In this document: positions 1-64,000 of the stretch, piece after piece
Layout: every line of letters starts with the position of its first letter
How positions within the stretch are numbered: the stretch's first letter is position 1
NCBI RefSeq assembly: GCF_964355755.1
Contig: NC_092674.1
Span: 13,020,001 to 13,084,000, forward strand
Length of the DNA stretch: 64,000 nt
Direction: 5' to 3'
Source of the DNA: Antedon mediterranea
Taxonomy: Eukaryota > Animalia > Echinodermata
Translations under genes and position numbers: made by a program
The notes under the pieces: model-generated
Database searches by the model: none
What the model saw: only the letters and a program-made list of their open reading frames with translations
Told to the model about the DNA's origin: nothing

Positions 1-270
1 TAAAACAATTGCACCATTCCTGTTTGATACATATTTGTTGAAGATTCACCATAAACAGTCAATTAACACAGACAGCAAAGCAGGGATACTGTTAATGTTA
101 CTATCAATAACAAGTTTTTTTTTCACTTTAACACCATTCGATGCAGCAATAAAAAGGGTTTAATGCTTTAATGTGATTTAAGAATAAACAAATGTAATGG
201 ATGTTAAACACTTATTATTAAAACACATTATTCAATCAATTTTTTTTTATATAAATGTATCTATTCTAAC

Positions 271-519
271 CTGAGATATTGGTAGATACAGTTTGTCTTT
301 TCGTAACTTTTGTATTTCCTGCAGTACTTGTAGCCATTTGATTGGCAAAGTAAGAATCATCATCTGGACTAATTTTTGTATTTGGAGAATGATTTTAGAA
401 GCACCGCTCTTTTCAAATGATACACTGTTTTCAATGGTAAAGAGCTCTTCTTGATACACCATATCCTCAAATGGTTTTCCTTCCAGGGCTTTCCAAAGTT
501 TTTTCTCTATTGCCTTTAC
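271..519 (-). CDS. Roco exon: end of ROC / start of COR (VKAIEKKLW...FTIENS...LPIKWLQVLQEIQKLRKDKLYLPISQ)
   Basis: ttttag|GTAAAG acceptor, CAG|gttaga donor, 249 nt, phase 0-0; LPxxWL COR-entry motif. Confidence 0.88.
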
Positions 520-3500
520 CTAAAATAAATAACATCACATTGGAATTAAACGTATGTCATGGGAAAATTTAAAGGGTGCCGTACCAGCCAAGACCCCACC
601 CCCACCCCATTTGTAAACTGCAAGAAGTCTTTTATTTAATTTATGTCACGCATTTATGTACCCAGTGTACACTAGTATAATTATACCAATATAAGAAAAT
701 GTGTGATAAATCATACATATTTGTATACCCTTTTATTTGTTTTATTATAGACCTAACAGATGGAACATTATTATCACAATGAAAGTGCACATACTGTAGT
801 ATTTCATTTATGAAATAATCTTAGATTTTTACAAAAAAATATCATTTGAAATACTTTTAATCTTTAGCCTACATATATTTTTAATTGAAATTAAGGTAAG
901 ATAATCATTTAATCATAAGCCAGCACAGTACAGTAGTATGTGCATGTCATGACAATGAAACAACTGTCCACCTGATTACATAATCGGGACTTTACGAAAC
1001 AGGGTGGTTAGTTTTCTGTGTTCGCTGGAGCGCAAAATTATAAACAAGACATAGCCATTTTATTAGTTACCCACCACGTGAAGACGACAACGATCGGTCA
1101 GAGAGAGAGAGAGACAACCATGTCTACTAGCCTACTAGACTATAATAGGGCTACTCTAGCTAGGGGACCTACCTAGGCTACTTACTAGATATGGGTGTAT
1201 TGATTTGGGTTTATGGCCTAAAAGCTAGAACAGCATTATCTCTAGTCTCCCTCCCCTGTCTCACGGGGGCCCTATTGAATCTCTTTGGCTTGGTGGTACG
1301 ACATATGCTTTCTAGCTAGGGACCTTGCAAACAAACGCCGTGCAAAATGTATTACACAGCAGCAATTTTAATCAAAAAACAATGTTATTTCGTTAAACAA
1401 TTAAATTAGAAGTGAAAATTACACTTTAAGTGTTTTGAACTGTATATTTAAGGTTATATATACTAGTTGTATTTCTAATCGTTCTTCATGAGCACCTAAT
1501 AGTATGAGCATGACATGATGTATAAAACAATCGCCCACCTGATTACACAATATATGGTTGCCAATGTTAGGGATGAAACTACATATTGTTTCCAATGAAT
1601 CAATTACAATATACAATTTTGTAATGTTTAATGAAACAAAATATGATAACATATGTACCATTTGTTGTCTTTCTTGTTCAGTTTTACCAAGGCTCTCATA
1701 ATGTGTACCAATCAGCATTATCTTGTTTTTCTGTCCTGTTCTTACGTTTACAAAAACTGAACGAATCCAAAACAGAATGAACTCAAGATTTGTCATTCGA
1801 TGTTCATACATTTTTCCCTAAATCACAAAGAAAATGAACAAAATTTTCATTTTAAATTCTTAAACAGGTAGTTTGAAAACATTGTGGAAAATTATCTTAT
1901 AATTGTGGTAATAATAGCAGCACACATTTATATAGAAAAATAACACTATCATGGAAATGGAAATAACAACAATCATGTATCAGGCCTCTGCTATTTGCAC
2001 AGTTTTTGTTAAGGTAAATGAAGATTTAGATTTTAAGATTTATATATATTTTTATATGGTATAGTTTATTCCATTCTGTAAGGGGCGGGTTTCCCGCTGT
2101 TGAATGAGTTTGAATAAAAATAAAATAAAATAAGAAATAAACATTTTATGTATATTCAAGTACATAGAACATTTGAAATTTGTAAAATCTACTTACAGTT
2201 GTTGGATCACGAACTTTAGCTGGGGCATCAAGATCTTGATTCAGGTTAAATACCACACATACAACAGCATAAGACACCATGAATATCTATTAAACATAAT
2301 CATAATTGTCAGTATTAAAAACCGTTTATACACATGTGCCAGTATACTGGCACAACTAAATATTTGATACTTATTTTTTTCCTCACAAACTGCATGTTCA
2401 TCTTGGAAACATTTACAATCTTAAACATTGGTTTAATAAATAATGAATGTTTTATTATTGCATTCTCTCTCCCTCCGGTGATCAGTGATTGGCTATTCTG
2501 GCATGATAATATATTACTACTACTGTAGTATTGTAACAGGAGGCATACTAAATTAAAGGCAAAACTAAGAAATTAGGTAAATCAATACAATTTACCCGTT
2601 GTATCACATGATATATAGGCTGCCCTCCAAAGTCCCAGAGGTTCATAACAAACTTGTTGCTGTCCACTTTAGAGTCACCACCTATTCTTACAGAGCGAAG
2701 TTGGCTTTCAACTTTGTTCACGACCACTTTAGGAATTTTTGGTCTATCTTTTAGTTTTTCTTCATACAGTGGTTCTGTTGTGATAAAATAATAATACATT
2801 TAATACAACAGTTTAATTCAATATCATTTCAACATTTAAAAATAAAATAGAAATCCATCATAATAAAGCTATTCCTTTTTACTTAAATCTTGATGATTGT
2901 AAAAACAGACAAGACAGATGGAGGCAGGCTAAGAATATAGAGCAGGATGACACTATAACTGTTTTGTTAAAAGAAAAGGTATTTCCAATGCAATATTTAA
3001 GCATTCTAAACCTTATCCTTTCCAATCAATGGTTTAGTGATGAGTTTATTTAACCATATTGTACTGCAAGTTGAATAGATTACACAGCAGTGTCATACAA
3101 TATACAAATACTAGTATTGACTGTCAAAGTTACTTTCAAGATAATATGTTTATTAGCATACACTGATGATTATGATTAAATTTCCGCTCCTTAAATCATT
3201 TCAATATTTCTGATATCATTACTATGTATGAACAGCACAATCAACCACATTTCAAAATAAATATTTACCCTCCTTTTGTGGGCTTGGCATGGAATTTGAA
3301 CTTTTTGAGGTTTCAGCAAATTTGGCTTCCTGTTTTGATGTTGATACTCCTGTGGGATTTTTCTCTTTCTCATGTCTACTTTCTGAAAAATGTGTTGATA
3401 TAATTAAATATGATGCTATCTTGTAATAAGGAGCATAATACATTAACATTCAATAACATTAGGCTTTATAATCAAATTAACTTGACAAGAATTAAAGTTT

Positions 3501-6500
3501 ACAGTAATGAATCTTTTTTTTTTTATAAACATGTCTTTTTATATTAAATTGTATATGTATTTTCTAAAATCATTTTTGTACCAATTTGTGGTTTTGTATT
3601 GTTCAATTTATATAGACTACTTTTTTTATACAGTTAAACATGTTTTACAGCAGATTACAATAACAATAAAGACATTTTAACTAAATTTGAATTAACTGTA
3701 ATTAACATCTTTTACCAGATTTGGTTTTCTCCTTTGATGGTCCTGCTCTTGGTGTGTATCCTTCTGTATAGCGTGGACTTTTCAACATTTGTTTAACTGT
3801 GACATCAGTGACAGCATCCTGATACATGTCTGAAGCTTTTTAATAAAAAAAAGTGTTAATAAATTCACATTATATTATTTTTTACCCTGTTACATATTGG
3901 TTTTTAAAAGCATTGAAACCATTTTAATGTTGTTGTTGCAATAATTGATCCTCCTTGGTCAAAGTGGATAATTATTATATGATATTAAAATGGCATATTA
4001 CTTATTTGGTAAAAAAAATAATACAAAAACACATTGTGGCATGAAAAAGCATGTCACAGGGTGAATTTTAAAACATTTATTTTGGTTGTTTTTTAACAGC
4101 AACATGTATGTGAATAAAGTGAATACTTACAAATATCCTGCGTTGTTTCTTTCAACATTTGCTTGTTACTGGCATCTGGTGTACACACCGTTGTTTTAAC
4201 CATTGCATCTGTTATTATATGCAATGGATTAAACCTATGACAAATTACATTATATAATTATAAAAGAATGTTTGCATTAATAATCTAGAGAAACATAATT
4301 TGATGGTATACTGCAAATACATTGTTTTTACGTTGAATTATAATCTTATTTTAAACCCTATTTTGAGGTTCACAATATCCTGTTGAAAACAAATTGAAAG
4401 CATCTGTTAACGTTTCTATCAGTAACTTTCCACTTATCCTTACAGACAGTATAGACCCTCAACAATGTGTGTTTACAGGAACTATATGTGTACAGTTATA
4501 TACCAATCAAACAATAATACATCTACGCAATAAAATATATAGGACACTGTTCCCAACTGCAAGTAGCAAACAATCAATCAACAAAAAATAATATAATGTG
4601 CTTACTCTTTTCTTAAAAGAGAATTGATAGTAGAAGTTTTTCCAACATTCTCAAGTCCTACAAAAATAGTTCTTCCTTGATTAAACTCTGTTTGTCCTTC
4701 TTCAAGTGCATTTTGAAATGCTTTCACCGCATCAGGTCCTCTTGCCAATATCTCCTCTGGAACATGCATATCTTAAAATAAACAAAATCAATTACAGTAT
4801 AATTTCCTACTTTCATTTTTTCATGGAAATTCTGAAGATATTGGTATCTGAAATATATGCCTGTCATTGGCAGAAAATACAGTGCCAACTCACTAGGCGA
4901 ATTAAACAAGAAAACTAAGATCTAGAAAACTCAGATATATCCATTATTAATCAGAGGGATTTAAAAAATAGTGTATACCTTTATATAAATATTTCATTGC
5001 AGTGTTATAGATTAGGGTTTGCATAATTGTATTTATGTTTTGATTTAATTATTAAATTTACTATATTAGCTCAATATTTAACAGCGTGGTAACCTGAATA
5101 GCAGAATACAATCTGAATTTTCTAGTTATTTTCTAGAACTAGAAAATTCAGAAATATCTGAGATCCGAGTTTTCTAGACACCAATTAAACAGTGCATACA
5201 TTTATTATAATATTTATTATAATCTTTATCACAATTTTATTTTCTTTATTTATCCAAAAAAATTGTGAGAAATAGCATATTAACAGGAGTGCAGGAGATC
5301 ACAAGAATATTGGGAGATAACACTCCTACAATTATTGGGAAAGTTGAGAGGTCTGAGTCAGTCTGGAAGTTAGCATACATCCAGCTGTTTTCACTTACTT
5401 TCAATGTTATTTGCCAACTCTTTTTCATCAGATTTCATGAGCGCTTTAACAAGTTGCGAACGCTTGGACTCAGAAGTTGATAATTTCATGGCCCAAGCAT
5501 CCAGCATGTTATAAGTCATTTTATATTCATCATCTGGATTATCTTGTTTAAAATGATCGATTTCTGCCATGGTAAACTCAAGATTTACTGCTAGTTGTTT
5601 CCAATCAATAGCTGTTGTGGCTATGTTGATTAATTCTTTGGTTGTTATATCTAAATAAAATAAGATATTCTCATAATTTGTAAAACATTCAATGCGAAAG
5701 GGGATACATAGGCTATAACACAGTGTTCACAGCTCCAGCATGCCTAGTAAGATGTTTGTCTCCAAATCACTGTGCATATGGTTTAATTGATTCTTTGCTG
5801 AAATATTTTCAGGAAATGTTATCAACAACTTTGCTACTGACAAATGGCAAACGCTTTCATTTTTTAAAAAACACACACACAAACCCCCTCACATTTCAGC
5901 CAAACTTCCAATATGAAAAAGCACAGCAAATCATTGTAAACTGTACCTCTAGTATAGTATAAAGGTTTTTGAAGAATATTCATACCTGATGATGTGATAT
6001 CTATGAATGGTAAAGGTCCGCCTAAAAAATGAAAATACATGAGTAAAAAACAGTTAATTTTGAAGGGTGTTACAACCGCTAACAACAGCTAATGTCGAAA
6101 CAACCGTTAATGTAGAACAATCCACCGCTAATGTAGTAAAACCACCAGCTAATGTAGAAACAACAACACCTTATGTATAAATAAAAATCAACACCAGCTA
6201 ATGTAGAAACGGTCAACAGCTTATGTAGTACCGACAATTGCCTCCCAGCTTATGTAGTTACTATCGCCAGCTAATGTAGAAATTGTTGTATATTTTACAA
6301 AAATGTCATCATGTGCAAATGCATCGATCTTTACTTATCTACAGTCTTTCAACCTCTCGTAAGCAACCAACTTTCTAAACGATCACACATGGTAAGCAGC
6401 CATCTCTGTTAAAGGACCGCTTTTCATAATCGACCAACTCACGTAAGGGATCACCTCATCTCATAAGGGATCGCTTCACATAATCGACCACAAGCGACTA

Positions 6501-9500
6501 CAACTCATTAGCTGGGGTTTTCTACATTAGCGATTGTAACAAAGGGTTTGAAGGTTTTAATTTTATAAAATTAAAAATATGATTTTTTTTAAATTGCAAA
6601 AAGGCAATGCCTTTTATCATTAATAATCAATAGTCTGTTTTATTTTACTTCGTTTAATTTTACTTTACTTTATAATATTACCAAAATTTAGACATAGCGT
6701 ATAATTCCATCGCAAAATGGAAGATAAACATGATAAAATACAAAATAACTTAATAACTTAAACTATTAAAAAAATTCAGACAAAAAGCAAGATAATTATA
6801 CATGAATAGAAGGATATACTATGATTTAAGCAATCTAGGTAATCTGCAAATAAATCTATAACAATGTTGAGTTTAAAAACTTGATATTTCAAGGGGAGGG
6901 TCTAGTTGAATAGGCTTGTCTAATTAAATTCATCTAAGATGTAAATATTTGATTTAGGGGTATAGTAAAAAACAAAATCAAAATTACAAGACTGTTGAAT
7001 TGTATCTTATAATAGGACTGACAATTACTACTTAATAAAATAATCCATGATCATTAAGATTTAATTCTATTTTTTTAACAAGCAATCCCAATTATTATTT
7101 ATTATGTTCATTATTACCTTTCCAAGCTTTGTTTTAAGTTTTCATAGTACTTACCTTTCAGAATGTTAATGATTTCTTTTTTCTGATCTTTATCATATTT
7201 ATCACAACTGTTTTCATTATAGCAATCCAAGGCAGACTTTCCCTCCTAACAATCAAAGGTTATAAATGTCATGTTATTATGTGATTACAAAATATATTAT
7301 ACTAAGCAGTCCTAAACATATTACAAAAGTGTGCTTAAAATGTCACATAATTTGCAAGACCATAACCCCCTTTTCCTTTTTATCCAGCATATAAATGTAA
7401 TTTTTATCTTGCTATTAAAACCATGGCAAACCTAGTGAGGGCTTACTGTACCTACCTCTACCTACATTACATTTTGTGTCATAGCTTAATTGCACTGCAT
7501 AGTAATTGAATGTGCATTTGATGTAATAAATAAGTATACATCTAACTTTCCATGGTTGAATGCCTAATTCGAATCCCACTGAGGACCACTTTTTTAAAGA
7601 ATAATTTTTGTTTGTGCTGGTTATGACCGTCTTCCTTTTAAACTAGAACTCTGTCAACATTCCGGGTTAAGATCATTAGTGTTGCAAAGTTTGCTACAAA
7701 AAACTGGGCGGTAAAAAAGTTTTCTATACATTAAAAAAAAAGTAACTATAATGAAGTAAAACAATTAATGACATTCTTGAAATTTGATTACTGAGCTATT
7801 GAGCTTTGACCAAATCTGACTTAATTTTTACACTATTTTTTAATTACAAAAAAAAGAAAATTAGAATTAGATGTTAACAGGCCTTTAACACTAAATTATG
7901 ATTAACTATCTCTCAATATTTATTACATTGTTATTATCTCAATATTAGTTACAGTAGAAAAGCATTAAACAAATCCTCAGACGACAGTTGAATTAACAAA
8001 CAAACAAAACCAACAAGCAAACAAACAACAAACATACAGGGGCGAAAACATAACCTCCTAGACAGAGGGAATAAAAGTGTTCATTCTAAGCATTCTCAAA
8101 TTGTCTAACAAATGTGTTGATTACTAAACAATTTGACCACAAAATTCATTTTGCTTTAAATCCAAAGCTTACAAATATTCAAAAGGAACCTTTTTGGACA
8201 GTGTACATCCAGCTGAAATAAATTAGGATTTTGTTAATATGTATAATGAGCAACTGAGAGGATACATTTAATATCAAATGATATGTCAACAACTAAAATT
8301 TAAAGAAATATAGAACAAATACTTAATGTACTTTCATTATTTATTATATGTATTTAATTATGTATAATACTTCAGTTTATAGTTTTGTAAAATATGAGAA
8401 AAATAGCAATAAAGGAAGCATGGTTCTGTTTATTTGTGATTATAAACAATTCAATTTAGATTTACAATTTAACAATACAATGTCAATACTGTAATGATAA
8501 AAAAGAAATATTAATCACTATAAAATTTGTTTGGGAGTATCATTTTCATTTTAATATATCTGTAATTAATCATTCTTTCAAACAAATATACAGGTACATG
8601 GTGGATGGTCAATAGATTGCTCGATGATCAGACAAGAAGAAACTAGCCTGAAATTGTCAATGATAATAATAAACCTTTTTCATTATATAATGTAAAAAAA
8701 AAGAATAGAACATCTATATTATTAACATAATTTCATTACAGTACTTAATAACAAACTTACCTTGTTTGTATTGTAAATGTCCATACTTCCTTCCTGTATG
8801 AAGAACACAAAAATATTCCTGTGTTCTTCATATTGAATATTTGCTCGAGCACATACTTGCATAGCATTGTCTCCATTCTAGTAAAAAGTGAAAAAATAAA
8901 GTGCACCAGCTGTACTGCATATATTTTAAATAAGTTTAACAAAAAGGCCAGAGAGGCCAGGGGAGAGTGGGGTTGGTTGAATCAAATTTTCTAATTTTGA
9001 CCATAATTATTTTTTTTTTGGTTGCTTTGGTTAAGCTGTAATTAACAGTGTATGTTCACTAACATTCCTTCAGGCAACACAGTGAATTATATGGACATCA
9101 GAAAACATATTTAGAAAATACATATTAAGAAATTACCAAGATGAGTCGACCGATTCAACCAACCCCTTCATCAGGGTAGGTTGAATCACATAGTGGGGTT
9201 AGTTGAATCATGAAATAATATGTAATAAATACAATGATATCTTTAATATATATTTATTAAGATGAAAACCACATTATAACAAATATATATTAATTAATAA
9301 ACTACTATTAAAAAAACTATTTCATGATATATAAAGCTGCTGCACTATTATGTTTTTAAAATGTTAGTTATTATTACACGTAAAAAGCACCATAACATAA
9401 ATATGAATTGTTTAAAGAGTTAGGCTTTTTAACTAAATTGTTTACTTGAGTTGTTTAAAATAATATATTCGAATTACAGGAACAAACTTGGCACAACAAG

Positions 9501-12500
9501 AAATGTAATTAAATGTATACAGTAAATGTTTACGTTTACATGAAAAACTGGTTACTCGCAAACCGAGCAAATGAATGTGCGTCCATTTTCGGTGCACTCC
9601 ACATGTGACCTTTCTTCACAACCCTCCGCTAAACACTCCACAAATTTCACAATACCAGTCAGTTCCCTTACTTGGTTTTTCTTTTTGAGTGTTGTTTGGC
9701 GTTTTCGACTTTGATTTTGATTTACCTTTACTTTCACTTGCAGATTTCCTTTTCATTATTGCCTCTTTTTCTGGGGTGTCAGTCAGAATTGCAGATTTTA
9801 AAGTTTTTCTGCCATGGCCTTTGTTTTTTCTTGGTGGAGCAACTGGAAATGGGCGAATAGTTTCCGGGCTAAATGGCAATCTTCGGCATGCAGCAGATGT
9901 GGATGGTTCATCCTCTAAAATTTCATTGGGTGTTGACAGTTGACTTGCATTGACGACAGGTGGTGGAATTTCAAAATCATCATTTTCTGCTACTGGCTCG
10001 TTTTCTGTCAATGGCTCATTTTCTGCTACTGGCTCGTTTTCTGCCACTGGCTCATTGTCTGCAATTGACTCATCTTCTGCAATTGGCTCATCTTCTGCTT
10101 CTGGTTGATCAGTCGTATCAGCAGGTGCAAAGTCGAAATCCTCAAAGATGTCTCGGTTAAATGGAAATATTCCACACTTGCGAAACCCATTTGTTATATT
10201 TATAGGCGTATTTGCCTTAGAAAGTGCCTCTTTTACCACACCTGGGATGTCATAGATGGTCATTCTTTCACCGGGATGAGTCTTCATCCATGAATCCTGT
10301 GCAGACCGCAAGTATGTCTTAAATGGACCATATACGCTTCTATCCAGTGGCTGGAGTTTGTGACTCGTGTGGGGTGGAAAGGAAAGTATGACAATACCAT
10401 TTTCCTTAGCAAAGTCAAGGGTTTCTATTGACAAGTGTGGTCCTGCATTGTCCAATAATAATAACAATGGCTTCTCTTTAGATGGCTTTGAAAAATTGGC
10501 GAAATGTTTGATGAAAGCAAGGAAGTCATCTTCTTGCATCCATCCAGATCCATTCGCTCTACCAATGCTTCCTGGTGGTCCATCGCGGATGAAATAGCCC
10601 TGATACTTAACCCGAGGAAATATGAACATAGGTGTTGTTGCATTACCTACTGCGTTTATTGCTTGGCACACAGTAACTAGAACACCTCGCTCAGCACTTA
10701 CAATAGCTCCGACTTGCTTTTCTCCCTTTTTAGCGACAACCTTTGATGGCTTTTGCACTGTTGTTGCCCCGGTCTCGTCCAAATTCCATATATCATTTGG
10801 AGCAAATTTGTGCCTGTTTGAAACATTGTTCCGGTTAAAATTCATAGCTCTCGCTAAACTTGTCGCTTCTGCAGCTCTTATACTAATATTTGGGTGACGC
10901 TTCAAAAAAGAACAAAACCAATCCTTCCCTGCTTTCTGGTTTTCAGTCCAACTTTGTGGCAAATCTACTTCATATGCTATGGCTAGCTCATATGCAAACT
11001 TCCTTACATCATCTGGCGTCAAACCAAAATACATAGCAGCAGCTCTCAATATATATTAAACCAGCGTTTCCTCTTGGTTGTCACTAAACACCTGTCAATT
11101 TCGGACATATCCAACGTGTGTGTCAGTTAATGCTCTTGTCACTTCAAGAGGGGTATTCAAAGCACCATCGGCATCTGAAAATATAGTTTAATGTATACAG
11201 TTAGCTAATAGTAATATTTTAATACCTTATTATTATTTTTATACATTTCAGTATCCATACCTTTCTTTAGTTTGTTGACAAGTTTTTGGAGAGTACTGTA
11301 ATTGACATCAAAGTCTTTTGCCACTGATCTTACAGACAGGTTCTCCAATATCACAATTCGTGCTGCTCGTTTTAAAATTTCTGGGTTTTTCCCCCGTTCG
11401 GTTTTTCTCTTATGAGTTCTAGGCATGACTGTATGTTGATAACTGAAAAATGCAAACCAAAGATCATTAGAATTAACAAAAAATAGGTAGCGCTGGCAGT
11501 CGTATACTAGGCCTTATAGGCTATAGTAGCCTCCATAATTTAATTTTAATAACTATGCCTATAGTATAATAGTAATACAGTAAATTATTTGAAAGATGTT
11601 TATTTATATTTAATACTTACTTAATACTTAATAATAATACTGTAATTTTAGGCTAGGCCTAGTGTAGCAATGTAGTTTAATTTCTTACAATTTACATCTT
11701 TAAATTTCTATTCTGTATAAGAACATTTCTATAGTTAATATTATTGAGTTGAAAAGGTTTAAAACTACATAAATTAACATAAACAATGCACATTATTATC
11801 TTGGGGTTGGTTGCATCACGTGATGGGGTAGGTTGCATCACCTGATTCAACCAACCCCATAGGCACAGACAGCATTAATTCGTGTCATAGAAAAAAAAAA
11901 CGTGGCTCAACCATGGAGGTTTATACCTCCATGGCTCAACCAAGAAGCTTATCATATAATATTTTACCCTAATATATGTGTTATATAAGACTACTAAATA
12001 TTTCAGGAAAAACGATCAGTATAAATAAACAAAACGAAAATCTTTACAAATTTGAAAAATGTACTTACAGGCATAAATCGAGCTGGATTTTTAAAACAAT
12101 AGGTTAATAGTACAGAAGTATTAGACTTTGAGGTAGAAATAAATATGCTAAAGCTGAATTTTTCAGGATAGGTCCCTAATGTTGTCTGAAACAACTTACT
12201 AAAAGTCCCCGGGTTTCCCCGTTGTGCTTCAACCCGATTGGGCCATTTTTCAAAATGGCGGCCATCTTAAATTTATTTACCATTATGCTGACAAATACTC
12301 AGAAGACCCATATTTATATTCACTGTAATGAATAAGTTTAACAAGATGGTCAGAAATGCCTGTTTTGACCTTTGACCCTAAATTTGGATTATCTCAATAT
12401 CTCATCAACGACTGGCCGTAGAGACTACAAAGTTGTCCCAAATTATTTGGAATGCCCAACTTTCTATTCACTTTAATGAAAAAAAAAACAAATTCCTTTA

Positions 12501-15500
12501 GAAACCTTCTATTTTGACCTTTGAACTATTGAGGTAGGCATAGTTATTTTTATAGACATCTTGGTGATCGATAGGATACAAAATTGATTTCAAAATTTAT
12601 AACTTTGACCCTAAATTCTCAATACCGCATCAACTGCTGGCCGTAGAGACTTCCAAATTGTCCTAAATTAAGCAGTGTACCCAACTCTCTATTCACTGTA
12701 AAGAAAAATACTAAAAGCCTTTAGAAACCACCTATTTTGCCATTTGAACTATTTTTCTGGCCAATACAATATTTTATATCATAATTATATAGAAATCTTG
12801 GTGATCGATAGGAATACATAAGCGAATTTGTTGTCAAAATATTCCAAAACACCCATGTTTTTTACCTTTGACTTTAATCACTACATTATGATTTAATAAT
12901 TTAAGTATTTGTATAGCGTTCGTCGATATACATCACACGACGTAACGCTTCGGAAATGTTCGCCTGGAAACTACAGTACATAATATTCTGGTCCCTGGAT
13001 GGAACATGATATCACGTGTAAACCGCAATGGGCCGGGCCCAATGCAGTGCGTACAAATTGTTTATTAGATCGCTGGCAATAATGCATGCATATAAAGTGT
13101 AATAGCCCTCCGACGTACTAACAAAAATGGAACGTCGCGGTTTTCTAGGCGCTGAAGCTGCGAAGTGAACACGAATAATTTTTACTGTATAATATTCCCC
13201 GACGAAAGTACTCGCGTTCCCCGCTAGGCTCCCCGACGAGGTGGCTATACAGCCCCCGTAGATTATTCACAACTTACTTGGTTTTTGCGATTTAAATCAG
13301 CATGCTGGGCTAATGCTATGCAGCTTGCAGTTTGACCTACGCTAGCAGCTAACAAGAGTGGTGTATTTCCATCCTAAAAAAATAGAATATAATATTTCAT
13401 ACAATATTACAAACTTCTTAGCAACGAGGAGGCATGGTTATTAATGTGTTTAATTTGTTTAAACACATTAATACTAACTATTCATATATCTTTTTAAGTC
13501 ATTTAATTCAGTCATGATTTTAACTTTTCATAAATAAAAGTTTACACAGTGAAGATATAATACACTGATCCATTCCATATTCTTTCAAAAACAAACATCC
13601 ATATTTTTATTGTTTTTTCCTGTGCAAACATGGTTTTATACTGCTACAATACTATCTATACATGTTGGTACTGTATTACTAAAAAAATTTAATATATATT
13701 GTTATAATCAAAATACAACTAATATGACCATTCTAAAACTTCTGATGAAGTTTTATAAATTTCTGTAAATAAATCAATGATTGAAATGATAAAATAATGG
13801 CATTTCAACAAAGTATTAAAAAGGCTGTGTACATCATAAGTTAACAGTTTTTAGTCTCACTGAGCTTTATATCTCCATGATTTGGTAGACTGTGTTTGTA
13901 TTTATTTGTGTTTGTATCTGTGTATTTGTATTTGAACAGCAATTAACATTAATAAAATATAATATAAATACAATTGAAGGTTTTCAATGTAAATTATTTT
14001 AAATAAGATAATTTACATTGTCAAATCTCACTCTGAATACATTTAACTCGATTTCACATTAAAAGTTAGAGTGTGGTAAGACCTTAAACAAACAATAAAT
14101 TAATAGGACACATTATAACAATATTTAATATAAAAAACTCATTACAATCCAGCAGAGAAATAATATTGAAAAAGGTTTTCATAACATTGCAGAAGTAATT
14201 AATTTTCTTCCTGGTCACCTTATTCCAGCTGTGACAATTGTATTATCATCGCTCTGCACAACCATGAAGAAACATCAGAATGGTTGACAATATTATAATT
14301 ATTAATAAAGGACAATAGGAAAAGGATCTGATCCTATTATAATGCACTTTTATATGATCTAGCGAACTTAAGTAGAGCAATAAGGTGCAAATGCTATTCA
14401 TATAATTAATTCACGTCACCATCGATAACATGTTATGTAATACAAGACTATGTAAACAATGAAACTTTATAAAATGATTTTATATTTTTAATATTTTTTT
14501 AAACGTTTTTAACATTTTTAGCCTATTTGAATTTTAGCAATTTATAAATTGTAAGGTTTTAGGAACATTCTAATGGTTTTAATCCTTTTAAAGCTGTTTT
14601 TAATCCCTTTAAAGCTGTTTTAAACTATTTTAATCTCCTAAATCCTATTCAATTTTTATACCTTGTCATTTTTACACCGTGTTTCATAACTTATATTTTT
14701 TTGTGCAATTATGTGTGTGTACATTATATATTTTATTGTATATCTATTTATTATTTTACTAATAATTGTCAATCTTCAAGAAGAATTTCTGTTGTTATTT
14801 TATGATGATGATTGACAAATAAAGCTTTTCAGTATTCAGTATTCAGTGTCTGTGCAGATTGTGTTGGAAGGCATTGGATAATAAGACACAAATAAGTGTA
14901 CAAGTGTGTCATTAGCTGTGAATGGTAGGCTGCACTATCAAAGACGGGTAGATGTTATTGTGTTCGGTGTATTTTAATACACCAAACACACTATTTAAAA
15001 ATAGTTTCAAAAAGAGATGATAGCATTCGGTTTATTATAAAGTTGTAGGTATGGTTATATGTTAATGTTAAAAAAACTATAGTGAGGCATTTAATGAATA
15101 GGAAAACTGCCTTAAAATGTGGCATGTTTGGAGAAACTATTCTCATCATCAGAAGAGAATGATAATGTTACTATTGTAGTTTTGATGGAATGAAACTATG
15201 TTATGGAATGAATCTACAAAGGCATATTAGTAGTCGCTGTTTAAATACTGTATTCATTTGGATAATGTTTTCAGACTGATTAAAATGGATATGAAAGGGT
15301 TCCTAGCAATATCATTTTATTGGCTCAACGTGTAGATCAATCAGTTTTAAGCTTGCCATAGTCATACTTAATGTTTTGGAGGACGACAACGCCCTCAAAA
15401 CGCCCCTGAGAAACCTGTGAAAAACTTTTTGTGACGTCACTAAAAGTTATTTTTGTATTACAGAGATAGGAATTTAGCAGTAAATCATTGATTGATGCAA

Positions 15501-18500
15501 AAGCATGGTAGTAATTACTTATTGCTTTGATATTTTTATTCTTGGATAAGTATGTTAGCCTAATCGAATAAAATTAATTCATATTATCAACCAAGTTTTT
15601 TTTAAAACGGATTTTAATTTCGTTTTTCAAGGCCATCTTTTACGAAATTCATAGCCAAATGCCTATCTTGCTGGGTACACGGAGTTATTTTGCGCATGCG
15701 TGAGAATCACAGAGTCGACCACCTTGGCCTCTCTCTCGACCAAAGATCGTATAGCGCCACGTAGTGGCGCTAGCGCCACTTCGTGGCGCTATAGTATCTT
15801 TGCTCTCGACCCTCCTCGCGAGCGATGTTTATTTCGCTATTTATTATACACGTATTATTGAAACATTCATTTTATTATTATTTCGTTGTAATTAACTGAA
15901 ATTGATGGAAATTCGTCCACATCGTCTTGTTAACACGGGTGTTAACATCGTTTTGAAGAAACGGTTGGACGAGTAAATGGTGTTTGACAATGCCATGGCC
16001 TGGAGCTAGCTAGGCCTAGCCTAGGCCTTTTTAGTAGTGATGACTGCTGGATACGGTGTTTAGTCGCCCGGCCAGAGGTGAGCTGAGAGCGTATGCTCCT
16101 TGATGTATCGTTGAGGGTGTTAATGGTAGGCACAATTGTGTTACTGTATTATGTATATACACATTATTTATAAGTACGTTTATTAATATTGTTGTGTGCT
16201 GTAGTGTCCTGACTAACGTATTATTAAAATATTTTTTTGTTATTACATGCCGCCCTACTAGCTAGTAGGCTAGGCAACACTGAATACTAAATATTATGAT
16301 TCCCAATAAAATGAATAGAGTTGGATTTTCTCTAATGTAGTAATAAAGGTTATAACAGGCCAGGCCTAGTTAGGGGTATTTCAGCTTGTATCATATACAG
16401 TACAATATACAGTACAGTATACAGTAAATAAACAATTCATTTGTATTTTTACCTACCTACAGGTCTATAATTGGAGTGCAATTATGATAATTGATGGACG
16501 GGATAAGCAAATGTATTTATTGATTGGAATGGAAGCGCAAATGTTAGAGTAAAATTATAATATTAAGGTAACAGATACTGAGCATTGCTATTTTAAACTG
16601 TTGATCAAACCTACATAATACATTATACTAAATTATTTTGTTTTGAGGGCAGATAAACATGTGCTTATTCATTTTAATTTTTTCAGGTGAATAGAAAGAT
16701 ACCCAGAGTACTTTATAATAGATGCTACTTGGATCATGCTTGCACGATACATTTATGCAGTATACTAAGACACCAAGTATAGAATGAGCGCAGACAATTA
16801 AAATTACAGAACTAAATATTTATGAAGAATAGTAAAATATGCATAATAGAATTCTTTAGACGCGAGCGCTAGGGTTACAGTCATACTGTAACTATGGTAA
16901 TGTACTACCAGACAGTACACTAGTAGCAGTGCATCATATAGTGTTTGTTTTTAACCATCTAAATGGGTCTGGGTATATAAACAAATAAACCACTACTGTA
17001 CTTCTTTTTTTATTTATTTAGCCAAATACTATGTACAATGGACATTTATGAAAGAATCCATCTCTTGAATATGATGGAGCTGGCTGGTGTTGATAGAATT
17101 AAAATGTATCACTCAGGTCTCAAAAGTAATTTATGTCCTGTTTGAAAAATCCTGCTTGTTCCAAACTCATTATGATACATTTGTTCAATAAAATTCATTC
17201 CACACACTATTTCTGCCATATAATTTGATGTTTACAATTTTATTACTAGTACTATTACAGTTCTTCAAAGCCATCTCATGTACTGTTGATTCCATAAATC
17301 TGCAAAGATAAGACCAATAAATGGATGGAAATGTACTATTATTTTTATTCAATCCTACCTCTAGGCCCTATAGTATTATATTTTATGACTTGGTAACAAA
17401 CAGAAAGAGGTTATTATTTAATTACACTACAGTTACTAACTAAACTATAATAATCCTCTCGGCCTCACCTCCTCTGCTCTACTTTAATTATTAGTATTAT
17501 TATATTACTATATTAGTCAATAACAAAAGTCAGAGCCAAAAACAAGTTCAACACAAGCTTACCTTTTTTATTTACGTCGCCTTTTACATACGTCTACGCC
17601 CGCGCCTTGTCCACTTCCTGGAGGTTCGTCGGTGGACCGGCGACTGCTACTCTCTTGTACTGTAGGCCATGGAGTAACTCCATGTGTAGGCCTAGCCTAC
17701 TACTAGCGAATTTAGAAGAAACTATAGTCTACTAGACCTAGCCTAATTTGTAGTCTGCGTGAGTGGTTTAGTGTGAGAAGTACAAATACACACTTTCTTC
17801 TTTTCACGTACAATCTTTGCAGACATAACTTTTTATTGATTTGTGAAATATCGATATTTTCTACGACTGCAGCAACAGGGAGCTTGCAACACGCGAGTCT
17901 CGTGTAGCATGGGTTTGTTTATTTTGTTTACACCACACAGTCCGCGAACGAGACAAGGCGGTGATTGGACTGTATTAAAATTCATTAACCAATCACAAAA
18001 CGACTGCTGCCGTGGCTACAACCCCGGGTGTTTCAAACTCTAAATTTGACGATCTCGTACGTGCGTATAGAACGTTCATAAAAATTAAGATGGCGTGCCA
18101 GTTGGTCGGCCATTTTGCGGACGTTTTATACCAAAATTTAATTTGTTTATTTCTCAATTTCTACTAGGTATTTGAATCTAATTTTTTGTGTGCTGTTTAT
18201 TAACATTAAAAGGATTCATACAAAGTCCTTTTTGTGAAATTTTAAAATCCTTTCATATCCATTTTAAGGTGTATGTATATTCAGATGGGTATACATGTAA
18301 TAGTAAATCCCAGTATTTATAAAAAATGTTAAGCAATATATTTAAACAAATAATTCATGTTTTCAGTTTTATTCAGAAATATATTTATTGATGTTCTGAA
18401 TTAACTTTTGTGACCAAAAAAATATCATGACTTATTTTTGTATGCAATGTTTTTTGTGACAATGTTCTATTAACACACATACCCAATTACGGTAACTAGA

Positions 18501-21500
18501 TGGTACGCTCGCGTACCATCTAGTGCCCACAGATGGTTCTCGAATACACAGTAATTTCAGCGTAACAAAACTGGCGATTTCAAATGTACGTTCCGCAGGA
18601 CTATAATACTATAATTGTCGTATACAGAAACGAATAAATAGACACGATGATTTATGTTGTCAACTAAAATTAGCACCCTGGGAATTACTTCCGAAGGAGA
18701 AACTTATCACAAAATGAGTCCAAATTTTTGATTTGGACTCATTTAAAGAAACCCAATTTGTGTTTTGTATGTAACATTAGGGTTGAGGGATGGGAAAGCG
18801 GATAGGTACAAAGAGGAACAATTTTTAAATATATTCTTTATCCACTCAGTAACGAAATATTTTTTTCATGTTTTATATGCCTATAAATAATATACCTCTA
18901 AATACAGTAAAACATTTGCGATTTAATACTTTGTTAAAACTGTCACTGTCATAATCGATTGAAATATTAAAGTACATGTCACGATACACCACTACGACGT
19001 TTATATTGTTGGTAATTATTAATTAATACAAACGTTGAGAAGGAACTGTCAGTATAAAGTTTATGTGTATATAATAATGTGTTTATATATCTAACAGTAG
19101 AGCCTATCCACAATGTCAGTAATAACGTTTATTTGTATATATTTTTATATTACACCCAACAGTACGAATATTCACAGTAAGAAATGTTCGAATCAAATGA
19201 GGACCAAAAATAGTTAATAGGTATTTACAGTATTGCTCAAGTTTATTCTCATAGGGCCCATATATTTACCTACCGTATGTGTTAAACCAAGGGCTCATAA
19301 ATCTAACTACTTGTGTTAAACCAAACTCTGGCAGACTGAGAGATTGGGATGTTCCATTCATCGCAAATCAATACATTTGTATAATCGTATATTAAATTAT
19401 CAAAATAGTATTTTTTTTACATTATGATGCTGTACTCTAGCTGTTCAACCAGTTTTCAGCTATTAAAAACAATTATCGTAGGAGGAGATAGGAAAATGCG
19501 AAGCCTCCTCGCATTTTTGTGGCGGGTATTTTTCAAGATGGACATCCATTAGACAGTGTATACCACGATCGGAAAACACCCCTATTTGGGGGCAAATCGT
19601 TGAACCTAAATTCGTTTTAATCGTCAATAACTAATTATCTAACTTAATTTAATTAGTAAACAGGGTTACATCAGGTGGTTAAAATCAGTACCGAAAGTAC
19701 GAACCAACTTTATATACCATCGAGTAAAAACATCTAGAAGTAAGGCGCGATTTACCGAATTTTGCCCTTACGTAAATTTATATATAGATGAAAGGGCGTT
19801 GCAAACTACAGAAAGCCACTAATCTCATATCTGTATTGACATCATGCTCTTGTAGTACTCTTTCATGTGCTGTTATACTTTATGCAACATTCTCTTATAC
19901 ACGATGCTGAATGCACCAATGTAAATTATAATACATTGGTGTTTGCGTTTGAACAAGCAGTTACGACTGACAACGTATCCAAAATGTGTTCAGGTGGTAA
20001 CACATTTTGACTGGTAAATTCCAATTTCATTGGTTTCATTTGCCGTTACTGGGAGTGGATAAGGTTTAAAATAAATGTTTTACCAATGTAACAGGTATGC
20101 TTATACCCAATAATTGAATGATTTATCTGCTGAATTTGACTTGAATCTGAGAAACCTTGTGGGACCTATTAAAGTAAAAGCTGGAATGATAAGTGACCAT
20201 GCTATAAATAGATGAGTCACCTCATCCAAGTGGCGGGTAAACCCTTTGCAAAAAAGCCGTATACGATCCGTATACGCTGAAAACGTATACGACGTATACG
20301 GATCGTATACGATTTCACTGTTTACATTATTTCCACTCTGTTGCTCCACAAAGAGTTGGCGTCGTATACGTTTAGCATACGTAACGTATACGTTGTTTAT
20401 TCATGATAAGAATATCGTATACGGGACGTATACGAATCATATACGAACAAACTAGGCCATTTTATAAATTATAATAGCAGTAATGAGTAGAATAGAGCTA
20501 AATAAAACATTTACAGTACTGACTACATGTCATATACCAAGTCCACACATTTTACACGGGTGTGAAAAACGCGTGACTCGCGTGTAATTATGTACTGAAA
20601 GGACAAACTACATTCACTCATGCATGACGGCACTGAGTAATTCAGCTTCAGCGAACTGCTATCGTTTTTATTCGTATGTTTATCAAACCGAGAGACGACG
20701 GATGTGTCGCGTCAAAACAAAAGATCATTTCCTACGTCTCACAAACAATAGAATAGGAAATAATACGTACAGTGATTATAGCTAATACTTTCTTTCTACT
20801 GTAGTTAAAGTGCTATATAATTCGAATTTTATAACACAGAAAAATGTTAACATGATGTTAAAATTAGATCGTGGAAATATTTCCTAATAATTCGACGTCG
20901 AGAAGAAGTACATAGTGTGTTTCGCTGCATAGCGATCTCTATGGTTACTGTCAATGACCTACTTTAAACAACCCTGGATTTTGCGCGTACTACCTTGTTA
21001 CAACAACTTAATTGCATTCATCCACGTCACAGGGCTTCGTGTGGAAAACCGTCTGTGTGTATACTGTGCCGACAACAGCAGTTTAAATTTTAATGTATCC
21101 TTCAAAAGTGAAAAAGAAAACCGTCCCATTGTTAAAAAATAAATCATAAACGTGTGGCAATTTTGTAGTATTGTATTTTGTTTTATTTTGTGAATTGGAT
21201 TCCGTTATTAATATTGATAAACAAAATATTCATAGAGAGGTATTTTCTAAACTGCATTTTTTAATTATTTTATATTGAAATATTGCTCTGATTTTTATTT
21301 TCGTGGGAACGGAATTTCCTGACGGGCGTTTCCAAATAGACGTCACAGAACAATGTTCAATGTATTGTTTTGTGTGTAGTCAAAGGAATCTATTGTTATT
21401 TTTCTCAATATACAGCGTGTTTATAACAAAATAACAGCACCTGCATAAGCTTGTATGGGTGAAATACATTTGTGTGAAACATTGTCTTCGTCTAGTTAAA

Positions 21501-24500
21501 TTGTAATTAAATGAAAATCCAAGTTGCGCTATGTGTGGGTGGGCGCTACGTTAATGAGAAAAGCTAGCTGGCCAATTGTGTACAATATGTTTGTGCATGT
21601 AAAAAGTTTTATGTTCTCCAGCCAATCAGAGCAGGGCTCACAATCTATAAAGTATGAGCATTTCAATGTTCATGTACCAGTTCAGTTTTCTGAATCAACA
21701 AAATGTTTACATCTATGTCAGCTCGTCAACGTTCAAGTATTCCACGCGAGGCGTTAGTTTACTTTCCCGAAGAAGAAAGTTTAAGTATCGTTAAAACAAA
21801 ATTGATCGTCGGTGATGTTTCGTCTGGAGCAGCAGTCGAGGTGCTATGGGAGGGGAATTTGCTCCCTGCAGTCATCCGCAAACTGTCCAATAATCCCCAT
21901 GAATTGCGTGAATTGGAAAGAAAATTGTTGAAGAGAGGGCAAGCCCAAGACACTGACGTGGATAGCGAAGAAGACTCTGATATTGATACAGATGACGACG
22001 AGCAACCAACAACGTCAAAGCGTGCGGCAATGCTAACAAAAACGTCGACACCGAAACCAAAACAGGCTGCAAAAAAGACGAAGGGCAAAGACGTAAGTTG
22101 ATTAAAAAAAATTTTATTCAATAATTTAACTCTGGGGTTGTTAACACACACACCAACACACATTTCAATGCCCATTTTTTTACTCTAAGACTTTAAACCA
22201 AATTTACGATTTATTTTATCTATTGTACAGGTACCCAGGGTGTTTCTTCGCGGGGACGTAACAGCCGATGGTATGAATGTTGAAGAGTCAGATGTAGAAG
22301 AACCAGAACCTGAAGTACCCCCAGCAGTAGATGTGTTTGACAGTATTGCAGGAATGGAACGGCGACTACGCGAGTACATCGACACAAAACATAATGAAGC
22401 CCCTCCTTGGTTGGCCGACCTGACGCAAAATATAAAAAATATCGTCGCTGAACTGATCGTCCAGGAATTTCAAAATAACCGTGTCGCCGCCCCAGCAGAA
22501 CCAGAGATCCTCGACAACTCGGTGGGTGACGACGTACTGCATAGAGATGTCGTTGCAGAAGTAAAAAGGTGGGCCACGTCTGAAAGAAATTTTGCACTCG
22601 GACTTGTAAGAAAACTATTCACCAAGGATGAGATGCGAATGGGTAACGTTAATGGAAAACAGGGCCAGCAGCAACTAGATGTCGTACGAATACAATGGGT
22701 AAAGGATCGAGTAATCAAATCCTATTCCATTCCATTGAATGAACAAACACGAACGTGGAAGCTTTGTGTGTTAGCAATTGACGAGGGATGCCGGCGTCTG
22801 CGAAATCCAAGACCTCGAGCACCACTCCAACCACGAGCACCGATGCAACAAATTCAACCTGCTGAACCAGTCATCGATTTCTAATTATATCTCAAAACAA
22901 ACGGCTCTTTTCAGAGCCACCAAAAAAACAAAAGAGATTTAAAGCATTTAAAATGGCAAACCCCACATAAAAACCAGTCACCTTCAAAACATACCACATT
23001 AAACTCTAAATAATAATTATTATTATAATAATAAATAACATGTTGTGTGAAATAACACACAACATAAAAAGGCATAAACAAATGAAAATTAATATAATAT
23101 TGACAGATTGAATAATTTCAGGTAAATTTGACGTTTCGATCATTTTCGCAATGTTCAAGTATCTGACTTGATAATTATCAAATTAATTAAGAATTGGAAT
23201 TACCATAGTTTTATTTTGATTAAATTTAAGCATGACCGTACAACATTTCTATTCCATTTTATGTTTTCAATCCCAGGTCTTTTATACTGTGTAGACGCGC
23301 TGTTCACGGTCTAGTGGTCACATAAACAAAACGGAACAACCGTACATGCAACACATAACGCTGCAGTCATGATAATAAATAATTTCTATAGCGCACATAT
23401 CCACTAAAAGTGCTCAATAATTGATAAATTATTTGATGTACTTTTCAAGGCTTAGCATTTCTTAAGTTGTTTGAATAAAACTAATTTCCATATTTTAATG
23501 AATGGAATGTATACTATACTTTTATATTGTATGTAAATATGATGAATGACTCGTTTTTGTAAGTGTGTGTCAAAATGTAAAACTTTCAAATCTCTTTTGT
23601 CAATTTATGGCTCTGAAAAGAGCCGTTTGTTTTGAAAATGTTGGTCTTAAACTTCAGTATCCGGAAGCTCTTCCGTTTCGTTCGATCACGACAGGTATCA
23701 CTTTATGAATATGTCGAATGTATCTGCCGCATAATTCAGGTGTCAATGTGGTCTTCCACCAATTTTCTATGCCATTGATAAGTTCCTGTTGATTTTTTGG
23801 TTTTACATGTCGGCGAAGATTATTCTTCAGTTGATGCCAGACGTTTTCAATCGGGTTGAGATCTGGTGATTCGGGTGGAGTCTTCCACCAATTTATCCCA
23901 TGTTCTTCCATATATCGTGTGGATAAATTACTTGTATGTTTAGGATCATTGTCTTGTTGGAACCTATGTGAATCAGGGAACATGTGACGAATATACGGTT
24001 GCAGCGTAGCCTCAAGTATTTCGTTAACATAAAACTCCGCATTCATGTTTCCCCCGAAAATTAGGAAATTGGTGGCACCTCTGAAACTGATTCCCCCCCA
24101 AACGTGAACCTTTACCGGGTGTTTAGCCTTTGGTTTAAGTTTTGGCTCCTCTCCTTTTTTGTAGAAGCACACCTTTCCATGCTGCTCCAGGTGAATGGAA
24201 GTCTCGTCTGTCCATATCACGTCTTCAAACATATCTCCATCATCTAGCATTCGGGTACAAAATTCTAACCGCTTCACCTTATTTACATCGCGAATCATTT
24301 GGCAGTATTTTGGTCCGCTTTTCTTCCATCCTAACTTGTTTCTTCTTCTTCTTATTGTGGATGCTGAAACATTTAGATCAAATACGTCACGGAAGATACC
24401 CGATATTTGGTAGGAAGTTAACTCATCATCATCTCGGTAAAGGTCGTCAATGAAGTGAGCGTGCTCGATAGTGAATTTTGGTTTACGCCCTGATCGAATT

Positions 24501-27500
24501 CTTGCAGCCCATGAACCGGTTTCCTTGTAAGTTTTAATTATTCTCCCCACAGTGTGTCTCTCAACTTCTACCTGCTCTTCTTCCCGGAGAACATCAACAA
24601 TTCTTCTTTGGCGCATGCCCAGCTCGTTCAAACGGACAATCCGTTCTCTCAGATACAATGATAGTTGACCTTTCATTTTTGGACAGTGAATTTTTTATTC
24701 AGAAACACGAACTTTATACCTGTCAAGAACCACGCCCAAATCTTATAAAAGAATTATCCAATCGACGACGTAAACAATCTGATTGGCTGATATCTCCTTC
24801 ACGATGATGCGTGATAAAAAATAGATACCAATTTTGCATATTTTAAATGAATGTTTAAATGTACATATATTTGGTTTTGTTTACATTATCTATTTTGCAT
24901 TACAAATATACATTTATAAATAAATATACGTCGGAAACGTTTAAAATAAAGAGGTTTTTAAAGTTTTTTTCTGGATATCGCGTCAATCATTCAGACACGG
25001 TTCAAAAACTTTGTAATATAATACAGTAATATTATTTTTCATATTAGAATATAATAGAAGTTTCCATCAACTAAAGTATTTTCAATTAAGTTTTTTTTCA
25101 CTTTGGCCGAATTCGAAGCAAAGCCATTTCCGTCATCCAAAACGAACGAATTTAATTGGGCATTCGCAAATAATGTTATTGTTATTTTGAGGTGTATTTT
25201 TTCATAAAAACTTTAGTTGGGTTTTTATGAATATAAATTTTACCTTGTAATTACTAAAATGACTAGAAATTAAATCTGAAAACTTTCCGTTTATACTGTA
25301 GAGTACTGTGGAGTGGAATGCGTTGATTGGTTGGGTCATACCATTTCCTAAGGTCATAACCAACACGCTATGCATGCCGTAGAGTGTATAGTGTGAAATA
25401 GGCCTAAAAATTAGTTACTGTTTTGTTTATGACGGATTATATATTATACTGTACGTTGTTAATTATTAAAAATACTAGAGTAACTGGAAATGTCGCGTTG
25501 TAGGCCTATCGTTTTTCAAACACCCTACTCAACAAGTACAATGAGCCAGTGGAATTGGCCGCCGAGAGCCGTTATCACCTGATGAATAAACACGCAATGA
25601 TTTGTGGCCTTGGACTAATACTCGATTGGGCTAATTTTAATGGAAAAATATATGCATTGCAATTTATACATCAAACAGAACAGAATATTTATTATTAAAC
25701 CAATTCGACATTCGGTGTTTGGATTATTATTTTATTTGGCCTTCTAAAATCATCGGATTCTCATCCTTTGTTTTGGTTTTTTTATGGGTAACAATAGACA
25801 GAAGTAAACTTTGTTACATTACAGTGACAGGCGTGTTCTGGTTACATAATCATGGTCGCGTTCCTTAACACAAATTAAATAAACAACAACTATTCAAGCA
25901 CGCACTGTTTCACGATCGTCATGGACCGTGAATTCCACATTGTAGCAGGAAGTAGCTGACGTCATGGACCACACGCCGATTACAGGTCCGCGGTAATTAC
26001 ACATATTTTACACGCGTGACAAACGCGGTTTATGGTACATGATTTGTAGTCAGTACTGTAAATTGTCATTACAACAAATACGTACGTAGGCTCTGGCCTA
26101 GGGCTAGGCCTCTAGCTAGCACCAGCCATTAGATAGGCCTAGTCTAGTAGTATTAATTATTAATAAGTAGTAGGAGCTAGAACATAAGATCATATTTATT
26201 TCTATATTTATTAGATAGCCTAGGCTACCGATAAAATTCAAACAACGTTTTTCGCAAGTAAATAAAGTACGCTAAACAGGTATACTACTAGGTAGGCCTA
26301 GAAAAAACAACCCATAACAAAAAGTCTTAGTAGTTATAGCTCTATAGCGGTTAGCCTTATAGTCTATCCGGCTTAGTAGATATAGAGCTGTCGCCTATGT
26401 ATCACCTACTAGTAGATAGATATTTGATAGATTTTTTATAGTTGTTAGTAGATTTTTGCCTCATTAGCATATTTCGCGATGATATTAGTAGGCGACACCT
26501 ACTAAATACAACTATGATTAGACTACCAATAATCTATCTAGAATGGATTCTTAATTGGCTATTATTTGGCTTTTAAAAATCTACATTAATTTGCTATTTA
26601 TGGGCTATTAAAAATCTACTAATTAAATGACTATTATTGGGCTATTAAAAATCTGTATAAATTGGCTATTATTTGGCAATTAAAAATCTACATAAAATGG
26701 CTATAATTTGTCTACTTAAAATCTACATTATTTGGCTATTAATATACTATTAAAAATCTACTAAATAATTGGCTATTATTCAACTACTAAAAATCTACAT
26801 TATTTGCCTATTATTGGGCTATTAAAAATCTACATAAAAATGGCTATTATTTGTCTACTAAAAATCTACATTATTTTGCTATTATTGGGCTATTAAAAAT
26901 CTACTTAAAAATGGCTATTATTTGTCTACTAAAAATCTACATTATTTGGCTATTATTGGGCTATTAAAAATCTACATAAAAATGGCTATTATTTGTCTAC
27001 TAAAAATCTACATTATTTGGCTATTATTGGGCTATTAAAAATCTACATAAAAATGGCTATTATTTGTCTACTAAAAATCTACATTATTTGGCTATTATTG
27101 GGCTATTAAAAATCTTCATAAAAATGGCTATTATTTGTCTACTAAAAATCTACATTATTTGGATACTATTGGTCTATTAAAAATCTACTTAAAAATGGCT
27201 ATTATTTGTCTACTAAAAATCTACATTATTTGGCTATTATTGGTCTATTAAAAATCTACTTAAAAATGGCTATTATTTGTCTACTAAAAATCTACATTAT
27301 TTGGCTATTATTGGGCTATTAAAAATCTACACTATTTGGCTATTATTGGGCTGTTAAAAATCTACTTAAAAATGGCTATTATTTGTCTACTAAAAATCTA
27401 CATTATTTGGCTATTATTGGGCTATTAAAAATCTACATTATTTGGCTATTATTGGGCTATTAACAATCTACATATAGATATTATTGGACTATTAAAAATC

Positions 27501-30500
27501 TACATATAACTATTATTGGGCTATTAACAATCTACATATAGATATTATTGGGCTATTAAAAATCTACATATAAATTGGCTATTAAAAATCTACATAAATT
27601 AACTACTGTTAATTTAGATACTTAAAATCTACAGAAATTAAAATTCTAATCTTTTCTGGCTAAAATACAGATACAGAACAATAATTCATCTTATTGGCAA
27701 ATAACAAATGTATAATGACAATAATAATAATAACAAATCAATTTTTTTCTCGTATTTGTAAACCTTAATCTTGTCCATACATATGCGAGTCCGAAAACTT
27801 TAAGCACATATTTTAACTCAGTTGGACATGTAAAAGGAAGAATACCAAACAACAACAGTTACTTTTGTAACAATTTAGACTTATTAAGTGAAACAAGACA
27901 TTAGTAAACCAAATATACAGTATACATTTTATAAATTTATTTAACAAAAAATTAAGATAGTACATTATTTGTAAACCTTAATATCTTAACCATTGCACAT
28001 GTTTTAACTCAGCTGGACATGTAAAAGGAAGAATACCAAACAACAACAACAACAGTTACTTTTGTAACAATTTAGACTTATTAAGTGAAACAAGACATTA
28101 GTAACCAAATATACAGTATACATTTTATAAATTTATTTAACAAAAAATTAAGATAGTACAGTATTTGTAAACCTTAATATCTTAACCATAACATTGCACA
28201 TGTTTTAACATCACTTTTGTAACAATCTAGACTTATCAAATGAAACAAGACACAGTATCCAAATATACAGTATACATTTTATTTAAACTTCAAAATTCAA
28301 AACAATTCCTGAATGGAATTAGACCAGACAATAAGAAATGCACCAAATATTGTCACTATTGACATGAAAAATTAATTACGCAAAAGCACACTTCACCATA
28401 AATTAATCATCTTTGCACTTGACCATCAAATTTGTACTTGTATAGGTTAAAGATCGTCTCTCTGAAAAAATAATTGTTTAAACATTTTTTTGTTGAATAT
28501 GCCATTTGAATTTTGCTATACAAGGGCTACCTACCAGTAACCTATTAACAGACTATAAACAAACTGATAATAGCCAGTAACTATTAATAAACTATTTATT
28601 TTATATACTTAGGCCTACTAAGAATTATTACAAAAAGATACAGTAGATATAGCTAGATGACCTAGGCCTCTAGGCCTAGATACTGCATTAGAAATCTATT
28701 ATTTAAATATCACAGTTGTAATATCTATCAACTGCATACTTACAATAGCTATACTAGGGCTACCAATAATAACCTATTAATAGACTAGGCTTAGGCCTAT
28801 TAACAAACTGATAATAGGCCTAGGCAGCCCAGTATAACTATTTAGTATTAATATTATAAACTAAAAAATCTATTTTATAATTGAACCCTGGGAAGTAGGC
28901 CTACAACTTGTGGCTTATTACTATGTTTTCATTTATGTACACACCTATAATTATATTATACTGTATAATGCTATTGTTGAATAAATAAATGTTTTTTGAA
29001 CAACAAATAGGCAATGTAGGGCCTAGGCTAACTAGTAGTAGGCCTATAAGCCTAGGCTATAAAGTATATTAGGCCTAGGCTAGGCTATTATAATTATAAA
29101 TTGAATGAAAAATGCCTAGTGCAATTTAAAAAAGACTAGGCCTAGGCCAGGGCCTACCTAGCTTAGTAGCCTAGCCTAGGCCTACTAACTAATACAGGCC
29201 TGGCTAGCTTATAGAGCCTACTAGAGGCCTACTAGCCTAGCTTCTAGCCTATCAAAAAGGAACACTTTAACTTTAACAAATAAAATGTAAAGATATGGAT
29301 TGATTCACTTACCACTAAACTGACATTGTGGTTGGAATAAAAATAAACATTCATGGTCTGATCGAAAAGGCCTACAACAAGCGAATGCTCCTTTTTTCTC
29401 TGATCATCTGCATCGTGCCTGCTGCTGCTGCAAAACAGAAGCGGGAATTTGGATGTAACAATTGTTATACACACGCACTAATATATAGACGGCTATCTAT
29501 AACCTATTAACAAACTACATTTTACATTTTACATTTAACTTATATTCCATACCTACTAAATATCTATTATATATAGATAGATGGAGGCTACTACAAATCT
29601 ATTAGAAATCTATGAGTAACACAGTTTTGTATTATCTATCAACTGTCTACTTATAATAGATAGACAACAGCTATCTATAACCTATTAACAAACTACGTTT
29701 AACATATATTCCATACCTACTAAATATCTATTATATATAGATAGATGGAGACTACTACAAGTCTATTAGAAATCTATGAGTAACACAGTTTTGTATTATC
29801 TATCAACTGTCTACTTATAATAGATAGACAACAGCTATCTATAACCTATTAACAAACTACGTTTAACTTATATTCCATACCTACTATATCTATTATATAT
29901 AGATAGATGGAGACTACTACAAGTCTATTAGAAATCTATGAGTAGCACAGTTTTGTATTATCTATCAACTGTCTACTTATAATAGATAGACAACAGCTAT
30001 CTATAACCTATTAACAAACTACGTTTAACATATATTCCATACCTACTAAATATCTATTATATATAGATAGATGGAGACTACTACAAGTCTATTAGAAATC
30101 TATGAGTAACACAGTTTTGTATTATCTATCAACTGTCTACTTATAATAGATAGACAGCAGCTATCTATAACCTATTAACAAACTACATTTAACTTATATT
30201 CCATACCTACTAAATATCTATTATATATAGATAGCTGGAGACTACTACAAGTCTATTAGAAATCTATGAGTAACACAGTTTTGTATTATCTATCAACTGT
30301 CTATTTATAATAGATAGACAACAGCTATCTATAACCTATTAACAAACTACATTTAACTTATATTCCATACCTACTAAATATCTATTATATATAGATAGAT
30401 GGAGACTACTACAAGTCTATTAGAAATCTATGAGTAACACAGTTTTGTATTATCTATCAACTGTCTATTTATAATAGATAGACAACAGCTATCTATAACC

Positions 30501-33500
30501 TATTAACAAACTACATTTAACTTATATTCCATACCTACTAAATATCTATTATATATAGATAGATGGAGACTACTACAAGTCTATTAGAAATCTATGAGTA
30601 ACACAGTTTTGTATTATCTATCAACTGTCTACTTATAATAGATAGACAACAGCTATCTATAACCTATTAACAAACTACGTTTAACTTATATTCCATACCT
30701 ACTAAATATCTATTATATATAGATAGATGGAGACTACTACAAGTCTATTAGAAATCTATGAGTAATACAGTTTTGTATTATCTATCAACTGTCTACTTAT
30801 AATAGATAGACAACAGCTATCTATAACCTATTAACAAACTACATTTAACTTATATTCCATACCTACTAAATATCTATTATATATAGATAGATGGAGACTA
30901 CTAAAAGTCTATTAGAAATCTATGAGTAACACAGTTTTGTATTATCTATCAACTGTCTACTTATAATAGATAGGCAGCAGCTATCTATAACCTATTAACA
31001 AACTACGTTTAACTTATATTCCATACCTACTAAATATCTATTATATATAGATAGATGGAGACTACTACAAGTCTATTAGAAATCTATGAGTAGCACAGTT
31101 TTGTATTATCTATCAACTGTCTACTTATAATAGATAGACAACAGCTATCTATAACCTATTAACAAACTACGTTTAACTTATATTCCATACCTACTAAATA
31201 TCTATTATATATAGATAGATGGAGACTACTACAAGTCTATTAGAAATCTATGAGTAACACAGTTTTGTATTATCTATCAACTGTCTACTTATAATAGATA
31301 GACAACAGCTATCTATAACCTATTAACAAACTACATTTAACTTATATTCCATACCTACTAAATATCTATTATATATAGATAGATGGAGACTACTACAAGT
31401 CTATTAGAAATCTATGAGTAACACAGTTTTGTATTATCTATCAACTGTCTATTTATAATAGATAGACAGCAGCTATCTATAACCTATTAACAAACTACAT
31501 TTAACTTATATTCCATACCTACTAAATATCTATTATATATAGATAGATGGAGACTACTACAAGTCTTCTAGAAATCTATGAGTAACACAGTTTTGTATTA
31601 TCTATCAACTGTCTATTTATAATAGATAGACAGCAGCTATCTATAACCTATTAACAAACTACATTTAACTTATATTCCATACCTACTAAATATCTATTAT
31701 ATATAGATAGATGGAGACTATTCCCTGTCTACATAAAAACTCTTAAGGTGAAAAATATCTATTAAAAACTATTAACAATGGTGTAGCTTAAATACCTACT
31801 TTAAATAGTGCTACATCAACTATGATACAACTACTTACTGTGTACTTTTAATAGGTAGTACCTATTATGTCACCTATCTATTTTATGTAGTCAGAAAGTA
31901 GTCAAAGAAATTATGATAAAATCCTTAGTAGCCAAGAGAAAAAAACTACTAACGGCCTATTAAGCCTACTAAGGATAGAGCTATTTCTATTAAAGACTAT
32001 CTAAATATACTTAATTATTTCGTTATGGGAAGGGGCCATTTTCACAAATCGACGTTGTTGTTTGCAGTTTTCCTTTATAAAATATGACAGAGGTCAGTCG
32101 CTCGGTTGCCTACAGTTCCAACTCGTGGTCGACTCGGCTCCCTGGTGGCCAATCATGCATATCATCGGGTGAATCATCGGGTTCGTCGTTCTCAATTCGT
32201 CATGCCACGTGCGAGCTTTGGGTGGTCAAATTACATCGTTAAGTTAAGCGATATTATTCCGCGACGTGTGTTGTAGCAATGGAGATGGAGTAACAATAAT
32301 TCGGCAATGCCGAAGAGGAAAACCATGACCCAAAACAGAAGTAAGGTCATTATAATAATTATTATTTAACGATGAATACATTCGGATTTTGAATATATAT
32401 AAATTGTATGAATTATGAATTATATATGAATAAAAAAAACCACAATTAGTGGTGATAGTAAATACAATTATATCGAATCTCAATTTATTCCCGGTAGCGA
32501 ACAGATTGAATTGCTTTCATTATTTCTGCTTGGTGATTAAGAAATCATAAAACATATCTTTCTTTATTTTCATGGTATTCCAATAATTGTTTAAAAAATA
32601 ACTACCCTCAACTTTAAATAACAAATTAAATAAGTCTACTAAACATTGTTGATTTCCCATGGACCCAACAATACCCCAACTATTTCATTAATAATTGTTT
32701 ATTTGTAACAGTTTATTTGAAATCCTTGTCCTTTGTTAATTCAATTGTGTGACAATTAAATTAGATTGTACATGCTTATGCTGTATATTATGTAAAAAGA
32801 TGATTCATGGTATATATCAGATTCTTAAAAAAGATCAACATTTTGAATTCTTAAAATGTGTTCTATATCTTTATTTGGAGTTAGACTCGTACTACATTCA
32901 TTAAAATGATAAACAAATAGCCGGCAGGCGTGTGTACAGAGGGGGGCTTATCAATGATGGAGGCATAAAAATGGGGGCGTAGGGTACCATTTTACCAGAG
33001 AGATGTAAAATAATTATTTAACAAACATTTAACTGGTTGGTTTTACTGCGTTCGCGTACAATTTATCATTTGGATTTTTTAAGTTATATGTAGGTTATGT
33101 TAAATTGTATTTATCAGTGACAATAGGTATCCCAATGTAAAAATTCAAATTAATGATGGTACTTTTTCTTTCAGTTAATCAGAAGGAACTTACTGAACAT
33201 AAACTTTTGCAATTTAAATGATTGAAATCGGATTATCCATTCAAAAGTTATGGTCCGTTAAAGTGCCCAAAAAACAGTGATTTTTGCTTGAAAAATTGCA
33301 CTTTTTCTAATTATATTTGAACCCATTTTTGAAGGGTTATAACTTTTATACTAATAATTTTAAAGTTCTTATTTTTTCCAAACCCATAGATACAACAGAG
33401 TTGTACAAGAAAAAATTTTTTTTGGGTGTCCTCGACATTTTTTTTTTTAGATATCGCCCTACAAAATTCGTCCGAGGGCTTTTTACGCGTGATTTTCCCA

Positions 33501-36500
33501 ATGTCTCAAAAATGCCCAAAAAGTTCCTGTCTTTAAATGATTCATAACTTTTGAACCAATGTGTGAATTAACTTCTTTTTTTTTTGCATTGCATAAAATG
33601 TAATATGTATTTTAGTAAGGTTATTTATATTGACAGGTAGGTAATTCTGAAATACAACATAAAATATTGTTAAAAAATGTTAAAATGTGAAAAAAAAAAA
33701 TTTTGCGTTAAAACACTGTGTGGGTATTGTTTCTTTTCATCAAATATTATTTTTCGTAAGTATACATTTGTTTAATAATTCTAGTATTTAAAGTTATATT
33801 TATAATCATATTATTTTAATTGATTTTCGAACCGCCAAAAATAAGAATTAAGCCCGTGCTTATTATGTGTTCGATTCCATTTGGAGCGCCGGGCCGAACG
33901 TAGACTCGGCCGCGCCTACTACAAGTTAAGTTATATAGGCCCCTAGCTGCTAACTAAGGTCTAAATAAAAGCCTGACGCTAAATTCTGCCTAAGAAATAT
34001 CGGGAAGAAATTTTTTATTTAACAAAGTAATTACCTCAATGGTATAATTGTAACATGTTTAATTTTATTTCCCTTTCGATTATTCTAACCGAAAGTTGCA
34101 CTTTGAATTGAAATATACGGAATAAAATTTAGGCCTAGAAACAGCGTAGACATACAACGGCAACACAGGCCAAAGCGCGTTTCGGCCGCCTACATAGAAT
34201 GGCTTACGGCCGCTGCATAGCAAAATCAAAGCTTCTTAAATTTCTTCGGTACATTTCTTCCTAACGTACTTGCTTTATATAGTAGATTTATAAATATTCC
34301 ACTTATTAAATAATTTAATAAATCGGTAAAATTGACGTTTCGAAGCAAATATTCCATGAGAGGCGACATTTTTCGACATGCCTCGTGTGCGGCGAAGACT
34401 AGTTCAGAAAATGGAACAGTCCACTGCAGGGGTTATCCAATCATTAATTAACGCGCTAATACATGCATACCATGCACATTGTCTGGGCGACGGTAATTTA
34501 GTAATAAGCGGAGAACTGAATCCCCCCCCGTAAGGAAAATGGTAAACACTGATATTTATGGTAGGGATTATTTTTTTCAGTGGTTGGTCTTGTTGGCCTC
34601 TTCGCACGAGGTCCACGCAAAGTCAAATAAAACGATGTGGTTTATCAAACAGAAATATAAATTAGCTTCAATTCAATACTAAATTAGCCAGATTTTGATA
34701 ATGAGAAAGACTAAAAAATTCAATTTTTATCGTTAAAATTGACATTTGAGGCGGATGTACATAATAATAATAACCGATTTACATATCAAAATAAAGAGTA
34801 TTTAAAGCCTGATAACATGCAACAAAAATTACTCCACCACCTATTATGGACCTCGTGCGATCGTGTTTTGAAAATGGGTAGGTGTTTTCCAAAGTTATTT
34901 TTAGCGCGCGGATTTCGGCTCGCCGGCTTTTGTACCTCATTTTTAAATGGTTCAAAAGTTATCTTTCCCAGCGTAAACAAATAGTTAAATATCATAATAA
35001 ATTATCTAAAAATACAAAAGTCAAAATTGGCATACCACAAGGTAGTGTCTTAGGACCAATTTTATTCATATTATTTATAAATGACCTTCCTCAATATGTT
35101 TACCCAGGATCATGTAGTATTTTTGCTGATGATGTCGTCATCTACACTACTGGAAATGCAATGGAAAATGTCAACATCAAACTGCAAACAATTATGAATA
35201 ACGTTGGAAATTGGTATAATCATAATAAATTACGAGTACATTCTAGTTCTCAAAAAAATAATTGTTTTTCCATACTTTTTCTTTTGAACGTTCTATTACT
35301 GATTGTTGTATTTTTTGTCTTGGATTTTTTAATTTTTGTGTTTTTAAGTTGTTTGCGAGACCATATTGGAAAACAGAAAATTATGATCTTTTTTTTCTGA
35401 ATTATGTTATCCTGCTTAAATATGTTTTAATAAATAAATAAATAAATTTCATAGGGGGTATTTTCATATTGCATTTTGTGTTATAAAATGTCGAGTGTTT
35501 CACCTGCTTTGATAGAAACAAAAATGTAAACATAATATTAGTGTATTGGTAAACACATGATGTACTGCTAACCATACCTAGTGTATTTGTGCACATAATA
35601 CTATAGTATGTGACATTTGAGACCGTTTTATTTGACACGACAAAGCATTTGACCTAAAAAACGTACATTATTATATATCCTAATGTAGTACATTTTGAAT
35701 GTTGACATGGCAGGAGAAACACTAAAAATGTTCCTTCTAACAGAGTTTTTCTCGGGTTACTTGGATTTCGGTGTATTGTTGTATTTATTGTAATGGGCTG
35801 TGTGCTCCATAGTTTAGAAACTTAGATACTATTTTAGTATTACAGGCGGATTAAAAATTTGTTGTTTATTATAAAACATAGACCTTTCAAAATACTAGGC
35901 CTACTTAGTTTATTAATGAAATATATCATAATTATAATATACATTTGGATTAGCTGTACGCGAGTGCAAATAAAACATCTAAATGAATATGTATTTGCAA
36001 AAAGCTAAAATTATGTTTTCGAGAATTTTTATTTTGACCACATACTAAGTGGTTAGTGTAACTTCACATTTATGATATATGAAACATTATGTTGATTAGT
36101 CACCTTAATATGGACCTTTGCCATATACGATGATTTAAAATTCAGAGTTTTAGTATTATAGTATTACAGTTGAACCCCCATGAGCGCTCACCCCCCGAAA
36201 GTTGGCTCCCTTAACGGCCGTACTTTCGAAAAGCCTGTTTGTTCTTCATCTAATTAGTTGACCTCCTGTAAGCAGGGGTAGTAACAAAGTGCGAGGCAGC
36301 GAGGCACGCGAGGAGGGGAAGGCAAGCGTGGCAAGTCAGACATTTATGCGAGGCATCATTTTACCATCATCAAAAAAATGCGAGGCATCATTTTATCATT
36401 TCTCAAAATTGCGAGGCAAGAAATCACCGAAATTGAAGAAGCACGGGCCTAGTAGCCGCTAAGCCCGCTATAGTTCCCTTTTGCACTTGCCTTGTATTTT

Positions 36501-39500
36501 AACTCGACATTTGTTAATCAACTTTATCCTGAATACCACACCTTAGAATTAGTAGAAAAATCACATAAAAGTAGAATAAATACGTTAAATTGATGATTTT
36601 AGAGACCTTTTTCTCGCATACTGTTTGCGAATTTCGCACACTCAATGTTCAATATTTTGGTTTTTATGGAACGCCAAAAGAGCAAAATTAATTAGAGGGC
36701 TAAAAACTCTGTGGAATCCATATATTTAACGCATTATTTAGTAAAAATTACATACAATTTCAATAGATTTTGTCACTGTCAGTAAGCAAAAATGTTACTG
36801 TTGATACTGTACCTTTTAAAGAATAAAATGGAAAAAAAATCTTAATATCTTTAGTAGGCTCATGGTTATGACGTTAAACTACAAACTACACCCAGGTAGA
36901 GTAGGCTGAGGTTGTGTGTGGAGCTAGCCTCTATTAAATGCACACAATAAACAAATTTCACCCACACTCCATGACTGGCGGGTATGGTCGGCGCCACAAA
37001 CCCGAGCAGGCTCCCAGGGTAGGGGGTTACGGATCCATCATCGGCAGCAGGATGATGAGTTGTAACAGCAACAGCCGACAAACTGTCATCTTGATGTTAC
37101 CAGTACAGCGGCAACTGAACAACAGCTGGCGCAACTATCCACAAGTGAGGTGGATACTGCGACAGTGGAAAGCAACGGCGACCTACCACGTGTATGTATT
37201 GCTAATCACTCATTATGACAGAACAATTTTGAAACCAACCCGATATGAGAGTGGATGGTGGAACTGCCAGGCCGGAAGCTCTCAGAGATTTTACTGGCGA
37301 AGAGTCGCATTTGTATAGGATAAAGGCAGGTGCACACCAAAGGCGAAGCAGCGAATTTCGCGTTAAAAGGTGACGCACGCGGCAGGCGATGGACGCTTCC
37401 AGTGTGAACATACAAGCGAACACTGTACGATAGTCGAATTTCAACTTTAACGCGTTGAAAACACACGCAAATTTTCAAATGTTGAACCTTGGTCAACTTT
37501 TTGAGGCGTCGCAAGCGCGGTTCTTGTTCGTCAACCAATCAGAACTCAGGAATATCCCTCATCATCGACGACCGACACCGAACCGACGGAAACAAGGTGG
37601 CTGACGAGTTACAGATGACGGACATGAGCCAAAGACCGCGGGAAACTCGATGCCTTGACGGAGGTAGTGTTGTAACCAAACAAATTCGACTAAGAAACTT
37701 GATACGAATAGCAACATGGAATGTGAGAAGTATGGCAGCTGGAAAACTAGGCACATCAGTGAAGCAACTCACTACAACATAAGTGTTTTGGGTGTAGCAG
37801 AGCACAGGTGGGCAGGACAAGGACATTTTAGACCAGAAGAAGGTGGTATGGTTATCTATTCAGGAAAGGAGATATCAGGCAATGGAGGTGTTGGAATTTA
37901 CCTTAAAGAAAGGACCTCTAAATCTTTGCTGGGATATAATCCAATAAGTGATAGGGTGTTGTCAGTAAGGCTGCATGGCAAACCCATGAAAATTACACTA
38001 TTGTAGGTATATGCCCCAACAATCACTGCAACTCAAGAGGAAGCTGATGAGTTTTATCCATCATAGAATTACCTTATTATACCGTTAATCACTTCTACTT
38101 AAACACCCCTGGACCAACTTAGGACCAATCGTTACCCTCACAGATAACGTAGTGACATATGCAAATGAACCGAAGCCAATATACCCCCAAGTTTCAGAAG
38201 AGCCCAGACACACATCACAGCCACTTCTTCAGAAGCAGACCTACACACCTCACACCTCACCGACAGCATCACTGTATCCTCTGTTCCTGTTTCTATATTG
38301 TATTGTATTGTATTGTATTGAGTATATAACGTATTATTGAATAAACAATGTGTTACTACAGTTAAGCGAGTAAGAGTCTTCATTAGAAGTCAGTACCTCA
38401 ACATAACACTATATTACATGGTGGAAGACCCACATTTTATAAGGAACAGAGTGAGAAAACAGAATAACAAGAAAACAAGAAATAAACACAACAAGACACG
38501 AAGACGAAGACGAAGACAACCATATTTGTTTGAAAGGAGAAAACCAGAAATTTACTTTAGCACAAAAGACAAGCTGAGATTATATTCGAATGAGAGAAGC
38601 AGATTTTTTTTTTTCAAATAAGCATTTAACCGGATCGAGACAAGCAGAATTGTATTTTTCAAATTTGTATTTTAACTGGATCGAGACAAGCAGAATTTTT
38701 AAATTTCGTATAACCGTTGGATGAAGACAAAGAAGATAATCGAGAAAGACACAAGAAGAATCAAAAGGGAAAACAGAAGCAAGAGGACAAGAACTGTTTC
38801 GTTTGGACACTTTCAACTTCACGCCGTTTTTTTTTCGATCGTTTTTTTTAATATTTACCTTTTTTGACCATTTTGAAAATTGATGAACACCTTTCGCATT
38901 TTTTGAATTCGTTGTTTGAACACTTGAACATTGTTGAACACTTTTTGCATTTCCTTTAATTCGTTTTTAATTGGATCCGAAGCATTTGGGGTAAGTCAAA
39001 ACCATTTTGATTTTTGATTTGTAACCTTGATTGAAAAGTGAGAGTTTACATATATATACACTAAATTGTTTTTGATATTTTGATTAATAAAATTATAAAG
39101 TATGGTTGACGTTGATAACGGAGTAATCGTAAATGAGCCCGTCCATCCTCATCCCGTGCCCCACCTAAGACAAACCGATTTCCTTCCCAAAAGATACGAC
39201 GGTTCCATCACCGATCACGAACAATGTAGTGCACACTATTTATCGTTTACCGACTACCTTGAGGCCCACACTTTAGAAAACCCTGAAAATAATGCCCAAT
39301 TAATTAATGTCATAAGTATTTTCAAACGTAGCCTTCAGGGCCAAGCTAGACTCTGGATTGAGGGAAAGCAGTTCGATTCACTGGAATCCTTGAAAACCCA
39401 ATTCATTAACAGGTTGAGTAAAAACAAATCAATCTATGCGCACATAAGAAAATACGATTCAATTACTTATACCACTGGAGACAACGCCGAAAAACACTTA

Positions 39501-42500
39501 ACCAAAATCAAACAGCCGCAGACAGAATTGGATACGCTGACCAGCAGATAAAGAATACATTTTTTTCGACCCTTCCACCAAAATGTAGAGCAGCTGTAGC
39601 CATGTCCACCCCAATCGATGCCACTATTGACAATATCGTACTAATAGCACACAAAATTACCTTGACCTTTCCGTAGATGATTCCACACGGGAAGTTTCAT
39701 TCAACATCAACAAGGAAACAGATAATAGTCTCGAATCGCTCCAACATGAGATAAATTCTCTTAAGTTAGATATAGCCACAACAAAACGATCCCTTAATGA
39801 TGAAACCCGACGCTCGCGTTCCCCCACCCGAAATTATATCCCAAGACGAAACCGAAGCCCAAGCCCATACAAACCCCGATTCCAGACCCCACCGACCCCA
39901 AGATATAGACAACCTCCCCCAACCTGTTATTACTGCGGGAAACCAGGCCACATAGCAAGGCACTGCCGACAACAAAACCGTTCTTACGGAAACTACCCCC
40001 ACCATACCCATACCAACAGTCAAACAATTACTACCCTAGCCACCAGCAGGATTTTTAAAAAGGGGACTAGATGCCGCCTATAATCTGGCCCCCCATACAA
40101 AATATGACAATTTTAAGGCAAAATACTTAGGGAATTCAGATAAGATTGACTTGTTACTTAACGACAGAAATTACGTTAAAGGAAATTTACCAGACGGTAG
40201 AAATGTTTTAACTTTATTTGACAGTGGTTCAACTAGAACTATAATCTCACAATCGTACGTTATTTCCTCACTTTATTTATCGCGTCTAAAGCCAGTTAAA
40301 GTGAACACAACTAAATTTCGATTAGGTAACGGTGACTTCTTATATGCCAACAACTTAGTGCAATTCGAATTATTTATCCAAGGACACAAATTTAAAATTT
40401 CAGCATTAATCGTTAAAAATTTGACAGGTATTGACCTGATATTTGGAACCGAAACATTGTCTGAACTCGACGGTACTTTAAATTTTAAGGAAAACACATT
40501 TCGCATTAGACCAAAGATTTTTAGCTTTCGTCCAGTACACAAGATTTTTCTTAAACCCGGTGAGACTAAAACAGTTAAATCAAAAGGAAGGGTTCCCGCC
40601 TTTGTACGCAATTATGATGTTGTTCTGCATGCAACCACCCATATTTCTAGGATACATAGATACTAATCGAATACTATTGTCCGTGAAAACATGCGCCTCT
40701 CGATAAGAATCGAGCGAGGCTAGCACACACACACGTGCGGTCATGCACTCGATGTTGCGGGTGCGAAACTCATGAATAACAAGTTAGAAAGAACTGACGG
40801 AATGGGGGATTTCCCTTCTTGTTGATGCTGGGCGCGGCCGAGCCTGGTAAGAAAAAACATTGTTTTGATGAAATATAAAGTGCGTCTTATACATCGACGA
40901 TATACAAAATACCGATGTTTTACTCTCAGTTAGAGGGTGCGTCTTATACACAGGTGCGATGTATACACCGAAATATACGGTACACTAAATTCTAAAATAT
41001 TTAATTAGGCCTGCTAACAACGACCTACTGTGTATTAGGCCTTGCCTAGGCTAGTTTAGACACGGGGCCTAACGCGCCCAAACCAGAATTAAAGTGTGAA
41101 ACAAATTTTGGATAGATGTTTGAGCTCGTTGTTTTATTCAGTGTGTTTTGTTACTCTCAAATCCGAATACAATTAACAGAAATGAACATAAAAAAAAAAA
41201 TCCAAATTATTTTCGGATTTGACAAAAGCATATTTGGCAAATCAAAATTGATTACATTCCGATTATTAGGACCTACAATGGTATGAAAACGTAAACTTAC
41301 TGTGAGTTTTTTGCACTTAAATTATAATAGTATGAGGTTAATTAGGCATATTTCAGATAACAGAATATCGGATTTTGTTTCTCAGGTTCACTCTGCAATC
41401 ACGATCTCTTTTCGCGAATTCTAATCTCACATAAATGGGCACTGAAATCATTATTAACAACATGTAAGCTTATACAGTAGGCATATATTTATATTTATTA
41501 ATTTTTTTTTTATTCTTTTACTTGGTTTCATCGTATTAATAGGCCTATTCGTGGATACTATTTAAAAAATACAAACAAAAGGTTTGTATTTTTTTACGAT
41601 GGTTTCGCTGTATACAGTAGGTTGTCTGTTTCTATCGAAACTCTCAAATCAACCTGCGGATGCTTTAAATAATGTTGCTGATGACTTTTATGATGAGTTT
41701 GAAGAATATAATGAATAATTAAAAATGAGGCGTATGCGTGATTGATTTCTATAATATAAATTCTGCAAAAGCGTTGTTTCCAGTTTTCATTGTTTAGGAC
41801 GACATATCAAGTATGTTGTTATACAGGCTATGATTGTTATTATAAAAATATGATATGAAAATAACTATTGTTGTTATGTTGTACCATGTTGTGTTGAAGT
41901 TTAACAGAACAATACATAGTTGTAATTGTTCTGCTAATTTAGTATTATTTATATATAATGTACTGTACAGTACTTTAGGTATGTTATTACCGGTTCGCCC
42001 TTTAAATTTGAAAATTAAACCATTTATTTTAATCACACTGAACTATATAGCACCCCGTATTAATAATGTTTGTAAAACTTACATTGGTTGTAAGATCCAA
42101 ATTAGCACCTGCCTTGAGTAAAATAGTGCAAACATTTGTTTTGCCATTATTTGCAGCAGAATGCAAAGGTGTCCAACCATCCTGAAATATTACAAACATT
42201 ATGTTATAGTATTTTGTCACTTTACAACAAGCTATCTAACTTGTACTAAATCAATTAGATGTCATCATGTGTAATACTAATTCAATTAAATAATTAAATA
42301 TATATATTTAAAGTATGTGCAATCAGTGCTACTAAGCGCATTTGATGATTACATTGGTTAGTTAATTATTGCAATACAAACACATACATATCAAAGTTAA
42401 TTTTTAGGTTGTTAAATTATACTGGTATGTATACTTCTTGTATCTAATTTGTAAACAAAAAACTTTGTAAGGTTAAACCATTGGACAGTGTGTGTGATAT

Positions 42501-45500
42501 GTGTAATATATCATGTATCTAATTTATATAAAAACAATACTATTTTTAATTAGATTTTCATTAGGCATAATGTGTATGTACCAGTTTCAGAAACGAATGA
42601 AACACGATTATTAATGAAATGTTTTCGTTCGTTCGTTTTGAATGAAGTTATAGGCCTTCAAATTCAAATGTCAATGAATACTAATATTGAAGTACCTCAA
42701 GCTCTATTCGACCTTATTGACGAACGCGTGGTTTTCGGCTGGTTGTTTACTACACTGCAACATCACATCATTCTCTCCACTTCAAAATTATGTCTAAATT
42801 ATGTTGTACTCTAACACCGTGATACTTTTAAAACATTCATGTTGTCAACAACCTACGCCAACATCGGCAAATGGGGCATCATTTGACTCGACTGCCATCC
42901 TCTCTATTCTTAAATAAACGTTTACTAAGTTTATCCAGTTATTTAACTCAAATTTGTTGTCATCTTACTTCTATCACTATGACCACACTTCAAATGAATA
43001 TCTTGAATTAGGAAATCAGCAACATTTCATCACATATGAATGGTAATTGGTTTGGTTCTTGGTTCCTAAATTGGTGTGACAATTTCTATATACAGTAGAA
43101 TCTGATAACAGACTTCCATAACTGCTGCAACATCAACATTTGAACCAGAAAACTGGATAACCACATATTCATCACGAAATGCCCTGGGTTCTTTATCATC
43201 CGTTTAACTCAGATGTAATTGGAATCATATATGGACCTCAACAGCCTGCATCCCTTGCTATCAATTGTATTCCACCCAGCCACTGGTTCAGTCACCTGGA
43301 ATTATGCACCTCAACAGCATGCTTACTAGATCAGTGCTATTAATACTGATTGGGGTATATAGGCTGGTATATTTTTTAGTTTTGCAGAAACCAGATATCC
43401 TCTAATTTGCATCAGTTTAAGATTATTATCGCTTGACTAAAATCACCAAAGTCATCAATATCATCTTGGAATTGACTAAAATCAGCATTAACCTTAAGTA
43501 CTCCACCTGAAGTAATCAACATTAAATTGCGTGACACACTTTACAAACTGCGCAATCGTTTTGTTTAATTCCGGGAACATTGATTAAATAGGCGCTGTTT
43601 AGAGAAGACATGCTATATCAATTGTATAATTGTTGAATAATTCACCTGTACTTGTTTGTCTTCTTTTAAACAACATGTTGATGATGAAGTAACAATTACT
43701 AATAACCAATGTGCCAAACAGCCAAGGAATAGACAGTTACGGTATCCAGTATCATTGTTTAATCAGATCTGTAATAATTATGTCAAGTAGGCCTATAGCC
43801 ATTACTCTAGTAGCCATGTCAACCACTTCACTTGCTGGTGGTCATGAAAAAGTGCCCTGGTATTTGCACGGTTTAAAATCTCCAATTTTGACACAGACCA
43901 AAGATATTGGGATATACATACTTCAAATAATTATGTAAGGAGACAATGTAAGTCGCTTAGTATACGAAGATATTAAACTAATTTCATCATGTAACTGTGT
44001 GTGTCGGCAATACCTTCATCACGATTATGTTGACAATAATATGTATAATTAATGTTTAGCTATACTTTGCGTCATCAATGATGTTTTCAGATTGAACTTA
44101 ATTGATTTTAAATAAATTTGAGCTCATCATTCATATAAATTATAGTGATTTCTGATTTGACAAATTTAAATTTAGATTTGCAAGTAACAGAGAAGCATTT
44201 CTTTTGTCCGTTGTCAGATGGTTATTGGATCTGTGTTATTGATTTCTCTAATACTTATGTAATTAACCGCTTTAAGTCACCCTGCATAGTAGGTATTAAC
44301 AATGTATTAGAACTGTCCTTTTGCGATATCTATTTTCGACTCAATGTATTTAATTTCGTTTATGAATATGAACAGTTTGTCTGTTTATTGTATTAACAAT
44401 TGTCTGTAATTTACCTCCGCCAATTTACCTCCTGTTAGCAGGATTACTCAAAAAGTAATTACAAGATCTTTACCAAAATGAATAGACAGATAGATATGTG
44501 GTCAAGGATCATTCCATTAAATTTTGGGACCATTTGGGACCACAGTCCCAATTCTGGACCACTTTTTAGTATACTTTTTGTTAAAAGATAGGACAGAATT
44601 TTCCAAAAGCCGGCGAGCAGTCTTAAAGTAACAAGTAAACTGAAATTGCATTTTCTCGAGAACTACTTGTCCAAAAAACTTCCTTTTTTAGCAATCTTGC
44701 TTTGTAATTTTAAAACATAATTGAATTTAATGTGCACGTTTTTTATGCGAGTTGTTTAAAAAAACTATTTCTTTTCAAATTCACTCGTTTGATTTTCGCG
44801 TTGCTGTTCTATTGTTAGTCAACTGAAGCTATTGTTAATTGAAAGGCTTGTTACATAACCATTACACCAAACTCGCATACACATGCTTGTAATGAAATTA
44901 GCCTAAATCACAAACAGCATTAAGACACACACAAATATATATATATATTTTTTACCGGAGAAATCTTATGTAGGAGAATGTTACAGTAGGCGGAGGTATG
45001 CACTCTCGGAGTGGCTTTCTAGTTTTAGTATTAATTTGTTTAAAGTGAATCTTATGAGGGTTAGTTTTATAGGAACAATAGTACTTTTTTTAAATTTGTT
45101 AAAGCGAAATTAATAATTCCATTCCATACATTCCATTTGGAATAATACGTCATGTAAAATTAAACATTAAAGGAACGCTCATCGTTAGATCTATGTATAT
45201 GTGGGGATTAATCTAATCATGTGATAATTAAATACTGCCCCCTATAGGTGTTGCTGCCCCCAATAATTGTAACAGTCTTTTTCAAATGATTTGCTTTCTT
45301 TTGTATTCATGAACCGGTCAAGGAAGCAGATAGTTTTGTCTCTTACTTAATTAAAGATCTGATTAAAAGGTAATTACTCTACTTTATACATATATTACTT
45401 TGTTATGCATTTATAAGATTATGTTATGTTTAAGAAACATTAATGTTGTATTTTAAGATGATTGCATTCATAGGCCTAGACATTTGTTTTGGGTTAACCT

Positions 45501-48500
45501 TGACTCATGGAATGTGCAGTTAGGAAGCCTATTGAATAGTATTGTGTTACAATCTTTGAACTAGGATTTTATGCCATATAATGTTATAATATATACTTTT
45601 GTGATAAACCTTCTTTATCATATCATATCATATATACTTTATTGTCCATTTAAAAACAGAAATGTGATTTGAAAACTGGCAAAATACAAAAATATAAAAT
45701 ACAATTTACAAAAACACACACAAAAAGTTAAGAGGCTAAAAATTGTTAAAATTAGATAAAAAATTATCGGTTACATTTTACCTTTGTACTCTGGAGTTAT
45801 ATAAGTGTATAGCATTAGGTACAAACGAGCACCTAAACCGTTTTGTTTTGGTATTAAGTGCACGTAGTCTTATGCCAGAATTCATGAGAGCAAATTGTTT
45901 GTGAAGAGGATGTGTTTCATCATCAATGATACTTTTTACTTTTTTTAACACATTTTCTTTATACAAGGATTCAACATCAGGTAAGTGCTCTCCTACTAGT
46001 CTAATTGCTCTATTTCCTATTCGATTAAGTTTAATTTTATCTTTTTGCATTGTATTACCATAAAAACAAACATTACAAAAAAGTATTACACTGAGAATTA
46101 CAGAGTTATAAAACAATTTAAGTATAGTTTTGTCAATTTGTAGGTACTTCATTTTTCTTAAAATAAACATCCTTTGGTTGGCTTTGCATGTGGCTTTATT
46201 TACATTATTTATCCAATTTAGCTTATTGTCAATTATACAACCCAGATATTTGTACTCATTTACTACTTCAATCTCATTTTCATTTATAATCAGAGGTTCT
46301 AAGGGTTCTTTAATTTTCCTAAAATCAATTTGCATTTCTTTTGTTTTCTTTATGTTTAGTTTCAGGTTGTTATTGCAGCACCAGTGATAAAAATCACATC
46401 CTAGTTGTCTATAGCTTGTTTCATCATTGCCAGTAATGTATCCAGTGATGACTGTGTCATCTGCATATTTTACTATACAACATTCATTTGAATTGGCTCT
46501 GAAACTGCTGGTGAACAGTGAAAACAACATTGGGGAGATAACAGACCCTTGTGGCGTGCCAATGCTAACAGTTCTTTTATCAGATAAAATACCGTTTAGT
46601 TTAACATACTGGAACCTTTTTGTTAAGAAATTATATATCCATGAAGTCAATGTGTCGTTTACGTTCATTTCTTTAAGTTTGCGTACTAATGAACAAAATA
46701 TGTTTAGATAGATTTAGTAATGTTTAGTTTATAGGAGATAGTTTCTAGTTAACAGTTTGTATAAAATAGTTCATCCTACAGTTCACACTTGATTAATTTG
46801 TACACACGAGGCTACCATGCTCGTGATAGATCGTCATGTAGTGCGCCCTCTATTTATCATACAAAATGGCTGCGCCCATGGATTTGTTATTGTTTATATA
46901 TTTTACACAAACCTAAGATTATAACTCCTTGATTCAATGAATAGACTAAGTTTAGTATTCAAATAGTGTGAGTAAATTCCAACATGCATTTATTCTAGTA
47001 ATATAATAGTAATATTCAGGCACTTATGATGCAATTGTGTAGGTAATTAATTAGGTATTTGTATACTCTAACAAAGTATACAGAAGCTGTTTAGGTAGAC
47101 GTGCCGTTTGATGTAATAGTCGCAGTTCTCAGAGAGAATCCTTTTTATTAGAGTCGCCTGTTAAGTTGAGGTCGTTACTAAGAATTGGCTTGTATTTTAG
47201 AATATTATTTACTTTTGTTTCTCATTGTATTTATTTTGTGGTTTTCAGGACCATACTGATCTCTATTGTTATGCTAAAAACAAATTAAAACCAAATACAC
47301 CACCGGACCGTGAGAAAAGGCGTGTTTTTCCTTTTGTGTTGTCGTCCACATCCTTACATAGTAATGAGAAATATACAAACAATGATGTTTTTGTGATGTC
47401 GGTGGTGGGTGTTAGGTTTGTAATGTACGTGGCGGGGCGTTTATTAGAGGGTGGAGGTTGGATATTCCATTATTATTGGGGGAGAGGGCATTTATTCAAA
47501 TAAATGCGGTAGGCCTAATTGGTATACCGTAAATCTTTTAATAGGAACCCTGGGTTATTATTCTTTGAATGTTTTTTAGGGTGGGTTACTATTATTAGAA
47601 GGAGGGTTACTATTAGAGTAGTGGGTCACGATTACTAATCTTAAATTAGGTACCTGAAAATAGTAACCCACCCCCAACATTTCCTGTCAGCAAAATAATA
47701 AAACAGTACGAATAAACTAGCCTAGAATTTCCATGCACGCGTATCCTAGGCATAAACACATTTTCGACGTTAAAAAAAATTACAGCGAAAGCTAGTAGTA
47801 GTGTAATTGTGTATAAAATTACATTTTTGAGTAACATCAGGGGCCACCATGTGCATAAACAAGTCTGGAAACCAATCACAGGGGAATGGATACAATGTCA
47901 TAAAGATGATAGAGGTGTCTACAAAGGAATTCATGAAGAGGCACTGTTGGTTGGACATGTCCAAAATGAATTATCAAGAATTCTTGCTGGATTTTTAAAA
48001 TTGAATGATAGTCATATTAACGTAGAAGTAATGGGGAAGATAGTCAGCGAACACGGTCTCTTGGTCGCTATGTCCTATGTCGCTACTTGTGGCCGAAAAC
48101 AAATCGAAAACAAATATTGATTGATGAACTGTCAAGGGGATGTATTAAAATATCCTTATTTTGAACTAAAAATGGAACAATAATTGAGACTAAGCTGAAG
48201 TACATACAAATAAGGATCATCGACATAATCACATTGTAAAAAATGGCGTTTTTAAGGAATAAATTGTGTTAAAACCAAAATAAATTTGATTTTAGTGTCA
48301 TTTTGTCAATAGTTGTTGTGACTAGGGGGTTATTATTGGAGTAGTGGGTTCTTATTATAGATTGAATTATAGGTGGGTTACTATTAGAAGATTTACGGTA
48401 TTTACTTTAAATCAAACATCAAATAATGACAATCATCAATGGGTCATTAATAAAAAACACGTTTTAAATGGCTTGCAACATGGGTCAAAGCACCCTGGGT

Positions 48501-49058
48501 CTCAATGGCAATGCAGTACATACAGATAGCGCGCAACCTTTTCAAACCTAACAGCAACTCAACAACTCGGGTACCATTCGGCTATATCAATTTCTGATAT
48601 AATTTTATACGCTAATTTTATAATTTTCCCTGCACAATACTTCGATGATTTTTTAATAAAATGGATTTTTTAAATTTTTTATTTATTTATTTTTTTTTTG
48701 CAGTACAATGTCATTTTGTTTAAACTACAGGCGTGGCCCGTGAAAAAAAAAGCAAAATATATGTGTCGCAAATATTGGAGGAGAGGAAAAACTATATCAA
48801 CCCGAAAATCATTTTTATACCGCGGACGGTTGTTGAAAATATGTGGTTGCTTCATTTAGATATGTTATTACTGGTACGCCCTTTAAATTGTAAAATACTT
48901 TTTAAATCACACTGAATTATATAGCACATATTATAATTATTAATTTGTGTAACACTTACTTTGGCCTGAAGATCCAATGTAGCACCTGCCTTGAGCAATA
49001 CAGTGCAAACATCTGTGTGGCCGTTTTGTGCAGCCAAATGTAAAGGTGTCCAACCATC
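271..49058 (-). CDS. Multi-exon Roco-family gene, partial: ANK repeats - Death domain - ROC GTPase - start of COR (14 exons traced, 1929 nt / 643 codons)
   Basis: Exons 48960-49058, 42083-42181, 13278-13373, 8761-8877, 7155-7245, 5399-5650, 4606-4771, 4131-4234, 3716-3829, 3269-3382, 2596-2774, 2197-2286, 1659-1817, 271-519. All have AG/GT borders, compatible phases and no stops. Motifs: VPEEILARGPDAV, P-loop GLENVGKT, WDFGGQ, IGTHYE, LPIKWL. Linkage of the two most distant ANK exons is inferred. Confidence 0.88.
1659..1817 (-). CDS. Roco exon: ROC G4 region (GKMYEHRMTNLEFILFWIRSV...IMLIGTHYES)
   Basis: tttag|GGA acceptor, ATG|gtacat donor, 159 nt, phase 0-0. Confidence 0.9.
2197..2286 (-). 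CDS. Roco exon: ROC (IFMVSYAVVCVVFNLNQDLDAPAKVRDPTT)
   Basis: aatag|ATA acceptor, ACT|gtaagt donor, 90 nt, phase 0-0. Confidence 0.9.
2596..2774 (-). CDS. Roco exon: ROC G3 (…FVMNLWDFGGQPIYHVIQR)
   Basis: caacag|AA acceptor, CGG|gtaaat donor, 179 nt; WDFGGQ motif. Confidence 0.92.
3269..3382 (-). CDS. Roco exon: low-complexity insert inside ROC (SRHEKEKNPTGVSTSKQEAK...)
   Basis: tttcag|AA acceptor, G|gtaaat donor, 114 nt, phase 1-1, open frame. Confidence 0.75.
3716..3829 (-). CDS. Roco exon: insert inside ROC (MYQDAVTDVTVKQMLKSPRYTEGYTPRAGPSKEKTKS)
   Basis: ttcag|AC acceptor (an alternative in-frame acceptor would start the exon at 3835), G|gtaaaa donor, phase 1-1. Confidence 0.75.
4131..4234 (-). 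CDS. Roco exon: ROC switch I region (FNPLHIITDAMVKTTVCTPD...)
   Basis: catag|G acceptor, T|gtaagt donor, 104 nt, phase 2-1. Confidence 0.85.
4606..4771 (-). CDS. Roco exon: ROC P-loop (MHVPEEILARGPDAVKAFQNALEEG...IFVGLENVGKTSTINSLLRKE)
   Basis: tttaag|AT acceptor, GA|gtaag donor, 166 nt; GxxxxGKT/S P-loop. Confidence 0.93.
5399..5650 (-). CDS. Roco exon: Death domain (ITTKELINIATTAIDWKQLAVNLEF...YNMLDAW...QLVKALMKSDEKELANNIE)
   Basis: tttag|AT acceptor, A|gtaagt donor, 252 nt, phase 1-1; DWKxLA..L / ML..W / L..AL death-fold pattern. Confidence 0.88.
6068..6541. mobile_element. Non-autonomous TGT...ACA TIR element (Ginger-like MITE)
   Basis: TIRs TGTTACAACCGCTAA / TTAGCGATTGTAACA, direct flanking AAGGG on both sides, subterminal CCAGCTAATGTAGAAAC repeats. 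Confidence 0.7.
7155..7245 (-). CDS. Roco exon: terminal ankyrin-like cap (EGKSALDCY...KEIINILK)
   Basis: gttag|GAG acceptor, G|gtaagt donor, 91 nt, phase 0-1. Confidence 0.8.
7810..8072 (-). mobile_element. Fragment of a Helentron-associated (DINE/HINE-like) non-autonomous element
   Basis: Minus strand reads ccctctgtctaggaggttatgttttcgcc followed by a (gttt)n microsatellite, the typical 5' layout of such elements. Confidence 0.5.
8761..8877 (-). CDS. Roco exon: divergent ankyrin repeat (NGDNAMQVCARA...MDIYNTNK)
   Basis: actag|AAT acceptor, AAG|gtaag donor, 117 nt, phase 0-0. Confidence 0.8.
9552..11426 (-). pseudogene. pogo transposase (HTH-psq / CENP-B HTH / DDE_1, PHD-like C-terminus), one intron 11175-11260
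   Basis: WNLDETG, LLLDNAGPH and QPLD give DD35D. Exon 1 MPRTHKRK... splices G|gtatgg to tttcag|AT. Two in-frame stops (~11096, ~11057) and a frameshift in the C-terminal Cys/His finger. Confidence 0.9.
9985..10105 (-). repeat. 18-bp coding minisatellite (EPVAEN / EPIAED) in the pogo transposase
   Basis: About 6-7 tandem units of the ttctgc(t/c)actggctc(g/a)tt type. Confidence 0.85.
13278..13373 (-). CDS. Roco exon: ankyrin repeat (DGNTPLLLAASVGQTASCIALAQHADLNRKNQ)
   Basis: ttttag|GAT acceptor, CAA|gtaagt donor, 96 nt, phase 0-0; too short for the ORF track. Confidence 0.85.
15284..18263. mobile_element. Non-autonomous Kolobok-like DNA transposon
   Basis: 15-bp TIR AATGGATATGAAAGG / CCTTTCATATCCATT with TTAA on both flanks; no transposase ORF. 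Confidence 0.75.
15741..15802. mobile_element. 62-bp palindromic micro-insertion with 8-bp TSD
   Basis: CAAAGAT...ATCTTTG made of nested TAGCGCCAC/GTGGCGCTA palindromes; CTCTCGAC duplicated at 15733-15740 and 15803-15810. Confidence 0.7.
18494..19823 (-). mobile_element. Probable Helitron/Helentron-type non-autonomous element
   Basis: Begins AACTAG with a perfect 14-bp hairpin ACTAGATGGTACGC-tc-GCGTACCATCTAGT (18495-18524); the far end is approximate. Confidence 0.45.
20242..20455. mobile_element. One terminus of a CCC-ended (EnSpm/CACTA-like) non-autonomous element with CGTATACG subterminal repeats
   Basis: CCCTTTGCAAAAAAGCCGTATACG followed by about 10 (C)GTATACG palindromes; no partner end found. 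Confidence 0.5.
21537..21687 (+). promoter_or_regulatory. Putative promoter of the BEN gene (GC box, two CCAAT boxes, TATA, Inr)
   Basis: GGGTGGGCG 21537, CCAAT 21572, CAGCCAATCAGA 21619-21630, TATAAAG 21646-21652, TCAGTT 21682; ATG at 21703. Confidence 0.65.
21703..22884 (+). CDS. BEN-domain protein (~347 aa), 2 exons 21703-22092 + 22231-22884, transposon cargo
   Basis: GAC|gtaagt ... tgtacag|GTA phase-0 intron joins two ORFs in frame. C-terminal NFALGLVRKLFTKDEMRMGNVNG...LDVVRIQWVK...WKLCVLAIDEGCRR fits the BEN pattern; N-terminal beta-rich module and acidic/basic linker. Confidence 0.88.
22892..22940 (+). terminator. Histone-type 3' processing signal (stem-loop + HDE-like element) after the BEN gene
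   Basis: AAAC-GGCTCTTTTCAGAGCC(22903-22918)-ACCA, 18 nt after the stop; CAAAAGAGATTT at 22929-22940. Confidence 0.88.
23588..23635 (-). terminator. Histone-type 3' processing signal (stem-loop + HDE-like element) after the transposase gene
   Basis: Minus strand AAAC-GGCTCTTTTCAGAGCC(23624-23609)-ATAAATTGA-CAAAAGAGATTT(23599-23588), 29 nt after the stop. Confidence 0.88.
23654..24676 (-). CDS. Tc1-family DD34E transposase, intact (340 aa)
   Basis: N-terminal HTH + GRKPK linker; VIWTDE, FQQDNDPKH, SPDLNPIENVW with 34 residues between D2 and E. Confidence 0.96.
   Translation of the reverse strand: MKGQLSLYLRERIVRLNELGMRQRRIVDVLREEEQVEVERHTVGRIIKTYKETGSWAARIRSGRKPKFTIEHAHFIDDLYRDDDELTSYQISGIFRDVFDLNVSASTIRRRRNKLGWKKSGPKYCQMIRDVNKVKRLEFCTRMLDDGDMFEDVIWTDETSIHLEQHGKVCFYKKGEEPKLKPKAKHPVKVHVWGGISFRGATNFLIFGGNMNAEFYVNEILEATLQPYIRHMFPDSHRFQQDNDPKHTSNLSTRYMEEHGINWWKTPPESPDLNPIENVWHQLKNNLRRHVKPKNQQELINGIENWWKTTLTPELCGRYIRHIHKVIPVVIERNGRASGY
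24684..24789 (-). promoter_or_regulatory. Putative promoter of the transposase (CCAAT, GC box, TATA, Inr)
   Basis: Minus strand CAGCCAATCAGA 24789-24778, GGGCGTGG 24737-24730, TATAAAG 24718-24712, TTCACTG 24690-24684. Confidence 0.65.
26560..27640. repeat. Minisatellite of alternating 35/36-bp units (71-bp higher-order dimer)
   Basis: aaaaatctacattatttggctattattgggctatt + aaaaatctacataaaaatggctattatttgtctact; period 71 (26940, 27011, 27082). Confidence 0.92.
27750..28285. repeat. Imperfect ~200-bp tandem repeat (~2.5 copies)
   Basis: tatttgtaaaccttaat...acttttgtaacaatttagacttattaagtgaaacaagac recurs at ~27753, ~27966, ~28162. Confidence 0.8.
29490..31722. repeat. 164-bp satellite array (~13.5 near-identical copies)
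   Basis: gagactactacaagtc recurs at 29910, 30074, 30238, 30402...; diverged copies at ~28540-28810. Confidence 0.95.
34945..35245 (+). pseudogene. LINE (CR1/L2-group) reverse transcriptase fragment
   Basis: WFKSYLSQRKQIV...GIPQGSVLGPILFILFINDLP...FADD. Confidence 0.88.
36880..38062 (+). mobile_element. RTE-type LINE 5' fragment (UTR + AP-endonuclease N-terminus), frameshifted
   Basis: IATWNVRSM, LGVAEHRWAGQGHF, GVGIYL, YNPISDRVLSVRLHGKP, VYAPT. Confidence 0.85.
38063..40655 (+). mobile_element. Truncated Gypsy-like LTR retrotransposon (partial 5' LTR, PBS, gag, protease)
   Basis: LTR end ...TATTACA at 38418 followed by TGGTGG PBS; gag-like 39102-39551 (FKRSLQGQARLW); protease LFDSGS...DLIFG at 40151-40666. 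Confidence 0.75.
40860..40980. mobile_element. Right end of a Tigger/pogo-type MITE
   Basis: Repeated GTGCGTCTTATAC, ending AAATATACGG|TA. Confidence 0.55.
42083..42181 (-). CDS. Ankyrin-repeat exon (DGWTPLHSAANNGKTNVCTILLKAGANLDLTTN)
   Basis: tttcag|GAT acceptor, AAT|gtaag donor, 99 nt, phase 0-0; canonical G-TPLH-AA. Confidence 0.9.
43090..43510 (-). pseudogene. Highly decayed LINE-RT-like fragment, part of the duplicated intron unit (paralog ~49670-49985)
   Basis: Clear nucleotide paralogy with 49670-49985; the RT assignment rests on weak residual similarity only. Confidence 0.4.
44411..45022 (+). mobile_element. Helentron-associated non-autonomous element (DINE/HINE-like)
   Basis: Sub-TIRs TTACCTCCGCC / GGCGGAGGTA, 3' hairpin CACTC-tcg-GAGTG, CTAG end; absent from the paralogous site near 62150. 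Confidence 0.75.
45617..46690 (-). mobile_element. 5'-truncated LINE (L2/Rex1-like) with RT C-terminus and (TGATA)n tail
   Basis: ORF 45778-46668: GTPQGSVISPMLFSLF, KYADD, LNIKKTKEMQIDFRK, YKYLG, RFRCSFVPNAI; microsatellite tail ~45617-45632. Confidence 0.9.
47527..48398. mobile_element. TA-flanked Tigger/pogo-type non-autonomous element containing a HIRAN-like ORF remnant
   Basis: TA|CCGTAAATCTTTTAATAG ... CTATTAGAAGATTTACGG|TA; GGGTTACTATTAG subterminal repeats. Confidence 0.75.
47809..48120 (+). pseudogene. HIRAN-like domain fragment
   Basis: IRGHHVHKQVWKPITGE...VGHVQNELS...FL...INVEVMG...GLLV resembles the HIRAN RGYH..W.P..GE / VGHVP / VTG / GLE pattern. Confidence 0.6.
48960..49058 (-). 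CDS. Ankyrin-repeat exon (DGWTPLHLAAQNGHTDVCTVLLKAGATLDLQAK)
   Basis: tttcag|GAT acceptor, AAA|gtaag donor, 99 nt, phase 0-0; flanks paralogous to the 42083 exon. Confidence 0.9.
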
Positions 49059-51705
49059 CTGAAATATTACAAACATTATGTTATAGTTTTTTTCATTCTA
49101 AACAAAGTATTATAATATTGTCCTGAAATCAATGCAATGTGATCAATTAAAAATAACGTTCTGGATTTAAATAATGCTACATTGTTAAATTAAATAAAGA
49201 TTATTAACCTCTCATGTTTTCTTTAAGATAATGTATTGTATACGTATACATCTGTCTTGCTTGTATAACTTTTATAGTACTTTATAAATGTAAAACAAGT
49301 GTTTCTTTGCCTGAAATGTAAACACTTTATCCGGTAGTGCTAACTAGTCTCAGTGTAAATGTGTTGACGAGAGGACGTTCTGCCGATAGGGGGCCAAAAT
49401 CACGTATTATGGCTATGCACAATATTTTTTTGGCGTTCCAGATAATTGTATTTTATTGTTTATGTGGTTTGGCATTATTTATGATTGTTTGACAAATTTT
49501 AAAAGTTTATATGCTTTCTCATCTTTTAAATCAAATATCAACTGTATACGTGAAGCATAATTAACAATACATTTCAGTTCCAACATATCCTTACATACTG
49601 CAATATCAAACGTGGTTCTTAATTGATATGACAATCCTTATTGCAACTTAAAAGAAGCTATACTGGTATTGGGTGCAATAGAATCTGACAAACGGCATCC
49701 TTCAATAACTGCTGTAAAATCAAGAGGGGCTAAACTTGAACCAGGACACTGGGGTAACCCCATATTCATCACGAAAGATGCCCTGGATAATTTATCATCT
49801 TGTTTTAAATAAGATGTAATTAGAATTCTATGGAGCTCAACAGCATTCTAGATATTCTAGATAAATGTCATTCATACTCATTGGGAGTAGGCTGGTTTAT
49901 TAAGCAGAAACCAGATATCCTTTGACTTGCACCAGCTTAAACTTATTATCGTTTGACCAAAATGATCAGCATTAACCTTAAAAATGGGAGCCAATAATCA
50001 AATTTCTAACGTATTACCTTGTCAACTAACTGATGAAGCGAGAATAAATTATCTAAGTAAAATTTACAAACACCTTGTTAACCTGTTTCAGGTTAAAACA
50101 TTTTTCATTTGTTTATTTATAGTCACAAAATGTAATAATATCATTGTGTTTTGGTCTGGTTGTACAATGTTTATTAAATGGAGGAGGTCTACCTGGTTTT
50201 CTCTCGCTGCGATGTATTTTTATGAGCTGGGTCAAATTCGATAGAAAAGAAACTTCCTAGCTACTAGATTCAATTTTCCTGTAAAAATGATATGATTTCA
50301 TGAAAAAAGGCCATTAGGCCTAAACATGTAAATATTTGTATCAATTGTATTGACTGGATTGGTTTGGATCACCGCTGGGATTAGTCCTGAAAGCAGAATA
50401 ATAGAGCAGGTTTATCGTATTTTTATACCGCATGCAAAAATCCTCCCTCCCTGCCTCAATTTCCGCCGCTTTATTTAGGCTTCCTCCAAAGCAATTATTG
50501 TTATTGATTATACGAATTACGTAATTAGTTCAGTAGCTTATAGCAGGGAGTTGTAAAATAAAAATTATACTTGTAAAATTATTTTACAACTCCCTGCTGA
50601 TAGTACCTTTTTAGTAGGGCAAAAAAAGACAATTCGAGCATAAGCAACACAATCCAACTAATTGGAACTGTTATTTGTAATAGTATAATTTAAATGCAGA
50701 AGTTCACAGTAAGTTCACGTCTTTGTATCACTGTTTATGTAAATTATATTAAAACATTTTTTAAGTTTCCAGATAATTGGAATGTTATCAGTTTGACAAA
50801 TTAAATTTGTCAAATCAGAAATCACTATAATGTATGACTGATGAGTTCAAGTTTAATCAGAAAATATCACTGATGACGCAAATTATAGCTAAACATTAAT
50901 TATACACATTATTGTCAACATGATCGCGTTGATGGTATTGCTGTATATGTACGTAAATATCATAGTATAGCATCTGACAAAAAACGTGAAGAAATGAGTC
51001 TATCTTCGTATACTAAGCGACTTACTTTATCTATATATATATCCCAATATATTTGGTTGGTGTCATAATGGGCGATTTTAAACTCACATAAACGGGCAAT
51101 AAAATCCTCGTTATTGAAAAAAAACAGTACTATTTTAAGCTTATACACTACAGAATATTTTAATTATCTACTTACTAATATTTATATATTGTTTTCTCTT
51201 TTTACTTGGTTGTTAGATAAATCATGTTACTGAGAAACGGCAAACATTCTAGTTTAAATTCTTTATGTTAAGTATACCCACAGATTGCACTATTTACTAT
51301 ATACTTAAATAGGTTCTCTTTTTGTACTGTGTTGAGAATAGAAAATATTTCACTTCAAACATTTCCCAAAAAAATGGTACACAACAATGAAAAAAAAAAT
51401 GTGTGTTACGTTCTTGTCACTTGAACGATTCTTGCGACTGAGTTGAACCTCGAAAATGCCGGTCAGATGTAAAAACAAGTTAAAAAGAATAAATTAGCAA
51501 TTGTCACTGCATACTCATCCATCAAACTAGCCGCCATCGAGCAAATAGTCAATTCACAGTCATTCAGATTAACAAAAAAAAATACACTTATTTTCAGGTG
51601 ATTTTTTTTTTCTTACTTAATTTTTGTTTTGTTTTATATTATTGTAGATCTTTGTTTTCTTTGTTTGTACTACTACTGTATGATGCCAGGCCAATTATAT
51701 ATTGG

Positions 51706-52100
51706 TGTCATATTATTGATGTTGTGATTCTCTGTGTTTAGAGAAGGATGCTTTAGACCAGGTCCGCCTTAATTAGCCAATCAAAATCGCATAAATTTTG
51801 GAGGGAAAATGTTATCCTCCTCTGAAGCCAAAAATTTGCATATCCAGTATAAAAGTGGAATGTAATAGGGGAGAAGAGAGAATAAGATCAGAGTAGATAA
51901 ACGGAAAGATGATAAAGAAAATATTAAGGCTTGACTGGTAGTGATAGAAAGATGTATTAATCGAATTACAAGGAATAAAAGTTCTAGTTGAGTTAAATAT
52001 ACTTTTTGTATGAGTTATCATTCAGTGACTGTGTACGTCGCGTGGAGTTATATATATACGCCTGAGAAAGCTCGGAACCAACTAAAATAAATTCACTACA
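51706..52100 (+). repeat. 5' LTR (395 bp)
   Basis: Differs from the 3' LTR by about 2 substitutions and a 7-bp indel (read by eye). Confidence 0.95.
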
Positions 52101-52508
52101 TGGTGACAGCGGTGAAAATTTTTGTTTAAGATACATGATTTAAGTATCACGAAGAAGAAGAAGTGACAGTGCCTACTCTACGGGCCTGTTAAATCAGTAA
52201 CCAAAAAGTTAAATGGTTACGAAGATCTGGATTCCTGACAGTTTTTATACCGTGCGTTGTTTGGATATTACAACGAAGAAGAAGTACTGTTGAGCTCAAG
52301 ACTGCTGGATATTCATCGGAGATACTGTATATATTCACCGAGGTCTGAAAGAAGAAGACTGAAGTAACAGAAGGAAGCCCAGTAAATTTGGAGAAGATTT
52401 GCAAAGCTGACTTTGTAAACTATTTTTTATTTCGAAAGTAAATTTTTGTACGGAGCGAACTTGGAACGTTGTTTGTGACTTTGAAGTAAATTAATGTCTT
52501 AGATTGTA

Positions 52509-53641
52509 TTGCAATTGAGATTAGAAGCAGATATAGAGCAAAAGAAAATAGAATCACAAGAAAGAGTGAAAATGATGGAATTAGAAAATAGGTCTAGCTA
52601 CAGTAATGCTAGGAATATAGTAGATGAAATGAAGGTAAAGGTTCCTACTTTGAAGGAATCAGATGATATTGATATATATTTTAGAACATTTGAACACTTG
52701 GCAGAAGCCACAGGTTGGGATAAGAATACGTGGTCCGCTAGGTTTAGCACCTGAACTGTCTGGTAAAGCTAGGACAGCATATGCATCCTTAACCGTAAAA
52801 GAATGTGTAGATTATGATACCTTAAAGAAGGCAATCTTAGAAAAGTATGATGTGTCCGCAGAGACCTACAGATTTAAATTTAGAAATTCAAACAGAGTTA
52901 AAGATATGTCCATCAGGGAATGGCTGAATGAGCTCTCCCATTATTTAAAATGTTGGATGAAATGGGCTAATGTAAAAGAAGATGATGCTGCAGGCATTAT
53001 TGAAATGATTATAATGGAACAGGCACTTGATAAAATGCCTGAAGATCTGAGGTTTATCTTAGAGATAAACAAGTAAATAAGAGCGATGATATGGCTATGA
53101 TAGCCGATGATTATATAGCTAATAGAGGTGGCCGTGGCTACTGGAATGCCGTAAATTCTGAAAATAAGCCTACGTATTATAAGGGCCAAGAAAATAGTAA
53201 ACCTAAGAATAGTACGACTCAGAATAACCCTGGAGCTAGGCAGCAAGGATACAATAGGTATCGCGGAAGGGGAGGCAAATTCCATAACTATGAATGGAAT
53301 GGATTAATGGCCTATGCTTTAATTGTAAGGAGAAGGGACATAAAATAGGGGATTGTCCTAAGATGGTAGCAAAAGGAAAGACTAGTGACACTAAGAAGGG
53401 CCCGAATGTGAAAGATGGCTTAAGATGTGAAGGACTAAAATCAGATAGACCCCAAGTAGTTATAGATAGTGTAGAAAATAAAATGGAGAAATGTACAATA
53501 CCAGGAAAATTAGAAGGACAGGATATAACTATGCTAAGAGACTCGGGATGTACCCAGTCAGCTTATAAGGAAAGTCTAGTGCCTAACAAATGTTACTTGC
53601 CAGGAAAATGGGTTACGGAGGCGATATTACCGTCCCCTTAG
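52509..53641 (+). pseudogene. gag (SCAN-related capsid, CCHC knuckle) and protease, split by frameshifts/stops
   Basis: DIDIYFRTFE..A...W, LSGKARTAY, YRFKFR; CFNCKEKGHKIGDC; LRDSGCTQS. Confidence 0.88.
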
Positions 53642-55569
53642 CTGAGGTAGCTATAGAAAGTAAGATAGTGACAGGAAAAGTGATTGTAGCCGTAATCGAA
53701 GGATTACAGAGGGACATGTTATTGGGTCATGATTTGGACCAGAATTGTGGGGAAACAATGGCTAAAGAAATGTTCGTCCTAACTAGGGAGCAAGCCAGAA
53801 TAGAAAATGATGTTAGAATACAAGACGAAATGATATTGTTAGGGAAAGATAGTAACTTTAAGCCGATAGAAGAGCCGCCTAAAGAAACTAATGTACAATT
53901 GTTGAAAACAACAAATGAAATGAATGACAACAAAGTAAATAAAACTAAGTGTTTAGATGATATGAATGGAACAGAAATGAATAATTTGTTTGACGAAAAT
54001 GAGGATAAAGCTAAAGATAAAACAGTCAAACATAAAACTTATGAACAACAGCACAAGCTGAACCTAACTAAACAAGAACTGATCAAATTGCAAACTAAGG
54101 ATGACTCACTCAAAGGAGTGTTTGACAGGGTAGTCCCTATAGAAGAAATAGGTCAGCATAGGGTATGTTTCTTTATGAGACAAGGTATATTGATGAGAAA
54201 TTGGAGTAGTATTAAAGATAAGAATAACCAAGTGGAACAGATTGTATTACCCACTCAGTGTAGACAGGGTGTATTACACTTAGGTCATAATGTGCCATTT
54301 GCAGGTCACATGGGTGTTGAGAAAACTAAAAGTAGGGTCCTGAACCAATTCTATTGGCCAGGTATATTTAAAGATGTGGTAGTCTATTGTAAAGTCTGTA
54401 AGGAATGGCAAAATGTAGATAAGGGTAAAAGTAAAAGGAAACATACTTTGATACCATTACCAATTATAAGTACACCATTTAAACGTATAGCGATAGACAT
54501 TGTTGGACTCTTATCTAGAACAAGCCGTAATAACAAATATATGCTTACTATAATTGACTATGCTACGAGATATCCGGATGCTATCCCGTTACCCAATGTT
54601 AGAGCTGAAACAGTAGCCAGGGCTCTAATAGAAGTCTTTACTAGAGTAGGATTACCCGAAGAGATTGTACATGATCAAGGAACTAATTTCATGTCTTCAA
54701 TTATGCAATCTATATGTAGTATGTTGGGGATTAATCAATTAAAGACTACAGTGTACCACCCCCAAAGCAATGGGCTTGTTGAAAGATTTCACGGTACATT
54801 GAAAAATATGATAAGGACACTTACAGTTAAGCAAAGAAAAAATTGGGATAACTACATACCCCCCTTTCTGTTTGCATACAGAGAAGTTCCTAGTAAAGCG
54901 ACGGGCCATTCACCTTTTAAATTGCTTTATGGTAGAGAGGTGAGGGGACCCTTGAGTTTACTCAAAAGTAATTGGGTAGAAGATGAAGAAACATCTACTG
55001 ATGTTATCAAATACATGTTAGACATAAGAGAAAAAATGGAGGTATTAATGAAAGATGCTAATGTAAACAAACTTGAACAACAAGAAATTATGTCCCACAA
55101 TTATAACAAGAATGCTATTGATAGAGAATTTGTAGAAGGGGACAAAGTGTTGATATTCCTTCCAGTAGGAAATAGTAAGTTAGACAGTAAATGGCAAGCC
55201 CCCTTCACTGTTACAAAAAAGGTCAATGATGTAAATTATGAAATATACATAGGAGGTAGAAGAAAAGAAAAACACATTCTACATGTTAATATGTTAAAGA
55301 GATGGTATGATAAAGTAGAAATAAGTAAAGATGGTTATTATGTAGTAACAAATGTTCAGTCGATAGAAGAAGTAGACTTAAATGAAACAGTCCATGACAA
55401 TGAGTTAGATAGTGAAATAGACATAGGATTGTCTTATCATCAATCAAAAACATGGAGAGATGTTAACGTTAGTAGTAATTTAAATGATACACAAACTAAA
55501 CAATTAACAGAATTGTTAAAGTACCAACAGAATGTATTCTCGGATGTACAAGGTAGAACTCACTTTTAG
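53590..55569 (+). pseudogene. pol: protease C-terminus + integrase (zinc finger, DDE, GPY/F-like)
   Basis: GHNVPFAGHMG, FYWPG, IAIDIVG, HDQGTNF, YHPQSNGLVERF; last zinc-finger Cys replaced by Trp. Confidence 0.92.
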
Positions 55570-56858
55570 TGACACATGAAATTAAGACTAATGGTGAAAT
55601 GCCTATAAGGCATAGGGCATATAGAACGCCCCAAGCATTAAAGGGTAAATTGAAAGAGGAATTAGATAGTATGTTGGCTATGGGTATAATAGAACCTACA
55701 GTTAGTGCCTATGCTGCACCTATTATTGCCCTGAAGAAAGGCCAGAATCAAATTAGAATGGTGACAGATTTTAGATCACTAAATAAGACTACACAATTTG
55801 ACCCTTATGTTATGCCTCGCATAGACGAAATGTTGGATGAGGTATCATCCGCAATATACATAACTACGTTAGATCTAACTAAAGGATTTCACCAGGTGCC
55901 TCTGGATCCTAAGACCAAAGACAAATCAGCATTTATTACACAATTTGGACAGTATTGTTACAATGTACTTCCATTTGGTATGCAAAATAGCTCTAGTACT
56001 TTCCAAAGATTAATGGATAAGGTATTACAAGGTACTGAGGGATATGCTAAGGCATATATAGATGACATATGTATTTATAGTCAAACTTGGAAAGATCATA
56101 TTTTTTATTTGAATGATGTATTAGAAAGATTAAGTAGTGCTGGATTGACAGCAAAGCCTTTGAAATGTAAAATTGCCTATGCACAGGTAGAATTTCTGGG
56201 GCATAAGATTGGTAATGGAGAAATTAGACCCATGATTGATAAGGTTGAGGCTGTGGAAAAGTTCCCCAGACCTTTGTCTAAGAAACAAGTCCGATCATTT
56301 CTCGGATTAACTGGCTATTACAGAAAATTTGTACAGAACTATGCCGATATGGCTAAGCCATTGATTGATTTAACTTTAAAGAGTAAAAGTAATACCATTA
56401 AGTGGAATGAACAATGTGAAAATGCCTTTGTAACTTTAAAGAAACGACTTACTGATGATAATGTATTAAAAGCCCCAAATTTTGATAAGATGTTTATAGT
56501 GCAAACCGATGCCTCAAATTATGGCATATGTGCAGTGCTGAGCCAAATAGATGGTGAGGGTAATGATTATCCCATTGTGTACTTAAGTAGAAAGTTATCC
56601 GTACATGAGCAGAGATATTCTGTGCCAGAAAAAGAGTGCCTCTCTATTGTTTGGGCTATCAATAAACTTAAGTATTATCTGTATGGTTGTGAATTTCAAG
56701 TTCATACTGACCACCAGGCATTGAGATGGATGGACTCAATGAAGGGTGCCAATGTTAGACTTATGAGATGGGCTCTGTTTTTACAAGGATATAAATTTAA
56801 AGTTATTTACAAGAAAGGATCATTAAATGGAAATGCAGATGGACTAAGCCGTGCATAA
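55569..56858 (+). pseudogene. pol: reverse transcriptase + RNase H
   Basis: LDLTKGFHQV, LPFGM, AYIDD, QTDAS, EKECL, TDHQAL, NADGLSR. Confidence 0.95.
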
Positions 56859-56960
56859 ATAATATTATAGAGGTGTTATTAGTAGATAGTTTAAAGTAAA
56901 ATGGTTTTAAATGTTAAATTTTTGGAAAGATTGACACAATCTTTTTCCCAAAAAGGGGAA

Positions 56961-57362
56961 TGTCATATTATTGATGTTGTGATTCTCTGTGTTTAGAGAA
57001 GGATGCTTTAGACCAGGTCCGCCTTAATTAGCCAATCAAAATCGCATAAGTTTTGGAGGGAAAATGTTATCCTCCTCTGAAGCCAAAAATTTGCATATCC
57101 AGTATAAAAGTGGAATGTAATAGATATTAGGGGAGAAGAGAGAATAAGATCAGAGTAGATAAACGGAAAGATGATAAAGAAAATATTAAGGCTTGACTGG
57201 TAGTGGTAGAAAGATGTATTAATCGAATTACAAGGAATAAAAGTTCTAGTTGAGTTAAATATACTTTTTGTATGAGTTATCATTCAGTGACTGTGTACGT
57301 CGCGTGGAGTTATATATATACGCCTGAGAAAGCTCGGAACCAACTAAAATAAATTCACTACA
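56961..57362 (+). repeat. 3' LTR (402 bp)
   Basis: TGTCATATT...TTCACTACA followed by TSD ATTGG. Confidence 0.95.
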
Positions 57363-57480
57363 ATTGGAAATAAGGATTTGATCGAATCGACTTTAGATTT
57401 GCAAGTAACAGAGAAGCATTTCTTTTGTCCGTTGTCAGATGGTTATTGAATCTTTGTTGTTGATTTCTCCTAATACTTAT

Positions 57481-57880
57481 TGTAGTGAATATTAAGTTGG
57501 TTCCGAGCTTTCTCAGGCGTATATAACTCCACGCGACGTACACTGTCACTGAATGATATCTCATACAAAAAAAGTATATTTTACTCAACTAGAACATTTA
57601 TTTCTTGTCAATCGATTAATACATCTTTCTACCAGTCAAGCCTTTTTTTCTTTAACATCTATCCGTTTATCTACTTTGATCTTATTTTCTCCTCTCCTTA
57701 ATCTCTATTATTACATTCTAATCTTATACTGGACATGCAAATTTTAGGCTTCAGAGGAGGATAACATTTTCCCTCCAAAGTTATACGATTTTGATTGGCT
57801 AATAATATTAGGCGGACCTAGTCTAAAGCATCCTTAAATAAACACAGGGAATCAGAACATAAATACTGTATTATGAAACA
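57481..57880 (-). mobile_element. Inverted, more diverged solo LTR of the same Gmr1 family
   Basis: Reverse complement of the LTR (TGTAGTGAAT...GGTTCCGAGCTTTCTCAGGCG...); no matching TSD. Confidence 0.9.
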
Positions 57881-58984
57881 CTCAATGTATTTATTTCTTT
57901 CATGAATGTTAACAGTTTGTCTTAAATGAAAGTTAAATTGAATTTGAATTGTGTGTTTATTGTATTAACAATTTTCTCTAGTTTTCGTATTAATTTGTTT
58001 AAAATAAATCTTATGAGGGTTAGTTTTATAGGAACAATAATACTATTTTAATTTGTTTTGGACATTAGTGCAATTAAAGCGTAATTAATTCAGCAATTGT
58101 CATATTCCATTTAGGAATACTACGTCATGTAAATGACTAGAATGTTCTCATGGTTGTATCGCGGCGCTTTTCCACGTATCATTTAATCGCATCCCGTCCT
58201 ATTACTATTGAAACCGAATTGAAACAACATGATAAAAAGCTTGTATGTTAGTCACAAAATGCCAAGGTACATTAAACTATTTGTTGTATTAATTTAGATA
58301 CACAAATAAAAATATGAAATCATAAGAAGAAACATTCGGGAATTACATATCGTGATCTTAGAAATTATATTTATGACTAATGTGTCTATTTTAATATTTG
58401 AAGTAACCTTTTCTTTATATTATGTCATTTGAACAATTGAATAGAACATGAACTCAGTACTTATGGATTTTAACACACGAAGCCTCTACATTTGCAATCG
58501 AACATTTTACCGGCACAAACGAAGAAAATTGAAAAAGTTAACATTTGCTGAAATGTTAGCAAAACAAGCCATGTGTCTTAGAAAAGATAGTATTAAGGGC
58601 TTTTATTTTCTGATGTCATCGGTAGACTTTTAACATTCGGCGGTAAAGTTACTTCTGAGTTCGTTATCACTTTGCGATTTCCTTGTTGCAACTACAACTT
58701 CGCTTTAGTTACAATAAAACACCTGTACAAAACGCGTGAACATGTACATTTGAACGTGGCATGTACATTTGATATACATTTGAGTCAAGATAATCCATGT
58801 TTCTCTCTTTAAACGTCAAAATGAACTAATTTATATTAATTATACTGTATAATACTATGGTTTGGCTATTTAATATTATTGTGACTCAGACTGTTTATAA
58901 CTTAATGAAGAAATGGCTCATAATGTTTAATATTTATTTTATTATATGCTTTAAGTCGTCCTAGGTAGCATGGATTTGTCTCTG

Positions 58985-59335
58985 AGAGATCATGTCAAAC
59001 CAACCTCGCACTGCTTCTTGCTACATCATACGATGCAATTAACAGCAAGAAGCAGTGCGATGTGATTTACACTTATTTCTCTAAGGCTTTTGATTCCGTT
59101 TCCCATGATTTGCTTATTTTTAAACTTTCAAAATTTGATTTATCCGGTTCACTTTTAAGTTAGTTTAAACTAACTAACTAACTAACTAATAGACAACAGC
59201 GTGTTGTCATTGGGGGAGAGACATCTGATTGGCTCCCTGTGTTATCGGGCGTTCCGCAGGGCTCGATCCTGGGCCCGCTTTTGTTTAATTTATTTATCAA
59301 CGATCTTCCTTTAAAATTATATCGTATTAATCCAT
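58985..59335 (+). pseudogene. CR1-group LINE RT fragment
   Basis: FSKAFDSVSHDLLIFKL...RQQRVV...[24 protein letters not shown], with a stop. Confidence 0.85.
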
Positions 59336-59946
59336 TCTGATCACTCTTAAGACTTGTTGACACCTAATTGTTTACATAGACTATACCCCACTTCAAGTAT
59401 TATTACATTATAATAATTATTACCTATCCACGTTCTATCACCATATTAAATAATTTGTCATTGTTTAAAGAAAACATTAATCATGATGTTTTTAAAGTGT
59501 AATCAGTGCTACTAAGCGCCTTTGATGTTTACATTGGTAGTTAACTACTGCAATACAAATAACTACTTATCAATATAAGTGTATGCAAGTTACTTTTTGG
59601 TAACTTAAAATTAATTGTCATAAACAGGTTGTTAAATGATACTGGTATGTACTTTTGTGTCTAATTTATCCAAAACAATATTATTTAAATTATAAACTTT
59701 TAATATTAAATCATTGGACAGTTTTGTGTGATATGTGTAATGTACTTTCTAATTTAAAACAAAAAAAAAATAAGTATGAAAGCAAACATAACAACAAACA
59801 ATGATTACTAGTTTCCCGAATAATTGTTGAATTAAACTAAAATTTGAACTCAACCATCACCGTGATGATATCGGGATATCCACGTTAACGCACATAGTGT
59901 AACAAACATCTTGAAATACACTCATACTCTATGACCTGAAAAAATG

Positions 59947-60912
59947 TATAGTGCTGAATTATGTCTCATGTGTCATACAGTACTAAGTGCGAATAACCAA
60001 TAAAGTAGTGTTTTTTTTCAATTCATTTAATTTGATATTTTTCTTGATAGTATAATATTCAATTGTTTGGTTTATATCACTGTTATGAGTCCAGGTAAGC
60101 ACAACTGTGACATCTATTGTCTATAAACGTCTATAAATTTCAAGTCCTTTATTGTCTGACTTCGTTTTGAATGAAGTTATAGGCCTTCAAATTCAAATGT
60201 CAAATGAATACTAATATTGGTGTCCTTTCTACATGATCTCAAGCTCTTCCGCTAGTCACCTAATCGACCAAAAATAATGGTATGCATACAGGGAGTCATG
60301 TCAGGAATAAACAATGTAAGTCGCTTATTACGAAGATGGACCTATTTCATTATGTAACTGCTGTTGTCACTATCATGTTATTTACGTAAATAATTTGTAA
60401 TCATGATGTTTTTAAACACATGATGTTTTTAAAGTGTTTTTATAGTGCTGAATTATGTCTATGTGTCATACAGTACTAAGTGCGAATAACCAATAAAGTA
60501 GTGTTTTTTTTTTCGTAAAGAAAACAATTCATTTAATTTGATATTTTTCTTGATAGTATAATATTCAATTGTTTGGTTTATATCACTGTTATGAGTCCAG
60601 GTAAGCACAACTGTGACATCTATTGTCTATAAACGTCTATAAATTTCAAGTCCTTTATTGTCTGACTTCGTTTTGAATGAAGTTATACAGTAGGCCTTCA
60701 AATTCAAATGTCAAATGAATACTAATATTGGTGTCCTTTCTACATGATCTCTAGCTCTTCCGCTAGTCACCTAATCGACCAAAAATAATGGTATGCATAC
60801 AGAGAGTCATGTCAGGAATAAACAATGTAAGTCGCTTATTACGAAGATGGACCTATTTCATTATGTAACTGCTGTTGTCACTATGATATTATTTACGTAC
60901 ATAATTTGTATA
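59947..60912. repeat. Recent ~490-bp direct tandem duplication
   Basis: ~59947-60410 nearly identical to ~60441-60912. Confidence 0.9.
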
Positions 60913-62544
60913 ATTAATGTTTATCTATTGTGTAATCAGTTATGTTTTCTGATTGAACTTAACTGATTTTAAATCAATGGGAGCTCATCAGTTATATACA
61001 TTATAATCATTTCAGATTTGACAAAATAATTAAAACTGATTACTTTCCGATTATCAGAAAGCTTAAATGTGTTAATATTTACATAAACAATGGTACGAAG
61101 ACGTAAACTTACTGTGAGCTTCTGCATGTAATATATACTATTAAGATGCTAATTATGCCTATTTCAAATAACAGTTCGGAGTAGTTGGATTTTGTTGCTT
61201 ATGTTCGAAATTGTCTTTTATTTCAAACTCACAAAAACGGGCAATGAAAATTTCGTTATTAAAAACATTATTTAAAGCTTATTCAGTATAGTTAAATTAT
61301 TCATTTATTTATATGTGTTGTTCTATTTTTTTTCTTTTTACTTGGTTAGATAAAACATGTTAGTGATAAAATGCTAATATTCTAGTTAACATTCTTCATT
61401 TAATGATATTCCCACAAATTGCACTGTTTATGTATACTTAAATAGGACGGTAGCTCTTTTCGTATATTTGTTGCTGTTAGGATAATAAATATTTCACTTC
61501 AAAAACTTTCCAAAAATAGTGTTACACAACAATGACAACGTGTCGCCATAAAGCAAATATTCAATTCACAGGAATTCAGTACATTATTGTTTTATATTAT
61601 TGTAATTCGATGTTTTCCTCATTTTTACTATTAGTAATGCCAATTATTATCCTATTGGAAAAAAGGGTTTAGTCGAGTCAACTTTAGATCTGCAAGTGAC
61701 AGAGAAGCTTTTCTCTTGTCCGATGTCAGGTGGTGATTGAATCTGTGTTAAAAGTTTTTAATAAAGCATTTATTAGATTTTCGTAATACTTTACGTCACC
61801 TTTCATAGGTATTAAAATAAATGTCATTTTAATATGCATTTTCGACTTACAGTATATTCAATATATTTCATTCTTGTGTTTGATTTGTTTAGTCTGTAAA
61901 TCAACAATGTAATTATTATTACTCTGAAAGGGTCTTACGTGACAAGTTTTTTTATCTTCTAGTATTGATCCTATTATGGTTTCTTTATATCAATTCTATT
62001 TTTATCTTTTTACTATTTGTTTGTCATACTGAGCCATTTATGAAATAAATGTTGTTGAATTAAATTGATTTGAATGAATATTATTATGAATAGTTTGTCT
62101 TGAATGCAATTTAATTTGAATTGCATGTTTATTGTATTAACATTTGTCTGTAATTGCAGTATTAATTTGTTTAAAATGAATCTTATGAGTGTTTTACAGA
62201 AACAATGGTACTTCCTATTAGTAGTAGGACTAGTATTGTCGAGGATGCCATTCCATTTTCAGATTGTTATTTGTAAATTAAAGTGCAATTAACCCAGCAA
62301 TTGTCATATTTCATTTAGAGTAGTACATCCTGTACGTATAATGTTTCCTATTATGTCATACAGTAATTAATCATGAATTATTCATGATTTCTGCACACGT
62401 TTGTCCTGGAAAAAAAAATTACGCGTCCTGTACGTATAAATCTACTTTGACAATACTTTTGCTTTTGATTCCAGAAGCGTTTTCCTTTCCGAAAGAAAGC
62501 GGAGTTATAATCGTTACCTGTGAAAGCATGGAATCCAATAAGGG

Positions 62545-62990
62545 ATGATTTATGCGCTTTTGTTTGACACTAGTACACAGCGAATAAGCTCAATCAATCT
62601 GGTCTTGTTTTTGCCGTTGGCAAGAAAATTGTTGAATTCGCGGGGCAACTTTGATATTGTTGAGCTTACAATTACCTTTGGTGCAATACCGTCTCTATTT
62701 CTCTCCAACAGACTTAATGCTTTTTGGCAAGTACCGGTATGCATCGGCAACAATATCAACACGCGTGTATCCTTTAGGGATGCTGTTGAAAACCTTTACT
62801 GCAAGATCCTCGTACGTATCAGGGTAAGATGTAAATGTTCTGATTAATGCCATCAAGTCAACAACATAGGCAATGACAGTAGCCTTTGCTGGCAGTTCTC
62901 GACCAGGATCCATAACATCTGTTGAACTTTTTTCGATGAGAATTTCCATTAGAGGACACTTTTCTGGGTTGTTCGTCTTGTCCCATCTAC
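62545..62990 (-). pseudogene. Academ-like transposase fragment (PIN/XPG-like C-terminal region)
   Basis: DGTRRTTQKSVL...YVVDLMAL...RVDIVADAY...SIK..., LPREFNNFLANGKNKTRLIELI across a frameshift. Confidence 0.65.
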
Positions 62991-63214
62991 ATTAGCCAGG
63001 CTTAGCGAGACGCGATTTTTTTTTTCGTACATAAGTTGGGGACCCCTCATGAAACGTCACAAAATACACATGAATAATTCATCAGTTAAATTTGTTGTTC
63101 CGTGTGCATCCAAGCGTATAGCAACAAGTGATATTACAACTGCGATACGATTCTTCCTAGGCCTAGCATTCACGTGATTGCCTTGGCGCACTCTTCACAC
63201 ACACACTACCACTA

Positions 63215-64000
63215 CCGTATTTTCCGGAGTATAGGTCGAGACTTTGTGGGAAAATTTTAATTGCAAAATCGGGGGGTCGACTTATACTCCGACCATGCGA
63301 TTTTTGAAAAAAATCAAGCGGAAAAAATTCGTTCAAAAGCCGTCAGCTGTCAAGGCCTAGCAAGGTCAGTGGCCTATCATCAATCACTCACAGGAGTTTT
63401 CAATTTAATAATAATACCTACATTGTACAAAATAATACAACTCCAACAAGTACTGGTGGTACAAGAACTATTAATATATAACACAGATTAATGTTGATGT
63501 TTATATTACGCTTTTATTAAAATAATTAAGAATAAATAGTTTTCGTTTGTGTTTCATATGCTTCGTATTCACTCGCGAAAACATCGTAACACACACCACA
63601 AACGAACTACACGATGTTGGAATGTCCATGCAGCATGTTTGTTATTGCGCGATATTTTGATCTATACACATGCGCAGTTTGTTTGTTTGTTCGTAATTAC
63701 AATTACTGCGCATGTCTATTCATAAAATAAATTCTCCTCAGTCCGGCGCGTGTACATTTACAGATAACGCGATTTACAACTACTCGCCTGTACAATTTAA
63801 TAAGCCTCCTAACGAAAAACTCGTTTTAACTTATTCGAGTGACGCGAAAAAACATCGCTGATGGCAAGTACTGTAACGCTACATCGCTGTCATTTATTAT
63901 AGGCTGGCGAAGACGGCGGCGAAGCCGTTGTGATTACGTCCGTCCGATATTGATTAGGCCTACACTTTAATAATTGTATAAACAAACAACCACATTTCAT
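63215..64000. mobile_element. Left part of a Tigger/pogo-type element running off the window
   Basis: TA|CCGTATTTTCCGGAGTATAGGTCG and internal GTCGACTTATACTCCG repeat. Confidence 0.6.

Follow-up and report, generated by a model that had tools for sequence, protein, structure and literature searches.

Both genes of a 5,545-bp Tc1 element of Antedon mediterranea end in histone-type 3' ends, and these ends are the most unusual feature of the element. The element occupies 20514..26058 of the 64-kb stretch of DNA analyzed here (the window) and is flanked by TA on both sides. One of its genes codes for the transposase and the other for a BEN-domain protein. The two genes converge, with the BEN gene on the forward strand, the transposase gene on the reverse strand, and 770 bp between them. 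Features of the element are listed in Table 1.

Table 1. Features of the two-gene Tc1 element, in window coordinates
Feature	Position	Strand	Basis or detail
TA target-site duplication, left	20512..20513		empty site
Left TIR, 26 bp	20514..20539	+	repeat comparison
Left subterminal CGCG-core motifs, candidate BEN sites	20552..20587		motif count
Predicted BEN-gene promoter	21619..21653	+	CAGCCAATCAGA (CCAAT) and TATAAAGT
Partner exon 1, 130 aa	21703..22092	+	Tudor-like at about aa 13-64, then acidic/basic low-complexity stretch
Predicted intron, 138 bp, phase 0, GT-AG	22093..22230	+	sequence prediction
Partner exon 2, 217 aa	22231..22884	+	BEN domain at about 22591-22797
BEN-gene histone-type 3' end	22898..22942	+	stem-loop 22903-22918, ACCA, HDE-like AAAAGAGATTT 22930-22940
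Transposase-gene histone-type 3' end	23585..23629	-	stem-loop 23624-23609, HDE-like AAAAGAGATTT 23598-23588
Tc1 DD34E transposase, 340 aa, intronless, open	23654..24676	-	ORF, Pfam
Predicted transposase promoter	24711..24789	-	CAGCCAATCAGA 24789-24778, TATAAAGT 24718-24711
Right subterminal CGCG-core motifs, candidate BEN sites	25989..26027		motif count
Right TIR	26033..26058	-	repeat comparison
TA target-site duplication, right	26059..26060		empty site

A preliminary description of this DNA had proposed 26-bp TIRs and a TA target-site duplication around the 5,545 bp. This was confirmed by comparison of the two TIRs, which begin with CAGT and are identical at 23 of 26 bases (14 of the outermost 14), and by an empty site, 20511 joined to 26059, in contigs of three of the four runs. 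The pogo and LTR elements of the window had been called broken, and the ORF list, on which alone this was judged, agreed: the pogo ORF at 9616-11055 has no 5' start codon, and the Gypsy-like ORFs are in fragments.

The transposase proved to be uninterrupted and of the DD34E type, as had been claimed. It matched Pfam DDE_3 (E 5.7e-23) downstream of a paired-like HTH, and its catalytic residues D157, D242 and E277, with 34 residues separating the second D from the E, were invariant across 39 aligned sequences. This triad ruled out an L31/DD37E identity, and a PIF/Harbinger identity was ruled out by the Tc1-type transposase, the TA duplication and the BEN partner. In a tree made of related transposases and eight outgroups, with no named reference Tc1 families among its rows, the relatives formed an 85-row clade (SH-aLRT 100) apart from the outgroups, eight short one-gene elements on long branches.

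When the window was searched against Rfam, only two matches were obtained, both to RF00032, both on the sense strand, and one per gene. The stem-loop of the BEN gene (40.6 bits, E 1.6e-8) starts 18 nt past the stop codon and that of the transposase gene (38.0 bits, E 1.5e-7) 29 nt past it, distances compatible with a median of 30 nt in metazoans (10.64898/2026.10.14.759114). Each hairpin is 16 nt long, with a 6-bp stem, a 4-nt loop, G-C at pair 2 and U at loop position 3. AAAC and ACCA flanks are present, the transposase copy having ATAA 3' of the hairpin, and the purine-rich HDE-like AAAAGAGATTT follows each hairpin after 10-11 nt. The two 3' ends have 28 identical bases in common and little else besides this downstream motif. 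The predicted promoters of the two genes also have the CCAAT word CAGCCAATCAGA and TATAAAGT in common. A clade-wide tie between such CCAAT/TATA promoters and the stem-loop was tried and failed (CCAAT in 12/30 stem-loop relatives vs 6/16). The common promoter words, the histone-type 3' ends and the Tudor-like domain described below were absent from the preliminary description.

Because both genes end in a histone stem-loop and an HDE-like element, their mRNAs are likely SLBP/U7-processed. Judged from these sequences, the signals are probably used. It is reasonably probable that both mRNAs would be cut by SLBP/U7, left without poly(A), and made and translated mainly during DNA replication. Among the observations that stand against processing by SLBP/U7, AATAAA sites follow both hairpins (23030, 23215) and the BEN gene has a predicted intron. 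Of 45 related families, moreover, 23 whose flank reaches at least 130 nt lack a stem-loop, every sponge-type family among them, so that Tc1-BEN elements persist without it.

In 17 of the 45 related families, a stem-loop was found 9-103 nt past the transposase, always on the sense strand. These relatives, whose transposases have only about 50% identity with that of the element, share a near-invariant AAAC-GGCTCYTTTAGGAGCC-ACCA with a second motif 12-14 nt behind, although the Rfam cut-off was passed by only 5 of 14 pattern-positive relatives. In an alignment of 19 element and histone ends, all 114 of 114 pair cells pair, and two-sided changes occur at four of the six stem pairs. A stem-loop on the BEN gene as a clade-wide trait was rejected, since it was present at 0 of 21 BEN-gene ends of relatives and is known on BEN only in the window's family. 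A search of viral contigs detected neither relatives nor matching hairpin patterns.

The hairpins might instead be non-functional remnants of captured histone 3' ends, or DNA-level palindromes with some other role. The restriction of the hairpin to those 17 families and its tandem duplication in some relatives would fit such an origin, and the hairpins are known here from DNA sequence. We nevertheless consider this very improbable, because position, strand, AAAC, ACCA and motif spacing have been kept over the 17 families and three superfamilies while the spacer drifts, and because the likeness of the two copies in the window is confined to the 28 bases and the downstream motif. Another proposal is that the signals act as precise terminators, by which convergent transcripts are kept apart and out of poly(A)-linked surveillance, avoiding dsRNA and small-RNA silencing, with timing as a side effect. 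The short distance between the convergent genes and the presence of the signal on both agree with it, and the convergent relatives without a hairpin would have found other solutions. The hairpin is, however, kept where the BEN gene diverges upstream of the transposase (L026, L095), where the two genes run in tandem (L037, L052), and also 3' of a MULE transposase. Convergence thus does not account for the hairpin, and we regard the terminator proposal as improbable.

Returning to processing by SLBP/U7, the histone loci themselves were compared with the element. At other loci in the runs of the window's host, the hairpin continues into AAAGAGATTTG, and three upstream loose ends have a stop codon 33-35 nt before the hairpin, preceded by residues that fit histones (GG*, KAK* and TK*). 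These results indirectly suggest that the HDE at probable histone loci of this host is the same as that of the element, the histone reading being based on 8-13 letters per loose end, with upstream and downstream ends not joined within one contig. That transposons and histone genes carry identical signals in every host is contradicted by one assembly, G001. There, the same hairpin variant was found 3' of a MULE transposase and 3' of HIRAN-like ORFs in pogo-type TIR elements, and the hairpin and downstream motif of these transposons are unlike those of any of the five genes in that assembly's histone repeat. The downstream motif in coral-type hosts is AAAAGTCA(A)TGAYCAAC. Ordinary S-phase U7 may therefore not read the coral-type signal.

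The latter difference could mean that the ends serve a germline or maternal branch, through storage by an oocyte SLBP2 or through another U7 variant, so that the mRNAs would be stored in the egg and translated in the early embryo, not in somatic S phase. In G001, three transposon classes share a hairpin and motif unlike the core histone repeat. The transposase promoters of many stem-loop relatives contain an X-box-like word, which we take to be an RFX site, and in zebrafish, maternal histone mRNA is reportedly stored by an oocyte-specific Slbp2. On the other hand, the signal of the window's own host resembles that of its probable histone genes, as far as the loose ends tell, and the histone contig of G001 might derive from another animal in the sample. 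A search of five assemblies for U7 (RF00066) gave no match and hence no second U7, the control being likewise without a match. We regard the maternal branch as unlikely.

For the preferred reading, processing by SLBP/U7 during replication, the expected benefit is a gain in copies. In S phase, histone mRNA levels increase 35-fold (PMC5100578), and repair of an excision site from the sister chromatid restores a copy (PMC2874221). If the signals limit transposase to S phase or to rapidly cleaving embryos, the excision break would be repaired from the sister chromatid, or the element would jump ahead of the fork, and a cut-and-paste element would obtain a net gain of copies. We think that this outcome, too, has a somewhat better than even chance of being correct.

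The second gene had been described as an uninterrupted two-exon BEN gene. From the ATG at 21703 to the stop at 22884, its predicted spliced frame of 347 aa is indeed open; the splice is a prediction, and in a contig of organism B the predicted intron is shortened by an internal deletion. The Pfam search that had been suggested for the spliced protein gave a BEN match of 25.3 bits (cut-off 23.2), and the BEN profile of the protein matched BEND3 (E 5.6e-11) and BANP (E 2.7e-7) chains.

The preliminary description had also proposed that BEN is an integral partner of the transposase. Of 16 related families whose flank is 4 kb or longer, 14 have a BEN or Tudor-like gene next to the transposase, and BEN is inside the TIRs in five of seven complete related elements. 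Complete relatives with a partner gene are 4.4-8.8 kb long; five complete Tc1 elements with a single gene measure 1.3-1.6 kb, and neither a partner gene nor histone-type ends occur in any of the tree's eight outgroup rows. The three Pfam BEN matches in the five searched assemblies are all within about 7 kb of a related transposase. In the co-phylogeny check that had been proposed, BEN and transposase co-diverge (Mantel rho 0.44, p 0.0002, n=17). The proposed check for neutral evolution had a divided outcome: between families, BEN is under purifying selection (dN/dS 0.07-0.37), whereas within the genome the drift looks neutral, 11 of 16 listed differences from sibling contigs altering an amino acid. 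No TIR/TSD pair of its own was found around the BEN gene among the listed repeats of the window, which rejects a nested independent insertion.

These comparisons of sequences support the conclusion that BEN is an old, integral partner of related transposases, not chance cargo. The opposite reading, in which a host gene was captured as neutral cargo or BEN arrived as a nested insertion, would explain why the closest named protein is a BEN protein of Antedon mediterranea (69% identity over the domain), why position and orientation of the gene vary among families, why two of seven complete relatives lack it, and why the differences within the genome look neutral. But both BEN-less elements carry broken transposases, and the promoter and 3' signals are common to the BEN and transposase genes. 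Together with the frequency among long-flank families, the dN/dS values and the co-divergence, this leaves the neutral-cargo reading already largely refuted and extremely improbable.

The N-terminal domain of the partner had no sequence match in Pfam or PDB. Its structure model (pLDDT 80.8) had Tudor domains as all three best structural matches (Z 5.8-8.1): ARID4B (Z 8.1, rmsd 7.5, 63 aligned), RBBP1 (Z 7.0, rmsd 3.1) and JMJD2C (Z 5.8, rmsd 2.0). The match of the fold is moderate, with a best Foldseek E of 0.011, and we assign a Tudor-like fold tentatively. Atlas matches of the domain belong to unnamed eukaryotic clusters (0.90-0.93), and a search for longer proteins that contain it, a weak one, returned a single unnamed match.

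Possible binding sites of the partner were found near the ends. An exact CGCGTGTAA occurs twice in the window, at 20579 and 26008, one near each element end, and a post hoc count over the terminal 100 bp of both ends gave five CGCG where 0.21 would be expected. A test for 7-mer subterminal arrays was not significant for the window's element (53 of 200 shuffles as high). Among relatives, subterminal repeat arrays were present in five of six complete elements tested, versus zero of five one-gene Tc1 elements. The BEN domain might bind such element-specific subterminal repeats while the Tudor-like domain binds chromatin, keeping the ends open or delivering them to the transposase; we offer this tentatively, at slightly below an even chance.

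Our literature searches turned up no published account of histone-type 3' ends or of a Tudor-BEN partner in Tc1 elements. We lean slightly towards the view that animal DNA transposons from three or more superfamilies (Tc1, pogo, MULE) adopted the histone 3'-end pathway for non-polyadenylated, replication-coupled or maternally stored transposase and helper mRNAs, in some hosts through a signal distinct from that of core histones. The present element would be the fullest example, both of its genes having the architecture of histone genes. If its histone end is used, the transposase mRNA is a natural non-histone client of SLBP/U7. This view, if true, would answer how a non-replicative cut-and-paste element times its jumps to replication and so gains copies; transposon activity in these animals may also be under-counted, since poly(A)-selected RNA-seq would miss such mRNAs. 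A widespread lineage of two-gene Tc1 elements is defined by the conserved Tudor-BEN partner, which is also relevant to a possible transposon origin of host BEN factors.

The element resembles Tc1 (DD34E) transposons in its TA duplication, CAGT TIRs and 340-aa transposase with paired-like HTH and DDE_3. It differs in its 5.5-kb length, its second conserved gene and its histone-type 3' ends, whereas ITm elements are typically 1-3 kb with a single ORF (10.1101/656579), a typical trait and not a classifier. With metazoan replication-dependent histone genes, it shares hairpins above the Rfam cut-off, their flanks, the HDE-like element, the short distance from the stop and a CCAAT and TATA promoter, but here the signal is on non-histone transposon genes, one of which has a predicted intron. 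Core histone genes are intronless. Hydractinia H2A.X.1 combines two exons with a stem-loop (PMC5011920), and histone mRNAs are said to be unique among known cellular mRNAs in having a stem-loop end (PMC5100578). Human LTR12 likewise ties U7 to a mobile element, being repressed by U7 snRNA via HDE-like motifs (PMC11417402); there, however, host U7 represses LTR transcription, in an abstract that mentions no stem-loop end, whereas here hairpin and HDE end coding genes. BEND3 and BANP bind CG-containing motifs (PMC8887127); unlike these and the Tudor proteins ARID4A/B and KDM4, the domains here are transposon-encoded, and the match of the Tudor fold is moderate.

Marine invertebrate ITm elements that depart from the single-ORF plan are known. 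L31 (DD37E) elements have two ORFs. TLEWI is DD36E and intron-split (10.1101/656579). The present element, of the DD34E type, has intact TIRs and a transposase gene without introns, a separation made by description. A second DNA-binding protein encoded by the element, predicted here, and subterminal arrays, seen in relatives, recall PIF/Harbinger and En/Spm. PIF/Harbinger elements combine ORF1 (Myb/SANT) with a transposase and a 3-bp TSD, and En/Spm has the TnpA helper. Their transposases belong to other superfamilies, and the helper here is Tudor-like and BEN, not Myb/SANT, so that the analogy between BEN and the Harbinger partner serves as a lead.

The preliminary description had proposed a TA-flanked Tc1 element of 5545 bp with 26-bp TIRs, carrying an uninterrupted DD34E transposase and an uninterrupted two-exon BEN gene. 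The TIRs and the flanking TA were recovered, and the empty site, in which position 20511 was joined to 26059, was found in contigs from three of four public runs. The transposase frame was open with its DDE_3 domain and triad, and the BEN gene was intact as a predicted splice. In a second organism, contig coverage extended over 23387-25935 (the transposase half) and 22211-22808 (BEN exon 2); one contig linked the left end of the element to the BEN start region, and none of the run contigs spanned the entire element. We concluded that the element is real and well supported, a Tc1 variant whose two genes both have histone-type ends and whose partner gene, of Tudor-like and BEN make-up, is conserved.

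Features of the element, of the rest of the window and of the G001 assembly
Feature	Position	Strand	Remarks
Tc1 element	20514-26058		TIRs 26 bp, 23/26 bases identical; TA flanking both sides
Transposase	24676-23654	minus	open, 340 aa; Pfam DDE_3 and HTH matches; DD34E triad
Partner (BEN) gene	start 21703	plus	347 aa; predicted frame-keeping 138-bp GT-AG intron; exon 2 above Pfam BEN cut-off
BEN-gene stem-loop match	22898-22942	plus	RF00032, 40.6 bits; 18 nt behind stop
Transposase stem-loop match	23629-23585	minus	RF00032, 38.0 bits; 29 nt behind stop
Pogo-like, LINE and Gypsy-like elements jointly	9616-11055, 34882-35400, 39099-40666, 45778-46713, 53587-56858		
Histone repeat	L136 (G001:C7)		6.6 kb; H1, H3, H4, H2B, H2A
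MULE transposase, broken, PHD finger	L138:6577-8887 (G001:C369)		Pfam MULE E 4.9e-9
Non-autonomous TIR elements (G001)	L137:521-1552, L140:3922-4915, L141:1713-3104, L139:833-1416		transposon-type stem-loop within each; three pogo-type

In the run contigs the flanks of the element were themselves a high-depth repeat; the target site (20256-20474 and 26059-26300) held many CGTATACG palindromes and nested inverted repeats. The element ends at 20514-20658 and 25957-26058 were far deeper than the interior, and at 25957 the deep segment was joined to a different sequence; an abundant non-autonomous derivative is probably behind these deep ends. Contigs also broke at a short high-depth repeat (23381-23417) between the two 3' ends. 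At transposase codon 104, sibling contigs in two of the runs, X1 and X8, differed at two adjacent bases. Provided that the first base, which was not listed, is unaltered, this makes the codon a stop, and dead copies may then be numerous among the siblings.

The 3' regions of the two genes had a perfect 28-nt inverted repeat in common, because both contain the stem-loop of replication-dependent histone mRNAs (RF00032), which the preliminary description had overlooked. These were the sole two Rfam matches within the 64-kb window (cut-off 34), each on the sense strand of its gene. An HDE-like AAAAGAGATTT followed the hairpin after 11 nt in the BEN gene and 10 nt in the transposase. The window also holds a pogo-like transposase, two LINE reverse-transcriptase fragments and two Gypsy-like remnants, named by motifs only, and the Rfam search found no histone stem-loop in them. 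That the ends serve clean termination and escape from surveillance is, in our judgement, improbable. The two predicted promoters shared CAGCCAATCAGA, which occurs in the window just these two times, and likewise TATAAAGT and TTTCTGAAT; random 250-nt pairs shared a 12-mer in 71 of 5,000 trials. The same hairpin followed by AAAGAGATTTG was found at contig ends of other loci in the host runs, upstream and downstream ends being seen on separate contigs with their pairing assumed. In three of the upstream ends a stop codon preceded the hairpin by 33-35 nt, and the C-termini (GG*, KAK*, TK*), read by eye from short strings, could be compatible with histones.

Relatives were collected with an alignment of the window transposase and 38 of 1,189 homologues. 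We fetched 25 loci from MAGs, on contigs derived from the hosts, together with the best 80 of 545 metagenome matches, and excluded 13 of these 105 loci (<200 residues covered). In the tree of 92 loci, the window transposase clustered with 84, apart from eight rows that were short, of canonical Tc1-like type and placed on long branches. Clustering at 85% identity gave 45 families; the hosts of the relatives are probably corals and sponges.

A stem-loop stood behind the transposase in 17 of the 45 families. Another 23, all with 130 nt or more of flank, lacked it, and in the other five the flank was too short for a call. Judged from these sequences, the stem-loop is a trait of the lineage, though not universal. 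The consensus of the relatives was AAAC GGCTCYTTTAGGAGCC ACCA, then AAAGTCA(A)TGAYCAAC after 12-14 nt; when 20 loci were tested, 5 of the 14 pattern-positive ones exceeded the Rfam cut-off. Among 19 element and histone ends all stem pairs were kept, with two-sided variation in four of six pairs, a count inflated by relatedness. That the hairpins are dead remnants seems very improbable. No hairpin was found at the BEN-gene ends of relatives (0/21). Six loci (L035, L036, L050, L053, L055, L076) had two stem-loops 73 nt apart 3' of the transposase, with the downstream motif only after the second. Another set (L037, L038, L039, L041, L053, L086) had a conserved CCATAGCAAC-like word, resembling an RFX X-box, about 40-70 nt before the transposase start codon.

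One assembly, G001, contained both a Tc1 relative (L001) and the five-gene histone repeat. Its histone ends carried GGCCYTTTTCARGGCC or near variants, then TTTTCGAAAAGAAG, unlike the transposon variant, and this difference in hairpin and HDE may be a sign of two U7 snRNAs. All six of the remaining top RF00032 matches were of the transposon variant, indicating that several transposon classes share one histone-type signal that is not that of the core cluster. The carriers were the Tc1 relative, the broken MULE transposase, two pogo-type TIR elements, a decayed pogo-like element and a small TIR element. About 30-40 nt behind the MULE stop lay a stem-loop and downstream motif identical in type to those of the Tc1 relatives, and in L137 and L140 the stem-loop followed a HIRAN-like ORF; pogo and HIRAN are labels we assigned from motifs. 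Elsewhere, a 2.14-kb tandem repeat of at least seven units (L110 and neighbours, G005:C127) had a 135-aa non-histone ORF whose stop preceded a histone-like hairpin and purine-rich element by 31 nt. In G004, a 297-aa non-histone ORF (L114:2-965) ended 29 nt before the hairpin GGTCCTTTTCGGGACC, and L108 had a similar hairpin.

The BEN gene had been proposed as an integral part of the element, and the relatives upheld this. By our own profiles, 19 of 45 families had BEN or the N-terminal domain next to the transposase, in upstream-divergent, downstream-convergent or tandem placement; among families with flanks of 4 kb or more the count was 14 of 16. Seven relatives were complete and TIR-bounded. 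Five of them (4.4-8.8 kb) held the partner, although one match was weak (E 0.01), one was the N-terminal domain only and two were copies of one family; the two that lacked it had broken transposases. Pfam detected BEN in three of seven locus ORFs, and all three Pfam BEN matches in the five assemblies searched lay within ~7 kb of a related transposase. Upstream of one related transposase, a 1,475-aa ORF (L007:1054-5478, minus strand) ended in a BEN-like domain and had no Pfam match. Among 296 candidates, only P0001, a 250-aa Antedon mediterranea protein, matched BEN exon 2; its BEN domain was 69% identical to that of the element with no likeness elsewhere, and it is possibly a domesticated copy or donor. 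Judged by this match, the element probably belongs to a crinoid or another echinoderm host.

Between families, dN/dS was 0.07-0.37 for the N-terminal exon (6/10 pairs unsaturated), 0.12-0.17 for BEN (2/6) and 0.05-0.11 for the transposase (4/10). BEN and transposase identities were correlated (rho 0.44, p 0.0002, n=17). These values point to constraint and co-divergence between families. By contrast, of the 16 differences from sibling contigs listed for this copy, within 40 of 242 rows, 11 were non-synonymous. We hardly credit the BEN gene as neutral cargo.

In its predicted structure the N-terminal domain formed a small beta-barrel, most similar, at moderate scores, to the Tudor domains of ARID4B, RBBP1 and KDM4, suggesting a Tudor-like fold. 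The BEN profile matched BEND3 and BANP, which bind CG-containing motifs (PMC8887127). Significant subterminal 7-mer arrays were present in five of six complete relatives tested versus none of five one-gene elements. The window element failed this test; its ends held 5 CGCG against 0.21 expected, a post hoc count.

A survey published in 2026 on the 3' ends of histone genes does not contain 'transpos' in its main text, and its supplements could bear on this point (10.64898/2026.10.14.759114). The literature matches listed, with most subscription journals and Repbase Reports outside their scope, described neither transposons with histone stem-loops nor BEN or a second ORF in Tc1. Zebrafish CACTA elements may have been reported with histone-like ends, so priority is not assured.

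From the observed anatomy, signals and conservation, we infer with somewhat better than even confidence that both element genes have histone-type expression timed to S phase. An unlikely alternative is that the ends feed the messages into the branch of this pathway that serves the germline or maternal stores. Under histone-type expression, U7 snRNP would cleave element mRNAs downstream of the hairpin, and SLBP would carry them. The transposase would act while the sister chromatid is present, from which repair regenerates the excised copy (PMC2874221). The partner would be co-expressed with the transposase, bind the element ends via BEN and read chromatin via the Tudor-like domain. Transposition ahead of the replication fork is a further route to copy gain. 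For histone genes, the SLBP route lifts mRNA 35-fold in S phase and then clears it (PMC5100578).
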